Positions 1-64,000 of a stretch of 64,000 bases of DNA are shown piece by piece. The notes under the pieces were generated by a model. It worked only from the letters and a program-made list of their open reading frames with translations, made no database searches and was not told where the DNA came from. Origin of the DNA: Candidatus Hydrothermarchaeales archaeon (GTDB lineage: Archaea > Hydrothermarchaeota > Hydrothermarchaeia > Hydrothermarchaeales > JAZGAD01); contig JAZGAD010000047.1 of the NCBI GenBank assembly GCA_036444275.1, forward strand, positions 6,125 to 70,124, in the 5' to 3' direction. How positions within the stretch are numbered: the first letter of the stretch is position 1; every line of letters begins with the position of its first letter. The translations under genes were made by a program, and so were the position numbers.

Positions 1-539
1 AGTCCCAGCTTCTCCTCGCTTTCACTCAGCAGCTCCCCCATCTCCTGATTTATGTCTATAATACGGTTCAATACTTTCCCCAAGCTAAGCAGCTCCTCCC
101 TGAAAACTACTACGAGATATCTCCCTTGATGGAGCTGGACCTTTTCAACGGCCTTTAGTGCTGCAAGAGTAGCTTTATAAAATTCCTTAAGCCCTTCGAA
201 TGACTCTTGCGGCAGCGACATACCTGAGATAGCCTCATGGACACCCCTGATGTAAGTGGGCCTGTGGGTAATGGCCGGCTTATACACCCTCTTCTTAACA
301 TCCTCAGGGAATTCATGCTCTCCCAGCTCATCCACACTGTCTACTACCCCCTTCTTCAGGTCCAAGATTTTCTCAGCCTTTTCCATCAGCAATTTACTGG
401 CCCGTTCCCGCTCAACAGCCATACTGCTCTTAAGCCGCTTCTCCAGACCTTTCAAATTCAATTTTTCCCCAGAGAGTTGCTTCCCTTTATCCTCTCTCTT
501 TTTCTTCATGCCAAATAATCTATCTAGGAATCCCACCAT
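1..539 (-). CDS. hypothetical charged/coiled-coil protein, N-terminal ~179 codons; the gene continues past the window start
   Basis: Manual reverse-complement translation from the ATG at 537-539 runs to position 1 with no stop (MVGFLDRLFGMKKKREDKGKQLSGEKL...). Composition is protein-like, unlike the low-complexity + strand ORFs 237..518 and 256..567. Confidence 0.45.
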   Translation of the reverse strand, partial: MVGFLDRLFGMKKKREDKGKQLSGEKLNLKGLEKRLKSSMAVERERASKLLMEKAEKILDLKKGVVDSVDELGEHEFPEDVKKRVYKPAITHRPTYIRGVHEAISGMSLPQESFEGLKEFYKATLAALKAVEKVQLHQGRYLVVVFREELLSLGKVLNRIIDINQEMGELLSESEEKLG

Positions 540-618
540 CCTCCATACATTATACCTTACCACATAAAAATTATTTCAATCCCCCCTCACCCCCACGACC
601 ACTAAAATCGAAAGACTG

Positions 619-2025
619 TCAGTTCATGGAGTATTCTACTATCCTGGCGAATGCCGTTCGGGTTATAAATACGCCAGCAGTAGCACCTATAATGGTTGTT
701 ACAGCAAAGCCCTCCAACATACCTAGTGCTATGATAAAGAGGGGCACCATGGCCGCGACTAAGGTGAAATACGTGCCCATGACAATGAAGAAAGCCTTCG
801 ATATCCTGGTCCTGACCCGCCCTGCCGTCTCCAACAGGATCTCATCGAGTATGACTATCTGGTCATCTACGCCTGTGCCAACTGCAGCTATTATCCCTGC
901 TATGGCAGGCATGTCTATATCCCATCTTATCAGGGAGGCTACCCCTAAGATTATTATCACCTCGCTTAGGCCTGTTACTAGTATCGGCAAGACCAAGACT
1001 GGCTTCCTATACCTGAGGAACACTACTGCAGCGACACCTAGGAAGGCCAAGAAGCCAGCGAGTAAAGCATTCCTTGCGAAGCCTGCGCCCAGAGTAGGGG
1101 ATATACCATAGGTCCCAACCACAGAGACCTTTATAGGCAGAGCCCCGGATCGGAGGATCGCTTCTATACGCTTTGCTTCCAGTCTTCCATCCTCACCGCT
1201 ACCTGTTTCGATGATCAAGCCCTTTACCACCTGCCCAGCTGCCAGCTCTGCCTGCAGGCCTGGGCTGATAGGGGCAGCATTGACCAAGCCGGTTCTAGCA
1301 TAGGTTATATTTCTTACATCTACACCTCGGTCTTCCAGCACCCCTTCTATTCTCTCTTTTCCACGCTCCCCTAACTCGTCTAGGGTCACATCAAGGGTTA
1401 TAGTAGCAGCAAAGCCCGTTAGGTTACTACTGGCAGTGACAATCTTTCCCTCGTATCCCAGATCCTTCAGTATGTCTTCTCCCACCTCTTGGTCACTCAA
1501 TATCCTTATCCCTGTTTCCTCGTCCATATACATGTAAACCCTATCGAAATCCGTAGCCACCGCAACATCCCTGAATTTCTCCGCCGCCTGGTCTGAGAGA
1601 GTAAAAGGCACCCCCCAGCCTCCAGAGCGGGTATTCTTCCCAAATGGGTCAACCCTCTTCAATTCATCACCCGTAAAGGCAATGAAGTCACCGACTCTGA
1701 CCACGAGCCTTCCGGGCTTACCTAGTAATTTCTCGGCGTCCTCTGGACTGACTCCAGCTATCTTTATGATTATGAATTCCTCGCCCCACGGTACGACGCT
1801 GACGTCCCTCACCCCTAAGCCGCCTCTCAGCCTCTGGTCCATTATCATCACTACTTGGTCCATTTCGCTGGCGCTCAGGGAGCGCTCAGTCTGAATCTGA
1901 ATAAGGCTTCCACCTTGTATATCCAAACCAGTGGATATACCTCTAGAGAATATGAGTAAAAGGGATATAACAACGGCAGCTACCATCAGGCGGACCCTGA
2001 AGTCTTCTGTTATCTTCTTGTTCAT
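619..2025 (-). CDS. secD: protein-export membrane protein SecD
   Basis: The 488-aa ORF has a large periplasmic domain plus a C-terminal 6-TM SecD/SecF core and lies directly downstream of secF. The likely start is MNKKITEDF at 2025; the ORF is open to 2085. Confidence 0.85.
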   Translation of the reverse strand: MNKKITEDFRVRLMVAAVVISLLLIFSRGISTGLDIQGGSLIQIQTERSLSASEMDQVVMIMDQRLRGGLGVRDVSVVPWGEEFIIIKIAGVSPEDAEKLLGKPGRLVVRVGDFIAFTGDELKRVDPFGKNTRSGGWGVPFTLSDQAAEKFRDVAVATDFDRVYMYMDEETGIRILSDQEVGEDILKDLGYEGKIVTASSNLTGFAATITLDVTLDELGERGKERIEGVLEDRGVDVRNITYARTGLVNAAPISPGLQAELAAGQVVKGLIIETGSGEDGRLEAKRIEAILRSGALPIKVSVVGTYGISPTLGAGFARNALLAGFLAFLGVAAVVFLRYRKPVLVLPILVTGLSEVIIILGVASLIRWDIDMPAIAGIIAAVGTGVDDQIVILDEILLETAGRVRTRISKAFFIVMGTYFTLVAAMVPLFIIALGMLEGFAVTTIIGATAGVFITRTAFARIVEYSMN

Positions 2026-2041
2026 TCCATAGTCACTCCCG

Positions 2042-2911
2042 TCATATTCCTTGTTTCTCAGCGTACCACTGGAGTATCCTCGCATTCTGGAGCCAGGTAT
2101 TCACTAGGTCTACTAAGAGCCCTATAAGCAGGACCACGGCTATCTCCCTCAATACCTCAGAAGTGGCTACCAAGAGGAGGATGACGACCGCAGAAAGCGT
2201 GGTGACTGTCATAGTTAGGCCAGTCTTCATTGCTTTTTCAAGTCTCTCTTCAAAACTTCCAATCTTTCTTACCAATATGCGGGTTGCTAACACGATGTCT
2301 GTATCCACAGAATAACCTATGAGTAAGAGGAGCGCCACAAATGAGCCTGGTGACAGTTGAATCCCTAAGAGAATCATCACTGCGATAGTGGTAACGATAT
2401 CAGAGAATGCAGAGAGTACCACTGCTAGGGATGGAGCAAGGGCTTTAAACCTTATGAAGACTACTGCTGCCATGAATAGGAAGGCAAAAAGCACCGCTTT
2501 TACAGCTTCCCTTAGAAACCTTGCAGAGAGGCTGGGGCCAACGCTCTTGATGGCTATCTCCTCTTCTGGCACGCCCCTGGAAACTAGGAAAGTCGTTATC
2601 TCATCCTTCACAGCGCCCTCCAGATAGACGTTGGTCTCAATAGTCCTGCCTACCTCGTTGCCTGAGAGATCATTTACTGTGCCGAATTTAAAATCAATTC
2701 CAAAGTTCTCTTCTAGTGCAGCCTCTAGTTCGCCACCGTTCGGCACATTATAGGCCGTGATCAGTGTTCCCCCTTTGAGTTCGATGCTCATTGGAATAGT
2801 GCCAGCTCTATAGTTAGACGCAAGGATGAAGCTGGCAATAAGGAGCATCCCAATAGGGACTAACACAAGTTTTTTTAAGTTCATCCTAGTTATAATAGCA
2901 AGCAATTCCAT
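2042..2911 (-). CDS. secF: protein-export membrane protein SecF
   Basis: The 289-aa product has an N-terminal TM, a periplasmic loop and a C-terminal multi-TM SecD/F-family core. It overlaps secD as in a typical secF-secD operon. Confidence 0.85.
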   Translation of the reverse strand: MELLAIITRMNLKKLVLVPIGMLLIASFILASNYRAGTIPMSIELKGGTLITAYNVPNGGELEAALEENFGIDFKFGTVNDLSGNEVGRTIETNVYLEGAVKDEITTFLVSRGVPEEEIAIKSVGPSLSARFLREAVKAVLFAFLFMAAVVFIRFKALAPSLAVVLSAFSDIVTTIAVMILLGIQLSPGSFVALLLLIGYSVDTDIVLATRILVRKIGSFEERLEKAMKTGLTMTVTTLSAVVILLLVATSEVLREIAVVLLIGLLVDLVNTWLQNARILQWYAEKQGI

Positions 2912-2978
2912 AAGACCTTGAAGAATCCGTTAGGATATAAAAATTTTGGGTAAAGAAAAAATTGGAGGACTAGTAAAA

Positions 2979-3221
2979 ATGAAGGGCTACGAGATCCTAT
3001 CCATTGGTTTTATCCTCATACTTCTAGGCTTCTCGCTAGTATTCATAGGTATTATAACCCACGCCACTAAGGATGCAGGTGAAATAAGGGGCGGAGGAGT
3101 GGTGATGATAGGGTCCATACCAATTGTTTTCGGAACAGACACCGAATCCGTTAAGATAGTAGTCGTCCTTGTGATAATCCTAATCCTAGTCGCCATGCTA
3201 GCCTTGAGGTGGTGGAGTTGA
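2979..3221 (+). CDS. small conserved archaeal two-TM membrane protein (DUF131-like)
   Basis: The ORF 2946..3221 has two hydrophobic helices and a GGGVVMIGSIPIVFGTD motif. The likely start is MKGYEIL at 2979. Confidence 0.5.
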   Translation: MKGYEILSIGFILILLGFSLVFIGIITHATKDAGEIRGGGVVMIGSIPIVFGTDTESVKIVVVLVIILILVAMLALRWWS

Positions 3222-3937
3222 AACTACTCATCGACTGCAAAGGGAGGAAGTACTTAGTCGAAGGAGAAGAAATGCACACCAATATGGGTATAGTGAAGTT
3301 CGCAGACACCAAGAATGGAAAAGTGAAGTCTCATTTAGGCCATGAGTTCTCGGTACTTGAGCCGAGAATAGTAGATCTATACGAGAAGATGCCCCGTGCT
3401 GGAAGCATAATCCTTAAGAAAGATCTAGGAGCCATACTCGCCTACACAGGACTGGGAACCGGCGACGTGGTAGTGGATGCTGGTGTTGGAACCGGTGCGA
3501 TAGCCATTTACCTTGCCAATATAGTGCGCCCCACTGGGAAGGTCTATACATACGAGATAAGGGAGAAGCACGCTGAGATAGCCAAGAAGAACATAGCGAG
3601 GGCCGACCTCGAGGAATTCGTTGAGGTAAAGCTCATGGATATTCGTGAAGGCATAGAAGAAAAGGAGGTGGATGTAGTCACACTAGACCTTCCAGAACCC
3701 TGGAGTGTAGCGGCCAGCGCTTATAGTGCACTGAAGCATGGTGGCTTTATTGCGGCCTATACTCCTTATGTGGAGCAGACCCGAAGGGCTACTGAATCCT
3801 TCAAGGATATCGGCTTCCGGGACTTGAAAGTCCTTGAACTTTTGGAGAGAGGTCTGGAGATCAAGGAAGTAGGATGCAGACCCAAAACGAGGATGCTCGG
3901 CCATACTGCCTACCTTACCTTTGCGAGAAAGAGGTAG
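3209..3937 (+). CDS. trmI: tRNA (adenine57/58-N1)-methyltransferase TrmI
   Basis: It carries the SAM-MTase motif VVDAGVGTGAIAIYLA and the TrmI/Gcd14-type N-terminal beta domain (LLIDCKGRKYLV). Confidence 0.8.
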   Translation: MVELKLLIDCKGRKYLVEGEEMHTNMGIVKFADTKNGKVKSHLGHEFSVLEPRIVDLYEKMPRAGSIILKKDLGAILAYTGLGTGDVVVDAGVGTGAIAIYLANIVRPTGKVYTYEIREKHAEIAKKNIARADLEEFVEVKLMDIREGIEEKEVDVVTLDLPEPWSVAASAYSALKHGGFIAAYTPYVEQTRRATESFKDIGFRDLKVLELLERGLEIKEVGCRPKTRMLGHTAYLTFARKR

Positions 3938-3971
3938 CTGTCTACTTCTCAACTAGCAGTCACTTCTAACT

Positions 3972-4442
3972 TCAAAATCTCAAGTCTGACAATACATCGG
4001 CCAAAAGCTTGTTATCCCAATCCAGGGGGTCTTCACCCAGTCTCTTGCCTAGGACATTGTTCAAGATGACGTATTCACCCTCATTGATATCTTTAAGCCA
4101 AGAATGTTCAACATGACTTGGCAAGACTACCTCACCCTTCAAAGATTTCCGATAGGCATCAGGCATATCCTTATCAAGGGGAACTAGATGGAACCATTTC
4201 TTATAGAACAGCGGCCGTGTCTCCCTAGATTCCAGCTTCTTTAAGGTAACCTTGTCCTCGAAGGGAACCAACTCAGTACTCTCCAAGTGCTCCCTATTGA
4301 GCCCCAACTGATGCTCCTTCAAATCCACTGACCAGCCGCCAAAAGGCGCCAAATACTGATCCCTTAGTATACGGATGGGAAACTTAAAACTACATTGGAA
4401 GCGTGACATCGGATTCTCTCTCCAGCATAACATTTGCGTCAA
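3972..4442 (-). CDS. hypothetical protein
   Basis: The 156-aa ORF has protein-like composition and no recognisable motif. Confidence 0.45.
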   Translation of the reverse strand: MTQMLCWRENPMSRFQCSFKFPIRILRDQYLAPFGGWSVDLKEHQLGLNREHLESTELVPFEDKVTLKKLESRETRPLFYKKWFHLVPLDKDMPDAYRKSLKGEVVLPSHVEHSWLKDINEGEYVILNNVLGKRLGEDPLDWDNKLLADVLSDLRF

Positions 4443-4506
4443 TTTCTATAATCACGTCATATATCGGAAACTATAAAAGCCAAGACGCTGAAGCATTTTT
4501 ATTTAG

Positions 4507-5429
<923 letters not shown>

Positions 5430-5430
<1 letters not shown>

Positions 5431-5891
5431 TGGTCAAGGACATAAGGGTCAGGAAGATAAAGAGTGGAACAGTAATAGACCACATCGCTCCTGGGCAGGC
5501 CATGAACGTCCTCAAGATCATCGGTATAACTGAGGAGTATCCCAAGACTACGTTAACTGTAGCCATGAACGTCCCATCTAGAAAGGCCGGCACAAAGGAT
5601 ATAGTAAAGGTGGAAGGCAGGGAGTTAAGGGCAGAGGAAGTGGACAAGATCTCCCTTATCGCCCCAAATGCAATAATAAACATAATCCGGGATTACGACG
5701 TTGTTGAAAAAAAAGAAGTAAGCATTCCAGATAGAGTAGAGGGCGTGCTGCGCTGCGCTAATCCCAACTGTATAACCAACTCTGAAGGGATAAAATCCAA
5801 ATTCATCGTAGAGCGAAAAGAACCCATAAAAATTCGCTGCACCTACTGTGAGCGCATTATGGAAGAAGAGGATCTCGTGAGGCAGTTCTGA
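5430..5891 (+). CDS. pyrI: aspartate carbamoyltransferase regulatory subunit
   Basis: The start is coupled to pyrB by an ATGGTCA overlap. The C-terminal zinc domain reads CANPNC...CTYC. Confidence 0.95.
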
Positions 5892-5926
5892 TCCACGGAT
5901 CAACCTTGGAGGTTAGAACGCTGCAG

Positions 5927-5940
5927 AAAAATCAATTTTT
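5927..5940. terminator. 14-nt palindromic A5/T5 motif AAAAATCAATTTTT between the convergent genes pyrI and the HEAT-repeat gene; putative bidirectional terminator
   Basis: An exact identical 14-mer recurs at 12535..12548, also in a convergent intergenic region. Oligo-T on both strands fits archaeal termination. Confidence 0.35.
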
Positions 5941-6052
5941 CATTCGTTTAAGTATATATTTGCTCTTCTTCTCAGCAACCATCTATTAGTTCCTATTGGT
6001 TGGCAATCATAGCCTTGATTACTAAGTTCGATTATTTCCTTTTCGGTTGAAA

Positions 6053-7174
6053 CTATCTTGCCTTTGTTTTTCTAACGTGGCATGCTGCTGCGAGCTCCAC
6101 GAATCCACCGCATCGTGGACATGTCATGACAGACGTTGCCGTATAAGTAAGGGAAGACGGTACGCCAGAACAGGCACCACACACCACGATATTGCACTTC
6201 GGACAATATCTAGCTGCCCTTCTTGCTATATCTGGAGTCCATATCGGGATTGTGTCAGAGCCTAGAGGCCTACCCAATGCCATACATGCCCTACCACACT
6301 TTTTGCATTCTACTGCAAAAGAACTATTGGTGTGTTCAGCATTCTCGAGCTTCTCAAACTTTTCTTTATGTTCCCTTTCGTATGCCTTTACAGCTTCTTT
6401 GGCTTTCTTGGTGCGAAATTTCCTTAGTGCTCTGAGAGCATCTTCAGGGTCCCACTTAGTCTTAAGAGCCTGAATAAGTGGTTCTACAGCTCGGCTGTCT
6501 CCTATCTCTCCAAGAGCCTCTGCGGCTTTACGTCGAACATCGCTATCTTTATGCTTCAAGGCTTTTATCAGCCCCTCAACGTCTTTCTTCTCCACTAACA
6601 TCTTAGCCCAAGATTCAGGGTCCTCTTCAAGCTTTTTGCGAGCAACATCTTCCTTTATCTTTTCAAGAGCCTCTAATGCCCTCAATCGAAGCTTTTCATC
6701 CTTAATATCATCGATGATAGGTTTTAATCCTATGAGAGCTTTTGCCGCTGCCTCCCGAGGTTTTTGTTTTTTATCCTTTAAAGCCTGAATGAGAGGCTCT
6801 ATCGCTCTGGCGTCTCCTATCCTTCCAAGAGCCTTCGCGGCTCTAACTCGAATATCCCACTCTGCACTCTTTAAAGCCTGAATGAGGGGCTCTATCGCCC
6901 TTTTATCTTTCATCTTTATCAGGGCTTCTATCGCAACTTTCCGAACACCCTTATATACGTACTTTAGGTCCTCATCCAATGCAACCTGAATGAGTGGTTC
7001 TACTGCCCTTGTATCACCTATACTGCCAAGAGCCTCTGCCGCTTTCTCACCCGTAATTCCATCTAGAACTTCTGAATAATTCTTATCCTTGAGAGCTTTT
7101 ATCAGCCCATCAACATCTTTCTTAGCTTTCATCTTTTCAACATTCGGCTTAAATAACGAATCAAATATTCCCAT
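6053..7174 (-). CDS. HEAT/PBS-lyase repeat protein with a Cys-rich C-terminal zinc-finger region
   Basis: It has about 8 repeats of [11 protein letters not shown] / AAxALGxIGD (HEAT-like). The C-terminus carries CKKCGRAC...[12 protein letters not shown]...CPRCGG. Confidence 0.75.
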
Positions 7175-7245
7175 TTTTTACCTCTAAAATTCTAATCTGC
7201 TTTTCCACGTATAAACATCATTTTGGATTTATAATTCCTATCACT

Positions 7246-8958
7246 TTATATTCTCCTTCGCCTCACAAAATATGCCACTGCTAGCAATCCAGCTAATGCC
7301 ACTGTAGCCAGTCCAACTACTGCGAGCACTGCTTCGAATCCAGGCTGTTCAAGATTCTCACGGGCTAGTTCCCTATTTTGCAACGCTATCTCATGTGTTG
7401 GATCTATCTCAAGTGCCTTATCGTATGCATCTATAGCCTCTGCGTATCTACCTAAACGAGCAAGAAGCAATCCCTTGTTGTGCCATGCATCCACATCTCT
7501 TGGATCTATCTCAAGCGCCTTATCATATGCATCTATAGCCTCTTCATACCTGCCTAATTCATCTAAAGCAAGTCCTTTGTTGAACCATGTCCCCTCATTT
7601 TGTGGGTCTAGCTCGATAGCTTTATTACAGGCTGTTATAGCTTCCTCATACCTGCCCAAATCAAGTAGAGCAGCTCCTTTGTTGTGCCATGCATCCACAT
7701 CTCTTGGATCTATCTCAAGCGCCTTGTCGAGTGCATTTATGGCCTCGTCGTACCTGCCTAACTCACCAAGAATCCGTCCTTTGTTGCTCCATGCTTCTTT
7801 TAGAGTGGAGTCTATCTCAAGCGCCTTATCATATGCCTCTATAGCCTCTTCATATCTATCCAAATGAAGAAGAGTAACTCCTTTACCATACCATGCTTCT
7901 TTTAGAGTGGAGTCTATCTCAAGCGCCTTATCATATGCCTCTATAGCCTCTGCGTATCTACCTAGACTAGCAAGGACAATCCCCTTGTTGTACAATGCTT
8001 TCGTGTCGTTTGGGTTGATCTCAATCGCCTCGTCGTATGCTTTTATAGCATTTGCAAGATCGGTATCATCCCACCACCTATCACTCTGATTTGAGTCTAT
8101 TGACACAGGATCTGACGGTACGCCACCTGGTTCCACGACAGAGGTCTGATACTGTTCTACTACCACGGTTTTTGTCTTAGCCAGGTCCGAGAGCTCAACT
8201 GCACCATCGAAAACAGTGACGATGGTGGTGCCGTCTTCAGCCACCTCTAAGGTGTATTCAGTTCCACGGCGTCCTGTAGTGGAAGTAGGCGTGTGAATCT
8301 CATGTTTATGTTTAACCCGAAATTTTTCTATTGTTCCTCTCCAGAATGTATGGACCTTGCCCCACCAGATTTTCAGCACGGACCCCGTCTCTTTAAGTTC
8401 CACAACTTCTATTTTGGTGTTTTCACCGACATTTACCCGCGTCTCATCACCAAATGACAGCTCCGCTCGCTGGTTCTTTCCTGTAACCGTAGTATCTCCT
8501 GTTTTTATTGTTTGTGTTCTGTAGCCAGGAGTCGTATGTTCCCTTGTTTCTGTTCTGTATACAGGCCTCTTAAAACATGTGTCTGACTTTTCTTTTCTGT
8601 AGACGGCCTTCTCAAAACACGTCTCTTTTGTTCTTCCTCCCCCTATCCGTGGAAAGGAAGAGCATATAGTTTCGTAATGGTCAATCACAAACTCAGTAAG
8701 GCACAAAGGTTCTTCGTAATGGTCAATCACAAGATAGGACAGAGTCATCGTTTTCCAGGTCCGCATCTCTATCGTCTCAGACCCCGACTCAGCACTCGCA
8801 GCTCCAACGAATACCGACACCAGCATTACGATTGCAAAAACACTCACAGCAGGTTTTCTTACCACACAATTTAGAGCTCTTAGGAATCCGGGCATGGTTC
8901 TCACATCTTTAAAGGCTATCCATGGGGATTCGTAACTACTTATCGGACACCGCCCCAC
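7246..8958 (-). CDS. secreted/membrane-anchored FecR-domain plus TPR-repeat protein
   Basis: N-terminal signal/TM, then a FecR-like beta domain (NVGENTKIEV...WGKVHTFWRG...TVFDGAVEL), then 7 TPR units (AIEAYDKALEIDP...) and a C-terminal TM helix. The likely start is MPGFLRAL, about 8895. Confidence 0.75.
   Translation of the reverse strand: MGRCPISSYESPWIAFKDVRTMPGFLRALNCVVRKPAVSVFAIVMLVSVFVGAASAESGSETIEMRTWKTMTLSYLVIDHYEEPLCLTEFVIDHYETICSSFPRIGGGRTKETCFEKAVYRKEKSDTCFKRPVYRTETREHTTPGYRTQTIKTGDTTVTGKNQRAELSFGDETRVNVGENTKIEVVELKETGSVLKIWWGKVHTFWRGTIEKFRVKHKHEIHTPTSTTGRRGTEYTLEVAEDGTTIVTVFDGAVELSDLAKTKTVVVEQYQTSVVEPGGVPSDPVSIDSNQSDRWWDDTDLANAIKAYDEAIEINPNDTKALYNKGIVLASLGRYAEAIEAYDKALEIDSTLKEAWYGKGVTLLHLDRYEEAIEAYDKALEIDSTLKEAWSNKGRILGELGRYDEAINALDKALEIDPRDVDAWHNKGAALLDLGRYEEAITACNKAIELDPQNEGTWFNKGLALDELGRYEEAIDAYDKALEIDPRDVDAWHNKGLLLARLGRYAEAIDAYDKALEIDPTHEIALQNRELARENLEQPGFEAVLAVVGLATVALAGLLAVAYFVRRRRI
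7400..8060. repeat. near-identical intragenic DNA repeats (TPR units) within the FecR-TPR gene
   Basis: Stretches of about 45-60 nt are identical or near-identical at 7478-7523 and 7682-7727, and at 7803-7852 and 7905-7954, at spacings that are multiples of 102 bp (one TPR). Confidence 0.7.
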
Positions 8959-8964
8959 AGGCCA

Positions 8965-9621
8965 CTATCTTTTAGTTTCTATTGCAACGCCACGGTAACA
9001 CCTGTCCTTTATCTCACGGTCAGTTATTTTTTCACAAATACTAGCGTCTTTAGCTTCTTCTGCAACGATGCTGTAACAGGTGTCCTTATTCTCACTGTCA
9101 GTTATTTTTTCACAAATACTAGCGTCTTTAGCTTCTGCTGCAACGCCAATGTAACACGAGTCCTTTATCTCACGGTCAGTTATTTTTTCACACAGACTAA
9201 CATCTTTAGTTTCTTCTGCAACTTCACCGTAACAGATGTCCTTAACGCCCTTATCAAAATTGCCAGTTATTTTTTCACAAAGACTAACATCTTTAGTTTC
9301 TGCTGCAACGCCAATGTAACAAAAACCCTTATCAAAATTGCCAGTTATTTTTTCACAAAGACTAACATCTTTAGTTTCTACTGCAACGTCACTGTAACAG
9401 ACGTCCTTATCAATACTGTCAGTTATTTTTTCACAATCACCAGCAGTTTTGGTTAGCACTTTTTCAGTGGGCAGAGCTTTCTCTTCCGATGGAGGGGTTG
9501 TTTCTCCTGGTAGCGTTCCTGCTCCTGTTTTTTCCCCAACACATCCTCCCACTACTAGAACTAAACCAATAAGTAAAACGATTGAAACCGTTAAACCAAA
9601 CTTCTTTTCCAACCGCCCCAT
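8965..9621 (-). CDS. putative secreted lipoprotein with six tandem 26-29 aa two-cysteine repeats
   Basis: Signal peptide with a lipobox-like LVVGGC, then 6x CEKITDxxxKDxCYxxVAxETKDxS units. Confidence 0.6.
   Translation of the reverse strand: MGRLEKKFGLTVSIVLLIGLVLVVGGCVGEKTGAGTLPGETTPPSEEKALPTEKVLTKTAGDCEKITDSIDKDVCYSDVAVETKDVSLCEKITGNFDKGFCYIGVAAETKDVSLCEKITGNFDKGVKDICYGEVAEETKDVSLCEKITDREIKDSCYIGVAAEAKDASICEKITDSENKDTCYSIVAEEAKDASICEKITDREIKDRCYRGVAIETKR
9021..9500. repeat. tandem 78/87-bp DNA repeats (6 copies) encoding the two-Cys repeat units
   Basis: Copies beginning cagttatttt occur at 9021, 9099, 9177, 9264, 9342 and 9420, with a period of 78 bp and one of 87 bp. Confidence 0.75.
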
Positions 9622-9748
9622 GTTGAATACCTCCGGTCTTATATCACAACCCCGAATATTTAAACTTTACTAAAACTTTACTACATACAAGTAGCCTTAG
9701 AAATATTCAACAACTTTAAATTTCTTTAAAAAATTTACTTCATGAGGT

Positions 9749-9765
9749 GTGCACTAATCGTGCAC
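9749..9765. promoter_or_regulatory. GTGCAC-N5-GTGCAC dyad immediately upstream of the wHTH regulator start (ATG 9767), with an AT-rich TATA-like element tttaaaaaa about 25 nt upstream
   Basis: Read directly: gtgcactaatcgtgcac. Candidate autoregulatory operator. Confidence 0.3.
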
Positions 9766-9766
9766 C

Positions 9767-10024
9767 ATGAACAAACTCATAGAGGTAGTTAGCCGTAAAG
9801 GTGCAGAAGAAATCTTACATTTGCTTGAGGATGAGGGGAAATACTACATGCAGATAGAAACGAATGTTGGTCTAAACTCAAGAACTTTGGTGACAAGATT
9901 ACGGGAGCTATCAAAAATCGGATTAATTGAAAGAAAAGTCAGAGACAATAGGAGGGTTCTGTACAGCATTACAGAAAGAGGAAGAAGAGCCGTTGAAAAA
10001 CTGCGTGAATTTCAAAAAATATGA
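9767..10024 (+). CDS. small winged-helix transcriptional regulator
   Basis: The 85-aa wHTH-like pattern reads YYMQIETNVGLNSRTLVTRLRELSKIGLIERK...RVLYSITERG. Confidence 0.6.
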   Translation: MNKLIEVVSRKGAEEILHLLEDEGKYYMQIETNVGLNSRTLVTRLRELSKIGLIERKVRDNRRVLYSITERGRRAVEKLREFQKI

Positions 10025-10120
10025 GAATTTTTTGCTCTCATTTTATAAACCCCCAATCCTTTGCCTCATCGAAAACAGCGTACATTTTTGCCTCCTATCT
10101 CCAATTCATATCGCCACCCA

Positions 10121-10903
10121 TCAGTCCCATTTAAATAGATCCTCCAGCGACAGTCTTTTCAGGTATTTCGTGTCTATGGCGACTGTAAGGTCTCCAAGCT
10201 TGTCCATAAGTTCCTCGATTTCTTCCTTGGTTCTCCCGGTTTTCCTTACCAAAGTGCTAACCGGCGTGTTCAACAGATTTACTATTCTTTCGTCCCCGAT
10301 GCTCTCGTAGTTGCTCCTGCTTACTTCAACGGCGCACGCCATCTCCGCCTTTCTTATAAGTTCTGCAAGCTTAAGCGTGGAGATGCCTACCACTTTGGAT
10401 AACTCCAGGGCTTCCTTTCCGACTAAGTCGCCTATCCTCCTTATCCCAGCGGATGCCAAGCTCTCCTTCCTCTTCTCTCTCACCCCATCGATGTAGACAA
10501 CGCTCAGCTCCACCAGCGAAAAAACGGCGCACCTATATTCTATCTTATAGCACCCGGCGATGTTTATTCCCCTGCCGCTCTTCAACGTCGCCACGTTCTT
10601 AAACGCTGTTCCTCCCTCCGTCAATACGCTCTCGACGAGCAACTGAGTTGTACCGGTATTCTCCAAGCGGAACCACACCGGCAGGGGGTCTATCCGTCTC
10701 CAGTAGGGTAGAAGAGTTAAATAGAATGCGCCGACTTCAAGATTGATTTCTTCCGTTGACCGATAATCCTCAAGCCGCCAGCTCTCTGCCACCTTGTTAT
10801 CCAGATATCCTATCTTTTTCACCTCAACGCCGTCTATCCTAACCGCCACGTCAGGGTCAGTGATCGTCACTTTTACAAATGCTCCTTCTGTTGGGCTGTT
10901 CAT
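10121..10903 (-). CDS. hypothetical protein, paralog B (N-terminal beta-rich domain plus C-terminal tandem HhH-like motifs)
   Basis: It shares the motifs ITDPDV, WRLxxYxST, FYLxLxPY and DPLPVWF with the upstream gene. The C-terminus has GIRRIGDLVGKEALELSKVVGISTLKLAELI and IGDERIVNLLNTPVSTLVRKTG (helix-hairpin-helix-like). Confidence 0.6.
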   Translation of the reverse strand: MNSPTEGAFVKVTITDPDVAVRIDGVEVKKIGYLDNKVAESWRLEDYRSTEEINLEVGAFYLTLLPYWRRIDPLPVWFRLENTGTTQLLVESVLTEGGTAFKNVATLKSGRGINIAGCYKIEYRCAVFSLVELSVVYIDGVREKRKESLASAGIRRIGDLVGKEALELSKVVGISTLKLAELIRKAEMACAVEVSRSNYESIGDERIVNLLNTPVSTLVRKTGRTKEEIEELMDKLGDLTVAIDTKYLKRLSLEDLFKWD

Positions 10904-11715
10904 CTTCCCTTCACCCTCCCAAAGATGTCTCTTAATCTAAGCGTCTTGAAAACCTGGACAATGAGGGCCTGGGATAGATTGTCCAGCTGCGAAAGAAGTT
11001 TTTCTGCGTCTCCCTCGGTTGCACCGCTTTCTTCAGCTATCTTGGCGGCGCTCCACTTCAGGACAGCCCTCACGTATCTATCGCCGATTTCAGCGAACTT
11101 GTCCTGCTCTACCGAGATGTTGCATAGCAGTCTTGCCCTGTCGAGTATAATACCGGTATTATCTCCAAAAACCCGGGATATCTGTGCATACTTATCTTTG
11201 TTTAGCAAGTCCTTTACTATGACTATACCATTTTCCACAAGCTTCTTCAGGTGTTCTACCGTGACACCATTGATTTTAGTGGCGTCTAGCCAGCCTAGCC
11301 AAAAACACAACAGCCTGTATTCCAAGTTCAGGCACGCAGGCACAGGAAGATTCTTTCCTCTTTCTATAATGCCCAAGTCCTTGAACTGCATCTCCTTTCC
11401 CTTTTGCAACTCACTTAAGACGCATTTTGCGATCAACTTCCTCTTGCCGTTATTGTATACCTTGAACCACACCGGGAGAGGATCTACTATTTCAAAATAC
11501 GGCCAGAGCCTCAGGTAGAATTTCCCATCTTTGAGGTCTATGTCATCTGTAGATTGATAATTTCCAAGTCGCCACACCCTCCCTACTACCGCATCATTCT
11601 TTGTTCTCCTCCTTTCCACGCTTACTCTATCCACAACGTCTGGGTCGGCTATCCTTATTTTGACAACATATTTTGGCATTTCAATCTCGTCTCTTACAAT
11701 ATAATCTTGAAACAA
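10900..11715 (-). CDS. hypothetical protein, paralog A of 10121..10903
   Basis: It has the same conserved N-terminal motifs and C-terminal HhH-like segments. A 4-nt ATGA overlap with the downstream paralog points to translational coupling. Confidence 0.6.
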   Translation of the reverse strand: MFQDYIVRDEIEMPKYVVKIRIADPDVVDRVSVERRRTKNDAVVGRVWRLGNYQSTDDIDLKDGKFYLRLWPYFEIVDPLPVWFKVYNNGKRKLIAKCVLSELQKGKEMQFKDLGIIERGKNLPVPACLNLEYRLLCFWLGWLDATKINGVTVEHLKKLVENGIVIVKDLLNKDKYAQISRVFGDNTGIILDRARLLCNISVEQDKFAEIGDRYVRAVLKWSAAKIAEESGATEGDAEKLLSQLDNLSQALIVQVFKTLRLRDIFGRVKGR

Positions 11716-11748
11716 GATTTGAGTGTTTATCGTTCTTAAGCTTTTCTT

Positions 11749-11937
11749 TTGAACCTTTCAAGTATGAAACAAGATTATTTTGCACAGGCGAAGGTGACGG
11801 TGAGGAAGCAGATAGCGATCCCGAAGAAAGTCCGAGAGAAGCTAGGCGGCGTTGAAGAGGGGGACTACCTGCTCTTCTACGAGGAAGGCGGGAGGATATA
11901 CGTCGAGAAGGGTGTGCTAGTCCTGAAGAGCAGATAG
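11749..11937 (+). CDS. AbrB/SpoVT (swapped-hairpin) family small DNA-binding protein
   Basis: AKVTVRKQIAIPKKVREKLGGVEEGDYLLFYEEGGRIYVEK matches the AbrB/MazE-type domain. Confidence 0.6.
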   Translation: MNLSSMKQDYFAQAKVTVRKQIAIPKKVREKLGGVEEGDYLLFYEEGGRIYVEKGVLVLKSR

Positions 11938-12161
11938 AATGAGGATTATGGAAAGGCTCATACTTCCTAGGATCTAGAAATGAGCTTGATTCTCCTTTTA
12001 TTTGTTTAGAACTGAATATAGATGAGTGATAGGAAGTGTTAAACAACACAACTTTCTACCTCCTCGACATTCCTCTATTAGTACCTCATATACTTAAAAG
12101 TAACGTCTTTAGCACGTCTACTATTCTTAACGTGTTTCAACTTATTTTTCTAGTGGTGTTT

Positions 12162-12344
12162 ATGTCTGAGAGGATTATCAGCAAAAAGGCTAAGAAATTG
12201 GTGCGGTGGCATGATAACTACGTTGTTTTTGTAACTCCTGAGGCTAAGCAGGCTAATTGGAACGAGAAGACAATTGTCAAAGTCTCTTTGGTAGAGAAGA
12301 ATGGGGAAAAGAAGATTATTATAGAAAAAGGCATGGAACTTTAA
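12162..12344 (+). CDS. possible second AbrB-like small protein
   Basis: An internal start MSERIISKKAKKLVRW...VVFVTPEAKQ...KVSLVEKNGEKKIIIEK gives a weaker swapped-hairpin pattern. Confidence 0.35.
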   Translation: MSERIISKKAKKLVRWHDNYVVFVTPEAKQANWNEKTIVKVSLVEKNGEKKIIIEKGMEL

Positions 12345-12534
12345 TAAGGTAAAAAAATCTAGCTGAGACCTTCCCCTCCACAAAACGTTAAATTTAATCG
12401 CTCTTATACGCTATGCGTCTGATGAGCTATGGAGCGATACATTTTCCGGGACCACTAAATATTAAAATACCTTGGATGAGTTGTAAAGTGGATATGAGCA
12501 AACATGTTTAACCAAATGGGAAGTTGAACTTCGC

Positions 12535-12548
12535 AAAAATCAATTTTT
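12535..12548. terminator. second copy of the palindromic AAAAATCAATTTTT motif, between the convergent AbrB-like gene and the DUF35 gene
   Basis: Exact 14-mer identity with 5927..5940. Confidence 0.35.
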
Positions 12549-12587
12549 GTAGTTAACTGGAGAGATATATGAAATCTGCTTCAATTG

Positions 12588-12986
12588 CTACTTTCCAGCT
12601 GGTTGGAACTTGAACCCATAGTGAATTAATCCAGCATCGCCGTCCTCTTGTATCCTCCTGAATACCCGCTCCACCTTCATTCCTATCTTTACATCGCTGG
12701 ACTCGCAGTTGACGATTTGGGTGGTGAAAGCAGGTCCCTCTTCAGATTTCACGATAGCCATTATATACGGGGATTGGCTCTCAAAACCCACTGGAGCTGC
12801 ATGAATAATAGTATAAGTTAGTACTTCACCTCGCCCACTAAGCTTCGTTTCCTCCAGCTTGCTCTGCCTCCTGCATTTTGGACAGAACTTCCTTGGCGGG
12901 AAATACACATTGTTGCAGTTCAGGCACTTCGTCGCTATGAGGTTATACCTGCTCGGCAGATTCCTCCAGAACCTGGGTATGCTCAT
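12588..12986 (-). CDS. DUF35 OB-fold/zinc-ribbon protein (thiolase/HMG-CoA synthase partner)
   Basis: It has the zinc ribbon CLNCNNVYFPPRKFCPKCRR and lies downstream of the thiolase, as in archaeal mevalonate clusters. Confidence 0.8.
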   Translation of the reverse strand: MSIPRFWRNLPSRYNLIATKCLNCNNVYFPPRKFCPKCRRQSKLEETKLSGRGEVLTYTIIHAAPVGFESQSPYIMAIVKSEEGPAFTTQIVNCESSDVKIGMKVERVFRRIQEDGDAGLIHYGFKFQPAGK

Positions 12987-12993
12987 TATCTCG

Positions 12994-14157
12994 TCACCCC
13001 TTCTCCAGTATGTGCACTACGGCGGTGCCTCCAGAGCCGCCCACATTATGGGTCAGCCCTCTATCTGCATCTACCTGGCGCTTGCCAGCTTTTCCCCTCA
13101 ATTGGAGGACTATCTCAATTGCCTGCGCCACTCCAGTAGCTCCCACAGGATGCCCCTTCGCCTTTAGCCCGCCCGATGTATTCACAGGTATATCCCCCCC
13201 TCTTTTGGTCATACCTTCCTCAATTGCTTTCCCCCCTTCACCTATCTCAACGAAGCCCAGCTCCTCGATAGCCAGTATCTCGCCAATAGTAAAGGCATCA
13301 TGCACTTCAGCCACATGGATATCCTTCGGTCCAACCTTAGCCCTCTTATATGCCTCCTTTGCGGCGTTGACTGTTGAGTCTATTAATGCTATTCTATCCC
13401 TATCGTGCAAGGCTATACTGCTCGATGCTTGGCCGCTTCCAGTGATATACACCGGGGAGTTTCCATATTCTTTTGCCTTCTCCTCACTTGCCAGGATCAT
13501 GCAGGCTGCACCGTCAGTTATGGGTGAACAGTCCAACAGCCTAAGAGGATCGGCCACCATCGGCGAAGACAGTACCTGCTCAACGGTTACATCGAATCTG
13601 AACTGGGCGTATGGATTATCCTTGGCATTGCTGTGGTTCTTGACGCTTACCATTGCGAGTTGCTCCCTTGTTGTGCCGTATTCATACATGTGCCTCCTGG
13701 CCATCATAGCATATAAACCAGGAAAAGTCATGCCCAAGAAGGCCTCCCATTCTTGGTCTGCAGCTGTAGCTAGAGTCTGCGTGGTCCTCTCAGTCAGGAT
13801 ATCGGTCATCTTCTCCACCCCACCTACTACGACTAGGTCATGGAAGCCGGAATTTATCGCCGCTATTCCCTGCCTTAAAGCCAAGCCCCCTGAGGCGCAT
13901 GCTGCTTCCACTCTAGTTGAAGGTATAGGTGTTAAGCCTACTTGACCAGCTATTAACGAGGAAATGTGCTCCTGGTCTATGAAGCGCCCCCCAGACATGT
14001 TGCCCACGAATATCGCTTCAACATCTTTGCCGTCTACGCCTGCATCGCGAAGTGCATTTGCCCCTGCTTCAACGAAGAGATGGCTGAAGGAAGCCTCCCA
14101 ATGCTCTCCGAATTTGGTTAACCCGACACCTATAACTGCAACTCTTTTCATATTCAA
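12994..14157 (-). CDS. acetyl-CoA C-acetyltransferase (thiolase)
   Basis: The N-terminus reads [13 protein letters not shown], and active-site Cys/His motifs typical of the thiolase family are present. Confidence 0.9.
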
Positions 14158-15191
14158 ACCTTTATTTTCTTCCTCAACCTGACGTAAGTGGCATAGTCTA
14201 TGTACTTCTTCACTTGTATGAAGTCCTCAACATGTGGGGAGTTCCTCTTTCCCTCTATTCCATCTTCCACAAGGATGCTGAAGGAGTCCCCTCCAGCTCC
14301 CGAGCCAAAGGACGTGATCATAATCCTTTCCCCCGGCTTGGCATCATCTAAAATTCTAGCCAGACCTAAGAGCGACGAACCAGAGTAGGCATTCCCGATC
14401 CTGTCAACGAGAAGTCCCTTCTCCATCTGCTTCTGTGTGAAGCCCAGCATATCGGCTACCCGCCTAGGAAACTTGCCGTTAGGCTGGTGGAAGACCACGT
14501 ACTGAAAGTCCCCTGGCTTTAACCCCAACTTGTCCATCAATCCTTTCGAGGCATTATAGACATGCTTGAAATAGGCTGGAGCACCAGTAAAGCGCCCGCC
14601 GTGACTTGGATAAGATTGCCCTTCCCTGCGCCAGAAGTCTGGGGTGTCAGTAGTATAGGAATATGTGCCCTCGAAGCTAGCTATGACTCCATTTCTACCG
14701 ATGATGAAGGCTGCACCTCCAGCAGCAGCTGCAAATTCTAGGGCATCTCCGGGCGCCCCTTGAGCTGTATCAGCCCCAATTGCTAGACCATACTTGATCA
14801 TCTTAGATGCTACTAGGCCCATGCAAGTCTGCATTGCGGCAGTGCCGGCTTTGCAGGCGAATTCATAAGACGCTGCAGTTAACTCCGGTGTTGCTTCTAG
14901 CGCTTCCGCTACTATAGTTGCCGTAGGCTTCACAGTGTAGGGATGACTCTCGGAACCGATGTAGATGGCGCCTATCTCTTGGGGATTGATGCCTGCCATT
15001 GTCAAGGCATTCCTACCCGCCTCTACTGATATCGTCGTGGTATCCTCGTCTAGATCAGGTACCGCCTTCTCTGCGATCTGCAGGCTCTTTTTGATGTTCT
15101 CCGGGTCTTTGCCCCATACTCTAGCTATCTCCTCCACCTTTATCCTGTATCTCGGGATATAGGCTCCATAGCCAACTATGCCTGTCTTCAT
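14154..15191 (-). CDS. hydroxymethylglutaryl-CoA synthase
   Basis: The N-terminus reads [23 protein letters not shown], typical of archaeal HMGS. A 4-nt overlap with the thiolase places them in one operon. Confidence 0.9.
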
Positions 15192-15949
15192 GCAGTATTC
15201 CTCCTCAACTCACCGAGGAGTTCTTCTACATCCTCTATCCCTGAGAGTATGACTGGAATCCTCTCTCTTTCAGCTATCTCTATCCCTAACGCATCTACTT
15301 TCTTAAGCCCATGTAGGACCACGAGACCCGGTTTTATGCTGGAAACACGGATTGCGATGAAAGGCGACCTACCACCGCCAACCCTGGTGAATATCAAGGC
15401 CCTTTCAGACGTGAGCCCATAGATGCGGTAGAAGTCTCCAGAAGATAATTCCAATATTGCCGTCACGCTGTCTAGGGCCGTATAGCCGTAGACATCCTTG
15501 TTTAGTAATCCCTCGTTGACCACTACCGTCCCCTTAACTATATCTAGGATATCACTAGCTTTCATGGGCGATGCGAATTCTTTCATGTCTAGGATGCCTT
15601 CTAGGCTGGGTGTACCACTTAGACCCTTGGTATATGCCTTTAATAAGCTGGAGCCTCTCTCGCTGTCTGCCTTTACTAAAGCCTGGACTATCCTCTTGAC
15701 CATCTTAGATCCAGGGCTCCTCCGCTTCCGCTCATAGTCGCTTATCACAGAAGATGAGACATCAAGGCTCTGTGATAAATCACTCTGGGATATACCTACT
15801 AACTCCCTCCACTTCCGGATGGTCCTTCCTTGTTCGCCTGAAAGCACTATCTCTCCGGCCATCTTAGTGGAAAGTTCATCTTCCACGCTCAACGTATCAC
15901 CTTCACCTTTCCCGAGTAAAGCAGAGGCACTATTTAAGGTTTTCGTCAA
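15188..15949 (-). CDS. XRE-type HTH transcriptional regulator (COG1395-like) heading the mevalonate operon
   Basis: The HTH reads [34 protein letters not shown], with a C-terminal domain of unknown function. Overlaps HMGS by 4 nt. Confidence 0.65.
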
Positions 15950-16020
15950 AAAACTTATATATTATAGACAATCGTCGAACAAAGGTTTAAATTCTTCCTT
16001 GGACGTTGGGAGATTTAGTT

Positions 16021-16095
16021 GGGGCCGTAGGGTAGCATGGTCGATCCTCGTGGCTTCGGGAGCCATGGACCTGAGTTCAAATCTCAGCGGCCCCA
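16021..16095 (+). tRNA. tRNA-Pro (anticodon CGG)
   Basis: Cloverleaf read by hand. The acceptor GGGGCCG/CGGCCCC pairs. The T-arm is CTGAG-TTCAAAT-CTCAG. The anticodon stem GTGGC/GCCAT carries loop TTCGGGA, giving anticodon CGG. CCA is not encoded. Confidence 0.7.
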
Positions 16096-16175
16096 TCAAT
16101 AATTTCTGAATTATCTTCAGAGAAAATATAAATCCAAATGAAGCTCAGCAAAAACAGCTAGGACTGGATTCTTCA

Positions 16176-17093
16176 TCACGATAGAACAAGCTCGATCTCC
16201 AAGGTCTCTGCTATCTCTTTGTATCTATTCCTTATTGTGACTTCTGTTACGCCAGCGACATCGGCGACTTCCTTCTGCGTTCTTCTCTCCCCCATAAGCA
16301 CACTGGCTATATAAATCGCGGCTGCTGATACTCCGGTTGGCCCTCTACCTGAAGTGAGCTCCTTGTCCATAGCCTTCTCTGATATTTCTACAGCACGACG
16401 CTGCACATCCGTATTCAAATTAAGCTCAGAGCAGAAGCGCGGGATATAGTCGATAGGCGTGGTGGGATTCAGGTTGAAGCTCAGCTCTCTAGAGATGTAC
16501 CTGTATGCCTTGCCTATCTCCTTCCTACTCATGAGGGAAGCCTCTGCCACCTCATCGAGAGTGCGCGGTACCTTGCACTGCCTGCAGGCAGCATATATGC
16601 ATGCGGTGGCGACAGCCTCAATACTCCGCCCCCTTATCAGCCCCTTTGCCAGCGCTTTCCTGTAGACCATGGATGACGCCTCGCGCACATTCTTGGAGAG
16701 ATTCAGCTTTGAAGAGAGCTTGCTGAGCTCTACGAGGGCTATGGCGAGATTCCGCTCCTTTGCATTGGATATGCGGACACGCTGTTGCCACTTCCTTATT
16801 CTGTAGAGCTGGGCCATCTTCCTCGAGGCTATGGGCCGCCCTGAAAAATCCTGATTCCGCCAATCTATAGTGGTAGATAAACCCTTATCATGAACTAGAT
16901 AATTCATTGGCGCTCCAGTGCGGCTACGCTTACTCATCTGCTCGCTGTCGAAGGCACGCCACTCAGGGCCATAGTCTATTATGTCTTCATCCACTACTCG
17001 CCCGCAGTCGTTACAAATTATCTCAGCCCGCTCATAGTCTTTAGTAAGGCTTTTGCTCCCGCATTCAGGGCAGGCAATTGTGTACTCTACTTC
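16176..17093 (-). CDS. tfb: transcription initiation factor IIB (TFB)
   Basis: The N-terminal zinc ribbon reads CPECGS...CNDCG, and two cyclin-like repeats follow. The likely start is [13 protein letters not shown] at 17093; the ORF is open to 17132. Confidence 0.9.
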
Positions 17094-17269
17094 CATGTTA
17101 TCACCTAAAGCGCTTATACCTAACCTCAACAAATTATTTTCAGATAACCTCTAATGAGAATTAGATTTCAAGCCAGGCAGAAGTAAATCGTCGACAGTGG
17201 ATTCCCAGCTCTAGATGTGACAAAAGACCCACCATTTTTTTGAAATTTTGCATTAAGCATGAAGCAATA

Positions 17270-17300
17270 GCATTCTTATATAACATTATTTAACATTATA
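17270..17300 (+). promoter_or_regulatory. putative TATA box (TTATATA) with AACATTAT direct repeats upstream of cdhC
   Basis: An AT-rich element lies about 80 nt upstream of the cdhC ATG, and a GAGGT RBS sits at 17352. Confidence 0.3.
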
Positions 17301-17363
17301 TTTTCATATGTTAAAATGGAGAAGTAGGCTACTATCCTGGCCTAAAAGTAAGAGGTAAAGCGC

Positions 17364-18731
17364 ATGATAAAGGACCTTCCGGTTGATGTCGGGCTTATCT
17401 ACGAAGGGGAGAGGATAAGAAAGAATTTAATGTATGTGGACCTCGCCGGGCCTAAAAGCAAGGGGGCAGAGCTTCTTAGAGTGGCACCAGCGGCGAAGGT
17501 GAAGGACACCAAGGTAAAGGTTGTCGGCCTTGATATAACTGACATGGAAGAGGGCAAAGCATATCCATTCAGCATTCTGGTGGAAGTCGCCGGCAAAACA
17601 TTGGAGGAGGACTTGGAAGGAGTCTTCGAGAGACGCATTCACTATTTCCTCAACTATATACAGGGCTTCATGCACCTCAACAGCAGGGACATAATATGGT
17701 GCAGGGTTGGCAAGGATTCAGCCAAGAAGGGCATTACTCTAAAACACATAGGGCAAGCCCTCATGGACCTCTTTAAATCCGAGTTCGACACCATAGAGAA
17801 GATACAGGTGACCTTTTACACCAGCGATAAGGAGGTAGATAAGTTTCTAGCTAAAGCGAGGAAGGTCTATGAAAAACGCGATTCCAGGATACGCGGTCTT
17901 CGCGATGAAGACGTCGATACATTTTATGGTTGTGCCCTGTGCCAGAGTTTCGCCCCGCAGCACCTATGTACGATAACACCGAGTAGGACATCCTCCTGCG
18001 GATCTATATCCTGGTTCGAGGGCAGAGCTGCTGCCAAGGTGGACCCGAAGGGGCCTATATTCGCTATATCCAAGGGAGAACTAATAGATGAACTAAAGGG
18101 AGAGTACTCCGGGCCAGACGAAGCGACATATGAGCGCTCCAGTGGCACTGTATCCAAGGTATATCTGCATAGCCTCTTCGATTATCCTCACACATCCTGC
18201 GGTTGCTTTGAGGCCATAGCCTTCTACATGCCTGATGTGGATGGGATAGGGATCGTATCCAGGAGCTTTAATGGAAAGACGCCCTTTGGTATACCATTCT
18301 CAACTATAGCTGGACAGGTTGGCGGCGGCTTGCAGAGCACTGGATTCGCCGGTATAGCCGTAGAGTATCTGCGCTCACCCAAATACCTCCAAGCAGACGG
18401 CGGCTGGGAGCGAACAGTCTGGTTGCCCAAGGAACTCAAGGAGAGGATCGGCGATGACATACCAGAGCACATGAGGGATAAGATAGCCACTGAGGAGGAC
18501 GCTACAGATCTAGAATCCTTAAAGAAATTCCTCCAAGAAAAAGGACATCCAGTCATTGAGCGGTGGAAAAAAGAAGCTGTCGAGGTAGAAAAAACGAGTA
18601 AGCCTGTTGAGGTATCAGAGCTTCAGGTACTTGAGGGCATGCCGCTTGATGGAAGTGGGGTAACTATCGTCTTCAAGAACGCCAAGATCTATGCTGAAAA
18701 GGTGATCATCAAGCGGAAGGGGACGAGATAA
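17364..18731 (+). CDS. cdhC: acetyl-CoA decarbonylase/synthase complex beta subunit (acetyl-CoA synthase, CdhC)
   Basis: The 455-aa product has the A-cluster Cys motif region CALCQSFAPQHLC ... SCGCFE, and cdhD and cdhE lie downstream. Confidence 0.85.
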   Translation: MIKDLPVDVGLIYEGERIRKNLMYVDLAGPKSKGAELLRVAPAAKVKDTKVKVVGLDITDMEEGKAYPFSILVEVAGKTLEEDLEGVFERRIHYFLNYIQGFMHLNSRDIIWCRVGKDSAKKGITLKHIGQALMDLFKSEFDTIEKIQVTFYTSDKEVDKFLAKARKVYEKRDSRIRGLRDEDVDTFYGCALCQSFAPQHLCTITPSRTSSCGSISWFEGRAAAKVDPKGPIFAISKGELIDELKGEYSGPDEATYERSSGTVSKVYLHSLFDYPHTSCGCFEAIAFYMPDVDGIGIVSRSFNGKTPFGIPFSTIAGQVGGGLQSTGFAGIAVEYLRSPKYLQADGGWERTVWLPKELKERIGDDIPEHMRDKIATEEDATDLESLKKFLQEKGHPVIERWKKEAVEVEKTSKPVEVSELQVLEGMPLDGSGVTIVFKNAKIYAEKVIIKRKGTR

Positions 18732-19879
18732 TGAGGTATGATCTCGATGAACTTATCGCCTCCTTAGTTGATGCGGAAACAGTCGAACTTGAGAATGTCA
18801 CTATAGATACTGAAGAACTGGTCCTTGAAATCAGGAGGCTCGCAGGAGCCCGAAGACCTCTACATCCACCTATTCTGAAGCCCGAGAGACTGAAATTCCA
18901 AGTTCCCAAGGGAGAGTACAGGGGAGAAGTAGTAGAAGTGCAGTTCGGGGCTACGAAGGGCGATGGCGGGACTAGAGGAAAGGCAATTAAGATAGGTGGA
19001 CAGCGAAGCCTCTACTCCTTTGAGGATGGCATGCCAAATAGACCAGTTATCGCATATGATGTCTTCGATATGCCTATGCCAAGCTTTGCTAAATCGCTGA
19101 GAGAGGAGTGGCAGGATGCCTGGGATACCCCAGCGGAATGGGCAAAGAAAGCTGTGAAGCTGGGTGCAGATATGATAACCCTCCACTTAATATCAACAGA
19201 TCCAGGGATCAAAGATACCTCTCCTAAGGAAGCTGCTAAAACCGTGGAGGACGTGCTGCAGGCCGTAGATGTTCCCTTGGTTATCGGGGGCTCAGGTAAT
19301 CCAGAGAAGGACCCTGTGCTCTTCGAGAAGGTAGCTGAAGCTGCTGAGGGGGAGCTATGCCTACTCGCCTCTGCAAACCTTGACTTGGATCATAAGAGGA
19401 TAGTGGATGCTGCCAATAAGTACCGACACAACGTCCTATCCTGGACTTCTATGAATATAACAGACCAGCAGATGCTCAATAAACTCCTCCTCGACGAAGG
19501 GCTTCCGCAGGAGCGCATGGTCCAAGATCCCACTACAGGAGCGCTCGGCTATGGTTTGGAGTACACGTATTCCATCATTGAAAGGCTTAAGCTCAGCGCA
19601 CTTAAGGGAGAGAAGATATTGCAGAGCCCTATCTCCTGCGGTGTGACAAATGCATGGGCCGCTAGAGAAGCCTGGATGAATGAGCCTAGCTGGGGTGCAC
19701 GGGAGTACCGCGGTCCCCTGTGGGAGATAGTAACTGCAGTCACTGTGCTATTGGCAGGAGCTGACATGATGATGATGCTTCACCCTGGAGCCGTGAAGGC
19801 TGTGAAGGATATAATAGGGGCTATATCTGGAGAATTGAAAACCGAGCCCCTAGCTTACGAGGAATGGATCGCTCTATAG
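18731..19879 (+). CDS. cdhD: ACDS complex delta subunit (corrinoid Fe-S protein small subunit, CdhD)
   Basis: TIM-barrel-like 382-aa protein between cdhC and cdhE, with start-stop overlap to cdhC. Confidence 0.8.
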   Translation: MRYDLDELIASLVDAETVELENVTIDTEELVLEIRRLAGARRPLHPPILKPERLKFQVPKGEYRGEVVEVQFGATKGDGGTRGKAIKIGGQRSLYSFEDGMPNRPVIAYDVFDMPMPSFAKSLREEWQDAWDTPAEWAKKAVKLGADMITLHLISTDPGIKDTSPKEAAKTVEDVLQAVDVPLVIGGSGNPEKDPVLFEKVAEAAEGELCLLASANLDLDHKRIVDAANKYRHNVLSWTSMNITDQQMLNKLLLDEGLPQERMVQDPTTGALGYGLEYTYSIIERLKLSALKGEKILQSPISCGVTNAWAAREAWMNEPSWGAREYRGPLWEIVTAVTVLLAGADMMMMLHPGAVKAVKDIIGAISGELKTEPLAYEEWIAL

Positions 19880-19886
19880 GGGGCCT

Positions 19887-21311
19887 GTGATGGTCAAGAT
19901 ATCACCACTGGAGATATACAAGCTCCTCCCAGGTACCAACTGCAAAGAGTGCGGCGAGGAGAGCTGCATGGCATTTGCCTCCAAGCTCATTGAGAGAGCG
20001 AAGGGAGTGGGAGATTGCCCACCTCTTGCAGAGGATAAATATTTAGAAAAGAGGGAGAAGCTGATAGAGCTCGTTACACCCCCGGTGAAGGAAGTAGTTG
20101 TAGGTGTTGGGGAAAGAGCAGTTGCTATCGGTGGGGAGGAAGTCATGTATCGCCATGAGCTCACCTTCTTCAACAAGACAGCCTTCTTCATAGATGTTCA
20201 CGATGAGATGAGCCAAGAGGAGTTGGCAAAGAAGGTTGAAGCCATAGACAAGTTCACCTTTGGAAGGGTCGGCCAAGAGTTGAAGCTCCAGGGGGTAGCG
20301 GTTAGGGCTAAGAGCGGGGAGCCCACGAAGTTCGGCGAGGCAGTGCTAGTAGTGACTGAGAAAACCGACCTCCCTCTAATGCTCTGCTCCTATGATCCAA
20401 AGCTGCTGGAAGTGGCTCTGGAGATAGCATTGGATAGAAGGCCTCTCATCTATGCGGCGACAAAGGATAACTGGGAGCAGGTTGTGAATCTAGCCCTGAA
20501 GCATGCCTGCCCGGTAGTTGTGTCGTCGCCAGGCGACATAGAGGGATTGATTGAGCTATCACAGAACTTGATGGAGAATGGAATAGAGGATATTGTCTTG
20601 GACATAGGCACTTATCCTGACGGTGGACAGCTTAAAGCCATGGAGGAGAATCTGGTCATGCTCAGGAGATCTGCTATAGAGGAAGAGGTAAAGCCCTTGG
20701 GATTCCCCATCTTGGGCGTGCCGATGGTAGCTGGTATGAGGGAGAAAGATCCAGTTAAGGCTGCTATGGCAGAGGTAACACTAGGTGCTTCGTTGATACT
20801 GAAATACTGCGATATCATGGTAGTTAGCTCCATGGAGGTCTGGTCCCTTTTACCACTTCTCACCATACGGCAGAATATCTACACGGATCCGAGGATGCCC
20901 CTCCAGGTGGAAGCAGGTCTCAAGATTCTAGGCAGCCCCGACGAGAATGCACCTGTCTTTCTCACCTCCAATTTCGCCTTGACCTATTACACTGTGGCAT
21001 CTGATCTGGAGGCAGCGAAGATACCATGCTATGTATTAGTAGCTGATACAGATGGACACGCAGTGGAGGTAAGCATGGCTGGTCAGAAGCTAACTGCAGA
21101 CGTGGTCAAAAACGTTCTAGAGTCTTCTAAGGTCGCGGAAAAAGTGAAGCATAAAAAGCTCATCATTCCTGGTAGAGCATCTAGGATAAGCGGAGAGATC
21201 GAAGACGCTACGGGCTGGGAGGTAATGGTGGGTCCCATAGACTCGGCCAGAATACCAAAGTTCCTGGATGAAAAGTGGAATGGCACGGCAGTCAGTAAAG
21301 GTCGTCAATAA
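19887..21311 (+). CDS. cdhE: ACDS complex gamma subunit (corrinoid Fe-S protein large subunit, CdhE)
   Basis: The N-terminal 4Fe-4S motif reads ISPLEIYKLLPGTNCKECGEESCMAFA...C, and the protein is 474 aa. Confidence 0.9.
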   Translation: MMVKISPLEIYKLLPGTNCKECGEESCMAFASKLIERAKGVGDCPPLAEDKYLEKREKLIELVTPPVKEVVVGVGERAVAIGGEEVMYRHELTFFNKTAFFIDVHDEMSQEELAKKVEAIDKFTFGRVGQELKLQGVAVRAKSGEPTKFGEAVLVVTEKTDLPLMLCSYDPKLLEVALEIALDRRPLIYAATKDNWEQVVNLALKHACPVVVSSPGDIEGLIELSQNLMENGIEDIVLDIGTYPDGGQLKAMEENLVMLRRSAIEEEVKPLGFPILGVPMVAGMREKDPVKAAMAEVTLGASLILKYCDIMVVSSMEVWSLLPLLTIRQNIYTDPRMPLQVEAGLKILGSPDENAPVFLTSNFALTYYTVASDLEAAKIPCYVLVADTDGHAVEVSMAGQKLTADVVKNVLESSKVAEKVKHKKLIIPGRASRISGEIEDATGWEVMVGPIDSARIPKFLDEKWNGTAVSKGRQ

Positions 21312-21543
21312 ATCGTTGGAGCTCCTCCAGGTCCTCTTCTACCCTCTCTTCTACTTTTTCTTCTGCCTGAAACAGCTCTTTCTTCATCTGTTTCTTCTTC
21401 TCTTTGTATTCCTCGATATCACGCAGGAGGCGGCTTATCGCTGTCCTACAGAAATCAGACATGCTGGAGAACATCCCCTTGTCTATCAGGACTTGGATCT
21501 TCTCCTTATCATCGCTAGGTATTTTAGCACTTAGGGAAGCCAT
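21292..21543 (-). CDS. ribbon-helix-helix (CopG/Arc-like) domain protein with a coiled-coil tail
   Basis: KIPSDDKEKIQVLIDKGMFSSMSDFCRTAISRLL shows an RHH pattern. Confidence 0.5.
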   Translation of the reverse strand: MASLSAKIPSDDKEKIQVLIDKGMFSSMSDFCRTAISRLLRDIEEYKEKKKQMKKELFQAEEKVEERVEEDLEELQRFIDDLY

Positions 21544-22069
21544 GTTAAACCCTCTTTGGATATTTAAATTTAAATAATGTTCTCAGCAGTGATGTTTTTT
21601 GGGGTATGGTTAGGGGTGACAGGCAGAAAGCAACGGCAGGTAAGTAGATTAATTTGACTTCAACTTTCTGGGCCATCGCGCTTCGCCTTCTTCATCGCGC
21701 CGACGCCCTACTCTCCGGCTTGAGCTTCACGAGCAATATAGAGCCCAATGCAGCCCCAGGATGAGTGAAGTAGGGTATGCTGACCTGCGCTTGCACCGCA
21801 CCTCTAAAAGTGTAATACACTGCAAATAACTGATTATTATGATTTTCCACATTCGTATGAAGCGTGTGATAAATAACTGTTATAACGCTGTAGAGTCCTA
21901 CAAGTTTGAGCCTTATAAAGCCCTCTATTTTCTATGTCTTCTTTCAACATTCCAACTATCACTCCCCGTGCTCCAGAAACACCTTTAGCAATGCCTTAAT
22001 CCCCTTGTCTCTTAGAAGGCCAAAACTGGATCGCCAGCACTTTATCGACGGAGTTAATACTAGTCCAGT

Positions 22070-22978
22070 CTATTTGGACGCACTATCTTCCTTTTCTTTT
22101 TCTGATTCAGCAAGATATACTCCGAAGAGCACGAGCGCTGCATTAGCAATTACGAAGCCTGTGACGGCCTCCTGGAGAAAGAAGTAGGCGAAGATTGTTG
22201 CAAAAACCGGTATAAAGAAGATGAAGAAGCTCACCTTCGAGGCTTCCATCCTCTTCAATGCCTCAAACCAAAACAAGAATGCAACAGCTGTAGGCAGAAT
22301 CGCCAGTGCAATAACTATGCCCCATGCATGTGGACTGAGACGCAGTACCACATCTACAGGCTCGTAGAATGGTGTAAACGCAATAAGTAGGAGGGAGCCC
22401 AAGATAGTGCTCCAGCTGACAACGAGTATTGGATCTCTGTCGCGTACTCCGATTTTAGCGAGAATAGTGGACGGGCCGTAGCTGACAGCTGAAAGCAGTA
22501 AGAGGATATTCCCAAATGTGTGACTGGACAGTTCCCTCACAGCAGCGATATCACCCTGGGTGGAAATCATAGCGGCGCCAAATAGAGCTATGCCTATGCC
22601 GATTATCTTCCTTGCACCGAGACTCTCCCCCAGGAAAATAGCAGCTAATACAGCGACAAATATCGGTCCGGTTGCCATGAGAATGCTCGAGATAGAAGCT
22701 GTCGTGTACTGCATGCCAATGTTCTGTAGAACGTTAGGAAGGAATATCCCGGTAAATCCTATGCCAGATAATATCAAGAAGTCCTCTTTGAGGCAGCCGA
22801 TGCTCTCCCTCAACTTATACCGTGATATAGCAGCTAAGAAAATCAGAGAAGCAAAGGAGAAACGTAGGGTGGCTAGGGTGACAGGCGGGATCTCCTCTAA
22901 ACCTACTTTGATAAGAACAAAAGAGGCACCCCACATGAGGGTCGCAGCTAGGAGTAGAAGGGTCGCTATCGTTATCAT
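22070..22978 (-). CDS. EamA/DMT-family drug/metabolite transporter
   Basis: 10 TM helices with duplicated EamA halves. Confidence 0.8.
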   Translation of the reverse strand: MITIATLLLLAATLMWGASFVLIKVGLEEIPPVTLATLRFSFASLIFLAAISRYKLRESIGCLKEDFLILSGIGFTGIFLPNVLQNIGMQYTTASISSILMATGPIFVAVLAAIFLGESLGARKIIGIGIALFGAAMISTQGDIAAVRELSSHTFGNILLLLSAVSYGPSTILAKIGVRDRDPILVVSWSTILGSLLLIAFTPFYEPVDVVLRLSPHAWGIVIALAILPTAVAFLFWFEALKRMEASKVSFFIFFIPVFATIFAYFFLQEAVTGFVIANAALVLFGVYLAESEKEKEDSASK

Positions 22979-23083
22979 TATTTGTACCCTTCCAAGCTCT
23001 CAGCAGCATATTCTATGACGCCTGAGAAGAAGTCTCTGGTTTCTGAATCTAAATTTGCAGGCATTCCCTCATAAAGCTCCACT

Positions 23084-23779
23084 TTACCGCCTCTTACCCG
23101 TTAGTAGGACGTGGTCCTTATCATATGGTTCAAGATTCAGCGAAACAATCTTGAAGCCAGCTTCCTTAAGCCTCAATTCTTCTCTTCTAAAGATCGCCTC
23201 TGGTTCCTCGGTGACATCTATACTCCTCGCCTTTACAGCCATAGCGACATACCCCCCTGTCTTTAGATAGAGGCCAGCATTCTCCAGCAATATCTCACCC
23301 TGGTTTGGCTGGGCTATATCCTGATAGACGAGGTCGCACTTCTCCAAGAAAGAGAGATATCTTCTGGGTTGAGAGGCATCTGCGAGGATCGGTATCATAT
23401 TCTTTCTTGGCTCGCACACATACATGAGCTCCCTGAAGACCCTGGGAGAAAAGTCCACACAATATACCATACCATCAGCGGCGATGTCTGAGACATGAGA
23501 TGCAGTAGTGCCAGAGGCAGCACCCAGGTAGAGAATCCTTGAATCTCTTTTAATGGGAAGATTTTCTAGCCCGTTGTATATAGCAGCAGCAAGCTTGCTC
23601 CTCTTAGGGTTCCAGAGACGGTACTCCACGCCGTTCACAGGTACAAGCCTCTCCCCATAGACAGCTGTCCCCGGAACGAGGTTCTTGGTCGCTAACCTAT
23701 CTCCTATAACGGCTAGGTTATCTACAGCATTTACATCGAGCTTGAATATAGACTCATTACCCTTCGGGTGCCTCGCCAT
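23084..23779 (-). CDS. flpA: fibrillarin-like rRNA/tRNA 2'-O-methyltransferase
   Basis: It carries the characteristic fibrillarin motif YRLWNPKRSKLAAAI and the SAM motif ILYLGAASGTTASHVSDI. Confidence 0.95.
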   Translation of the reverse strand: MARHPKGNESIFKLDVNAVDNLAVIGDRLATKNLVPGTAVYGERLVPVNGVEYRLWNPKRSKLAAAIYNGLENLPIKRDSRILYLGAASGTTASHVSDIAADGMVYCVDFSPRVFRELMYVCEPRKNMIPILADASQPRRYLSFLEKCDLVYQDIAQPNQGEILLENAGLYLKTGGYVAMAVKARSIDVTEEPEAIFRREELRLKEAGFKIVSLNLEPYDKDHVLLTGKRR

Positions 23780-23916
23780 TAGCTCTCTTCCTTTTGCATC
23801 TCATCGTAAAAGGTGTCCCTGCAGTTCCTGCTGCAGAAGAACAACCCGTCTCCACATCCCTGATAGGCCTCGTCTTCCTCCACCTTCTCACTGCAGTAGC
23901 TACACGTCACCTTCAT
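23779..23916 (-). CDS. small (45 aa) TRASH/FCS-type zinc-ribbon protein wedged between nop5 and flpA
   Basis: Hand translation gives MKVTCSYCSEKVEEDEAYQGCGDGLFFCSRNCRDTFYDEMQKEES, matching C-x2-C-x19-FCS-x2-C. Its ATG overlaps the nop5 stop and its TAA overlaps the flpA ATG. It is below the 60-aa ORF-track cutoff. Confidence 0.45.
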   Translation of the reverse strand: MKVTCSYCSEKVEEDEAYQGCGDGLFFCSRNCRDTFYDEMQKEES

Positions 23917-25040
23917 TTTGACCACTTTCTGCCTTTCTTCCTCTTATTTTTTCTGCCTTGCGGTCTTTCTCTGCGTATTATTCTCATTCTTTTTGGCTCG
24001 GGCAGCTTCCTCACTTCGGCCACTCTTGCAGCGAGGGCGTCCTTCAGCTCATCAGCTATATACGCTTTTGAATAGGCGTCTGCCCTTGCCGCGATCGCAA
24101 TCTTACCAGCGAAGCTCCTGGCTATCCTTCCTCTCTGCCACCATGGCGCTGTTTTAATAAGCGGGTGCTGGAAGATGGCACCATGTTTCGGCGGAGTTCC
24201 CTTCTTCCGGAGGTGTCTGAATAAGGCCTTCTCTGCTCCGATCACCTGAATCCTGCTTCCAGGCATTCTGGCCAGTTTCTCTAGGCCGCCTGCTAGAGAG
24301 ATGAGTTTGGCGCCCACAAGGGCACCTGCTAAACTAGATAGATTCGGAGCAACCTCTTGCATCTTATAAGATATATAGCCATCTAGCTCCGATCTAAATT
24401 CATAGAGCGTGCATACTTGCTCCGCAAACTTTGAGAGTATATTGCTGTCCTTTTCACCTATCTCCGCGCCTGCTGATGTAGCAGCGAGCTCCCTGAATTC
24501 CGAGCTGGCCTTGAAGCGCTCTCTGGAGCCGAATTCCCTTAGCAATCTGGCGTACTTCTCGTGGTCCTCCACCTTGTCCAGCTCTGGGAAGTGTAGGGAA
24601 TACCACTCCCTAATCCGCTCTGAAAGGATATTCAAGCTTTCATCAACATCGGCTAGAGCCTCAGCAGCCTGTATAATGAGTCCGTCCTCTCTCCCGAAGG
24701 CCTCCTTCATCTCGCTCTTAGCAGTAGAGATGGATACCTCTCTAAGGATATTTTCGTATTCCTCCCTTGATACATCGAGCTCTTTGAGGATACCATCCAA
24801 TTTGCTCACCAAGAACTCCCCAGCTGGATTTGTAACGCGAGCATCCTCGAAGATGCATTCATATCCGCTCAGCTTCTCTATAATCCTCTTTCCCTCGAGC
24901 GTTGATGCACTGTAAGTCCTTAACTTCTCCGAGATCTCTTTTGTATCTCTAGGGAATGCCTCGTAGACAAGGAGCTCGCCCTCCTTGGTAAAGGCAAAAA
25001 GTCCAAGGACGTTGCCTGCCACATATGCTTTTTTCGACAT
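23913..25040 (-). CDS. Nop5/Nop56/58 box C/D snoRNP protein
   Basis: Nop domain and coiled coil, a C-terminal K/R-rich tail, and the canonical nop5-fibrillarin pairing. Confidence 0.9.
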   Translation of the reverse strand: MSKKAYVAGNVLGLFAFTKEGELLVYEAFPRDTKEISEKLRTYSASTLEGKRIIEKLSGYECIFEDARVTNPAGEFLVSKLDGILKELDVSREEYENILREVSISTAKSEMKEAFGREDGLIIQAAEALADVDESLNILSERIREWYSLHFPELDKVEDHEKYARLLREFGSRERFKASSEFRELAATSAGAEIGEKDSNILSKFAEQVCTLYEFRSELDGYISYKMQEVAPNLSSLAGALVGAKLISLAGGLEKLARMPGSRIQVIGAEKALFRHLRKKGTPPKHGAIFQHPLIKTAPWWQRGRIARSFAGKIAIAARADAYSKAYIADELKDALAARVAEVRKLPEPKRMRIIRRERPQGRKNKRKKGRKWSK

Positions 25041-25049
25041 AGCTTCACC

Positions 25050-25793
25050 TTAAGTGGTGCTCTTGAATAGTTGACTGCCCACCGCAGTACTGAAGATCAG
25101 GAACGCTAGCACAATAAGGAAATCCACCCATAGGGGGAACTGCGACATCCCTATCAAAGAACCTCTAAGCCCATCCACCCCGTAAGTCAAGGGGTCTGCA
25201 TAAGATAGCATCTTAAGCCATGTGGGGAGCCTATCTAGGGGGAAGAGAGCGCCAGATAGGAAGAAAACAGGCAGGACAACGAAGCTCATGATGAGTTGGA
25301 AGCCGTGTGGATCCTCCATCTTTGATGCAAAGGCGATGCCCAAGCTTATAAAGGAGGCTGATATGAGCATCATGAACACTATGGATATGAGGACGCCTTC
25401 CCAGCCCACGATTTTTACTCCCATAAGTATGGATATCATCAGTATCACTATCCCTTGAAGTGTGGATATAGTAGCTCCTCCTAGCGTCTTACCAATGACT
25501 ACTGCCGCCCTACTTACCGGTGCAACTAGGATCTCCTTGAGGAAGCCGAACTGTCTGTCCCACAGCACTGATAGTCCTGAGAACATCGCTGAGAAGATAA
25601 GGGACATGCCTATTATTCCTGGCGCCATAAAGGTTAGGTAATCGGTTGAGAGGTCCATGCGAAAAGATGATTTAAAGCCTATGCCTACGAAGGCAAGCCA
25701 GAAGAACGGGGTTGCTATACTTCCAAGCAATCTGCTCCTAGCCCTTAAGAACAGTTTCATCTCCCTCAGCCAAATTGTCGATACTGCACCCAT
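25050..25793 (-). CDS. ABC-2 type transporter permease
   Basis: 6-TM ABC-2 family pattern immediately downstream of the ABC ATPase. Confidence 0.8.
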   Translation of the reverse strand: MGAVSTIWLREMKLFLRARSRLLGSIATPFFWLAFVGIGFKSSFRMDLSTDYLTFMAPGIIGMSLIFSAMFSGLSVLWDRQFGFLKEILVAPVSRAAVVIGKTLGGATISTLQGIVILMISILMGVKIVGWEGVLISIVFMMLISASFISLGIAFASKMEDPHGFQLIMSFVVLPVFFLSGALFPLDRLPTWLKMLSYADPLTYGVDGLRGSLIGMSQFPLWVDFLIVLAFLIFSTAVGSQLFKSTT

Positions 25794-25797
25794 AATG

Positions 25798-26784
25798 TCA
25801 CCTGGTCCTAGCGCGTACGATGCTCCTTATCGTCTCTCTAGTGCCGCCTTCCTCTTCCCTGATAGTCTTCCCGGTGTAATGGATGAAGACATCTTCCAGC
25901 GTAGGCTTGCGCAGGCCTACAGAGCTTACTTGGATCCCCATGGTTCGCGCTGCCTCTATCACCTTCGGGATTGCGCCCTCTCCGTCCTTCACATTGAGGC
26001 TTATAACCCCGTCTACCAGCTTCATGTTAACTATCCAGTCGAGGTCCTTCAAACCTTTCATTAATTTAGCTTGATTTGAGGATACCAAGTGTACTACGTC
26101 ACCAGCTAAAACATTCTTCAATTCATTAGGGGTACCTAGTGCGATTATATTCCCCTCATCGATTATGGCTATGCGCTGGCAGAGGGCATCGGCCTCATCC
26201 ATGTAGTGTGTTGTCAAGATGATGCTGATCTTCTTCTCCTGGTTGAGCTTTTTGATGTATTCCCAAATGGCACGCCTGGTCTGGGGATCTAAACCTAAGG
26301 TGGGCTCGTCTAAGAAGAGGACTCTTGGAGAGTGCAATAGTCCCCTAGCTAACTCCAGCCTGCGTCTCATGCCCCCTGAATATGTCTTCACGAGATGGTC
26401 TGCCCTCTCTCTTAGCTCTACTAGGTCAAGAACTTCTTCAATATGTTTTTTCCTCTCCTCTTTCTCCATGCCATAGAGCCTACCATGGAAATCCAGGTTC
26501 TCCCTGCCGGTTAAATACTGATCTAAACTCGGATCTTGGAATACGACGCCTATGCACTTCCTGACCTCGCTGGGCTCTCTTTCAACGTCATATCCACATA
26601 CCTGCGCCTTGCCACTAGTGGGCTTTTGCATGGTGTAAAGCATGGATATGAAGGTGGTCTTCCCAGCTCCATTTGGCCCTAATAAACCGAAGAGTTCTCC
26701 TTCAGGTATATCCAAAGTAACCTGGTTAACAGCTAGCAAACCATCGAATTCCTTGGTCAACCCTAAGGTGGATATAGCTGGCAT
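25798..26784 (-). CDS. ABC transporter ATP-binding protein (DrrA-like)
   Basis: Walker A LLGPNGAGKTT, signature LSGGMRRRLELA and Walker B LFLDEPT. The likely start is MPAIST at 26784. Confidence 0.9.
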   Translation of the reverse strand: MPAISTLGLTKEFDGLLAVNQVTLDIPEGELFGLLGPNGAGKTTFISMLYTMQKPTSGKAQVCGYDVEREPSEVRKCIGVVFQDPSLDQYLTGRENLDFHGRLYGMEKEERKKHIEEVLDLVELRERADHLVKTYSGGMRRRLELARGLLHSPRVLFLDEPTLGLDPQTRRAIWEYIKKLNQEKKISIILTTHYMDEADALCQRIAIIDEGNIIALGTPNELKNVLAGDVVHLVSSNQAKLMKGLKDLDWIVNMKLVDGVISLNVKDGEGAIPKVIEAARTMGIQVSSVGLRKPTLEDVFIHYTGKTIREEEGGTRETIRSIVRARTR

Positions 26785-26994
26785 ATCTGAATTATAAATG
26801 CTAGCATAGAAAAAAGTTATTGAGCCTAGCCTTCTCATCTTCTCTTAAGTAAGTATCGAAAAGAAGATAAGGTAAGAAATAAATACAAATTTAAAAATAA
26901 TAACAATAATTTTAACAAAGGGTGGCTGAAAGATGGCGAGGGAATCGCAAGAGGGGCATTATTGGGTGGTAGTACATTTACCTGAAGGTGTACT

Positions 26995-28446
26995 ATGACA
27001 GAAGCTAGTCTCTTAATAGTAGATGATGCGGAGGGTATACGGGAAACCCTCTCGGATATATTCAAGGAGAAGGGTTACGGTACCGATGTAGCTGAGGATG
27101 GCCGGGCAGCTATAGAGAAGGTAAAGAAGAGCTTCTTTAACGTCGTGCTCCTGGATATAAGGCTACCTGATATCTTGGGTGTAGAGGTATTGGAGAGTTT
27201 GAAGGAGATACGGCCAGATATAGAAGTGATAATGATTACAGCATATGCCTCTCTTGAGACCTCTATTGAGGCACTGAATAAGGGAGCATATGCCTATATC
27301 ATGAAGCCCCTTAACATGGGGGTGGTGATAGCTACCGTTAAGAAAGCCCTGGAGAAACAGCGCCTATCCGCAGAGAACATGTGGTTAACGGAATTCAACG
27401 AACGCATTATAAAGAATGCACCGATTGGGATCTTAACCACCGATGAAAAGGGCGATATAACGAGTGCGAATCCAGCTATTCTTGAGATTCTGGATAGCTT
27501 GGAGACGGAAAAATTGATTGGGCTTAGCGTATTAACCCTCCCAACCAGTAGGGCAATGGGCTTAGATAAGGAACTCAAGAAAGTATTGTCTGAGGGAAAG
27601 GAGATAGAGCTAGCGGGGAAGTATGTTTCTGAATCTGGAGCAGATGTTTTTCTCCATATCAGAAGCACCCCATTGAGAAACGAAAAAAGAGACATAACAG
27701 GGCTCCTAGCGATAATCGAGGACGTAACTGAGAGAAAGAAGCTTGACAGCATGAAGGATGCGTTTATCTCCAATGTCTCGCATGAGTTGAGGACTCCCCT
27801 TACATCTATCCTCACTTCTCTGGAGCTTCTTTCAAAGGAAACTGTAGAGAAGGAGAAGCGTAAGCTCTTGGAAATCTGTGATAGGAATGCTTTGAGGCTA
27901 AATCGATTGGTGGACAATCTATTGGAAGTCAGCCGGATTGAAGTAGAGACATTAGATGTTCGGACACTCGACGTTACTCGGGTAGTGGCAGAGATAATAT
28001 CAGAGCTGCAGGATTTTGCCGTTGTGAGTAAAGTTACGCTAAAATCCCTTATCGAGGATGAGTTCCTCGTAAGGGCCGATAAAAAATCACTACGGCTTGT
28101 CTTCCTGAATCTGATCAGCAATGCCATCAAGTTTAATAAAGAAGGGGGTAAGGTAACGATATCCGGCGAGCGGGAGGATTCATTTACCAGGTTCTGCGTA
28201 GAGGATACAGGCATAGGCATTCCAAGAGGAGATTTGAAAGAAATATTCAAGAGTTTCTACCAAATCGATGCAAGCATAAGGCGCAGGTACCCTGGAGCTG
28301 GTGTTGGTCTAACTATAACGAAAAACATAGTAGACGCCCATGGAGGCAAGATATGGGCTGAGAGCAAGCCCGGTAAAGGAAGCAAGTTCTGTTTCACTCT
28401 ACCCTCTGGAAGTAGAACCGGGAAGAAGATAAAAGAGGTAGGATAA
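26995..28446 (+). CDS. hybrid response-regulator receiver / PAS / histidine kinase (cytoplasmic)
   Basis: REC (LIVDDAEGIRETL...VLLDIRLPD), PAS, HisKA H-box SHELRTPLTSI and HATPase_c (G-box GVGLTI). Paralog of 35642..37279. Confidence 0.85.
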   Translation: MTEASLLIVDDAEGIRETLSDIFKEKGYGTDVAEDGRAAIEKVKKSFFNVVLLDIRLPDILGVEVLESLKEIRPDIEVIMITAYASLETSIEALNKGAYAYIMKPLNMGVVIATVKKALEKQRLSAENMWLTEFNERIIKNAPIGILTTDEKGDITSANPAILEILDSLETEKLIGLSVLTLPTSRAMGLDKELKKVLSEGKEIELAGKYVSESGADVFLHIRSTPLRNEKRDITGLLAIIEDVTERKKLDSMKDAFISNVSHELRTPLTSILTSLELLSKETVEKEKRKLLEICDRNALRLNRLVDNLLEVSRIEVETLDVRTLDVTRVVAEIISELQDFAVVSKVTLKSLIEDEFLVRADKKSLRLVFLNLISNAIKFNKEGGKVTISGEREDSFTRFCVEDTGIGIPRGDLKEIFKSFYQIDASIRRRYPGAGVGLTITKNIVDAHGGKIWAESKPGKGSKFCFTLPSGSRTGKKIKEVG

Positions 28447-28582
28447 GGATAGAAAAAGATTAGATAACCCGCAGAAGACGTTTAGTAATTTACGTCTCAC
28501 AATTCAGGGGGAATAGATGCAACATCTAAGCAATGACAAGAGAGCAATTTACGAACGTATAAGACGGAAAAACGGATGAGCT

Positions 28583-29257
28583 CTATACCTCTTTCCCCTC
28601 TGCCAATTCTTCCAGCTCCAACGGGTGCTCATGTTCCATTTGTTCTTTACTCAGTGTTCCAGTTATCCATTGCTTTGCCATTGGAAATATATCTGGATTC
28701 AAAATCGCCGCGTATAAATGTACGACTATTACAACAGAAAATGCCAAGATGGCCTCCCACCCATGTATCAACCAAGCATAATTGACGAACTGTAGCGGTA
28801 GGACTTCCAAGGTCATATCGAATGTGAACCACATCATAAGTCCTGTTACAACTACTATGAGAGAACCAACAGCTCCGGCCCAGTAATCGAACTTCTGCTC
28901 CCAGGTATACCTCCCCATTTTTGGCATTTCGTCGGTCATCCGTAAATTGTATTTGATGTGGTGTATAGCGTCATCGAAATCTTTCCTTTGCGGCATTATG
29001 TCCTTCTTTCCTCTGTCGATCATGGTGTAATATATCACATGTATAAGGCCTGTACCGATGAATACTACTGCAGCAATTTGATGATATAAACCTCTATTAG
29101 CCGGACCCCCAAGCAAGTCAACTATACTCTGTGCCCAGGATGTGTGGGCGTATTTCAATGGGAATCCCGTCAATGCCAAGATGAAAAACGATAAAGCCCA
29201 AAGGACGTGTTGTATCCTCTGAAAGACGGTAAATCTTAAGAATTCTTCTTCGGTCAT
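28583..29257 (-). CDS. membrane b-type cytochrome (cytochrome b561/Ni-hydrogenase-type dihaem cytochrome b family)
   Basis: Four TM helices with conserved His (QRIQHVLWALSF..., HQIAAVVFIGTGLIHVIYY). It overlaps the dihaem cytochrome c gene by 4 nt. Confidence 0.7.
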   Translation of the reverse strand: MTEEEFLRFTVFQRIQHVLWALSFFILALTGFPLKYAHTSWAQSIVDLLGGPANRGLYHQIAAVVFIGTGLIHVIYYTMIDRGKKDIMPQRKDFDDAIHHIKYNLRMTDEMPKMGRYTWEQKFDYWAGAVGSLIVVVTGLMMWFTFDMTLEVLPLQFVNYAWLIHGWEAILAFSVVIVVHLYAAILNPDIFPMAKQWITGTLSKEQMEHEHPLELEELAEGKEV

Positions 29258-29823
29258 TTCGCACGCCCCCCTTTCCTACTCTTACCTAACCTCCGACTAA
29301 AGTCCAATATCTCAAAGACTACGAAGAATCCTAGCACCGCGGAGATAAGTGTTTTATAGAAGAAGTTTATCAGCCCATTCACGGAGATTGGGCCTAGAGA
29401 GTATATATCGCTTCCATGCATCGATCCCTTGCCGGCATTGGCCAATTTAACATCATGACAATCTTCCCTCGCGCATATATCAGGTCTATTCTTAGGATTA
29501 GTGGGTGAATTTGGATCGCTCTGCGGAAGGAAATACATCCAGTCCACCATGCCGTGGCAATCCGTACAAGTTGGGACACCCTCTTTTCCGAGGGCAGCCG
29601 CTTTACCATGAGGGGACTCTTGGTACGTCTTGTTCGCATATTCAAAGGTATATGCAAGGTTATACCTCGTCTTAGCCTCAGAAGGTAGGGGGCTCTTCCA
29701 TCCCTCACTCCTGTATTTCTCCATGTCCCTCTTCTGGACTTCCTGAGCCTCCACGACATGGCTCAGGGATATGAAGCCTAAAAGGAAGAGTATTAGAACC
29801 CCGCCCTTTACCAACTCTCTCAT
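29254..29823 (-). CDS. membrane-anchored dihaem c-type cytochrome
   Basis: Signal peptide, one CXXCH (CTDCH) and one CX4CH (CAREDCH), and a C-terminal TM helix. Confidence 0.65.
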   Translation of the reverse strand: MRELVKGGVLILFLLGFISLSHVVEAQEVQKRDMEKYRSEGWKSPLPSEAKTRYNLAYTFEYANKTYQESPHGKAAALGKEGVPTCTDCHGMVDWMYFLPQSDPNSPTNPKNRPDICAREDCHDVKLANAGKGSMHGSDIYSLGPISVNGLINFFYKTLISAVLGFFVVFEILDFSRRLGKSRKGGRAK

Positions 29824-29850
29824 TGGTCCTGTTCTCCTTGTAAAATTTTA

Positions 29851-31350
29851 TTATTCATGCAGACGCGGAGGTTCGAGGTATTCTTGGAGTACCCAAGGCG
29901 AAACGTGGTTGTGGCATCCGTTGCATGAGTTGGGCTGCACATTCCAGAGCAGATCGTCCAGGGTTTTTCCTGCGGACATAGCTTCTCGGGCTTTTTTCTT
30001 GAGCAGCTCTTCCACTTGGGTCGTGTTAAGGCCTTCTACATCTTTAGCCTCGAGGCCGTAGAAACCCAGGACGGTGTTATCCTTCTTCGCGGCTTTGTCA
30101 ACTAGGAGTTTTATGCTGACCTCTGGTTTAATGACCTTGAACCTGTGGCTCCTAATATCTCCGGGGTTAATGTTCTTTGCAGTCGGGGGCATATGGCAGC
30201 CGACGCAGTTCCCGAAGTCGTGGATAGTATGGCTCAACCCAGCGAGGCCTGGAACCCTCCTCGGCTCACCGTGGCAGGCTTTGCACAGCGCAGTGCCTGC
30301 TAGCTTGGTCTCGAACCTGCCTTCACCTTTAGAGTGAACGGTGTGGCAGTCCCAACAGGTTATTCCTGCCTTCGCATGCTCACTTATCTGCCAATCTGGA
30401 TACTGTTGGTGGTGTGATTTGGAGTCTCCACTCGGCCAGAAGCGTTTTGGTGTATCTTTTTCGCGTGTAACAGGATCGTACAGGGGTATCAAGTTCATAC
30501 CGGGTTTGTAGCCAACGGGATATCCGTATTTCGCATCGAGGGTAGAATGACCTCGGGTGTGGCATGAGCCACAAACCATGACCCCTATATCTGTTTGTGG
30601 GATCTTTGCTGGGTTTACGATCGTATCCTTCTTGTAGGGGGTATCGGCCAATATGTGGTTGCTCCCCGGTCCGTGGCAAGCTTCACATCTGGCTCCGTTA
30701 TCTATCCAAGTTGAGGCATAGGTATCCGTGACTTCATCGTAGTTTATTTGAAAGCCTGTTGTATGGCAACCAGCGCATTTATACTGCCAGATCCTTCCCT
30801 TGCTGCTCCAATAATTTTTGGGATCATCATAATCATATTTCTCCAGCCCATGGTAGTCTTGCCACTTCTGTTCCCTAATATTCCATTGAACAGGGAGTAT
30901 ATGGAATTCTCCATTGTCGAACTTCGTGAGATATCTCTGCTTCCAGGCACTACCGATGGTATAGAGCACTTCGTAGATGTGCTCTTCTCCATCAGGACCG
31001 ATAGTAGTTATATAATATTTTCCGTCCTCTGTCGACATCGTGGTGTTCTTATCCTTAACGGTCAATTCGTTGTTCTTGACAAAATCGCCGAGGACGACGT
31101 TTTCGCCGATTTCCTGTATTTTATATGGATGCAGTGTCGTTTTCCAACCGGCGTAAGTTCTCTCGTGGCATTGCTTACATTGAACAGAACCGACGTAAGT
31201 AGCCCCCTCAGTGGTGGTTGGCTTTTCTTCTCCTATTCTAAATCGTTCTAAGAAGCTGAATCCAGGCGTTAAGGTTATAAATGCAATCGTTACTACTACA
31301 AACGCGGCTACAAGCAACCGCGAGATTCTTTTTCTCTCCTCTTGCTGCAT
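29851..31350 (-). CDS. octahaem c-type cytochrome (OTR/ONR/HAO-like class by size and haem spacing)
   Basis: Eight CXXCH motifs (CKQCH, CAGCH, CEACH, CGSCH, CWDCH, CKACH, CVGCH, CNGCH), an N-terminal signal/anchor, and 499 aa. Confidence 0.85.
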   Translation of the reverse strand: MQQEERKRISRLLVAAFVVVTIAFITLTPGFSFLERFRIGEEKPTTTEGATYVGSVQCKQCHERTYAGWKTTLHPYKIQEIGENVVLGDFVKNNELTVKDKNTTMSTEDGKYYITTIGPDGEEHIYEVLYTIGSAWKQRYLTKFDNGEFHILPVQWNIREQKWQDYHGLEKYDYDDPKNYWSSKGRIWQYKCAGCHTTGFQINYDEVTDTYASTWIDNGARCEACHGPGSNHILADTPYKKDTIVNPAKIPQTDIGVMVCGSCHTRGHSTLDAKYGYPVGYKPGMNLIPLYDPVTREKDTPKRFWPSGDSKSHHQQYPDWQISEHAKAGITCWDCHTVHSKGEGRFETKLAGTALCKACHGEPRRVPGLAGLSHTIHDFGNCVGCHMPPTAKNINPGDIRSHRFKVIKPEVSIKLLVDKAAKKDNTVLGFYGLEAKDVEGLNTTQVEELLKKKAREAMSAGKTLDDLLWNVQPNSCNGCHNHVSPWVLQEYLEPPRLHE

Positions 31351-31606
31351 GGATTCCGCTCCATTTCGAGATTTTAAAAAATCTATTTTAGTTTTTGCTC
31401 TTCCTCTTATATATATTTATATTAAGTCGGCATGGGTATTGCGCTGAATCGTCGTTTAGAATTATTTGGTCCCCCTCTCTTTAGGTTGGCAATTCATCTC
31501 TAAAAAAACAGAATAGGTCAAGATAAAAAAAAGAACCAGTAAAAGCAACCCTAGATTGGAAGGGTATGACAACTCGTATCGAATAAAAACTCAAAGAAGT
31601 AAGGCA

Positions 31607-32395
31607 TCAGTCCTTTTTCTTACTCTTATAGGCTTCAAAGACTTCCAAGAACGGTTTAAATAGGTCTATCGGCACCGGGAATATGACGTTTGAGCCCCGT
31701 TCTCCTGAGATCTCGACTAGGGATTGCAGATATCTCAATTGGAGTGCCATTGGATGGGGTCCAATAATCTCTGCTGCTTCCGCGAGTTTTTCTGCTGCTT
31801 GGAATTCTCCCAAGGCGTTGATCACCTTTGCCCTTCTCTCCCTCTCTGCCTCGGCTTGCCTCGCCATAGCCCTCTTCATGACTTCTGGAAGCTCGACATC
31901 CTTGACCTCAACACATGATACCTTCACTCCCCAGGGTTCTGTATGTGAATCTATAATCCTTTGAAGAGTATAATTGATCTTATCCCTCTCTGCGAGCAGT
32001 TCGTCCAGCTCATGTTGCCCAATAACACCCCGTAAGGTTGTCTGAGATATCAGCGTGGTAGATGCCACGTAGTCCGCCACCTCTACTGTGGATTTCACTG
32101 CATCCATTACGTTGAAGTATATAACGGCATCGACTTTGGTCGTCACATTGTCCTTGGTGATAACGTCTTGGGCCGAGACATTTTCTGTAACTACCCTCAG
32201 ATCTACCCTGAAGATCTTATCCACAAAGGGTATTATAAAGACTAAGCCCGGTCCTCTTGCATCTTGCAACCTCCCCATCCTGAAGAGAACCCCTCGCTCG
32301 TACTCTTTAAATACCCATATCGACATCTTGAGAAGTACCGAGACTACCAAAACTACGAGTATAGTAATTATAGTAATATACGTCCCTACAGGCAT
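31607..32395 (-). CDS. SPFH/band-7 (stomatin/prohibitin-like) membrane protein
   Basis: N-terminal TM plus a stomatin core (FKEYERGVLFRMGRL...VVTENVSAQDVITKDNVTTKVDAVIYF). Confidence 0.85.
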   Translation of the reverse strand: MPVGTYITIITILVVLVVSVLLKMSIWVFKEYERGVLFRMGRLQDARGPGLVFIIPFVDKIFRVDLRVVTENVSAQDVITKDNVTTKVDAVIYFNVMDAVKSTVEVADYVASTTLISQTTLRGVIGQHELDELLAERDKINYTLQRIIDSHTEPWGVKVSCVEVKDVELPEVMKRAMARQAEAERERRAKVINALGEFQAAEKLAEAAEIIGPHPMALQLRYLQSLVEISGERGSNVIFPVPIDLFKPFLEVFEAYKSKKKD

Positions 32396-32686
32396 TAATT
32401 TTCACCCTACAAAAAATTGTCAGTACTCCTATATATTATTTGTCCTACCTACTGCCTAGCTAGGGCAATTCGTTCTCTACCGTGCCTCAGATTGCAGAAA
32501 TCATTTTATAGATTGAACTTCAAATATTATACACATATATCCTACCAATGGAGAGATAAAAAGATTGGAGGAGAGATCAAGGATCACATAGCCTTTATCT
32601 GCAGGAAAAAATGTATGGTGTGGGGGGTCCAAAATAAGAGGAATTGGTATGGTAAACACCTTACCTCAAGTTCATAGGCGTAATAG

Positions 32687-35227
32687 ATGATTGTGAGGTC
32701 CAAAAGTCGATATGAAATACCGAAAATGGAGAAAATGGATTGGATGAACAAAGAACAACAAAAAGCGGCGCTCATTTTGGTAGTGGCATTTATTGGTAGT
32801 GCACTTACAGTAAACGGAACGCTTACAGCGGCGGAAGAAAAATATAGTACGATATTAAGCGCTGTGAGAACAAACGAAACGATAATCATAGATGGGCAGT
32901 TAAAGGAGTCTTCATGGAATGAGACAAAGACACTGATCATCCCAGTGGTGGATGGAAAGGTCGGGGATGTAGATGTGGAGATGAAGGCATTATACGATAC
33001 TGACTATATCTACATGTACATCGTATGGCCTGATCCGACCCAAAGCGATGCTTTATTCTGGGGATATAATGGCACTGCTTGGAACCCCCCAAATAAAAAT
33101 ACAGAGGATATTTTCACGATCTTCTGGAATATAAGGGACTCGGTTGAGGGATATGATATAGCTGGATGCGCCATTACTTGCCACGCAAATAGGATGCATA
33201 CCAATACCCCCGAAGAAAGACTCGATTACTGGAAATGGAAGGCAGAGAAAGGCAACCCCTCCGGCTATATGTGGGATGGATTCCTAGACGATATCGTGGT
33301 TATCGGGGAGAAGATATATCCCGGTTTTTCTAGGACCTTTATGATCGAGAAGGCATGGCATTCACACAAGCTAGATGAAACATCGGGTGACTATGTGGAG
33401 GAGAGAAAGAACGCGATTATCGATGAGAGAGGCAATTTCATTGGGCCGAGATATTATGAACCTGACGCAAGGGGCGAAGATGCGAAACACATCACGATGG
33501 AGGAGATCCTTAGGGACGAGGCCGTGGAATTTTTGAATTTAACAAAACTGAACGATGGAAGAGAGATCTCGATCGGCTTCAAAGTGCCTGTATACATCTC
33601 CGAAAAACCGACAGGAAGTGCTAGAGATATAAGCGCCAAAGGGGTTTATTATGACGGGAAGTGGCATCTGGAATTCAAGAGAAAATTGCAGACCGGGCAC
33701 GACGACGATGTCCTGTTCGATATCGCGAAGACCTATCGTTTCAGCATAGCTGTGAATGACGATTCTCACGGATCCGCCAACGAGGGTTATGGCCAAGGAC
33801 ACAGCATAAGCATGCTGGCGCGAACCCTAGAATTTGGCGGGATTGGTTCTGAAGAGATAACCCAACTGGCACTAATCCGCGATTATCTTCAGACCGCCAA
33901 GGCATATACCGGGCGCGGGGAATCGGGAATGGCGCTTTCAGAGGTCGATCATGCGTTGGCGATTTTCAATGCGATCAGGGGAGCAGTCGCCGACGAAGAC
34001 CCAGAACTCTACATGGACATTAGAAAGAGATTTGTAGAGGCCAAGAGGAATCCCTCGATCGATAACCTTGATGTCGTGCTTCAAGGCATCGAGGTTGCTA
34101 CATTAACTTTGCAGGGAAAGAGAGAGCCGCCAGAAGCGCCGTGGAATGTAAAGCTCCTAGTTCTCTGGGGGAGCGTACAACTTTACGTCTTTGTCTTTAT
34201 ATCGATATTTGTTCTCTATCCCCTCTACAAAACGATACAAACAACTAGAATACCGGAAATGCGCTATTTCGGCATCTTCCTATTTATAGTCATCCTCCCC
34301 CTATTTCTTGAAGGCGTTGGGAGGTTTGGGGTCCTTTTCAAGATCAGATTTTTGCAGAACTTCAGTTTCACAACAAATGAATACATAACCTTGCTCTGGG
34401 CGATAGGCATGTTCATAGCCTTGCTCATAGCCAAAGTTGGATTCACCGAAATAGATGAGACCATTCGCTCATTAAAATATTACAGCGCTGAAGTCGAAAC
34501 TAAGATGGAGGAGTTGAGAAAATCGCAAGAGCAACTGGTCAAGTCAGAGAGGATGGCTTCCATAGGGCAACTGGCAGCGAGTGTTGGCCACGAGTTGAGA
34601 AATCCTCTTGGAGTGATCAAGAACGTGAGCTACTATCTCAGCATGGCCCTAGCCGAGAAAGATGAAAAGGTGAAGAAGCACTTAAATATCCTAGAAAGGG
34701 AACTAGATACCTCCAACAAAATCATCACCGACTTATTGGACTTTTCACGGGGGGAGATAGAACCCACTTTTGGGGAAGCCAACATCAATGCGATCCTTAA
34801 GGATACATTGGCCAGGGCATCGGTACCTGACAATGTCAAAGTGGAAACTTATCTGGCCGATTTACCCTCAATGAGAGTAGATGGAGAGCAATTACAGCGG
34901 GTGTTCTTGAATATGATTTCAAACGCTGTTCATGCGATGCCCGATGGTGGTAAATTGATTATCAGAACCAAAAGTAAGGGCAACTCCGTAGAGATAGAGT
35001 TCGAGGACACCGGCAAAGGGATTTCGAAAGAGGATATAAAGAAGATCTTCGAACCGCTCTTTACCACTAAGGCAAAAGGGATTGGGTTGGGGTTAGCGAT
35101 CTGTAAACAAATCATCGATGGGCATGGGGGCACCATCGATGCGGTGAGCGCTGTAGACCAGGGGGCAACTTTTATCATCAAACTACCCGTGATGGAAGTA
35201 GAGGAAGATGAAGAAAAGGAAAACTAG
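32687..35227 (+). CDS. membrane sensor histidine kinase with an extracytoplasmic DOMON/EB_dh-like putative haem-binding domain
   Basis: Signal peptide, a DGxLxExxW-type DOMON/EB_dh start (IDGQLKESSWNE), the conserved GCAITCHANRMH (CX3CH), a helical linker, about 4 TM helices, HisKA (VGHELRNPL) and HATPase_c. The start may be MNKEQQ at 32744. Confidence 0.85.
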   Translation: MIVRSKSRYEIPKMEKMDWMNKEQQKAALILVVAFIGSALTVNGTLTAAEEKYSTILSAVRTNETIIIDGQLKESSWNETKTLIIPVVDGKVGDVDVEMKALYDTDYIYMYIVWPDPTQSDALFWGYNGTAWNPPNKNTEDIFTIFWNIRDSVEGYDIAGCAITCHANRMHTNTPEERLDYWKWKAEKGNPSGYMWDGFLDDIVVIGEKIYPGFSRTFMIEKAWHSHKLDETSGDYVEERKNAIIDERGNFIGPRYYEPDARGEDAKHITMEEILRDEAVEFLNLTKLNDGREISIGFKVPVYISEKPTGSARDISAKGVYYDGKWHLEFKRKLQTGHDDDVLFDIAKTYRFSIAVNDDSHGSANEGYGQGHSISMLARTLEFGGIGSEEITQLALIRDYLQTAKAYTGRGESGMALSEVDHALAIFNAIRGAVADEDPELYMDIRKRFVEAKRNPSIDNLDVVLQGIEVATLTLQGKREPPEAPWNVKLLVLWGSVQLYVFVFISIFVLYPLYKTIQTTRIPEMRYFGIFLFIVILPLFLEGVGRFGVLFKIRFLQNFSFTTNEYITLLWAIGMFIALLIAKVGFTEIDETIRSLKYYSAEVETKMEELRKSQEQLVKSERMASIGQLAASVGHELRNPLGVIKNVSYYLSMALAEKDEKVKKHLNILERELDTSNKIITDLLDFSRGEIEPTFGEANINAILKDTLARASVPDNVKVETYLADLPSMRVDGEQLQRVFLNMISNAVHAMPDGGKLIIRTKSKGNSVEIEFEDTGKGISKEDIKKIFEPLFTTKAKGIGLGLAICKQIIDGHGGTIDAVSAVDQGATFIIKLPVMEVEEDEEKEN

Positions 35228-35582
35228 CATTTTGGTAGTAGATGACGATATAGGCACGTGTGAAACCTTGGCCGATATTCTGACTGCGAAAGGATATAAT
35301 GTAACTACTGCAGAGAGCGGAATTGAAGCGGTTGAGAAACTCAAGGGGGAGCTCTTCAAAGTTATCCTCATGGATATAAAGATGATGGGAATAAACGGCA
35401 TAGAGACAATTAGGGAGATCAAGAAGATAGTATATCCTGAGGTGGCGATAATTATGATGACGGCCTACGTCGCCGAGGCCCTCGTAACAGAAGCTTTGAG
35501 GGAAGGGGCATATGCCGTTGTCTACAAACCTTTGGATATTGAGAGGATAATAAAGCTCATTGAAAGTGCAACAGTTAAGTAG
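35208..35582 (+). CDS. single-domain CheY-like response regulator
   Basis: Receiver with ILVVDDD...ILMDIKMMGINGIE...MMTAY. It overlaps the end of the upstream kinase. Confidence 0.85.
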   Translation: MKKRKTSILVVDDDIGTCETLADILTAKGYNVTTAESGIEAVEKLKGELFKVILMDIKMMGINGIETIREIKKIVYPEVAIIMMTAYVAEALVTEALREGAYAVVYKPLDIERIIKLIESATVK

Positions 35583-35641
35583 GATACAAATGGCCGTTAC
35601 ATTATGTAAATGTGAGATATTTAGGGAGAAGATGACTCGGA

Positions 35642-37279
35642 ATGTCCGAAGAAAGCAGCATCTTGATAATTGACGATGATAAAGGGATGCGCGAGACCCT
35701 TACAGACATACTCCAGGTGAAGGGCTACAAGACGGAGAGCGCAAAGGACGGAGAAGCGGCCTTGGATAAGCTGAAGGAGAAGTCCTTCAATGTAGCGCTC
35801 GTCGACATAAAGCTCCCGGATATTTCAGGCACAGAGGTATTGAAAAAACTCAAAGAGATTCAGCCGGATACGATAGTGATCATGATCACTGCTTTCGCTT
35901 CTCTCAATACTTCGATTAAGGCTTTGAAAGAGGGGGCATATGGCTATATCATGAAACCCTTGAATATGGATGAATTATTCGCTACCATCGGAGAAGGTCT
36001 CGAGAAACAGCGGTTGCAAAAAGAATTAAAAAAGTACTCTGAGCAACTGGAAGAGATGGTGAAAGCTAGGACTGAGGAATTACAGAATGCCTATGAAGAA
36101 CTCAAAGGCCTCGCCATCGAGAGAGCCCGTAATATCGAAGTAATACAAGAGCAATCGAGGGAACTCAAGGAAGCTAAGGACTTCTTGGATAACGTGATAG
36201 ACAGTAGCGCTGACGCGATAATCACTACTGGGTTGGACGGTACGATAACCTCTTTTAGCAGGGGTGCTGAGGAGCTCTATAAATACAAGGCTAAAGAGGT
36301 TATAGGCAAGCCGGCCCTCTCCCTTTACCCAAAGGAGCTTCGAGAAGAGAGGAGGGCTGGGTTGGATACGCTTCTTAAGGGCGAGACTATACGGAATATG
36401 AGAACCAGGATATACAATGCCGATGGAGAGCTTGTAGATATAAGTCTCTCTCTTTCCCGGCTCAGAGATATCTCCGGAAAGGCTATTGGTACTGTCGGAG
36501 TCTCAAAGGATATATCCAAGGAGATAGAGGGAGAAAAACGTCTGACGGAGGCATATGAGAGGCTTGTCGAATTGGATAAGATGAAGGACGAGTTCCTATC
36601 CAATATTTCACATGAGCTACGCACACCTATAACCTCGATTGTGACCTCCCTAGAGTTATTAGAGGAAGAAAGTCTACCGGGGGAGAGGGAGAAACTTCTG
36701 GAGGTATCTAAGAGGAATGTTTGGAGGCTGGATAATCTCGTCGGCAACCTACTGGAGTTCAGCCGCTTAGGAACGCAGAAGCTGCAAATGCAACCATTGA
36801 ACGCAAGTGTGCTGGTTCGTGAGCTTATAGCTGAAATGGAGAACTTTGCGGCAAGCAATGAAGTGGAGGTTAAGTCCTTTCTAAAGGAAGAAACCATGAT
36901 CATGGCTGATAAAAAGTTCGTAGGGCCTATATTCGGGAATCTCATTGGCAATGCCATAAAATTCAATAAGCGGGGGGGCAAGGTTAGGGTATCGGCGGAG
37001 GAAGAGAATTCGTGGATAAAGTTTTGCGTAGAAGATACCGGTGTAGGAATCCCCAAAGAAGGCTTGGACAAGGTATTCGATAGATTCTACCAGATCGATG
37101 CAAGCATCAGACGCAGGTACCCAGGCACAGGCTTAGGGCTGACCATAGCCAAGGAGATGGTGGAGCGCCAGGGAGGCATGATATGGGCTGAAAGCGAATT
37201 GGGAAAGGGTAGCAGGTTCTATTTCACTCTGCCCTCGGAACCTAGAACTAGAACCAGAAAAAAGATAAACGAGAAATGA
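35642..37279 (+). CDS. hybrid response-regulator receiver / coiled-coil / PAS / histidine kinase
   Basis: REC about 70% identical to the 26995 protein, PAS, SHELRTPITSI and HATPase_c. Confidence 0.85.
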   Translation: MSEESSILIIDDDKGMRETLTDILQVKGYKTESAKDGEAALDKLKEKSFNVALVDIKLPDISGTEVLKKLKEIQPDTIVIMITAFASLNTSIKALKEGAYGYIMKPLNMDELFATIGEGLEKQRLQKELKKYSEQLEEMVKARTEELQNAYEELKGLAIERARNIEVIQEQSRELKEAKDFLDNVIDSSADAIITTGLDGTITSFSRGAEELYKYKAKEVIGKPALSLYPKELREERRAGLDTLLKGETIRNMRTRIYNADGELVDISLSLSRLRDISGKAIGTVGVSKDISKEIEGEKRLTEAYERLVELDKMKDEFLSNISHELRTPITSIVTSLELLEEESLPGEREKLLEVSKRNVWRLDNLVGNLLEFSRLGTQKLQMQPLNASVLVRELIAEMENFAASNEVEVKSFLKEETMIMADKKFVGPIFGNLIGNAIKFNKRGGKVRVSAEEENSWIKFCVEDTGVGIPKEGLDKVFDRFYQIDASIRRRYPGTGLGLTIAKEMVERQGGMIWAESELGKGSRFYFTLPSEPRTRTRKKINEK

Positions 37280-37308
37280 CAACAAGGTATTGGAAGGGCT
37301 GTTAAGGA

Positions 37309-39759
37309 ATGCAAAGGAGAGCGAGGGACTTTTATCAATTAAGCTTGTTTAGTAGGGCTAAACGTAAGGATACGGCTATTTACATACCTAAAATTATACT
37401 TATAGTGATAATACTCGCTAGTTTTGCAGTTGTAGCAGGAGAGGTAGTGGAAAGACAGAGCACCATTTTGACAGCTGAGAGGGTCACTGAGCCGGTCGAG
37501 GTAGATGGGCTAGCTACTGAGAGTGCTTGGGATAGCGCGAGGCCGCTGGTGGTCACGGTCCAAGATGGTAGTATAGGGAGGATAGACGTATACCTCAAGG
37601 CATTATACGATTCTGACTACATCTACATCTATGCCACGTGGCCTGATCCAACTGAGAGTGTTAGTAAGCGTATGTGGGGCTTCAATGGCATAAACTGGTC
37701 TTTTTCTGACGACGAAGACAGATTTTCGGTCTTCTGGAATATAGACGATTCCGTCAAGGGCTTCAATGTCGGTGGTTGTGCGATGCTCTGTCACGGTGAT
37801 AGGATGCATGCTAATGCAGAGGGTGAGAAGGCTGACTCTTGGCACTGGAAGAGCAGTAGAACCAATCCAGTTGGTTATGCAGACGACAAATACGTAGACT
37901 CCCACGTTGTGCCTTACGAGGGTGGAGAGAAAATGGTAGGTCGCCATGGAGACCAAGCAGTCAGCGGGGGTTACATGCGTAACATCAATGACGAGGGCAC
38001 TAAGCCACTCTACTATGAGCCCTTGCCTGAGGATGAGTTGGATGCCTTGTTCCTATTGGAGGAGGAAGTCGAGGATGGTGAGGCAGTATTGTTGGATGAG
38101 GCGGAGCTTAAGTCGGGTATAGTTGTACCTGGTTATATCCTTAGTAAGCCAAGTGGCAGCAGAGGCGACATCGATTCTAAAGGTGTATGGCAAAACGAGA
38201 GGTGGGCTGTGGAGTTTCGTAGGAAGCTTGTGACTGGGCACGATGATGATGTCCAGTTTGATACTAGTAGGACGTATCGTTTTGGTATAGCTGTGATGGA
38301 CAATACGGGTGGCTTTGAGGGCTTCGGAAAGGGTCATAGCTTTGACTTGGGTGCCAGGACGCTTGAGTTCGGCGGCATTGGGAGCGAAGAGGTGACTCAG
38401 TTGGTCTTGATACGGGACTACCTAGTTACTGCCAAAGCACATGTTAGAGATGGAAAACCAGGATTGGCACTTTCAGAAGCCAACGATGGTCTCACATTGT
38501 ACAACGAGATCCGCGACGAGGTTGCAGACGTGGATCCAGAGCTCTACATAACTATAAAAAATGCATTCGTGGATTCTGTGAGGAATCCCACACTAAGCAA
38601 TATAGACATCCTGATAAGAAACATCGACGATGTTGTGCTAACTTTCCAGGGAAAGAGGCAACCAGCTGAACCGACGTGGAATCTAAAGCTCCTCATCGCA
38701 TGGGGGCGGATACAGCTCTATGTGTTCGTCGTGCTCTCAATACTTGTAACATACCCCATCTATAAGACAGTAAAGACGAGCGCGAGACCAGAATTACGCC
38801 ATCTGAGTCTCTTCTTGCTGATAGTAATGGCTCCGATATTCCTCGAGGGAGTGGGCCGCTTTGGTGTTCTTGCTAAGATTCATTTTCTGCAGAAGTTCAG
38901 TTTCACGACAAATGAATATATAACAATGATATGGGCGATAGGCATGTTCATAGCTTTGTATGTCGCTAAGATAGGATTCAACGAAGTAGATGATACCATC
39001 AAGTCGCTGGGTTACTACAGCACTGAACTCGAGACCAAGATGGAGGAGCTGAGGAAATCACAGGCAAAACTTTTAGGAGCAGAGAAATTGGCTTCTATAG
39101 GGCAGCTGACTGCAAGCATCGGGCATGAGCTGCGTAATCCGTTGGGCGTGATTAAGAACATAAGCTACTATCTCGACATGAAATTAGGCGATAGGGATGA
39201 AAAAATTAAGAAACATCTGCGGCTCTTGGATGAGGAGCTTGTCAGGTCAAATGAGATAATAAGCGATCTTTTGGACTTCTCTAGGGGTATAGAGCCGACT
39301 CTTCACGATGTTGACATCAATCCAGTCGTGGGGGAAGCCCTATTGAGAGCCACGATACCAGGTAACATCGAAGTGAGCACAAATTTTGAGGATGCATCAC
39401 CTAAGGTCTCCGTGGATAGCGAGCATATAGTGAGGGTATTTATGAATATAATCTCGAATGCAGTTCAGGCGATGCCAGAAGGTGGGAGTTTAAGGATAAG
39501 AACAGTGAAAAAGGATGATTTCATAGGAATAGAGATCACGGACACAGGCGTTGGAATCCCGAAAGAAGATGTAGGGAAAGTCTTTGAACCTTTATTTAGT
39601 ACGAAGGCGAAGGGGATAGGCCTGGGCCTAGCCATTAGTAGGCAGATCATAGAGAGACATGGCGGTAGCATTGAAGTAGAGAGCGTCCTAGATAGTGGGA
39701 CTACATTTATTGTAAAACTCCCGATAAAAAGGAGTCAGGGCGATGAAGGGGAAGACTAG
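37309..39759 (+). CDS. membrane sensor histidine kinase, paralog of 32687..35227, with the same DOMON/EB_dh-like domain and CX3CH motif
   Basis: VDGLATESAWDS..., GGCAMLCHGDRMH, the same TM/linker/HisKA/HATPase arrangement, and a colinear alignment by eye. Confidence 0.85.
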   Translation: MQRRARDFYQLSLFSRAKRKDTAIYIPKIILIVIILASFAVVAGEVVERQSTILTAERVTEPVEVDGLATESAWDSARPLVVTVQDGSIGRIDVYLKALYDSDYIYIYATWPDPTESVSKRMWGFNGINWSFSDDEDRFSVFWNIDDSVKGFNVGGCAMLCHGDRMHANAEGEKADSWHWKSSRTNPVGYADDKYVDSHVVPYEGGEKMVGRHGDQAVSGGYMRNINDEGTKPLYYEPLPEDELDALFLLEEEVEDGEAVLLDEAELKSGIVVPGYILSKPSGSRGDIDSKGVWQNERWAVEFRRKLVTGHDDDVQFDTSRTYRFGIAVMDNTGGFEGFGKGHSFDLGARTLEFGGIGSEEVTQLVLIRDYLVTAKAHVRDGKPGLALSEANDGLTLYNEIRDEVADVDPELYITIKNAFVDSVRNPTLSNIDILIRNIDDVVLTFQGKRQPAEPTWNLKLLIAWGRIQLYVFVVLSILVTYPIYKTVKTSARPELRHLSLFLLIVMAPIFLEGVGRFGVLAKIHFLQKFSFTTNEYITMIWAIGMFIALYVAKIGFNEVDDTIKSLGYYSTELETKMEELRKSQAKLLGAEKLASIGQLTASIGHELRNPLGVIKNISYYLDMKLGDRDEKIKKHLRLLDEELVRSNEIISDLLDFSRGIEPTLHDVDINPVVGEALLRATIPGNIEVSTNFEDASPKVSVDSEHIVRVFMNIISNAVQAMPEGGSLRIRTVKKDDFIGIEITDTGVGIPKEDVGKVFEPLFSTKAKGIGLGLAISRQIIERHGGSIEVESVLDSGTTFIVKLPIKRSQGDEGED

Positions 39760-40108
39760 AGTATTGGTAGTGGACGACGACGCTGGAACCTGCGAAACCT
39801 TATCAGACATCCTCTTGGAAACTACCTGTCAAGTTACTATGGCACGCGATGGATTTGAGGCCATAGAGAAGATGAAGGGGGAAAGCTTCGATGTTGTTCT
39901 TATGGATATAAAGATGCCAGGCATAAACGGGGTGGAGACTTACAAAGAGATGAAGAAGATAAATCCAGAGGCGAAAGTGGTTATGATGACAGCCTACGTT
40001 GGGGACGATCTAGTGGCAGAGGCCCTGAAGGAGGGGGCATCTACTGTGCTCTATAAGCCTTTGGATATAGGTAAGATGATAGACATCATAAAGGGAAAAT
40101 CCACATAA
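39743..40108 (+). CDS. single-domain CheY-like response regulator (paralog of 35208..35582)
   Basis: Receiver with VLVVDDDAGTCETL...VLMDIKMPGINGVE...MMTAY. Confidence 0.85.
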   Translation: MKGKTRVLVVDDDAGTCETLSDILLETTCQVTMARDGFEAIEKMKGESFDVVLMDIKMPGINGVETYKEMKKINPEAKVVMMTAYVGDDLVAEALKEGASTVLYKPLDIGKMIDIIKGKST

Positions 40109-40403
40109 AAAGGAAGGAGAGGGTGTATAATTGGCACCAAATGATGGTAAGGTTTATATACGCACCAGTAACTGCGATAAAACGGTGCCGAAATGAAGGT
40201 GCAAATAGACTGCAAGTTTGTGGAGATCGTGAAAAAAGAGGACTATGGCTATCTGAATTGCAATCTCCGGAGGTCTACGACCTTCAGCTGTCCCACCTGT
40301 TTGGAAGGTTTGATGGTCAGCAAGCGATAAACAAATTAAAGCTCCAGAAAAATAGAGCGATCCAAGCCGGAGTCCGTTAGACGAGAGAAGTCCTGTAGCA
40401 ATT

Positions 40404-41312
40404 CTAATGTTTCAGTTCGCTCGTATGGAACTTCTTTAATAGGTTCTTTATCTTATTAGCGTATGGATAAACCAAGGGGTGCATCAAGAGCTTCCTAGTT
40501 GGACCGTGCTCTAGTAGTAGTGTCCCCAGCTTCTCTATGTTTCCTCTCACGGGTACCTCTAAGTCCAAATTCAGCTCGAAATTTGAGACAAGCTCGTCTG
40601 TTGCTCCATATTTCTCAGAGGCTAAGTGAATGTGCTTTATCCTCGATGGTTCCATGCCTATTATCTTGCAAACAGCTCTATCCAGAGATACGACATCCTT
40701 GGAAGCTAGGAGGAAGTCAGTCTTCCTCACCCTACCACTTATAGGTCCATATCCGTCCATAACGTAGCTTGCATCCAATATGTTTATACAGGGCTTGAGG
40801 AATCCCAGTAAATAGACTAATAAATCATCTATTACTGAGTGATACTTCGATTTATCTTTATCCTGCAACAGGCCGAATAGATTCTTTATACCGAAGGTTA
40901 CACCTGTGAGGGAGTGGGTCTTCAGTACTGGGGCATTTATAATTTTTGAGTCCAGTGCTATCTTGGGGAGATTAAGGGTACCCCAAGGAGAATCGATGGC
41001 ATGGGTCTCCTCGTCAGAGAGGTTCACGAGGTCGCAGTCTAGGTCGAAGTTTGCCTCTAACTGTTTGAAGTCCTTTCCGAACGAATGCGTCTCCCCTATG
41101 AATACATCCTGCGTCCTCTCCTTGAGGATCGCAATTATGTGTCCTAAAAGCTCCATATTAGTAGTGACTCCGTTCCTGAGCCTGTGTGTACAGAAGTTGG
41201 GCTTGATCATCACCCTGTCGCCGTTGCCTATTGTATCTCTCCAGGATAGCTGCTCTAGTAGCTCTCTAATATTAGACTCCAAATCATCTATTCTCTTCAG
41301 ATATACTTCCAT
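40404..41312 (-). CDS. DUF362-family protein
   Basis: MIKPNF...THSLTGVTFGIKNLFG pattern typical of DUF362 (COG2006). Confidence 0.65.
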   Translation of the reverse strand: MEVYLKRIDDLESNIRELLEQLSWRDTIGNGDRVMIKPNFCTHRLRNGVTTNMELLGHIIAILKERTQDVFIGETHSFGKDFKQLEANFDLDCDLVNLSDEETHAIDSPWGTLNLPKIALDSKIINAPVLKTHSLTGVTFGIKNLFGLLQDKDKSKYHSVIDDLLVYLLGFLKPCINILDASYVMDGYGPISGRVRKTDFLLASKDVVSLDRAVCKIIGMEPSRIKHIHLASEKYGATDELVSNFELNLDLEVPVRGNIEKLGTLLLEHGPTRKLLMHPLVYPYANKIKNLLKKFHTSELKH

Positions 41313-42553
41313 AACGTAGCCCTCAATATCAACGTAGACGTTATCCCAGCAAAGACGAAACTTATGCTAGTGGCGTAAGCAGCACCCAGGATTTGGTATC
41401 TCGGTATTAACATAATATTGAGGAATATGTCGAAGACCGCTGCGAATGCAAGGATCCTCAGTGGTACAACCGGCTTTCCCAAGCCCTGAAAGATCCCGGA
41501 GTTCACCATAAAGATACCGAAGAAAGCGGCGCCCACAATGAGAACCTTGAAGGAAGCACTAGCCATGATATAGGCACTGCCAAATAATAGGGAAATTATT
41601 GTACTGGAGAATAAGATAGAAAAAGCAACTACGGGCAGAAGTACTGCAAATGCCATCTTATAGGCATAGACTATGTATCTCTTTATTTCTCCCACTTTTT
41701 TCTTGGCCTTCAACTCAGATATAGAGGGGAGTAGAGTCGCATATATCGCGGTAGTGAATGCTAGGATGAGCCTGGATGTAGGTGAGGCTGCCGAATAGAT
41801 ACCCACTTCTTCAGGCGTGAGATAGACTCCCAAAAGGAGTACATCAGCGTAGGCAAGAGTGAAGCCAGCTAGTGCAGTGGCTGATACTGGTAGAGAGAAG
41901 CGGAAGACCTCCTCAAAGTCGCGTATGCTACAGTTGGAGAATCTCTGACCTATTCTTTTGAAAAGGAGATAGGCTATGGGAACAGCGACTACAAAACCGA
42001 GTGTAGAGCCCCAGATGGCCCCGATGACGCTGAAGCCAGAGTAGACCAAGGCAAAAGCAAAGACTATCCTCAGCACTTGTTCCAACACGAGCGTCAGCCC
42101 CATATAGTCCATTCTCTTGTATCCTTGGAAGACCCCGGTATAAGCAGCAACTAGAAAGCCGAAGCCCAGTGCTATAGAGGATACCTTCAATGGCAGGATA
42201 ACATTGAGGTCATGGAAGACGTAAACACCTATAGGCGAGGCAAGAGCGTAGAAGAGGAAGCCTAGGAGAAAGCCCAGCAGGGTGAAGAAGACTAGTGATG
42301 AAGAGATAATAGAATCTCTCCTTTTAAAATCTCCTTTTGCCTCTTGTTCTGCCACGAACTTTGCAACACTTGGTGCCACACCTGCAGAGGTTAGCACCAG
42401 AATCAAATATTGGAGGGGTAAAGCCAGGTTAAGCAGGCCGAATTCATAGGGCGTGAGCATACGCCCCATTAGGATACGGTAGATATGGCCAGCAACCCTG
42501 ACAAGCAGATTGCTAGATGCCAGGATTATGCTCCCCTTCAATAGGTCCCTCAT
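41297..42553 (-). CDS. polysaccharide biosynthesis/Wzx-like flippase (MOP superfamily)
   Basis: About 12 TM helices, with an N-terminus typical of PF01943 (LLKGSIILASSNLLVRVAGHIYRILMGRML). Confidence 0.75.
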   Translation of the reverse strand: MRDLLKGSIILASSNLLVRVAGHIYRILMGRMLTPYEFGLLNLALPLQYLILVLTSAGVAPSVAKFVAEQEAKGDFKRRDSIISSSLVFFTLLGFLLGFLFYALASPIGVYVFHDLNVILPLKVSSIALGFGFLVAAYTGVFQGYKRMDYMGLTLVLEQVLRIVFAFALVYSGFSVIGAIWGSTLGFVVAVPIAYLLFKRIGQRFSNCSIRDFEEVFRFSLPVSATALAGFTLAYADVLLLGVYLTPEEVGIYSAASPTSRLILAFTTAIYATLLPSISELKAKKKVGEIKRYIVYAYKMAFAVLLPVVAFSILFSSTIISLLFGSAYIMASASFKVLIVGAAFFGIFMVNSGIFQGLGKPVVPLRILAFAAVFDIFLNIMLIPRYQILGAAYATSISFVFAGITSTLILRATLWKYI

Positions 42554-42735
42554 TAACCAGGGTTATTGATTTAATTAATAAAAATCCTTCGAAGTCGTTA
42601 TAGTAGTTTAGCTAGACGGCATACTTGAGAATGGCAGAGAAGTCAGTGTAGACTAGAATAGCGTAGCCCGGTTGAAACCAACCGGAACCAGACCGACAGA
42701 TTTAAATATCTTCCACTTAAATTCCATCCGATACC

Positions 42736-42954
42736 ATGGCTCAGAGACCTCTCGACGTTCTGCATAGCTCCTTGGAATCCCCGGTCCTAGTGGGGTTGAA
42801 AGGGGGAAAAGAGTACAGAGGAATCCTCAAGGGATACGACATACACATGAACGTTGTAATCCAAGGTGCCGAGGAATTGAAGGACGGCTCTGCTGTAAGA
42901 AAGCTTGGCTTGGTAATAATTCGAGGAGACAGTGTAGTCTTCATCTCTCCGTGA
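42736..42954 (+). CDS. archaeal Sm-like (LSm) protein
   Basis: Sm1/Sm2 motifs ([26 protein letters not shown]...[12 protein letters not shown]) and the conserved Sm-L37e gene pair. Confidence 0.85.
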
Positions 42955-42963
42955 GGCGCGAGT

Positions 42964-43152
42964 ATGTCTAAGGGCACACCTTCTATGGGAAAACGGAATA
43001 AGCGGCTTCATATCCGCTGCCGGCGATGCGGCAGGAACTCTTTTCATGTGAAGCACGGCTATTGTGCAGCCTGCGGCTTCGGCAGGACTAAGAAGCTACG
43101 TAACTATTCTTGGCAGACTAAAACTAATAACAGAAAGAGAAGACTCCACTAG
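42964..43152 (+). CDS. rpl37e: ribosomal protein L37e
   Basis: [36 protein letters not shown] matches the L37e zinc ribbon. Confidence 0.9.
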
Positions 43153-43320
43153 TCGGAAAATTTTATAAGCCTATGTCGGGAGATCAAACTTGATGGAAGG
43201 TATCGAAGGTCCCTTTACCCTCTACACGTCTTTTAGCCTACAGCTACGTCCTAGTGTGGGCAACATAGGCATTATGCGTATTGCTATTGATTACCCATGC
43301 ATCTCTAAATCTGAAGGTGG

Positions 43321-44727
43321 ATGATGTTGCTGAGAGAGAAATGCGGCGTCGTTGGGTTCTACTCAAAAGGAGCACACCGTGTGTCATCCTCCATGTTCTA
43401 CGCCCTCTTTTCCCTTCAGCACCGCGGTCAGGAGTCATGCGGTATCACCACCTTTGATGGGGAGTTCCATACCGAAAAAGGTATGGGCCTTGTGCCAGAG
43501 GTCTTCGACACCGAGCGTTTGGAGAGGCTCCCAGGTAGCTTCGGAATAGGCCATGTGAGATATTCCACAACAGGTGACAGCAGGATAGAGTGTGCCCAGC
43601 CCTTTGTTGTGACTCACTCCAAGGGCACATTGGCAATAGCCCACAATGGAAACCTAGTAAATGCTCTTGAGCTGAGGAAGAAGCTCGAGGATGTTGGCCA
43701 AACATTCGTATCTGACACTGACACCGAGGTAATAGCTAACTTAATCATAAGGGAATTTGTGAGGAGTGGCGATATCGTCGATGCAATAACAGAGGTGATG
43801 AAGAAGATGGTAGGCTCCTATTCCCTAGTACTGTTAACAGATGAGGAGCTCATTGCGGTCCGCGATCCTCTTGGTATCAAGCCCCTTTGCATGGGCGGGA
43901 ATGAAGATGCCACGATGATTGCATCCGAGAGCGTGAGTTTCGATGTCCTGGACATGCCCTACACCAGAGAGGTAAACCCTGGGGAGATAGTGGTAATCAA
44001 TGAAAATGGCGTCACCAGCCATAGGCCTTTTAAGCTGAATAGGAGTGCCTACTGCATGTTTGAATACGTCTATTTTGCTAGGGCTGACTCAGTGCTAAAT
44101 GGCATACCAGTCTACAACGTGAGGGAGAGGATAGGAAAGATAATGGGAAACGATGATGATATAGCCGCTGATTTCGTTACCCCTGTTCCAGACTCTGCGA
44201 TACCCTTTGCCTTAGGTTACTCTCGGAAGACTGGCATACCATACAAAGAAAGCCTGATAAGGAATAGATATGTTGGGAGGACCTTCATCTTGCCCAATCA
44301 GCAGAGCAGGGAGCTTGCTGTTAGACTGAAGCTCAATCCCCTTTTGGAAGAGGTCAAGGGAAAGCGTGTGGTGCTATTCGATGACAGCATAGTACGGGGG
44401 ACAACTTCGGGTAAGGTGATACGCATTCTCAAGAGGGCTGGAGCAAGTGAGGTGCACATGCGTGTTGGGTGCCCGCCCATAAAGTCTCTCTGCAAGCTGG
44501 GTATAGATATGCCCACTGACCGAGAGCTCATAGCCAGCGACAAGGAGATAGCGCAGATACAGGCATGGATAGGAGCGGATTCCCTGAAATATCTGACATT
44601 GGAGGGCTTGACGGATGCAATCGGATTGGGGGAGAACGAGCTCTGCCTCGGTTGCCTGACCGAGCAGTATCCAGTGGAGATTTCCAAAGCGGAACAGGTC
44701 TCTCTGCCGTCATTCGTAGATGATTAA
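43321..44727 (+). CDS. purF: amidophosphoribosyltransferase (glutamine PRPP amidotransferase)
   Basis: Ntn Cys in a short propeptide context (REKCGVVGF) and a PRTase domain with the PRPP-binding motif VVLFDDSIVRGTT. Confidence 0.9.
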   Translation: MMLLREKCGVVGFYSKGAHRVSSSMFYALFSLQHRGQESCGITTFDGEFHTEKGMGLVPEVFDTERLERLPGSFGIGHVRYSTTGDSRIECAQPFVVTHSKGTLAIAHNGNLVNALELRKKLEDVGQTFVSDTDTEVIANLIIREFVRSGDIVDAITEVMKKMVGSYSLVLLTDEELIAVRDPLGIKPLCMGGNEDATMIASESVSFDVLDMPYTREVNPGEIVVINENGVTSHRPFKLNRSAYCMFEYVYFARADSVLNGIPVYNVRERIGKIMGNDDDIAADFVTPVPDSAIPFALGYSRKTGIPYKESLIRNRYVGRTFILPNQQSRELAVRLKLNPLLEEVKGKRVVLFDDSIVRGTTSGKVIRILKRAGASEVHMRVGCPPIKSLCKLGIDMPTDRELIASDKEIAQIQAWIGADSLKYLTLEGLTDAIGLGENELCLGCLTEQYPVEISKAEQVSLPSFVDD

Positions 44728-44795
44728 CTAAGTTTGTTATCGATAGGTTTATTTCCCACTGGAAAACAATATAACTGCTTTTCTCTTTTAGATTA

Positions 44796-44868
44796 GGGCC
44801 CGTAGCTCAGTTGGAAGAGTGCTCGCTTGGCATGCGAGCGGCCCCGGGTTCAAGTCCCGGCGGGTCCA
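44796..44868 (+). tRNA. tRNA-Ala (anticodon GGC)
   Basis: GGGCCCGTAGCTCAGTTGG...: the acceptor has the G3:U70 Ala identity pair, the anticodon stem CTCGC/GCGAG carries loop TTGGCAT, and the T-arm is CCGGG-TTCAAGT-CCCGG. No encoded CCA. Confidence 0.85.
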
Positions 44869-44922
44869 CTATCCTTTTTGATCCAAGTATTGTACACCCT
44901 CCACTCTATGCCGCTGAAAAAC

Positions 44923-45342
44923 TCATCTTCCTTTAAAGAGCATTTTCCCCAGGCCTGAAACTGCTCCTACTTTTTCATACTTGGCCTTAAATATATCACT
45001 CGCAGTGATTATCCCGGCCAGCTTCCCCTCGCTTAAAACCGGCAGTTTTTTGATATTCCTCTTTGTCATCAAGTCAATGGCATAGTCTATGTCTTTATCC
45101 TCTTCAACTGTGAGTATACCTTTCGTCATAATATCCATAATACGCAAGTTTTCAAGGTGCATATCAGTTGCAAGTGCTCTTTTCAGCATATCCCTTTCAG
45201 TGAGTATCCCTTTGACTTTTCTGTCTTCGACTACGAGGAGACATCCCACATTATTTCGCGACATCAAGTAGGCTGCGTCCTTTATCGTTGCATTTGGACT
45301 AATCACAATTACATTCGTGGTCATCAAATCTCTTATCAACAT
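44923..45342 (-). CDS. CBS-domain pair protein
   Basis: Two CBS motifs (IRDLMTTNVIVISPNATIKDA..., IMDIMTKGILTVEED...). Confidence 0.8.
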   Translation of the reverse strand: MLIRDLMTTNVIVISPNATIKDAAYLMSRNNVGCLLVVEDRKVKGILTERDMLKRALATDMHLENLRIMDIMTKGILTVEEDKDIDYAIDLMTKRNIKKLPVLSEGKLAGIITASDIFKAKYEKVGAVSGLGKMLFKGR

Positions 45343-45467
45343 GAGATTGTCCTTCCGTTGAATGTATTATATAATTACTATCATATCTACTTTTCTTATT
45401 ATACCCTCAACATCAGTGTACATAACATACAAAGCATTAAATTTCCTCTGATTAATAGAAGCTCTAT

Positions 45468-46364
45468 ATGCTCCTGGAAATTTTAAAACATCATGGCCCA
45501 GCTAGGCTGGGTAAATTGGAGCACGAGGGCTGCGAGATAGCAACGCCCAACTTTTTCTCTATCATAGCTAGAGATGTCGCCCTAGATCATGACATCTATA
45601 TAGTATCTCACGATGTAAAGACCAGCAGGAAGCCACTTATCTACAATTATGGGAGTCTAAAAACCAAGAAGGATATAGGTGCATTTGGGATCCTACCCGA
45701 TGACGGGGCGGCGTTAAAGGTCCCAAAGGAAATCGCTGAATTCTCAGTAGAGAGTACGCTGAAATTCGCAGAAAAGTACCCTGGTTACGGTGCAGTCATA
45801 CAGGGCTCAAAATATCCAGCGCTAAGGATGAAATGCGCCAGAGCTCTTAAAGAACATCCCTTACTAGTGATCGCGGACGCAGGAGAGCTCTTAGAAAACC
45901 CGAGACTCCTAGTGGAGATAGTTACAGGAATAAGGGAGGTGATTCCCCCGAATACAGCTTTGTATTTCCCCTTCGCCTCTCCTCACATGTTCTACCTGCT
46001 AGCATATATGGGCGTAGACCTCTTCGATTCAGGCGACTGTATACTAAAAGCCAGGAGGAACGAGATCATAACTACTAGGGGGCACCTCTACCTGAAGGAT
46101 TTAAAGGAACTTCCCTGCACATGCTCTGTATGCAGGGATAGAAGTCCTGAAGAATTGGTAGAAGATTTCAATGCTGTATTGAAGCATAATTTTGATCTCT
46201 CAGTATGCGTCGTTAGAGAGATAAGAGAAGCGATAAGAAAGGGCATACTAAGGGAGCTAGTGGAAGAGAAAGCCGCAGGCGGCACCCTAGCAATGACGAT
46301 GCTGAGGCTATTGGATCAAGAAAAACAGGACTTCTTAGAGAGATACACGCCTGTAGTGCCCTAG
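45468..46364 (+). CDS. tRNA-guanine transglycosylase-like (queuine/archaeosine TGT family) catalytic-domain protein, short form
   Basis: TGT-type N-terminus (LEILKHHGPARLGKLE...EIATPNFF) and zinc site CTCSVC. At 298 aa it lacks the C1/C2/PUA domains. Confidence 0.6.
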   Translation: MLLEILKHHGPARLGKLEHEGCEIATPNFFSIIARDVALDHDIYIVSHDVKTSRKPLIYNYGSLKTKKDIGAFGILPDDGAALKVPKEIAEFSVESTLKFAEKYPGYGAVIQGSKYPALRMKCARALKEHPLLVIADAGELLENPRLLVEIVTGIREVIPPNTALYFPFASPHMFYLLAYMGVDLFDSGDCILKARRNEIITTRGHLYLKDLKELPCTCSVCRDRSPEELVEDFNAVLKHNFDLSVCVVREIREAIRKGILRELVEEKAAGGTLAMTMLRLLDQEKQDFLERYTPVVP

Positions 46365-47519
46365 AAAATGAAGCTCGAGTCTAAATTTAACTCTAGAAAA
46401 GGCCTCGACTGCAAGAGCTGAAAAGCCGAGTATTCCAGCGAGAATCAGCATCTCCCTCCACTTCGCTCTAGAACCAGAAGGCTCATCTACAGCTGCGGGC
46501 GAGGGCGCTCGAAGCACGAGGTCGTCTTCAGACTCTTCTTGAAGTCTTAGTACAGGCTCCTTCTGCTCCTCTTCATGTCTAGACCTTTCCGCGGCAACAT
46601 CTACTACAGTCACTTCAACAGCACGAGGTGCAATTTCTTCCACTGGCGCAAGAGCTGGAACCGGAACCGGCATCTCCTTGATTACCGGTGGGAGCGCAAC
46701 TTCAATCCCAGCTACCCATATATCGTACATGCCGCCCTCATCAGAGGCATAGGCTATCTTGGCGCCGTCTGGACTCCAAGCTGGGCCCACCTGCCAGGAT
46801 TTCTTGGTAGTCATCCTCTCCATGCTTCCTTCTTCCAATATCCAAATGTCATAATTGCCCTCCCGATAGGACACAAAGGCTATACTCTCACCGTCAGGGC
46901 TCCAAGAGAGCTGGCCCTTCCAATAGGCATCTCCTACTAGAAGCCTCTTATCTTCTGTCTCTGGATTTATTAGCCAGATGTTGTAGCCCCCGTCAGTGGA
47001 GAGATAGGCTACTCCATCCCCCTTAGGATTCCACACAGGTGACCGAGACTTTCCATCGCTGGTGACGCGCTTAGCACCATTTCCATCGGCATTGATCACC
47101 CAGATATGTCCTTCACCGTTTTGTCTTGGAGAAAGGATGAATGCTATCTTGCCATCTGGACTCCACGTAGGCGAATGCTTCCAGCCATCCCCTGTTGTTA
47201 TCTGCCTTGCATCGCTTCCATCGCTTCTCATCACCCAGAGCTCCTGCTTCCCCTGGTGCTCAGAGATGAATGCTATAAATTTGCCGTCAGGACTCCAAAC
47301 TGGCTGTTCATCCCGGTATATATCCGATGTCAAAGCCTTCTGCTGGGCCCCATCAGCATTCATAACCCAGATATCATAGCTGGGGGACTGATATACTATA
47401 AATCTGCCGTCAGGACTCCAGGAGGGGGCTACGCCAAGAGAAGAGGTCGGCTGCCCCTCCAATGCATAGCCTTGACTGACGCAGACAAGCAGTGCCAAAA
47501 AGAATACCCAAACCCGCAT
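46335..47519 (-). CDS. secreted TolB-like WD40/PD40 beta-propeller protein with a C-terminal membrane anchor
   Basis: Signal peptide and about 7 repeats of SPDGKxIAFxSxxxGxxDIWVMNADG type. Confidence 0.7.
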   Translation of the reverse strand: MRVWVFFLALLVCVSQGYALEGQPTSSLGVAPSWSPDGRFIVYQSPSYDIWVMNADGAQQKALTSDIYRDEQPVWSPDGKFIAFISEHQGKQELWVMRSDGSDARQITTGDGWKHSPTWSPDGKIAFILSPRQNGEGHIWVINADGNGAKRVTSDGKSRSPVWNPKGDGVAYLSTDGGYNIWLINPETEDKRLLVGDAYWKGQLSWSPDGESIAFVSYREGNYDIWILEEGSMERMTTKKSWQVGPAWSPDGAKIAYASDEGGMYDIWVAGIEVALPPVIKEMPVPVPALAPVEEIAPRAVEVTVVDVAAERSRHEEEQKEPVLRLQEESEDDLVLRAPSPAAVDEPSGSRAKWREMLILAGILGFSALAVEAFSRVKFRLELHFLGHYRRVSL

Positions 47520-47565
47520 GACTATATATTACGTGAACACGGTATAAAAATTTAGGGTTTCAAAT

Positions 47566-48492
47566 ATGCTTCTATCGACAGCAGAATCATTAAATAGACC
47601 AGAAGTAGCTAGGTGGCATGATAGAATTCTGAATAGGTATACTCCGCCACCGGGAATAAAGCTTAGTGTGCTCTTACCATGCTCTGCCAGGAAGCCGTAC
47701 TCCAAGTCGAAGTCGCATATCCTCTTCAGGAAGTACATCAAGAGGGGAGCCGGGAGTAAACTGCACCTAGTGCATGAGGTCATCCTCACCTCGCCCCTGG
47801 GTTTAGTTCCTCGTGAACTTGAGAACCTCTATCCAGCTGCCCACTACGACGTTCCGGTAACCGGTCACTGGAGTGGAGAGGAGAAAGAAATTGCTATCAA
47901 TTTGCTCTCTAGCTATATGAAAAAAGCTGAGGCACCAGCGCTAGCCCACGTCGAGGGTGCCTATCGAGAGATATGCGGCAGCCTATCGATTCCAATGACT
48001 GCAGGTGGACTGAATAAGAGTACGCTTGAGGAGTTACAAAGAAAAATCTACGACGCTCTCAAGGACTGTCAGCCTGTCAAGGTGAATAGAAGGCTTGAGA
48101 ATCTGAGGAGAGCCTGCGACTTTCAATTCGGCTTGGGAGCTGGTAACATCTTGATCCCAGAAGAGACTGCGATTAAGGGGTATCAGTTATTCCTCAAAGG
48201 GGAGCAGATAGCAGCGATTAAGCCTGGAGATGGTTTTCTAGCTCTTGCCTCTGCCGGTGGAAGACTCCTCAAGGATTATGGCAGGTATTGGGTGGAGATA
48301 TCCTTCAAGCCAGATACCAACAGCATCTTCTCCGTCGGCGTGGATAAAGCTGACAAACGAATAAGGCCCAACGATGAGGTCGTCGTCCTCTACAATGGTG
48401 ATGTGGTAGGCGTTGGAAAGGCACTCTTAAATGGCGAAGAGATGACGAGAGCAGAGAAAGGATTGGCAGTAGAGCTGAGGCATAGGCTTTAG
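47566..48492 (+). CDS. DUF5591 plus PUA domain protein (archaeosine synthase ArcS-like C-terminal module)
   Basis: C-terminal PUA (IRPNDEVVVLYNGDVVGVGKAL), and an N-terminal domain resembling the TGT/ArcS C1-C2 region. Confidence 0.55.
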   Translation: MLLSTAESLNRPEVARWHDRILNRYTPPPGIKLSVLLPCSARKPYSKSKSHILFRKYIKRGAGSKLHLVHEVILTSPLGLVPRELENLYPAAHYDVPVTGHWSGEEKEIAINLLSSYMKKAEAPALAHVEGAYREICGSLSIPMTAGGLNKSTLEELQRKIYDALKDCQPVKVNRRLENLRRACDFQFGLGAGNILIPEETAIKGYQLFLKGEQIAAIKPGDGFLALASAGGRLLKDYGRYWVEISFKPDTNSIFSVGVDKADKRIRPNDEVVVLYNGDVVGVGKALLNGEEMTRAEKGLAVELRHRL

Positions 48493-48498
48493 TTCTGC

Positions 48499-48903
48499 TT
48501 AGCGTATCTCGACCTTTTCTTCTATAAATCCTTCTTTCTCGTCCCAGATCCAAGAGGTAACAGGTATCTTACTGGGCAGGGATACGACGACGTAGGAGTG
48601 CCCCGGCCAAGTTGCTGTGGCCTCATCAACAGCTGAAGGTTCTGAAAGAGCCATTGGATGTGAGTGGTAGAAGCCCAGTACCTCTAGTCCACTTTCCTCG
48701 ATCTCTGTAATTACACGAAGAAGTTCCTCTGGGCTTATCTCATAGCGTGCGTTTGAAAAAGCAATGTTTTTGCATTCGTAGACCTGCTCTACGAACTTAT
48801 CCTTCGTTGATACTCCGGCAAGGATACCACAAGCCTCCTTCGGCGCTTCTCTCTGGGCATGAGCAATTAACCTATGAATTAACTCTCTAGCAAAGACAAG
48901 CAT
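48499..48903 (-). CDS. JAMM/MPN+ metalloprotease (deubiquitinase-like)
   Basis: JAMM motif EACGILAG ... HSHPMALSEPSAVD. Confidence 0.8.
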   Translation of the reverse strand: MLVFARELIHRLIAHAQREAPKEACGILAGVSTKDKFVEQVYECKNIAFSNARYEISPEELLRVITEIEESGLEVLGFYHSHPMALSEPSAVDEATATWPGHSYVVVSLPSKIPVTSWIWDEKEGFIEEKVEIR

Positions 48904-48991
48904 GAATAGGAATCACTACGATGGATAGATAAATTGTTACCCAATAATATTCCGACTGCAAGAGGGCTAGACCTTGTGAGAAGTTATAAGA

Positions 48992-49822
48992 CTACATCTC
49001 TCCTTCGAAGACAAACTCTACTGGACCCCGCAGTAACACCTTCTCTATCACCCCGTCTTTCTCCACAACCTCGACGAATAACTTTCCTCCCTTAGCATCA
49101 ATTGCAATAGGGCTATCGCTTTTAGCTTTGCCTAGAGCAACCGCCACTGCCGCGGAGGCCCCTATCCCGGTACCGCAGGCAAGAGTCTCGGCCTCTACAC
49201 CCCGCTCATAGGTCCTTATCTTGAACCTGTTTTCTCCTGCCGCCTGCAGGAAGTTCACATTAGTACCTTTTGGGAATAGCTCGCTCCCCCTTATCCTTCT
49301 TCCTATCCCGGAGACATCGATGTTATCTATATCCTCGTCCTCGGCAAATGCTACGACATGGGGCACACCTAGATTGACAGCTGAGACTAATATGCCTTCC
49401 ACTTCCTCGTTTAGAAACGTGCCATTCCCACTAGCGGGGATCTTTGCCCTATCAAATTCAGGCCTCCCGAGGTCCGCACCTACTTCTTTTCCGTTATCTA
49501 CAGTTACTTCTAGAGGGCCTGCTAGGGTCTCTATCACCATCCTCTCTTTAGCAACTATACTCTTATCGTATGCATATTTAGCCAAGCAGCGTATGCCGTT
49601 TCCACACATCTCAGCTTCACTGCCATCTGGATTGAAAATACGCATTTGAATGTCAGCTGTCGTGGAGGATTCAAGAAAGATAAGCCCATCCCCACCCACT
49701 CCAAATCTACGGTGGCACAGCCTCCTCGCTAATTCAGCCTTTTTATCCTGTGGGACTTGATCCAACAGTGAATTAATCAATATGAAATCATTTCCAGCGC
49801 CGTGATACTTGTAGAACCTCAT
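48992..49822 (-). CDS. dapF: diaminopimelate epimerase
   Basis: MRFYKYHGAGNDFILI plus two catalytic Cys motifs (GNGIRC, ACGTG). Confidence 0.9.
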   Translation of the reverse strand: MRFYKYHGAGNDFILINSLLDQVPQDKKAELARRLCHRRFGVGGDGLIFLESSTTADIQMRIFNPDGSEAEMCGNGIRCLAKYAYDKSIVAKERMVIETLAGPLEVTVDNGKEVGADLGRPEFDRAKIPASGNGTFLNEEVEGILVSAVNLGVPHVVAFAEDEDIDNIDVSGIGRRIRGSELFPKGTNVNFLQAAGENRFKIRTYERGVEAETLACGTGIGASAAVAVALGKAKSDSPIAIDAKGGKLFVEVVEKDGVIEKVLLRGPVEFVFEGEM

Positions 49823-50009
49823 GAGGTTGGATATCTTATTAGAGTATTAAAAATTTTGTGACCTCCGTATGTTCTGGAGTTAAATTAATCCCCCGTCTTC
49901 TTTTTCAACGATAATACCTTTCCATTGGCAGTGAGCTCAAAATCCACGAGAAGCTGCGGAAGGAACGATAAGGAGGGACTTTGGCACCGGCACTAGGAGA
50001 AAGGGTATA

Positions 50010-50144
50010 TCACCATTCATCGGATAAACATCTCTTGCAGAGCAAGACCTCGAGGTCTCCGCAGCCAGGGCAGTACAACTCCTCACATCTCTGACATTCG
50101 TATATCATGAGCGAATTCTGACCGCAGACATCGCAGGCTGTCAT
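50010..50144 (-). CDS. small (44 aa) double zinc-ribbon protein
   Basis: Hand translation gives MTACDVCGQNSLMIYECQRCEELYCPGCGDLEVLLCKRCLSDEW, with four CxxC pairs. Below the ORF-track cutoff. Confidence 0.4.
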   Translation of the reverse strand: MTACDVCGQNSLMIYECQRCEELYCPGCGDLEVLLCKRCLSDEW

Positions 50145-50228
50145 TTAGCATTCAATTTTTTGGATACCCTTTTTAAATCTTTCGCTCAAGCGACCAGCAC
50201 TAACACCCCAAAAGACAGATATCATTGT

Positions 50229-51152
50229 CTAAGGATTATCCGTTATTTCTCCTTTCAGATATCTCAGGGTCTTCTCTAAGCCTTTCTCGATGCTGACCTG
50301 CGCCTTCCAACCTAATTCCGCTTTCGCCCTAGAGGCATCGAGACTTATTCTCCTAACTTCTCCTGGAATCGGAGAGCCGAAGTCTGCCTCCATCTTTACA
50401 CCTAATATCTGTCTCATGGTCTCAAATATTTGGTTGACAGAGGTCTCTTTACCAGTGCCTATATTGTAGATCCCGTTCCCCTCTTCCATTGACAATAGAT
50501 TTGCCCTGGCAATATCTTCAACATAGACGAAGTCCCGGGTCTGCTCTCCGTCTCCAAAGATCGTCGGTTGCTCACTCCGGAGCATCTTGCCTCCGAAAAT
50601 TGCGATCACTCCGGCTTCGCCAAATGGGTCCTGCCTTGGACCGTAAACATTGCCGTATCTGAGGGAAACATAGCCCAAGCCATAGACATCACTATAAATC
50701 TGTAAATACTTCTCAACAGCGTATTTAGAGGCTCCATAGGGAGAAAGAGGATTTACCGGATGCTCTTCGTCTACAGGCAGGTACTGAGGCTCACCGTATA
50801 CAGCCCCACCACTAGAGGCATAGATGAACTTTTTCGCGTCTCGGCAACATTCCAATAGGTTCAGCGAACCGAGGATATTCACCTTAGCATCGAATACAGG
50901 ATCCTCCAACGATCTTCGTACCTGTGCCTGAGCGGCATGATGCACCACATATTCAATCCCCTCTTTCCGGACAAGTTCCTTAATCTCCTCGCTGGTGATA
51001 TCTACCTTGTAAAAGGTTGCCTCTTTGCTGACGTTTTCCAGTTTACCTGTAGAGAGGTTGTCTACTATTACGACGTCGTATTCTCTAGCAAGCAGTAAAT
51101 CAGCCACATGCGAGCCTATGAAGCCCGCTCCACCAGTAACGAGAACCTTCAT
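50229..51152 (-). CDS. NAD-dependent epimerase/dehydratase (GalE-like nucleotide-sugar epimerase)
   Basis: Rossmann TGGAGFIGSH and the catalytic YxxxK (YGASKYAVE). Confidence 0.85.
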   Translation of the reverse strand: MKVLVTGGAGFIGSHVADLLLAREYDVVIVDNLSTGKLENVSKEATFYKVDITSEEIKELVRKEGIEYVVHHAAQAQVRRSLEDPVFDAKVNILGSLNLLECCRDAKKFIYASSGGAVYGEPQYLPVDEEHPVNPLSPYGASKYAVEKYLQIYSDVYGLGYVSLRYGNVYGPRQDPFGEAGVIAIFGGKMLRSEQPTIFGDGEQTRDFVYVEDIARANLLSMEEGNGIYNIGTGKETSVNQIFETMRQILGVKMEADFGSPIPGEVRRISLDASRAKAELGWKAQVSIEKGLEKTLRYLKGEITDNP

Positions 51153-51191
51153 CTCAAAAATACCCTTTGGCTGTTTATGACATGCATTACC

Positions 51192-52211
51192 TTAAAAAAT
51201 CTCTTTATTCTCCTGGATCCAGTTCACCAGTCTCTCCACCCCCTCCTTAGGAGATACCTCTGGGCTCCAACCCAGCTTCTCTTTAGCCTTGGAGATGTCG
51301 GAGATATAAGCACGTTGATCACTGGGTCTCCAATCATCGAAGGACACATCAGCTTTCTTACCTGTGAACTCCTCCAACACGTTCAAGAGTTCTAATAATG
51401 ACAGTGTATTCTCAGGGCCCCCGCCCATGTTGAAGACGTCATGGCGTATCTTCTTTCTTCTTTGGATGAAGGCATCGAAGGCGGCTACTAAATCCGAAAC
51501 ATATAGGACATCTCGCACCTGGTTTCCGTCGCCATATATGGTTATAGGTTTGCCTGTGATAGTAGCTATAGCGAACCAGGACACCCAGCCTTGATCCGCT
51601 ATTCCAAACTGCCGCGTGCCGTATATGCAAGACATACGGAAGACCGCAGTATCCAAGCCATATAGGTGACCATAGTCCTGGACATATAGGTCTCCAGCTA
51701 GCTTGGAACAGCCATAAGGGGTATGCTCACATAAATCAATGGAATAATCTTCTGGTACGCCTTTCTCTCGCGTGAGCCCATATCGCCCATTCTTTTTCAC
51801 CACTAGCTCGTTTACATTCCCACCATAGACCTTGTTAGTCGAGCAATAGACAATTGCTGGATCACTCCCCGAATTCCTTGCAGCCTCTACGACATTGAAG
51901 GTGCCCAAAGCATTATCCCCGAAATCACCTCTAGGATTCTGGACTGAAAGAGTGACTGCTGTCTGGGCTGCAGCATGCACAATAACATCTACGTCTACTA
52001 ACCCTTCGAGATCCTCGACCCTACGGATATCCCCCTTAACTAGCTTTACACCCTGCTTTTCCCTAAGGTAATCCCAATTATACTTGGCTTTAGGCTCCAG
52101 GGAAACTCTAGATGCGTTATCCAGTGCTATGACCTCGTGCCCCTGATCTGCATAATATTCCACCACGTGCGAGCCTACAAACCCAGCGCCACCAGTAACA
52201 AGAAGCTTCAT
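51192..52211 (-). CDS. NAD-dependent epimerase/dehydratase (nucleotide-sugar 4,6-dehydratase/epimerase family)
   Basis: TGGAGFVGSH and YGCSKLAGD. Confidence 0.85.
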   Translation of the reverse strand: MKLLVTGGAGFVGSHVVEYYADQGHEVIALDNASRVSLEPKAKYNWDYLREKQGVKLVKGDIRRVEDLEGLVDVDVIVHAAAQTAVTLSVQNPRGDFGDNALGTFNVVEAARNSGSDPAIVYCSTNKVYGGNVNELVVKKNGRYGLTREKGVPEDYSIDLCEHTPYGCSKLAGDLYVQDYGHLYGLDTAVFRMSCIYGTRQFGIADQGWVSWFAIATITGKPITIYGDGNQVRDVLYVSDLVAAFDAFIQRRKKIRHDVFNMGGGPENTLSLLELLNVLEEFTGKKADVSFDDWRPSDQRAYISDISKAKEKLGWSPEVSPKEGVERLVNWIQENKEIF

Positions 52212-52217
52212 ACCTAC

Positions 52218-53333
52218 CTAACCTCCTATCAACTTCCGCTTCTCCAATTCAGCCTGTGCCTTCTCGAAGAGATCCTCTACCTCATCCGCAGATTGGGCAT
52301 TGACCCATTGCACCAGCTTTTGCATGCCATCACGAAACTCGGTTTCTGGTTTATAGCCAAGCCTCTTGATCCTAGAGATGTCGGCATAGCAGTGCCGGAT
52401 GTCACCCTCTCTGAACTTATTAACGATCACCGGTGAAAGGTCCTTTCCATATAGGCTTATGAGGACATCGGCAATCTCACTTATGTTCACCGGTTTGCCT
52501 GTCCCAACGTTGAATGCCTGGTAATCTGCATTCCTCTTCAAGGCTAGGATATTAGCCTGGACTATATCGTGCACCGATACGAAGTCTCTACTCTGTAGAC
52601 CATCCTCGTAGATAACCGGGGGGTGATTGTTCCTTATTCGCGAGGAGAAAATAGCACACACACCCGTGTAAGGGTTCGACAGGGCCTGCCTCGACCCATA
52701 GACGTTGAAATATCGAAGTGCCACAGTTGGTATACCATAGGCTTCGCCCACGACGAGGCACATCTCCTCCTGGTCTCTCTTGGTTATAGCATATATGGAG
52801 GTTGGGTGTAGGGGTTTATTCTCGTCTGTCGCAAGGGGTATCGCTTCTCTGCCGCAGGAAGGACACTTCATCTCCCATTCCCCAGCCTTGAGTTGCTCCT
52901 TGGATCGCAGCTTAGGATATACTATACCGCATTCATCACACTCGTATTTGCCCTCGCCATAGATGCTCATGGAAGAGGCGACGATGAGCTTCTTAACATC
53001 ATGCTCCTCATTGACGAGTATCTGCAGGAGCTTGGAAGTAGCGTAAGTGTTATCATTGACATAACTCTGGATCTGGTACATGCTTTGTCCCACTCCTACT
53101 GCAGAGGCTTCATGAAAGATGATTTCGCTTTCCATTACTAGGTCTTTTAATCCTTCATCGCCTACATCGCCCTTGATGAATTTCGCATTTTCATTTAGGT
53201 ACGACGGTAGCCCCCTATGCACTTGTGGATTCAGATTATCCAAGATGGTTACTTCGTTATTCTTCACCAATTCATCTACTAAATGCGAGCCTATGAATCC
53301 AGCTCCACCAGTAACCAATACCTTGTAGCTCAT
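52218..53333 (-). CDS. NAD-dependent epimerase/dehydratase with an inserted zinc-ribbon
   Basis: TGGAGFIGSH, YATSKLLQE, and a CDECG...CPSCG insert between the catalytic and substrate-binding regions. Confidence 0.8.
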   Translation of the reverse strand: MSYKVLVTGGAGFIGSHLVDELVKNNEVTILDNLNPQVHRGLPSYLNENAKFIKGDVGDEGLKDLVMESEIIFHEASAVGVGQSMYQIQSYVNDNTYATSKLLQILVNEEHDVKKLIVASSMSIYGEGKYECDECGIVYPKLRSKEQLKAGEWEMKCPSCGREAIPLATDENKPLHPTSIYAITKRDQEEMCLVVGEAYGIPTVALRYFNVYGSRQALSNPYTGVCAIFSSRIRNNHPPVIYEDGLQSRDFVSVHDIVQANILALKRNADYQAFNVGTGKPVNISEIADVLISLYGKDLSPVIVNKFREGDIRHCYADISRIKRLGYKPETEFRDGMQKLVQWVNAQSADEVEDLFEKAQAELEKRKLIGG

Positions 53334-53483
53334 ACCAGTTCCTTCTGACCTTGAGACCTATGTGTTTCAGAGACTAGGATACTTAAATTTTGCCTCCACT
53401 TCACTTGCTACTCACGTCCAAAAAGATTTAAATATTTGAAGTATATTTTTGAAGTTATAACAGAGTAACTGTGAGGTGTTGAT

Positions 53484-53813
53484 TTGGCAAACGTTTGGTT
53501 GATAGCAGATTTTGTGTTGATAGCACTCTCCATAGTCTTTGGGCTGCAAGCGATTGTCAAGTTCAAAAACAGCGACATAAATAGTGTGTTTAAAACGCTC
53601 AATAATAAAAAAAGACATAAAACGAGCCTTCTTTATTCAACGATATTTCTGGGCATAACCTTCGTCGCTATTGGTATAATCCAGGGTTTCAGATATGTTA
53701 TGGAGATCGAAGTCGCATTCCGGGATTTAATCTTTACCTTATTCTATCTATCCTTTTTAGCGATAACCTACTCTTGGTATGCACTGCTCAAGGAAGTACC
53801 GGCAACCAACTGA
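53484..53813 (+). CDS. small hypothetical membrane protein
   Basis: 109 aa with 3 predicted TM helices and no motif. Confidence 0.4.
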   Translation: MANVWLIADFVLIALSIVFGLQAIVKFKNSDINSVFKTLNNKKRHKTSLLYSTIFLGITFVAIGIIQGFRYVMEIEVAFRDLIFTLFYLSFLAITYSWYALLKEVPATN

Positions 53814-54159
53814 CTTCTATTACTTATTCTTTTATCATAGCCGTCTGAAAAGCTGGAGAAATAGAGGGGATTTACAATACACTATATAGATGTACAATGT
53901 AATATAGAAAATATCAGCCTCCGCCCTCAACCCAGACCATAAAAGGTGGCATACACCATCAGGAAGAAGGAGGATACGACGAAGAGGAGGGCAATCTGTA
54001 GAAAGTGTTCATGGTGCCTACTCATGAAGTAATGGACCCTATTGGGCATATAATACCGGTAGGCAGTATTTCTAAACATCTTTATCAATACAAAGTCAGC
54101 ACTGAGAATATTAAGAATATGGTTTACATATTTGCTTTAAATTGATACACAGGGATTGT

Positions 54160-55431
54160 TCACTGATTTTTCTGCAGTTGCTCCAAGACCTCTCTGGCTC
54201 GATCAATGCGCACCTTTTTTTCCCGCAGCAGCACCTCTGCGACTTCATCAATAAGTTCTTCCTCGGCTCCAGCCATAACCGCTATATTCCTAGCATGAAG
54301 CGCCATGTGCCCCTTCTGTATCCCTTCTGTTGCAAGAACACGGAGAGCAGCTAGGTTCTGGGCTAGGCCGACTGACGCCATTACCTCTGCCAACTCCACT
54401 GCTGATTTCACCCCCAGAATCTTAATATTCGCTTTTGCAACCGGGTGAACTGCTGTAGCTCCACCTACCAGACCTACTGCTATGGGAAGCTCTATTTTGG
54501 CTAATATATCTCCATCAGCGTTCTTTTCATAGGTGGTAAGCGGGCTGTATCCACCCTTTATGGCGGCATATGCATGGGCTCCAGATTCTAGGGCACGAGT
54601 GTCATTTCCAGTCGCCAGCACCACAGCAGTGATGCCGTTCATTATCCCTTTGTTATGAGTGGCGCATCTGTAGGGATCAGATGCAGCGAGGGCATATGCA
54701 GTGAGGATGGCATCTACTACTTCCCTACCCCCTAATGCTTCCTTGGAGAATGTTGCTTCTGCTTTTGCTAGGCGGTGGACCGCTAGGTTCGATATGATTC
54801 TCAGATAGACCTTCCCCCCTGTCAACTCCTCAACATATGGTGCAACTGCTTCTGCCATGGTGTTTACGACATTAGCCCCCATAGCGTCTCTGCAGTCTAC
54901 AAGGAGGTGTAACACCAGCATTGGGCCAAGTGCTGTCTGCAGTTCTCTGATCTCAAGGTCCTTGGCTCCACCCCCCAGTTTTACAAGTAAGGGGTCCTGC
55001 TGGTTCGCTATCTCAATTATCCCTTCTTTGCTGGCTAGAACTGCATCTTTCGCCCTAGTAAGGTCTTTAAGACCGGATATCTGGATCTGGCCTATCATCA
55101 CAGGTTCTGTACTGCTGGCTGTAAACCCGCCCTTGTCTCTTGCCATCTTTGCTGCGTTGCTAGCTGCTGCTATCACCGAGGGTTCTTCTATGGCCATAGG
55201 CACGAGGTATTCCTTGCCGTTGATCAGGAAATTAGTGGCCACGCCTAAGGGCACCTCCATGGTACCAACGGCATTCTCCACCATCCTGTTTACCTGCTCT
55301 ATCGTGAGTGCACCTGTACTCTCTATGGCTGCTGCTTCTTCATCTGTCAGACCGGCAAATTCCTTCACAAACTTTAGCCGTTCCCCAGGGCTGATTTTAT
55401 AGAAGCCTGGTATGCGCGAACTCCTAACCAT
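54160..55431 (-). CDS. hmgA: 3-hydroxy-3-methylglutaryl-CoA reductase (class I)
   Basis: HMGR class I motifs ([33 protein letters not shown]). The likely start is [12 protein letters not shown] at 55431; the ORF is open to 55506. Confidence 0.9.
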
Positions 55432-55512
55432 ATTTTTATTAAATAACGGAAAGCATATAATAATCTTGTGAAACTGATTGGTGTCCCCTCCTGTGCTTCT
55501 GTCCAATCCAAA

Positions 55513-56820
55513 CTACTTTTTCAGCCTCTCTGGTACTCTCTGCTTGGCTAACAAGTCATCAAGAGTTTCTCTCTCCCTTATTAACTCGTATTCGCCTTTG
55601 CAGACTAAAATCTCGGCAGGCCTAGGCCTTAGATTGTACTGTGAGGCCATTGCAATACAGTATGCACCGGCATCCAAAAACGCGAGTATATCACCCTCCT
55701 CAACCTTAGGCAACTTCCTATCTCTTGCTAGGATATCCCCTGTTTCGCAGACATCACCTGCTATGTCGACCGCTTCTTCACCTCCAGCTTTCATCTTATT
55801 CGCCACTATCACCTCGTGGTATGCATTATACAGGAACGGCCTTGGAAAGACACTGAACCCAGCGTCCACGCCTATGAACTTCTTATAGGGTGTCTGCTTA
55901 ATCGTGCTCACTCTCGTCAGCATCACCGCTGAGTCGCCGACTATATACCTACCGGGCTCTAAGTAGAGCACAGGCTCCTTCAACCCATAGTCCTCGATCT
56001 TCTCTCGTAATATAGGGACCAGCGCCTCAGCTAAATCTCTCGGCGTAATATACTCCTTGCTTTCTTCGTACCGGATTCCTAGGCCCCCACCTAAGTCGAC
56101 GAACTCCAAGTCTAAGCCGAGTTCTTTTTTCAGGTTCCCAGCAATATCGAGGAGCTTTACAGTCGCCTCTTTGTAGGGCGATACCTCCGTGATCTGGGAG
56201 CCTATATGCATGTGAATCCCTAGAATTCTAAACCCAAGGTCCCGTGCCTCTTTGTATGCCTTTAGAGCTTCCTCTTCGTGAATCCCAAACTTGCTCTCCT
56301 TTAAACCGGTTGCAAGATGGGGATGGGTCTTTGGAGAGACCGAGGGATTTATTCTGAAGGAGACGCCAGCGTTCTTATTCTTCTTGGAACAAATCCTCTT
56401 GAGCCTTCGGAGTTCATGAAGCGCATCTATATTTATCGTAATCCCGGCGTCTACCGCCAGCTCCAACTCCTCGTCTGTCTTGTTATTCCCTGTGAAGATT
56501 ATTTGCCCGGGCTTTAACCCGACGAGCAGCGCAGTCTTGATGTCGCCGTAGGAGAGCGCATCTGCACCGGCGCCCTCTCGCCTGAGTATATGACAGACCG
56601 ATAGACTTGCATTGGCCTTGTAGGCATACCGGATCTCAACTTTCGGGTAGAGCGCCGTAAATGCGCCTAGAAACTCCTGGTAACGCTCTCTGATGCGTTC
56701 CTCATCAATAACGTAGAGAGGTGTTCCAAAGATACGTGCTAGCTCCAGGGTATCAATGCTGCCTATCGTTAAATTACCTTCCTTGTTCACCCCAAGGTGT
56801 GATCTGTAGTCGAGAATCAT
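55513..56820 (-). CDS. lysA: diaminopimelate decarboxylase
   Basis: Fold-III PLP decarboxylase with YAYKANASLSV and EPGRYIVG motifs. Overlaps dapL by 4 nt. Confidence 0.9.
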   Translation of the reverse strand: MILDYRSHLGVNKEGNLTIGSIDTLELARIFGTPLYVIDEERIRERYQEFLGAFTALYPKVEIRYAYKANASLSVCHILRREGAGADALSYGDIKTALLVGLKPGQIIFTGNNKTDEELELAVDAGITINIDALHELRRLKRICSKKNKNAGVSFRINPSVSPKTHPHLATGLKESKFGIHEEEALKAYKEARDLGFRILGIHMHIGSQITEVSPYKEATVKLLDIAGNLKKELGLDLEFVDLGGGLGIRYEESKEYITPRDLAEALVPILREKIEDYGLKEPVLYLEPGRYIVGDSAVMLTRVSTIKQTPYKKFIGVDAGFSVFPRPFLYNAYHEVIVANKMKAGGEEAVDIAGDVCETGDILARDRKLPKVEEGDILAFLDAGAYCIAMASQYNLRPRPAEILVCKGEYELIRERETLDDLLAKQRVPERLKK

Positions 56821-57962
56821 AGGACCCCCTCCAGTCTCTCCAATGCCTCCTTAATCCTCTCCACCGATTGGGTCAGAGAAAAGCGTATGTAGCCTTCTCC
56901 ATGCGCGCCGAAGCCCACGCCAGGAGTGCATACCACGTCAGCTTCGCCCAATAGCTTGTCAGCGAAGGCAATAGAGCTTCCTGGAACTTCCACCCAGAGA
57001 TAGAAAGTAGCCTTAGGTTTCTCACACTGCATTCCCAGTCTAATCAAACCGTCAACGAGGACGTCCCTCCGCTTCTGGTATACCCTAATGTTTTCTTGGA
57101 CACATTCCTGGGAAGAGGTCAGCGCCGTTACCCCTGCCTCCTGTATTATCTGAGATGCCCCTGAGTCTATGTTGGCCTTCACTCTTCCAAAAGCCTCAAT
57201 GAACTCTTCACTGCCTACAGCATAGGCAATCCGCCAGCCTGTCATATTATATGTCTTGGAGAGGGAGTCGAAGACTATACCTACTTCCCTAGAGTTCTTG
57301 ACCTCAAAAAGGGACACAGGATTATAGCCGAAAGCTATCTTGGAGTATGCTTCATCAGAGCATAGCACGATCTCATTATCGATTGCGAAGTCCACCACCT
57401 CCTTGTAGAATTCCATTCCAGCCACAGAGGCGGTAGGATTATTAGGATAGTTGATCCACATCAGCTTGGCCCTCCTAGCAACTTCCTTTGGTATAGCATT
57501 CAGATCTGGTAGGAAGGAGTTCTCTTTCAAAAGGGGCATAGCATGTGTCTCACCACCAGCGAACAATGCACCGGTCCTGTAGACAGGGTAGCCAGGGTCA
57601 GGGTAAAGCACCACGTCTCCAGGGTCGACGAAGGCGAAGTTGATGTTGTGAATCCCCTCCTTGGAGCCTATTAGGGTTAGGACTTCTCTCTCGGGGTCAA
57701 GCTCTACTCCGTAGTCCCTCTTATAGCGCTCTGCAACTGCCCTCCGAAACTTCAGCATGCCCTTATAGCTGGGATAACGGTGATTCTCAGGGTTATCAGC
57801 TGCCCCACAGCATGCCTCTACTATGTGTCTCGGAGTAGGCAGATCAGGGTCCCCAACACCGAGGTCTATTACGTCTTCCCCTCTTTCAAGCGTCTCCTCG
57901 ATCTTCCTGTCCAACTCAGCAAAGAGATACGGTGGAAGATCCCTAATCCTATGAGCAAACAT
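56817..57962 (-). CDS. dapL: LL-diaminopimelate aminotransferase-like class I aminotransferase
   Basis: Class I/II aminotransferase with the PLP lysine motif SLSKTYNMTGWRI, operonic with lysA. Confidence 0.8.
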   Translation of the reverse strand: MFAHRIRDLPPYLFAELDRKIEETLERGEDVIDLGVGDPDLPTPRHIVEACCGAADNPENHRYPSYKGMLKFRRAVAERYKRDYGVELDPEREVLTLIGSKEGIHNINFAFVDPGDVVLYPDPGYPVYRTGALFAGGETHAMPLLKENSFLPDLNAIPKEVARRAKLMWINYPNNPTASVAGMEFYKEVVDFAIDNEIVLCSDEAYSKIAFGYNPVSLFEVKNSREVGIVFDSLSKTYNMTGWRIAYAVGSEEFIEAFGRVKANIDSGASQIIQEAGVTALTSSQECVQENIRVYQKRRDVLVDGLIRLGMQCEKPKATFYLWVEVPGSSIAFADKLLGEADVVCTPGVGFGAHGEGYIRFSLTQSVERIKEALERLEGVL

Positions 57963-58023
57963 AAACTGGCTACTGGTTCCATAACTTAAATAAATTCCGT
58001 CAAAAAGAAAAACAGAATCTATT

Positions 58024-59091
58024 TTACGGCTCTAGCTCCTCTTGGTACTTTGCCTTCAGCTTCTTGTATACGCTCTCTCTGATCAGGCCTTTCTCATAGT
58101 TTTTGTCAAGCCTACTCAAAGTGGCCTTGATCGCTTTCCTCTTAGCATCCATGGGTGTAGGAGCAATGGTTTCGTCTCCGTAGGTCAGCTCCACTAACTC
58201 CTTCAAACCAGAGGCAGCCTTTGCTCCTCGCTCCTCCAGCGGCCTGCCCTTCCTAGCTACGCCTATCGGTGCCTTCGCTTTAGCTCTAGTGCTGGCGCTA
58301 GGTACTTCTACTCTTCTACCGAATCCAAAGATTCTTTTGATCCTTGTTATAAGCCTCTCCAATATCCCTGGGACGTACTTCACTCCCACGAGGGCAGCTG
58401 CCAGCCTCTTAAATTCCTTCGCAGCCGGCGAGTTAGGCTTGTTTAGCACCACTGGAGAGCCTACGGCTATACTCTCTCTAACATTGGGATCCTCAGGCAC
58501 CACTGCTATAACAGGGGCATCGAATACGAGTTCCACCTCCATAGGCGATAGCTCATACTTTTCCCCCCGTACCATGTTCAGGACCATGCCCCTTATGGGC
58601 ACGTTTGCCCTTGTAGCGGTTACTATTGCCTTCAATGCCTGTGTTATCGCCGGTATATCTAGGTTGGTTACGATGAGCACTTCGTCGCATAGATCTAAAG
58701 TGGGAACTATGTCCCTGCCCAATCCAGGAGGCGAGTCAACAAGGATGATTTCGTATTCCCCGCTCAATTCTTCCAAGAAGTCTCTAAGGCCCTCTAATTG
58801 TGCTTCTCCACCTACGGTTAAGGGAGAGGGAAGGACTTCCACCCCAGATACGTGTTGCTGCATCGCGGATTCAATAGGGATCTTCCTATCCAAGACCTCC
58901 TTAAGAGTCTTATCGAAACTATAAATCCCTAGGTGTAAGGCGAGATCCGGAGTAGTGGGATTACCGTCTATGAGGGCTACTCTCCTAGCGAATTCAGATG
59001 CCAATGCGGTTCCGACATTCGCAGCTGTTGTGGTCTTGCCTACACCCCCTTTTCCTGAGATTACCCCTATTACGTTCACTTCAGCCACCAA
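58024..59091 (-). CDS. MinD/ParA-family P-loop ATPase with a C-terminal extension
   Basis: Deviant Walker A ISGKGGVGKTTTAAN. Confidence 0.8.
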   Translation of the reverse strand: MVAEVNVIGVISGKGGVGKTTTAANVGTALASEFARRVALIDGNPTTPDLALHLGIYSFDKTLKEVLDRKIPIESAMQQHVSGVEVLPSPLTVGGEAQLEGLRDFLEELSGEYEIILVDSPPGLGRDIVPTLDLCDEVLIVTNLDIPAITQALKAIVTATRANVPIRGMVLNMVRGEKYELSPMEVELVFDAPVIAVVPEDPNVRESIAVGSPVVLNKPNSPAAKEFKRLAAALVGVKYVPGILERLITRIKRIFGFGRRVEVPSASTRAKAKAPIGVARKGRPLEERGAKAASGLKELVELTYGDETIAPTPMDAKRKAIKATLSRLDKNYEKGLIRESVYKKLKAKYQEELEP

Positions 59092-60976
59092 CTTCCTTCT
59101 TAAGCTGCCTAAGCAAGGCTATGTTCTCTTGTCTATATGCGTTTCTCCTCCTGTTATAGAGGCGCATCCTTCCTTTTAGTATGTTTTTAAGGGGCGCCAA
59201 GCTGAAAGAGATGCTTAATCCCGAAGGGGGTTGGATGTTGAGGTCCTGCCAGGGCGTCCTCTCTCCTCTGGCTTCTCCCTTGAGGTGTTTAAGTAATTTT
59301 ACCTTCTCCATCCTATAAATCCGCTTCGATCTACTCACGAGGGCTATAGCAGTCATTGCCAATAGAACCGCTATGCCGAGTTGCACTAATAGGGCGCGCT
59401 TCACCTTAGGCAAGCGGGGTAACGTAGGTAACGTGGGTAATGTAAATGGCCATAGCGGTGCTTCTTCCACTATCTCTGGCTGTGCTTCTTCGATCTTTTC
59501 TTCTGGAACTTTTTCTTCTGGTACTACAGGCTTTTTTGGAGTCACAACTACCGGGATTGAGTCGCCATAGGAATGATAGAGGACACCACGGGGGTCTCTA
59601 TAGCCTACACTTAGCGTAGGAATCTTATAGGTGGTGATCTCTTCTGCCCCCTGGGCATGTATGGTATATGAGATTGAACTAAATTCTCCCGGCATTAATT
59701 CCCCTACCCACTCACTCTCCCCCCCAACAATCTTAAGCCCTTCGGGTGTACTATCCATCAGCCTTATTCCGATGGCTTCTTCTCCTCCTATATTCGTGAC
59801 TTCTATCCTGATAGTGGCATAGTCGTCCACCATCAACTCTTGACTAGTTATTGTCCTAGTAACTTTTAGGTTAGGTGGTTCAGGGGCTTTTTTCTCTTCT
59901 TCTCCAGAAGGGGCTCGGATATTGAGGAAGTACACCTTATTGTCATAGGACCCGGCAGCCACCCGCTCTCCATCAACGGACATTGCCACCGAAGTAACCC
60001 TTGACCCAGCTCCATATTTTCCTAAAAGAATGCCGCTTGAATCCAAGACATAGATATTATTATCCACGGACGCAGCTGCAATCTTACTTCCATCAGCGGA
60101 GAGGGCGACATCCCAAATCTCCCCCCCGGTCTCATAGCGTCCGGTTAAAACACCCGGGGCGGAGGCTCCAGGTCCTCGAACAAGTTGGAATATGTATACT
60201 TTGCCGTCTTGAGAGCCGACTGCGAAATACTCTCCACCTGCCGAAATATCGACGCTTAATACATTGCTACTGAGTCGGTATTTTCCAAGCAGTCTCCCAT
60301 CGGAATCAAAGGTGTAGACCCGGTTGTCATGGGACCCGGCCACTATGTAGCGGCCATCATCAGAAATAGCTACAGTACCTACTATACCCTCAGTCTTGTA
60401 GTTCCACAATAGGTTGCCCTTAGAGTCAAGAAAATATATGCTGTAATCCCAAGAGCCGGCTACCACATATTCTCCATCGGCAGAAGTAGCAACTGAGAGG
60501 ACATCATCCCCGGTGCGATACTTCCATAGGAGTTTGCCATCTTGTAGGAAATAGATGTTGTCGTCATAGGATCCAGCTGCAACGTAGCGCCCGTCTTTAG
60601 AGATGTCGACAGACCAAACAGTATCCTTAGCAGGATATTTCCAGAGCAGGGACCCCGTAACGTCCAAAAAGTAAATGTTGTTGTCCCCGGATCCAGCGGC
60701 GATATATTCAGCGCCGGACGAGGTAGCCACAGACCAAATTGAGTCCTCGGTCTCATATTCCCAGATCATATTACCTCTTGAATCAAAGAAGTATATGTTG
60801 TGATCCCAGGACCCGGCCACTACGTACTCCCCTCGCTGCGAAGTTGCCACTGCCCATATCCCTGATCCGCTCTCAAAGCTCCAGAAGAGCATCAGTTCTT
60901 CAGCATAAGCTATAGGGAATACTAGCAATGCTGCTACTAGGAGTACTATAACCAGTACTACTCTTACCTTTTTCAT
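59081..60976 (-). CDS. cell-surface PQQ-like beta-propeller repeat protein with a CARDB-like domain and C-terminal TM anchor
   Basis: Signal peptide and about 8 repeats of AAGSxDxNIYFLDxxGxLLWKY. A Pro/Glu-rich linker, a TM helix and a basic cytoplasmic tail follow. Confidence 0.7.
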   Translation of the reverse strand: MKKVRVVLVIVLLVAALLVFPIAYAEELMLFWSFESGSGIWAVATSQRGEYVVAGSWDHNIYFFDSRGNMIWEYETEDSIWSVATSSGAEYIAAGSGDNNIYFLDVTGSLLWKYPAKDTVWSVDISKDGRYVAAGSYDDNIYFLQDGKLLWKYRTGDDVLSVATSADGEYVVAGSWDYSIYFLDSKGNLLWNYKTEGIVGTVAISDDGRYIVAGSHDNRVYTFDSDGRLLGKYRLSSNVLSVDISAGGEYFAVGSQDGKVYIFQLVRGPGASAPGVLTGRYETGGEIWDVALSADGSKIAAASVDNNIYVLDSSGILLGKYGAGSRVTSVAMSVDGERVAAGSYDNKVYFLNIRAPSGEEEKKAPEPPNLKVTRTITSQELMVDDYATIRIEVTNIGGEEAIGIRLMDSTPEGLKIVGGESEWVGELMPGEFSSISYTIHAQGAEEITTYKIPTLSVGYRDPRGVLYHSYGDSIPVVVTPKKPVVPEEKVPEEKIEEAQPEIVEEAPLWPFTLPTLPTLPRLPKVKRALLVQLGIAVLLAMTAIALVSRSKRIYRMEKVKLLKHLKGEARGERTPWQDLNIQPPSGLSISFSLAPLKNILKGRMRLYNRRRNAYRQENIALLRQLKKEVGG

Positions 60977-61041
60977 TTTTGAATCCTTTCAATATTCTTT
61001 GAATTTTTCACTGCATTATAAACCTTATTAGGGTATACGCC

Positions 61042-62427
61042 CTAGGATAGAAGCCTCCTGATCGTTTGATACAGCTTAGAGATAATCTCTATCTCTACCA
61101 TGAACTTTGGCATGGTTAAGAATCCCTGTATTTCAGCCACTGCATCGTCGTTTACTCCTACGAATACCACCTTCAGTTTTTTACCTCCAGAGGTCACCTT
61201 GTGGTCTAGAATGAATTTCTTAACCGTAGAGGGTACCCTCGCACCGTCTACATAGAGGAGAGGCGCCTTATACTCTGCCGAGACCATGAGTGCATCCGCG
61301 CTGGGAGCATTTCCATCGGTTACCACCACCACCTCTGGATCCTCGACCATTCCTGCGAGTTCCACGGCAGTCTCATAGCGGGATTCTCCCCAGATACGCT
61401 CTACTCTTGCTAACTTCGCCAAGTTCGCTTCAACATCATAGGAGACTGCAACCGGACCTCCAGCGATTATTATCTTATCTGGATCCAACTTCTTCAAGGC
61501 GCCGAGTGTGGCATCGGGGAGCTCCCCGGGCTTGGTTAAGAGTATGGGGATCCCTTGGGATTTTGCAAAGGCAACAGCTGCCATAGAGTCCACAAGTAGG
61601 TCGCCTCTAGCTATTATCACTGCCTTGCTAGAGAGATACCTCTGCATAACCGCCTTGGCAGAGCTCTCATATATCTCGGGCGATGGCATTTCCAGGGGGC
61701 GTGGTAAAGCAGCTTGAACTATGGGATTGCTGGGTATCAAGTACTTACCGACCAGTGCCAGCGAAGCAGCGATTGGTGTCGGCAAAAGATAGAAGGGACC
61801 TACCTTTAGTCTGCGCTCCTCCAAAATGCATCTGGAAAGTTCAGGACTCCAAATATTAATCGTTTTCGTAAAACAAGGAGGCGGAGTCGGCACAGCAGGA
61901 GCTCCCCCACCACCTGGTGGAGTGATGATGATTCTTTTTTTAACTATTGCAAAAGGTGATAAGGTGCTAACGCGTCCACAGATTTTGTCATTATCCGGGT
62001 CAACTTCGGTGGTGACGTCCATCCATGAAACCTCCCAGTGGAAAAGTTTGTGGTCTGATTGAACATCGATGTCTGTTATGCAAATAGTGATCTCTCCTTC
62101 CCAAGTGGCATTTGCCACTGAGATGTCGTAGTAGTGGCCCACGACTTGAAAATTGGATGGAAGGGGGTCGCCTAAAGGAGATGAGGTCTCGATAACTGTT
62201 GCTGTCCCACCACCCGTTATGTTTTCGAAAGTCATGGTCACGTCTTGATTTGGGAAATCCTTGGTTACGTTCCCGCCCTCAGTGACTACTACCGTAGTGT
62301 AATTCGCATCCAATGTCTCATTCCATCCAGTGCCAGGGGTTCCAGGTTCCCAGTTACCAAGCCCGAAAACGATGGCTAGGCTAAGCGTAGCGGTTAATAA
62401 GAAAGCCAGCAGAGCTTTTTTCCTCAT
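61042..62427 (-). CDS. secreted surface protein with C-terminal CWB2-like (cell-wall-binding) alpha/beta repeats
   Basis: Signal peptide, and C-terminal segments AVIIARGD...ADALSA / PILLT / IIIAGGPVAVS reminiscent of PF04122. Confidence 0.55.
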   Translation of the reverse strand: MRKKALLAFLLTATLSLAIVFGLGNWEPGTPGTGWNETLDANYTTVVVTEGGNVTKDFPNQDVTMTFENITGGGTATVIETSSPLGDPLPSNFQVVGHYYDISVANATWEGEITICITDIDVQSDHKLFHWEVSWMDVTTEVDPDNDKICGRVSTLSPFAIVKKRIIITPPGGGGAPAVPTPPPCFTKTINIWSPELSRCILEERRLKVGPFYLLPTPIAASLALVGKYLIPSNPIVQAALPRPLEMPSPEIYESSAKAVMQRYLSSKAVIIARGDLLVDSMAAVAFAKSQGIPILLTKPGELPDATLGALKKLDPDKIIIAGGPVAVSYDVEANLAKLARVERIWGESRYETAVELAGMVEDPEVVVVTDGNAPSADALMVSAEYKAPLLYVDGARVPSTVKKFILDHKVTSGGKKLKVVFVGVNDDAVAEIQGFLTMPKFMVEIEIISKLYQTIRRLLS

Positions 62428-62543
62428 CTTTTGCTCCCCTTAATCTTATGATTTAAAAGATATATTAACGTTGGTGTAGATATCTTAACATCGACGTAGA
62501 TGATATTATGTTAATCACGTGTATATAACCTCAAAGAAAGCAG

Positions 62544-63314
62544 GTGTATTTATTGAAGTTGGCTACTCTCTTCATTATAGGGATAATCGTGAGCATCACG
62601 GTGCTGGAATACATCTTCGTGTACACCAGCGTGTCCTATGGGATTCTTTTGGCTCTCTTTCTCACAATCGCTATTTACATCCTCATATCCCTGCCGGAAA
62701 AAGAGAACGAGATGATATTAGCGGCAGAATCTCTCGCCTTACTGCCGTTATACGTCCTCTTCACCTCCTCGCTGCCCTGGTTTTTCGTAAAGCAGAGCTA
62801 CCTACTACCAGCCATCTATACCATAATCCTCGGACTCTGTGCCTGGCACATTTACGATAGGGGGATAGGAATGCATGCATTGGGGCTCACCAGGGAGAAT
62901 GCAGTGAAGTATGCCCTTATGGGTGCCTTGATCGGGATCCCTACAGGCGCGATAGAGTATCTGGTCTTGAAGCCGAGCCCTGCTTTCCCTGCCTTCGAGA
63001 TTGCTTACTTCTTTAGAGATTTCGCGTACATGACTCTCTTCGTAGCCCTGGGAGAAGAGCTTCTGTTTAGGGCGATAGTCCAGCTGGATCTTCAGAAAGC
63101 CTTTGGAGATCGGAACGGATTGCTCATGGCTGCCTATCTCTTCGGAGTGATGCATCTCACCTGGCGCTCGCCTACCGAGCTTGCCTTTGCATTCTTCGCG
63201 GGCTATCTTCTAGGCTACATCTATTACAAGACCGGAAGCCTGATGGGGCCGATAATGCTTCATGGCATCAATAATACGATGTTAGTGGCAGTAATGCCCT
63301 ATCTATTACGATGA
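62544..63314 (+). CDS. CPBP (CAAX protease/Abi) family intramembrane metalloprotease
   Basis: Conserved EELLFRAIV, FGVMH and HGINN motifs. Confidence 0.8.
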   Translation: MYLLKLATLFIIGIIVSITVLEYIFVYTSVSYGILLALFLTIAIYILISLPEKENEMILAAESLALLPLYVLFTSSLPWFFVKQSYLLPAIYTIILGLCAWHIYDRGIGMHALGLTRENAVKYALMGALIGIPTGAIEYLVLKPSPAFPAFEIAYFFRDFAYMTLFVALGEELLFRAIVQLDLQKAFGDRNGLLMAAYLFGVMHLTWRSPTELAFAFFAGYLLGYIYYKTGSLMGPIMLHGINNTMLVAVMPYLLR

Positions 63315-64000
63315 TTGGAGTAAGAGTAGACATAGATGCCGTAGGGGATATCAAAGCGGTGCCCTCACTGCTGAACCTCTTTGACGAACATGATATACGA
63401 GCATCTTTCTTCATCGCATTTGGACCCGATAGGGTTGGTAGGAACCTCTTCAAATACATACAAAGACCGTGGGATATTCCGAAGGCAAAGCCCGGGCGCT
63501 ATGGATTTGGCAACCTCCTTCGCAGTTTCTTCAATCCGCAGATCATCGAAGGGTACAAAACCCAACTCATCGAGATAGAGAAGCGGGGTCATGAAGTAGG
63601 GCTCCACGGCTATGACCACTACAACTGGGTCAGGGAAAAAAGGGATATACAGAAAGGCTTGGAATCCTTTAGAGAAGTGTTCGGGAAAAAGCCTAGGGCC
63701 TTCGCGTCCCCTGGATTCAAGACGAATTCAGAATATCTTCGTGCGTTGGACTGCTTCGGATTCGACTACGCCAGCGATTTCTTAGGTAGCGAACCCGTCT
63801 ACCCACTTCTGAACGGAAAAAAAGCAGATACCATGCAGATCCCTGTGAGCATCAAGTCTATTGGTGAGCTCTCAATCAATGGGCAGTCAGATGAGCAGAT
63901 TCTGCGTTTGTATTCCCAAGGTATGGAGAATGAGTTCTTTACTTTTTACCTGCATCCATCCTATGAAGTGAACCATAATTACAGCCTCCTCTGCCGAGTC
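63311..64000 (+). CDS. ArnD-like polysaccharide deacetylase/deformylase family protein (5' part; gene runs off the window end)
   Basis: Hand translation from the ATG at 63311 is open to 64000. RVDIDAVGDIKAVPSLLNLFDEHDIRASFFIAFGPDRVGRNLFKY...HEVGLHGYDHYNW closely parallels the ArnD N-terminus. The start overlaps the CPBP stop (ATGA). Confidence 0.65.
   Translation, partial: MIGVRVDIDAVGDIKAVPSLLNLFDEHDIRASFFIAFGPDRVGRNLFKYIQRPWDIPKAKPGRYGFGNLLRSFFNPQIIEGYKTQLIEIEKRGHEVGLHGYDHYNWVREKRDIQKGLESFREVFGKKPRAFASPGFKTNSEYLRALDCFGFDYASDFLGSEPVYPLLNGKKADTMQIPVSIKSIGELSINGQSDEQILRLYSQGMENEFFTFYLHPSYEVNHNYSLLCRV

Follow-up and report, generated by a model that had tools for sequence, protein, structure and literature searches.

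A respiratory cytochrome module and a two-component pair (the histidine kinase HK1 and its response regulator RR1), encoded back-to-back, appear to form the conserved core of a signalling and electron transfer region in the genome of an uncultured, hydrothermal Candidatus Hydrothermarchaeales archaeon. In the reading that is favoured here, to which a probability of roughly 0.6 can be assigned, HK1-RR1 would serve a quinol:octahaem cytochrome module as its dedicated sensor, reading redox state or a ligand through haem, while the neighbouring HK2-RR2 pair and the hybrid kinase hyb1 would represent a second, anciently diverged cassette. The coordinates and domain content of ten genes within the window (the whole 64,000-nucleotide stretch of DNA that was analysed) were checked against Pfam and are as given in an earlier note on this DNA (Table 1). 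Nothing points to a mis-join: the same gene order recurs in a second public record (L143), which agrees with the window at 99.99% identity across 21.4 kb.

Table 1. Genes and a putative promoter element of the cytochrome and signalling region (positions in the window)
Feature	Position	Strand	Description
hyb1	26995..28446	+	REC-PAS-HisKA-HATPase, 483 aa, cytoplasmic, TM-free (Pfam)
cyt b	28583..29257	-	membrane dihaem cytochrome b, FdnI/HydC type (Ni_hydr_CYTB), 224 aa
small c-type cytochrome subunit	29254..29823	-	189 aa; signal peptide, two haem motifs, C-terminal TM anchor
octahaem c-type cytochrome	29851..31350	-	499 aa; 8 CXXCH; N-terminal membrane anchor
TATA-like box	31404..31419	.	conserved; 54-69 nt upstream of octahaem start codon
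SPFH/Band-7 membrane protein	31607..32395	-	262 aa; Pfam PF01145, E 7e-36
HK1	32687..35227	+	N-terminal TM, extracytoplasmic EB_dh-like beta-sandwich, helical bundle, 3 TM, HisKA-HATPase
RR1	35208..35582	+	stand-alone receiver, 124 aa; Pfam PF00072 only; 20-nt overlap with HK1 stop
hyb2	35642..37279	+	REC-coiled coil-PAS-HisKA-HATPase, 545 aa, cytoplasmic (Pfam)
HK2	37309..39759	+	HK1-like architecture; CAMLCH at aa 157-162 (Pfam)
RR2	39743..40108	+	stand-alone receiver, 121 aa; Pfam PF00072 only; 17-nt overlap with HK2 stop

The cyt b, small c-type, octahaem and SPFH genes lie back-to-back with HK1-RR1 in three further Hydrothermarchaeales loci (L001, L002 and L054), with amino acid identities of 82-91% (cyt b 85-91%, octahaem cytochrome 82-88%, HK1 86-89% and RR1 84-90%), which bears out the suggestion of the earlier note that a two-component pair is tied to the cytochromes. 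Both intergenic spacers of this block are conserved among the relatives; the HK1 ATG at 32687 is not, leaving a start codon that is uncertain between 32687 and 32735. At thresholds of 45% identity or more and E <= 1e-10, the flanks of L001 and L002 contained no match to any other window gene, and hyb1 is absent beside cyt b in both; in L054 only about 310 bp of contig remain beyond cyt b. HK2-RR2 is likewise absent from the cytochrome/HK1-RR1 loci of all three relatives. Synteny among relatives, which the earlier note had considered for the array as a whole, thus holds for the cytochromes and HK1-RR1 and fails for hyb1 and HK2-RR2; in the best model these last are add-ons specific to the window genome.

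The components of the module can be assigned with varying precision. The cyt b protein matches PF01292 (E 1e-19) and, under the curated cut-off, a formate dehydrogenase gamma-like NCBIfam model; transmembrane segments are predicted, and it is the predicted quinol-oxidising anchor. The small c-type subunit, previously called ‘dihaem’, does possess two haem motifs, only one of which is CXXCH (CTDCH), the other being CX4CH (CAREDCH); it matched no Pfam family, and its homologs in the bacterial operons are trihaem subunits of 227-235 aa. The octahaem cytochrome, the predicted terminal reductase or electron outlet, is a member of the NrfA/OcwA superfamily, with OcwA (6i5b_A, E 3e-21) as its best solved relative and NrfA proteins next (PMC6703420). 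Beyond the archaeal relatives it has homologs at 35-53% identity in about 125 further loci, of which the titled ones are bacterial, mostly Desulfobacterota. Across 132 octahaem loci, cyt b homologs co-occur in 97 and a match to the small c-type subunit is found in 108. The spacer upstream of the octahaem gene (82% mean column identity across four genomes) contains the TATA-like box, a putative promoter that occurs only once in the window. The SPFH gene, which had been counted in the cytochrome operon, is probably a separate transcription unit, because it has its own conserved TATA-like/AT-rich box (at 32426-32442) and lies 256 nt from the octahaem gene; it is present in only three of the 132 loci, all from Hydrothermarchaeales. 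Ccm genes were not seen in the annotated part of the window, and were found only in the locus of a relative.

The strongest competing view, possible and yet clearly the less probable one, is that the neighbourhood is a coincidence, in which members of a large, mobile and genome-scattered archaeal kinase family happen to adjoin cytochromes to no functional effect. The four genomes that bear the linkage are close kin, at 82-91% amino acid identity, and the adjacency could partly reflect recent common ancestry; moreover, hyb1 and HK2-RR2 adjoin cytochromes in the window genome only. Many family members are orphans amid housekeeping genes (L055, L057, L058 and L062), so the sensor family as a whole is not tied to cytochromes. 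However, the HK1-RR1/cytochrome junction and its non-coding spacers survive, while what flanks them in L001 and L002 corresponds to none of the window genes, and other bearers of the sensor module adjoin CcmC/CcmE (L061) or a Rieske/cyt b/multihaem cluster (L060), with a further one beside Dfx/rubrerythrin/KatG genes (L059). In bacteria, EB_dh proteins and two-component systems are independently associated with the homologous operon: a stand-alone periplasmic CX3CH EB_dh protein is encoded immediately upstream of an octahaem-trihaem-cyt b operon at L004 and L073 (among about 128 non-archaeal octahaem loci, these two alone have an EB_dh gene), and the closest bacterial octahaem gene (L003, 53%) has its own HAMP-HK and OmpR response regulator upstream and a NapC/NirT partner downstream.

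The sensor portions of HK1 and HK2 both match the EB_dh domain (Pfam E 1e-26 and 8e-32), which the predicted topology of HK1, with four transmembrane segments, places outside the membrane. An AF2 model of the HK1 sensor (pLDDT 92.5) retrieved NxrC (7b04_C, E 2e-10) and EBDH-gamma (2ivf_C, E 3e-8) in Foldseek, and a profile match to NxrC was also obtained (E 1e-13). All homologs whose sequence extends over the site keep a CX3CH motif (CAITCH, aa 161-166 in HK1), as do 124 of 134 further cluster representatives, in which tandemly repeated domains have it in every copy; C112, C116 and H117 (counting from HK1 aa 50) do not vary, and a second histidine (‘GHS’) is at least 90% conserved. Because of this invariance, covalent attachment of haem at CX3CH is predicted, and the near-invariant second histidine would probably be the distal ligand. 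NxrC offers no aligned counterpart to the CX3CH segment; by approximate positional counting, rather than residue-level structural superposition, the CX3CH histidine and the second one sit roughly where the NxrC haem ligands, Met155 and Lys305 (PMC8387239), lie. The HK1 sensor has the appearance of a covalent-haem domain not described before. Complete sensor modules are scarce, with about 20 clusters in a set of 1.84 billion representatives, and fusions to CXXCH multihaem domains or to cytochrome b561 occur in some family members.

It is unlikely, in light of these data, that the EB_dh domain is instead a CBM9-like binder of carbohydrate or another envelope ligand, or a cysteine-pair thiol/disulfide or metal switch, reporting envelope status. 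Carbohydrate-binding modules of the CBM9 type were among the Foldseek hits (E 1e-5 to 1e-4), the SPFH gene next door is suggestive of a role in membrane organisation, and haem in the domain is a motif-based prediction; but a strict C-x3-C-H with an invariant histidine directly after the second cysteine, maintained across hundreds of diverged homologs, is a haem c attachment signature, the closest structural relatives bind haem, and both the fusions to cytochrome domains and the Ccm genes at L061 point the same way.

The signalling genes are paralogs, as had been noted, at levels of similarity that, judged from the alignments, are far beyond chance. Hyb1 and hyb2 are 44% identical over their full lengths (BLASTP, E 3e-136), HK1 and HK2 54% identical over 795 aa, and RR1 and RR2 60% identical. 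The ‘about 70%’ identity that had been estimated for the hybrids is accurate for DNA (REC segment 67% over 352 nt, C-terminal kinase segment 71% over 370 nt), and too high for protein (REC 62%, PAS 29%, HisKA 60%, HATPase 63%). The same kind of comparison aligned HK1-RR1 (32687-35582) with HK2-RR2 (37309-40108) in a single DNA alignment (65% over 1885 nt) that spans the HK/RR junction. The family to which HK1 and HK2 belong numbers over 80 proteins, and the two fall into separate clades of it; the duplication is therefore old. HK2 and RR2 are closer to their L053 counterparts (~70% and 73-76%) than to HK1 and RR1; HK2 is identical to P0001, and its best relative, P0002 (71% over the sensor), is encoded at L053, a locus where no cytochromes were seen. 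RR1 clusters with the L054 and L002 regulators and RR2 with that of L053, each with a bootstrap of 100. No ortholog of hyb1 was found among 5.8 billion proteins, its best non-self matches being hyb2 and the hybrid of one relative (43-44%).

The two signalling sets are thus best taken as old paralogs set side by side, and not as a recent duplication split by an insertion. The recurring cassette, found at five loci (the window, L002, L054, L053 and L061) and in three sensor clades, runs HK, REC-only RR, then REC-(PAS)-(kinase), rather than hybrid-HK-RR; HK1-RR1-hyb2 is therefore a full cassette, HK2-RR2 lacks a third gene, and hyb1 is solitary, standing alone and convergent with cyt b. Hyb2 lies 59 and 29 nt from its neighbours, and its REC is closest to that of the gene after RR1 in L054 (77%); for the hyb1 REC the nearest relative is encoded third in the HK2-type cassette of L053 (67%, with a bootstrap of only 43). 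That a (hybrid-HK-RR) unit was duplicated in tandem, with the cytochrome/SPFH block inserted later between hyb1 and HK1, is a parsing that the + strand gene order and the pairwise paralogy of all three gene types allow, but it is highly improbable given that the block abuts HK1 in every relative, with no hybrid on its far side in L001 or L002, that the recurrent order and the L053 affinities just described run against it, and that the GC of 26-40 kb (0.44-0.47) matches the remainder of the window and DNA self-comparison of the region found no flanking repeats. The multi-step phosphorelay that had also been put forward is not supported in its classical form, since neither the genes nor the small ORFs of the region encode an HPt domain; the hybrid RECs are N-terminal, as input, and REC-(PAS)n-kinase proteins of this kind are the usual archaeal architecture (PMC5847659).

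Under the favoured reading of HK1-RR1 as a dedicated sensor, the Met/Lys-ligated haem b of its NxrC/EBDH-gamma relatives would be replaced by a covalent haem at CX3CH, whose redox or ligand state may be set by the extracytoplasmic electron pool or by the substrate that the octahaem complex handles. The signal would pass from the sensor through the helical bundle and the three transmembrane helices to the kinase, which would phosphorylate RR1 and probably also the N-terminal REC of hyb2, where a PAS-gated kinase may add cytoplasmic input. The signalling genes contain no DNA-binding or other output domain, so that the link from HK1-RR1 to cytochrome gene expression is drawn from adjacency; output may follow the usual archaeal route of protein-protein interaction, probably directed at the expression or activity of the adjacent cytochromes, alongside which the SPFH scaffold gene lies. 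The second cassette would have been juxtaposed in the window genome only, its third gene possibly displaced beyond the cytochromes to become hyb1.

Haem is the cofactor of known sensor kinases and receptors, as haem b in the PAS/GAF sensor domains of FixL and DosS/DosT, and as c-type haem in the periplasmic PAS sensors of the chemoreceptors GSU0582/GSU0935 of Geobacter, an organism rich in multihaem cytochromes. Like these two-component and chemotaxis proteins, HK1 would carry a haem cofactor in its input domain, and the haem would, as in GSU0582/GSU0935, be covalently bound and on the outer side of the membrane. It differs in using an EB_dh/DOMON-like beta-sandwich and helical bundle rather than PAS or GAF, and, compared with the Geobacter c-haem sensors, in having CX3CH rather than CXXCH, an archaeal host, and a description drawn from sequence. 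Among the systems closest to the cytochromes are the Cbc complexes of Geobacter, quinol oxidoreductases composed of cytochrome b and multihaem cytochrome c. The module shares with these, and with the menaquinone:cytochrome c oxidoreductase clusters of Methanoperedenaceae (PMC7327174), a b-type membrane cytochrome gene beside multihaem c-type genes in an anaerobe; the proposed role of such clusters is to export electrons from the quinol pool, and lateral acquisition is the presumed origin of the archaeal ones. Where the Methanoperedenaceae clusters encode 6-haem proteins, the module has an NrfA/OcwA-family octahaem protein and a small two-haem anchor. That octahaem protein has the NrfA-like haem packing motifs of Thermincola potens OcwA (PDB 6I5B; PMC6703420), but it has eight haems where those systems have nine or five, it lacks a CXXCK motif, and its activity is a prediction; at L003 a NapC/NirT quinol dehydrogenase gene lies downstream of the octahaem gene, an arrangement like that of NrfHA, whereas the membrane partner here is cyt b with the small c-type subunit, not NrfH.

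The HK1 sensor has the same fold and a WHWK-type motif in common with EBDH gamma/NxrC (PF09459) and the archaeal CbsA/FoxC, all of them extracytoplasmic redox proteins (FoxC resembles EBDH-gamma; PMC10654088). EBDH gamma and NxrC are electron-transfer subunits of the type II DMSO reductase family with non-covalent haem b, whereas the HK1 sensor possesses the invariant CX3CH and second conserved histidine and is fused to transmembrane helices and a kinase. The stand-alone RECs of RR1 and RR2, and the REC-PAS-kinase hybrids without DNA-binding output, are typical archaeal classes (Galperin et al. 2018, PMC5847659). The text of that census covered by a term search has no mention of an EB_dh input domain, and it reports that cytosolic sensors make up a much higher fraction among archaeal kinases; HK1 and HK2 differ from that tendency in having a large extracytoplasmic sensor.

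The cytochrome genes of this region are a conserved partner of one of its two membrane sensor kinases, HK1, and of the stand-alone receiver RR1. An ORF listing combined with Pfam and NCBIfam scans returned ten genes, at the coordinates proposed in an earlier note that had been made by reading the sequence; these are collected in the table.

Genes of the region, with positions in the window and the features that identify them
Gene	Position	Strand	Features
hyb1	26995-28446	+	REC-PAS-HisKA-HATPase
Cytochrome b, FdnI/HydC type	28583-29257	-	PF01292
c-type subunit, 189 aa	29254-29823	-	CTDCH and CAREDCH motifs
Octahaem cytochrome	29851-31350	-	8 CXXCH
SPFH protein	31607-32395	-	Pfam/NCBIfam scan
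HK1	32687-35227	+	EB_dh sensor and HisKA-HATPase
RR1	35208-35582	+	REC only
hyb2	35642-37279	+	REC-PAS-kinase hybrid
HK2	37309-39759	+	EB_dh sensor and HisKA-HATPase
RR2	39743-40108	+	REC only

Relatives of the locus were found by a scan with the octahaem protein, using one genome per species (L001 and L002), and by contig look-up (L054). In all three of these Hydrothermarchaeales loci the cytochrome b, small c-type, octahaem and SPFH genes stand back-to-back with HK1-RR1, at 82-91% protein identity. Both non-coding spacers are also conserved (the one upstream of the octahaem gene with a mean column identity of 82%), and TATA-like boxes lie at 31404-31419 and 32426-32442 of the window. At a threshold of at least 45% identity and E <= 1e-10, the window's other genes have zero matches in L001 or L002, so that the flanks are not syntenic; hyb1 and HK2-RR2 are absent from the L001, L002 and L054 loci. 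The earlier note had offered two accounts of this arrangement, and the comparison with relatives that it proposed upholds them only in part. A regulon built around the cytochromes is favored for HK1-RR1 by the conserved linkage, but not for HK2-RR2 and hyb1, which are missing at the relatives' loci. The other account, an insertion of the cytochrome operon between the first hybrid and its kinase, fails because the relatives' block directly abuts HK1-RR1 where hyb1 is absent; an empty site was not found in these relatives, their flanks being non-syntenic. A further contig (L058) has PyrBI and mevalonate genes in common with the window, and the two diverge before the region is reached.

Between the SPFH and octahaem genes lies a gap of 256 nt, and SPFH has a conserved box of its own; it is therefore probably transcribed separately. 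Of 132 loci with octahaem homologs, only 3, all of them from these archaea, include an SPFH gene. The spacer between SPFH and HK1 carries an insertion of approximately 330 bp in L054 (4160-4500) and L001 (3185-3540), corresponding to about 32449-32471 of the window. The two copies are 83% identical and single-copy in the sequences retrieved, and the insertion is absent from the window and L002. An Rfam scan of the L054 copy gave zero matches; the stretch may encode a small RNA, serve a regulatory purpose or be what is left of a mobile element.

All four kinases (HK1, HK2, hyb1 and hyb2) score above the gathering thresholds for the histidine kinase families PF00512 and PF02518, and H-box motifs (SHELRNPL or SHELRTPL) are seen in their translations. 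The receivers of RR1, RR2 and the two hybrids match PF00072 with E-values between 1e-26 and 3e-30, and all four retain the DD...D...KP residues. As the earlier note had judged by eye (about 70%), the hybrids are paralogs: their REC and kinase ends are 67-71% identical in DNA, and their proteins are 44% identical overall (REC 62%, PAS 29%, HisKA 60%, HATPase 63%). The same holds for the sensor kinase and receiver pairs (HK1/HK2 54% and RR1/RR2 60% identical), which align in DNA as a single continuous stretch of 1.9 kb spanning the overlapping stop/start junction, indicating that each pair was inherited as one unit.

The age of this paralogy is a separate matter. With the HK2 sensor region as query, approximately 88 proteins with the complete module were retrieved, and a neighbor-joining tree of 85 sensor modules places HK1 (with the homologs P0051, P0053 and P0084) and HK2 (with P0002) in well-separated clades. 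A bootstrapped tree of REC domains, which resolves stand-alone receivers and hybrid RECs as two classes, likewise parts the paralogs, grouping RR1 with the receivers of L054 and L002 and RR2 with that of L053 (bootstrap 100 in each case). A recent tandem duplication was rejected on the strength of both trees, and the doubling of a hybrid-HK-RR unit that the earlier note had envisaged falls with it; the juxtaposed sets are instead old paralogs on these trees. The order within that unit also requires revision. Downstream of RR1 the relatives encode REC-PAS-kinase hybrids (498 aa in L002, 729 aa and 627 aa in L054); in L053 a receiver and a REC-kinase come after P0002, the protein to which HK2 is most closely related (71% over the sensor), and in L061 a receiver and a REC-PAS protein come after P0062, a member of a third clade. 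This shared order defines a cassette of HK, REC-only RR and REC-(PAS)-(kinase), in which the window's HK1-RR1-hyb2 is complete, HK2-RR2 follows 29 nt after hyb2 without a third gene, and hyb1 stands alone beyond the cytochromes. In the REC tree, the receiver of hyb2 is nearest to the L054 gene that follows RR1 (77%); that of hyb1 is nearest to the gene in third position of L053's HK2-type cassette (67%), a weak placement with a bootstrap of 43. No ortholog of hyb1 was found among 5.8 billion proteins, its best non-self matches being 43-44% identical. A foreign island was rejected, base composition being uniform across 26-40 kb with no flanking repeats, and so was a mis-assembly, as a second public record (L143), possibly from the same sample, repeats 21.4 kb in the same order at 99.99% identity. 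The paralogous array is, in itself, ordinary genome tinkering.

Several further observations concern the surroundings. Assembly GCA_044240385.1 holds both the window's organism (L143, a 108.8-kb contig) and the sister lineage represented by L054, whose cytochrome/HK1 module is 85-88% identical in protein and whose downstream hybrids differ; two related populations with differently wired cassettes thus coexist in one sample. Fibrillarin, Nop5 and TFB are encoded nearby, as are the CODH/ACS subunits CdhC (17364-18731) and CdhD (two family genes, 18731-21311), which marks the host as an archaeon; database matches assign it to a Candidatus Hydrothermarchaeales MAG. Within the stretches 3209-5891 and 12588-21311 the window holds, besides these CODH/ACS genes, an archaeal HMG-CoA synthase/thiolase/DUF35 trio (12588-15191) and PyrBI. 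Part of this PyrBI, HMG-CoA synthase and CODH/ACS gene order is common to L058, a 423-kb contig of a relative, against which a block of approximately 6.5 kb (6053-12049) is interposed in the window, with HEAT-repeat and TPR-repeat genes and four ORFs without a Pfam match. The only Rfam matches in the window are two tRNAs.

The multi-step phosphorelay suggested by the earlier note is not borne out: family scans found no HPt domain in the ten genes or in the small ORFs at 40123-40380, 32417-32677 and 42787-43056, and the hybrids, which lack TM segments, carry their REC domains at the N-terminus rather than the C-terminus. RR1 and RR2 are bare receivers, and no DNA-binding output domain is present in the region's genes and small ORFs. 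Both the REC-only and the REC-PAS-kinase design are typical of archaea, and such proteins are proposed to act through protein-protein interaction (PMC5847659). A kinase cascade, running from the HK to the REC of the hybrid and on to the hybrid's own kinase, would be plausible.

Among solved structures, the octahaem protein is closest to OcwA (6I5B, 6i5b_A; E 3e-21; PMC6703420), followed by NrfA proteins (E 1.5e-5 to 1e-4) and cytochrome c554 (E 7e-4), which places it in the NrfA/octahaem superfamily (OcwA, NrfA, MccA, HAO, c554); its eight haem motifs are all CXXCH, with no CXXCK. The cytochrome b, of the FdnI/HydC type, scores 71.3 bits against PF01292 (cut-off 30.1), with TM segments and His residues visible; its identity as a formate dehydrogenase gamma subunit was rejected, the NCBIfam equivalog cut-offs not being reached. 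Octahaem homologs of approximately 35-53% identity occur in about 125 further loci, where every record that carries an organism title is bacterial and most are Desulfobacterota; across the 132 octahaem loci a small multihaem subunit is present in 108 and a cytochrome b in 97. The bacterial homolog nearest in sequence (L003, 53%) is instead partnered by a NapC/NirT protein and has a HAMP-HK/OmpR pair of its own, and a metagenome scan with the octahaem protein returned homologs of 25-46% identity and zero close archaeal relatives. This pattern fits a quinol-fed periplasmic reductase or electron outlet, and the distribution makes it probable that the archaeal lineage gained the module from bacteria.

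HK1 and HK2 each comprise an N-terminal TM helix, approximately 440 extracytoplasmic residues and three further TM helices, followed by the kinase. (The ATG of HK1 at 32687 is not kept in relatives; alternatives are GTG 32693 and in-frame ATGs at 32726, 32735 and 32744, and the NCBI product begins at ATG 32735 (MDWMNK...). The deposited HK2 product begins 32 residues after the ORF start at 37309.) The extracytoplasmic regions match EB_dh (PF09459) with 94.7 and 111.6 bits (cut-off 33.3), and an AlphaFold model based on 97 sequences (pLDDT 92.5) consists of a beta-sandwich followed by a helical bundle. Foldseek searches with this model recovered the beta-sandwich proteins NxrC (7B04_C, E 2e-10) and EBDH-gamma (2IVF_C, E 3e-8), with CBM9 modules more weakly, and the family profile matches NxrC at E 1e-13.

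Within the exported segment of each sensor lies a C-x3-C-H motif (CAITCH in HK1, CAMLCH in HK2), of the CXnCH kind that marks c-type cytochromes. The motif is present in all homologs covering the site and in 124 of 134 further cluster representatives, including every unit of tandem-repeat proteins. Its two Cys and its His (His166 in HK1) do not vary, and conservation reaches at least 90% for another His, at about aa 372, which belongs to a 'GHS' motif. Ccm systems are able to mature CX3CH sites. CcmC and CcmE were seen only in the related locus L061, and an octahaem protein with eight CXXCH motifs implies that c-type cytochromes are matured in this organism. We infer that the EB_dh sensor carries a covalent haem, probably with His/His ligation. 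The haem b of NxrC is ligated by Met155 and Lys305 (PMC8387239); the CX3CH and GHS histidines fall near these positions by positional counting only, and nothing in the NxrC alignment corresponds to the CX3CH segment. On the archaeal contig L061 (339-7505), a cassette of EB_dh kinase, RR and REC/PAS protein runs divergently from CcmC, a 41-aa ORF, CcmE, a REC protein and Nre, so that a sensor paralog adjoins cytochrome c maturation genes.

The sensor module is rarely found whole: of 1.84 billion cluster representatives, 795 match at E <= 1e-3 and about 20 align over the full length. Its outputs are varied (HK, PAS-HK, GAF-HK, HisKA_3, GGDEF, HD-GYP), marking it as a portable input module. In some distant members the fusion partner is a CXXCH multihaem domain or cytochrome b561, and a member from the Desulfobacterales follows a Rieske/cytochrome b/multihaem cluster and precedes a NarL-type response regulator. 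In Desulfuromonas (L059, 2193-12892), an EB_dh-GGDEF gene, followed by one for a REC-PAS-GGDEF-EAL protein, faces desulfoferrodoxin (Dfx), two rubrerythrins and KatG, a context in which the protein may link the sensing of oxidants or redox state to c-di-GMP. Together, the fusions and the CcmC/CcmE, Rieske/cytochrome b and Dfx/rubrerythrin/KatG neighbors support a redox role. Other members are orphans in housekeeping neighborhoods, which makes the cytochrome link specific to the HK1 clade. At L055 2011-6077 and L056 343-4409, two tandem genes encode proteins of 648 and 623 aa with the EB_dh sensor and TM region and no kinase or other output domain; these may be sensors that have been truncated, or else independent membrane haem proteins.

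In two bacterial loci (L004 50-6813, L073 522-4298), a stand-alone periplasmic CX3CH EB_dh protein is encoded upstream of an octahaem-trihaem-cytochrome b operon. This hints, independently, at a joint function of the EB_dh haem domain and the octahaem complex, and it prompts the idea that a redox partner may have given rise to the archaeal sensor. (In L004, the EB_dh gene is separated from the operon by genes for a membrane-bound sigma-54 activator and a REC-only protein.) A bolder reading, at a probability of roughly 0.3, is that the EB_dh-CX3CH module constitutes a new class of extracytoplasmic covalent-haem sensor domain, derived from a soluble redox partner of the octahaem/cytochrome b complex, and that the kinase exchanges electrons directly with the respiratory chain that it controls. 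If so, HK1 would respond to how reduced an archaeal module for extracellular electron transfer is, or to the flux through it, instead of to a diffusible ligand. Mechanistic steps past domain content, fold, motif conservation and linkage are inference.

The signals sensed by archaeal histidine kinases, and the workings of their outputs, are little known. Here conserved linkage joins one respiratory cytochrome module of an uncultured hydrothermal lineage to a rare, well-defined extracytoplasmic input module that is predicted to hold a covalent haem. The sensor domain of approximately 440 aa and its small soluble partners offer an expressible target for the study of archaeal extracellular redox monitoring, and could serve to define a CX3CH subfamily of EB_dh/DOMON domains, at present annotated just as 'ethylbenzene dehydrogenase-related'. 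According to a published census (PMC5847659), cytosolic sensors make up a much larger share in archaea, and there are response regulators that lack output domains. The searchable literature contained nothing relevant on EB_dh or DOMON sensor kinases or on CX3CH DOMON cytochromes, and no description of a predicted covalent-haem EB_dh sensor beside archaeal respiratory cytochromes, which would represent a new variant of haem sensing. The cytochromes themselves have a parallel, in that the clusters of cytochrome b and multihaem proteins in Methanoperedenaceae (PMC7327174) follow a logic comparable to that of the octahaem module.

Follow-up and report, generated by a model that had tools for sequence, protein, structure and literature searches.

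Side by side in the genome of a Candidatus Hydrothermarchaeales archaeon lie genes for a cytochrome b, a small dihaem cytochrome c and an octahaem cytochrome c. The question raised by this locus is whether the three products work together as one respiratory complex and, if so, in which direction electrons pass through it and with which partner they are exchanged. The window, as the whole stretch of DNA analysed is called here, comprises 64,000 nt of contig JAZGAD010000047.1, and its archaeal origin is confirmed by genes for TFIIB, fibrillarin, Nop5 and CdhC/D/E. The closest homologues, 82-88% identical, are themselves named Candidatus Hydrothermarchaeales archaeon, and in GC content, which is 45-46% both within the operon and around it, no compositional sign of recent transfer was seen. 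The explanation favoured here, with a probability of roughly 0.55, is that the three products form a quinol:acceptor reductase on the outer side of the cytoplasmic membrane, complete in itself and equipped with a single catalytic-type haem. The observations behind it are the gene content, the homologies, the class of fold and a gene order conserved between loci.

Operon organization and recurrence of the gene trio

The three genes are co-directional on the minus strand, in the order octahaem cytochrome c, dihaem cytochrome c and cytochrome b (Table 1). The first two are separated by a gap of 27 nt that carries a GGAG, and the last two overlap by the four nucleotides of an ATGA start/stop. The AT-only stretch TTAATATAAATATATATAA would be the promoter of the operon; on the coding strand it is preceded by runs of eight and seven T (31532-31502) that follow the upstream Band7 gene. 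At the other end, an oligo-T run is the putative terminator, and only one other T5 run occurs inside the 2.8-kb operon. An internal promoter may also lie within the AT-rich 27-nt gap. A scan for sigma-70 promoters and intrinsic terminators, a type of scan not applicable to archaea, gave results at chance level. The overlap, the tight spacing and the same gene order in 20 other loci support the single transcription unit supposed in the original prediction, whose haem counts, membrane anchoring and cytochrome b family also hold for the three open reading frames.

Table 1. Features of the cytochrome locus, in the direction of transcription (positions in the window).
Feature	Position	Strand	Remarks
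TATA-like AT-only stretch TTAATATAAATATATATAA	31407..31425	-	Candidate archaeal promoter; 57-75 nt upstream of octahaem ATG; sequence reading and pattern scan
Octahaem cytochrome c, 499 aa	29851..31350	-	Eight CXXCH; N-terminal TM anchor at about residues 11-31; beta-sheet domain at about 78-165
Membrane-anchored dihaem cytochrome c, 189 aa	29254..29823	-	Signal peptide, CTDCH and CAREDCH, C-terminal TM helix, basic tail
FdnI/HydC-type dihaem cytochrome b, 224 aa, 4 TM	28583..29257	-	PF01292 Ni_hydr_CYTB
Oligo-T run	28568..28572	-	Candidate archaeal terminator; 11 nt past cytochrome b stop codon; pattern scan

The trio was found in four archaeal-type and 16 bacterial loci, and this kind of trio is widespread in bacteria. 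The order octahaem protein, small cytochrome c with a C-terminal TM helix and cytochrome b is kept in L001/L005, L085, L086, L010 and 15 bacterial loci (L018-L032), the last of which have no further conserved neighbours beyond the trio. In the closest bacterial relatives of the octahaem protein, the adjoining gene encodes an NrfH/NapC-type quinol dehydrogenase in place of the small cytochrome c and the cytochrome b. Partners have been swapped across the tree, a behaviour typical of periplasmic terminal reductases such as NrfA.

The membrane subunits and their known counterparts

The cytochrome b matches the Pfam family with 71.3 bits (E 1e-19; cut-off 30.1) and the chain 1kqf_C, E. coli FdnI, with an E of 4e-9. 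Its residues His17, His59, His165 and His180 fall opposite FdnI histidines, which we take to be the Fdh-N haem ligands His18, His57, His155 and His169; all four are conserved in 24 relatives, and so is a fifth histidine, His73. A true formate dehydrogenase gamma subunit was considered and rejected, since the score against TIGR01583 (74.7 bits) is under the cut-off of 115.85 and FdnGH genes are missing; no molybdopterin or FeS genes were found adjoining the operon.

The dihaem subunit begins with a cleavable-looking signal peptide (..VEA|QE) and carries its CXXCH motif at C86 and its CX4CH motif at C117; H72 and H136, both conserved, are candidate distal ligands. It had no match in Pfam, NCBIfam or PDB sequence searches, and a word-indexed search returned only two close homologues. 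An exhaustive HMMER search, in contrast, gave 797 matches with an E of 0.001 or lower, mainly to larger multihaem proteins in which several stretches were hit, and thereby revealed a repeated dihaem unit. This unit occurs in long multihaem cytochromes, including some with a fused cytochrome b. In the fusion protein P0125, which carries 11 c haems as well as a TM helix and an FdnI-like domain, the segment matched by the dihaem subunit is the one directly before the cytochrome b domain; the CX4CH variant is present twice in P0126. Moreover, an alignment relates the subunit to the haem-2 and haem-3 motifs and the C-terminal anchor of the bacterial trihaem partner, with a Phe in the archaeal anchor helix where the bacterial proteins have a conserved His.

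Two known systems resemble this arrangement. In FdnGHI, the gamma subunit FdnI is homologous to the cytochrome b of the window, and the middle electron-transfer subunit of the operon has a single C-terminal TM anchor, as FdnH has in the 1KQF structure; the catalytic and relay subunits are Mo-bisPGD and FeS proteins in FdnGHI, whereas those of the operon are c-type cytochromes. Geobacter CbcBA likewise combines a dihaem cytochrome b with a c-type cytochrome that a C-terminal TM helix anchors in the membrane, and in CbcL the b and c parts are fused; the likeness to the b/c unit of the operon is one of architecture. CbcB and CbcL have no sequence homology to each other (Joshi et al.). The differences concern the number of c haems (seven or nine in the Cbc proteins, two in the window's subunit), the TM helices of the cytochrome b (six in CbcL, four here) and the TM helix of CbcA, which has been proposed to lend a His to a b haem where the dihaem anchor has a Phe. 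Furthermore, Cbc units feed soluble periplasmic cytochromes, whereas the unit described here is proposed to feed a dedicated octahaem subunit.

Fold and predicted active site of the octahaem protein

The eight CXXCH motifs of the octahaem protein (starting at C58, C192, C222, C260, C332, C356, C382 and C476) are invariant or nearly so across 45 homologues and are hence not due to chance; if Cys and His are taken at their typical frequencies of about 1-2%, less than one protein in 1000 of such length is estimated to contain a CXXCH by chance. All 16 cysteines sit in these motifs, the eighth of which is a plain CNGCH, and a motif check of the sequence found no CXXCK. More than 3,000 database proteins, from many bacterial phyla and Hydrothermarchaeota, match at E up to 1e-5, and the number of genomes with a member of the family is roughly 300. 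The relatives all belong to the NrfA/HAO superfamily, which bears out the earlier view of an enzyme-like protein as opposed to an MtrA-type wire. As a candidate, the MtrA/DmsE-type decahaem wire was discarded on a score of 53 bits for TIGR03508 (cut-off 192) and a sub-threshold match to an Mtr-like Pfam family.

The fold is of the OcwA/MccA type, with an MccA-like eight-haem core. In the AF2 model, nine strands lie between residues 78 and 165, with pLDDT of 93-98 over most of the stretch, and this region aligns with OcwA, which has a beta-sheet domain in common with MccA (PMC6703420). Fold and haem-core topology are also shared with the solved members of clade 3 of the NrfA/HAO superfamily (OcwA/OmhA/MccA/c554; Soares et al., 2022). 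Compared with OcwA, the archaeal clade is distinguished by an inserted helical segment at about residues 410-470.

OcwA of Thermincola potens (PDB 6I5B) is a nonahaem terminal reductase of the cell surface, a cell-wall protein of a Gram-positive, whereas the octahaem protein is membrane-tethered, has eight haems and is encoded with its own quinone-linked partners. The CLKCH motif of OcwA, fifth in sequence order, has no counterpart here; with it the NrfA-type second active site is missing, and what remains is the eight-haem core common to OcwA and MccA. As OcwA in the strict sense has nine haems, of which haems 2 and 5 are open sites, and carries a further HH motif at haem 5, the octahaem protein falls outside that group. 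MccA of Wolinella succinogenes (PDB 4RKM), an octahaem copper sulfite reductase, shows marginal sequence similarity to it, and the MccA partners MccC/MccD (FeS/NrfD) have no counterparts at the operon. MccA is defined by a CX15CH as the motif of its eighth haem and by Cys399 and Cys495, which bind Cu(I) (Soares et al., 2022); an MccA-type sulfite reductase was rejected, as the octahaem protein has neither a CX15CH nor non-haem cysteines for a Cu(I) site. NrfA differs in its CXXCK active-site haem and pentahaem core, and profile homology with it spans haems 3-6 and the HH region, which aligns with the NrfA QHPEY segment, presumably the location of the catalytic His. Identity with NrfA was dismissed at 16.5 bits for TIGR03152 (cut-off 692), and comparison by fold similarity and by the Tyr cross-link of HAO, the Lys ligation of OTR and the CXXCK of ONR placed the protein outside these families as well.

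In clade 3, a catalytic-type haem with a catalytic His close by belongs to the N-terminal module (position 1bis, haem 2), and the HH motif of the octahaem protein draws attention to this haem. Residues H313 and H314 align with HH281/282 of OcwA, which stand over the penta-coordinate haem 2 in the crystal structure (PMC6703420) and of which H282 was termed catalytic by Soares et al. (2022). In the homologue alignment, H313 is conserved in 87%, H314 in 76%, Q315 in 100% and R266 in 84%. Exactly seven histidines outside the motifs (H74, H232, H325, H339, H374, H377 and H402) are at least 96% conserved, for eight haems. Judging from the alignment and this histidine census, seven haems are probably bis-His ligated and serve electron transfer, and haem 2 probably has an open distal site, over which a conserved polar pocket would be formed by His313, His314, Gln315, Gln316, Arg266, Lys137, Gln138 and Tyr140. 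Alternatively, H482 (87% conserved), M105 or M387 could provide the eighth ligand. Even with a catalytic-type haem the substrate need not be soluble, because OcwA is a poor nitrite reductase, with a kcat of 1 per min, and its presumed role is the reduction of Fe(III) oxides (PMC6703420).

Direction of electron flow and candidate reactions

The complex is conceived as a haem-only version of the alpha-beta-gamma formate dehydrogenase-N. The cytochrome b would hold two b haems on its four conserved histidines and exchange electrons with the pool of menaquinone, for which biosynthesis genes are present in Hydrothermarchaeota genomes (PMC6775978); the dihaem protein, anchored beside it through the C-terminal helix, would act as a two-haem relay, and the membrane-tethered octahaem protein would be the terminal subunit. 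Its most likely job would be the quinol-driven reduction at haem 2 of a small acceptor, either an N- or S-oxyanion, for instance nitrite, hydroxylamine or sulfite, or else a metal in soluble or chelated form. The inferred parts of this explanation are the assembly into a complex, the open site at haem 2, the substrate and the direction in which electrons flow, and neighbouring genes give no hint of the substrate.

Cytochromes b of the FdnI/HydC type are classically quinone reducers, serving formate dehydrogenase and hydrogenase, and a relative with 43% identity is the cytochrome b subunit in a group 1 [NiFe] hydrogenase operon, so that the complex may run the other way. The octahaem protein would then oxidise a donor outside the cytoplasm, for example Fe(II), a reduced compound of sulfur or nitrogen, or a mineral or partner that gives off electrons. 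From there electrons would move inward through the dihaem protein and the b haems to menaquinone, which would be reduced at the cytoplasmic side; energy would be conserved by a redox loop of the kind known from formate dehydrogenase-N and group 1 hydrogenases. The histidines aligned with those of FdnI agree with such a role, as do the annotation of the cytochrome b family as formate dehydrogenase gamma in the sources, the oxidation as well as reduction of hydroxylamine by OcwA (PMC6703420) and the iron- and sulfur-rich vents inhabited by the host lineage (PMC6759336). We nevertheless consider inward flow unlikely: OcwA, OmhA, MccA and NrfA, the solved relatives, are all reductases in vivo, the Geobacter b/c units CbcL and CbcBA have been described as passing the electrons of menaquinol outward, and the nearest bacterial octahaem relatives pair with NrfH/NapC-type proteins. 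NrfH is the quinol-oxidising partner in NrfHA.

It is likewise doubtful that the octahaem protein serves just as a wire tethered to the membrane, or as a terminal reductase of metals, by which electrons from menaquinol would reach minerals of Fe(III)/Mn(IV), cytochromes of the S-layer or a syntrophic partner, essentially the extracellular electron transfer of the original prediction and the role proposed for the cytochrome b and multihaem clusters of Methanoperedens/ANME and for OcwA of Thermincola. The two best structural matches, OcwA and OmhA, are cell-surface metal reductases, the b and anchored c unit resembles CbcBA, CbcL and bc clusters described for Methanoperedenaceae, an archaeon lacks an outer membrane that electrons would have to pass, and Hydrothermarchaeota have been proposed as iron reducers (PMC6759336, PMC6775978). 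The protein, however, is tethered and with eight haems only is too short to span an S-layer; the window contains no other multihaem ORF, and neither it nor the conserved neighbourhood has additional multihaem, S-layer-anchored or conduit genes. The bacterial members belong to diderm lineages and have no genes for porin-cytochromes in their vicinity, so that the substrate must there reach the periplasm, and the residues of the predicted haem-2 pocket (HH, Q315, R266, K137, Q138 and Y140) are more conserved than a wire needs.

Put forward tentatively, at rather low confidence, is the idea that the octahaem protein founds an unstudied catalytic class, OcwA-like but with the NrfA-type site lost, in which a single His-His/Arg/Gln pocket at haem 2 would perform an unassigned respiratory reaction. 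Some Hydrothermarchaeota subgroups (MBGE-B and -C) have nitrate reductases without NirS/K (PMC6759336); if the idea is correct, the missing nitrite or hydroxylamine step of subgroups with Nar/Nap would be one candidate and a new reduction of sulfur or metal oxyanions the other, and the enzyme would plug into interchangeable quinone modules, either NrfH or a small cytochrome c with an FdnI-type cytochrome b.

None of the members of the large family to which the octahaem protein belongs is characterised. The family lies between OcwA and MccA, which stand for the reduction of iron and of sulfite, respectively, and it is combined with one or other of at least two interchangeable modules for coupling to quinone. 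Its substrate, once found, would provide an annotation for thousands of genes from bacteria of sediments and the subsurface and add a further branch to what is known of multihaem enzyme evolution. Hydrothermarchaeota are abundant in vents and crustal fluids and uncultured, and their terminal electron acceptors have been guessed from genomes only. For these archaea, the operon is a concrete, compact and testable candidate for the link between menaquinone and an external acceptor or donor.

Operon organization and genomic setting

The three cytochrome genes fill exactly the interval 28583-31350 of the original prediction, whose observation is confirmed: all eight claimed CXXCH motifs are present in the octahaem product, the dihaem protein carries the expected CXXCH (CTDCH) and CX4CH (CAREDCH), and the cytochrome b belongs, as proposed, to the b561/NiFe-hydrogenase cytochrome b family (PF01292, E 1e-19). 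The genes are indeed tightly spaced or overlapping, with a 27-nt gap containing GGAG between the octahaem and dihaem genes and a 4-nt overlap (ATGA) between the dihaem and cytochrome b genes. On the coding strand, an A/T-only TATA-like stretch of 19 nt lies 57-75 nt upstream of the octahaem ATG, T8 and T7 runs are found downstream of the upstream Band 7 gene, and a T5 run occurs 11 nt past the cytochrome b stop codon, with only one other T5 run inside the operon. A scan for bacterial-type promoters and terminators, a type not applicable to an archaeon, gave results at chance level. Archaeal markers (TFIIB, fibrillarin, Nop5 and CdhC/D/E genes) are found within the window, each of the three proteins has its closest homologues in Candidatus Hydrothermarchaeales MAGs (80-90% identity), and the GC content of the operon region shows no anomaly.

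Features of the operon, its surroundings and two related loci
Feature	Location	Strand	Evidence or content
Octahaem cytochrome c, 499 aa	29851..31350	minus	ORF
Dihaem cytochrome c, 189 aa	29254..29823	minus	ORF
Cytochrome b, 224 aa	28583..29257	minus	ORF + Pfam PF01292
SPFH/Band 7 membrane protein	31607..32395	minus	directly upstream of octahaem gene
EB_dh sensor histidine kinase, 846 aa	32687..35227	plus	EB_dh E 1e-26
EB_dh sensor histidine kinase, 816 aa	37309..39759	plus	EB_dh E 8e-32
Two-component island	26995..28446; 35208..35582; 35642..37279	plus	two receiver-PAS-HisKA-HATPase hybrid kinases, one stand-alone receiver
CODH/ACS cluster	17364..21311	plus	CdhC, two CdhD-family genes (one with FeS domain)
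Hydrothermarchaeota locus L007	1..3600		two octahaem paralogues in tandem (404 and 458 aa), then 174-aa NrfH-like pentahaem protein
Group 1 [NiFe] hydrogenase, locus L089	3901..7155		cytochrome b gene between small and large subunit genes

The Band 7 gene, separated from the octahaem gene by the oligo-T runs, is syntenic in L001, the locus of an 82%-identical relative. The EB_dh domains of the two paralogous kinases, which have the haem-binding ethylbenzene dehydrogenase gamma/DOMON-like fold, are extracytoplasmic; a kinase of this type likewise flanks the cytochrome operon in L001 and may regulate the operon as a haem-based redox sensor. The two-component genes around the operon are dense, and a similar set is found in L001. 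The CODH/ACS cluster agrees with reports of Wood-Ljungdahl and carboxydotrophy potential in Hydrothermarchaeota (PMC6775978).

The octahaem cytochrome

In PDB sequence searches the octahaem protein matched OcwA of Thermincola potens (6I5B) at E 3e-21, improving to 8e-45 with a 45-sequence profile, followed by OmhA (6QVM), NrfA proteins, MccA, c554 and ONR. Its AlphaFold2 model (mean pLDDT 84.4) scored 20.2 against OcwA (329 residues, 30% identity), 12.7 against OmhA, 8.8 against MccA, 5.4 against ONR and 5.3 against NrfA. In the alignment, H313/H314 (SHHQQYPDW) stand opposite HH281/282 of OcwA (SHHLQYPEW; counting confirmed that chain and paper numbering differ by 29), and this region also lines up with QHPEY of NrfA, the segment that carries the catalytic His. 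In OcwA, haems 2 and 5 are penta-coordinate with a His-His motif above each (HH281/282 and HH380/381, respectively), and the eight MccA haems are matched in space by OcwA haems 1-4 and 6-9 (PMC6703420). The archaeal protein has no equivalent of CLKCH, the fifth haem motif of OcwA by sequence order, which lies after the HH281/282 site and before the following haem; this absence and the aligned His pair indicate that an eight-haem core as in MccA is combined with a pocket of the OcwA type. Unlike MccA, the protein lacks both the CX15CH motif and the copper-binding cysteines. At residues 78-165 the model predicts, with high confidence, a beta-sheet domain, a feature which OcwA has in common only with MccA (PMC6703420).

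The CXXCH motifs start at C58, C192, C222, C260, C332, C356, C382 and C476, and the sequence contains neither CXXCK nor any further cysteine. All haem motifs are kept across 45 homologues, in which conservation reaches 96% or more at exactly seven histidines outside the motifs (H74, H232, H325, H339, H374, H377 and H402), one short of the number needed for eight bis-His haems. H313 and H314 are conserved at 87 and 76%, Q315 and Q138 at 100%, Q316, K137 and Y140 at 91%, and R266 at 84%. This pattern would fit one open, catalytic-type haem 2; the eighth ligand could in principle come from H482 (87% conserved), M105 or M387. The interpretation attached to the original prediction, which covered electron transfer by the cytochromes as well as a possibly catalytic octahaem protein, is partly supported.

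The protein starts with a hydrophobic anchor in which no cleavage site is obvious. Lipobox-like N-termini (LLSGC, LLLGC, LCSGC, LLAGC) are seen in relatives that share 50-61% identity with it (P0003-P0006, P0008 and P0009, e.g., at L085:805.. and L086:2244..), the cysteine-free anchor of the window's subclade being a second mode of membrane tethering. With either type of anchor, the protein is predicted to be tethered at the outer face of the membrane.

Membrane partners and their exchange

The dihaem protein begins with a segment resembling a signal peptide (ending ..VEA|QE), and at its C-terminus a hydrophobic helix leads into a basic tail. No match was found in Pfam, NCBIfam or PDB sequence searches, and a word-indexed search returned two close homologues only; an exhaustive HMMER search retrieved 797 proteins at E up to 0.001, mostly multihaem cytochromes of 200-1000 aa. 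Residues 65-185 (two haems and anchor) match a unit repeated several times in most of the matches listed, often lying at their C-terminal, membrane-anchored end. In P0125, a 668-aa protein with 11 c haems, a TM helix and an FdnI-like cytochrome b domain come directly after this unit, a layout like that described for Geobacter CbcL, in which a nine-haem c domain is fused to a dihaem b domain. In P0126 the CXXCH and C(A/G)xEDCH pair is present twice, and CX4CH is thus a conserved variant rather than an accident; relatives in L085 and L086 carry a plain CXXCH at this position. The distal ligands are likely the conserved H72 (SPHG) and H136 (GSMH).

The cytochrome b aligns with FdnI of E. coli (chain C of 1KQF; E 4e-9), with H17, H59, H165 and H180 opposite four FdnI histidines, presumably its b-haem ligands His18, His57, His155 and His169; the four query residues and H73 are conserved in 24 relatives. 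Its scores fall short of the curated cut-offs for genuine formate dehydrogenase or hydrogenase subunits. The nearest non-orthologous relatives are P0282 (55% identity), whose gene comes immediately behind that of a multihaem cytochrome c of 375 aa, P0283 (49%), a Hydrothermarchaeales paralogue adjoining a NapC/NirT-type protein, and P0295 (43%), which belongs to a group 1 [NiFe] hydrogenase operon as its cytochrome b subunit, contexts which indicate that this type serves quinone-reducing enzymes and b/c units alike. The cytochrome b encoded in the L089 hydrogenase operon shares 43% identity with that of the window.

The octahaem family is large, with 3,106 proteins scoring E up to 1e-5 among 8,000 candidates examined, and partners were surveyed in 80 genome loci plus looked-up contigs. 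The octahaem-dihaem-cytochrome b order of the window recurs in L001/L005 (82% identity), L086 (61%) and L085 (56%). In 15 bacterial loci (L018-L032, including Desulfovibrio, Desulfobacter, Desulfobaccales, Syntrophobacterales, Magnetococcales and Aliiruegeria) a trihaem protein takes the middle place, and L010 is intermediate between the two types. In alignment, the dihaem protein covers haem motifs 2 and 3 and the anchor helix of this trihaem protein (230-280 aa), whose gene follows the octahaem gene in many bacteria. The trihaem partner has a conserved His inside its C-terminal TM helix, reminiscent of the histidine that CbcA has been proposed to supply to a b haem of CbcB, whereas the archaeal protein has Phe there.

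The sequence-closest bacterial octahaem homologues (46-51% identity) adjoin an NrfH/NapC-type protein of 4-6 haems, as does the octahaem of L007, a second Hydrothermarchaeota MAG, so that both partner types exist within this phylum. In a rough neighbour-joining tree the archaeal dihaem clade stands beside L007 among NrfH-partnered forms, the trihaem clade being separate. Quinone-coupling partners have evidently been exchanged. Alphaproteobacteria, Myxococcota and Acidobacteriota contain many stand-alone versions of 650-850 aa; these eight-haem homologues (L037, L041-L084) have long C-terminal extensions and no cytochrome partner gene nearby, and their cultured hosts include Paracoccus halophilus (L060) and Corallococcus coralloides (L067). 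The 15 trihaem loci share no conserved gene beyond the three, and the window holds no other cytochrome genes, which argues that the trio is a self-sufficient module.

A putative quinone-linked complex

The model with most support is a complex of three subunits, arranged as in formate dehydrogenase-N but with haems throughout, in which the FdnI-type cytochrome b would provide the quinone site, the anchored dihaem protein would act as relay, and the tethered octahaem protein would be the terminal subunit with one catalytic-type haem. A quinol-to-soluble-acceptor reductase is favoured, given the partner swapping with NrfH, the diderm bacterial hosts without conduit genes nearby and the conserved polar residues, which would line the haem-2 pocket. 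Menaquinone biosynthesis genes have been reported in Hydrothermarchaeota (PMC6775978), and in some subgroups (MBGE-B and MBGE-C) Nar/Nap but not NirS/K genes were found (PMC6759336), making nitrite or hydroxylamine one candidate substrate. Inward electron flow from an external donor, in the manner of formate dehydrogenase or hydrogenase, remains an alternative, to which the FdnI match (1KQF_C) and the hydrogenase-subunit relative P0295 lend support; a second alternative is a non-catalytic or metal-reducing role of the kind described for OcwA (PMC6703420).

No description of the operon was found in the Hydrothermarchaeota genome papers and multihaem surveys consulted. Each of its parts is of a known kind, namely clade 3 octahaem cytochromes (the OcwA/OmhA/MccA/c554 branch), FdnI-type cytochrome b and b/c coupling in the style of CbcBA/CbcL. 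Previously undescribed are an OcwA-like protein without the NrfA-type site, a minimal two-haem relay with a CX4CH motif, and the assembly of both with a cytochrome b in an archaeon. The cultured alphaproteobacterial and myxococcal hosts could serve to test the function of the octahaem family, and the finding would gain interest if this family proves to catalyse a reaction still without an assigned gene.
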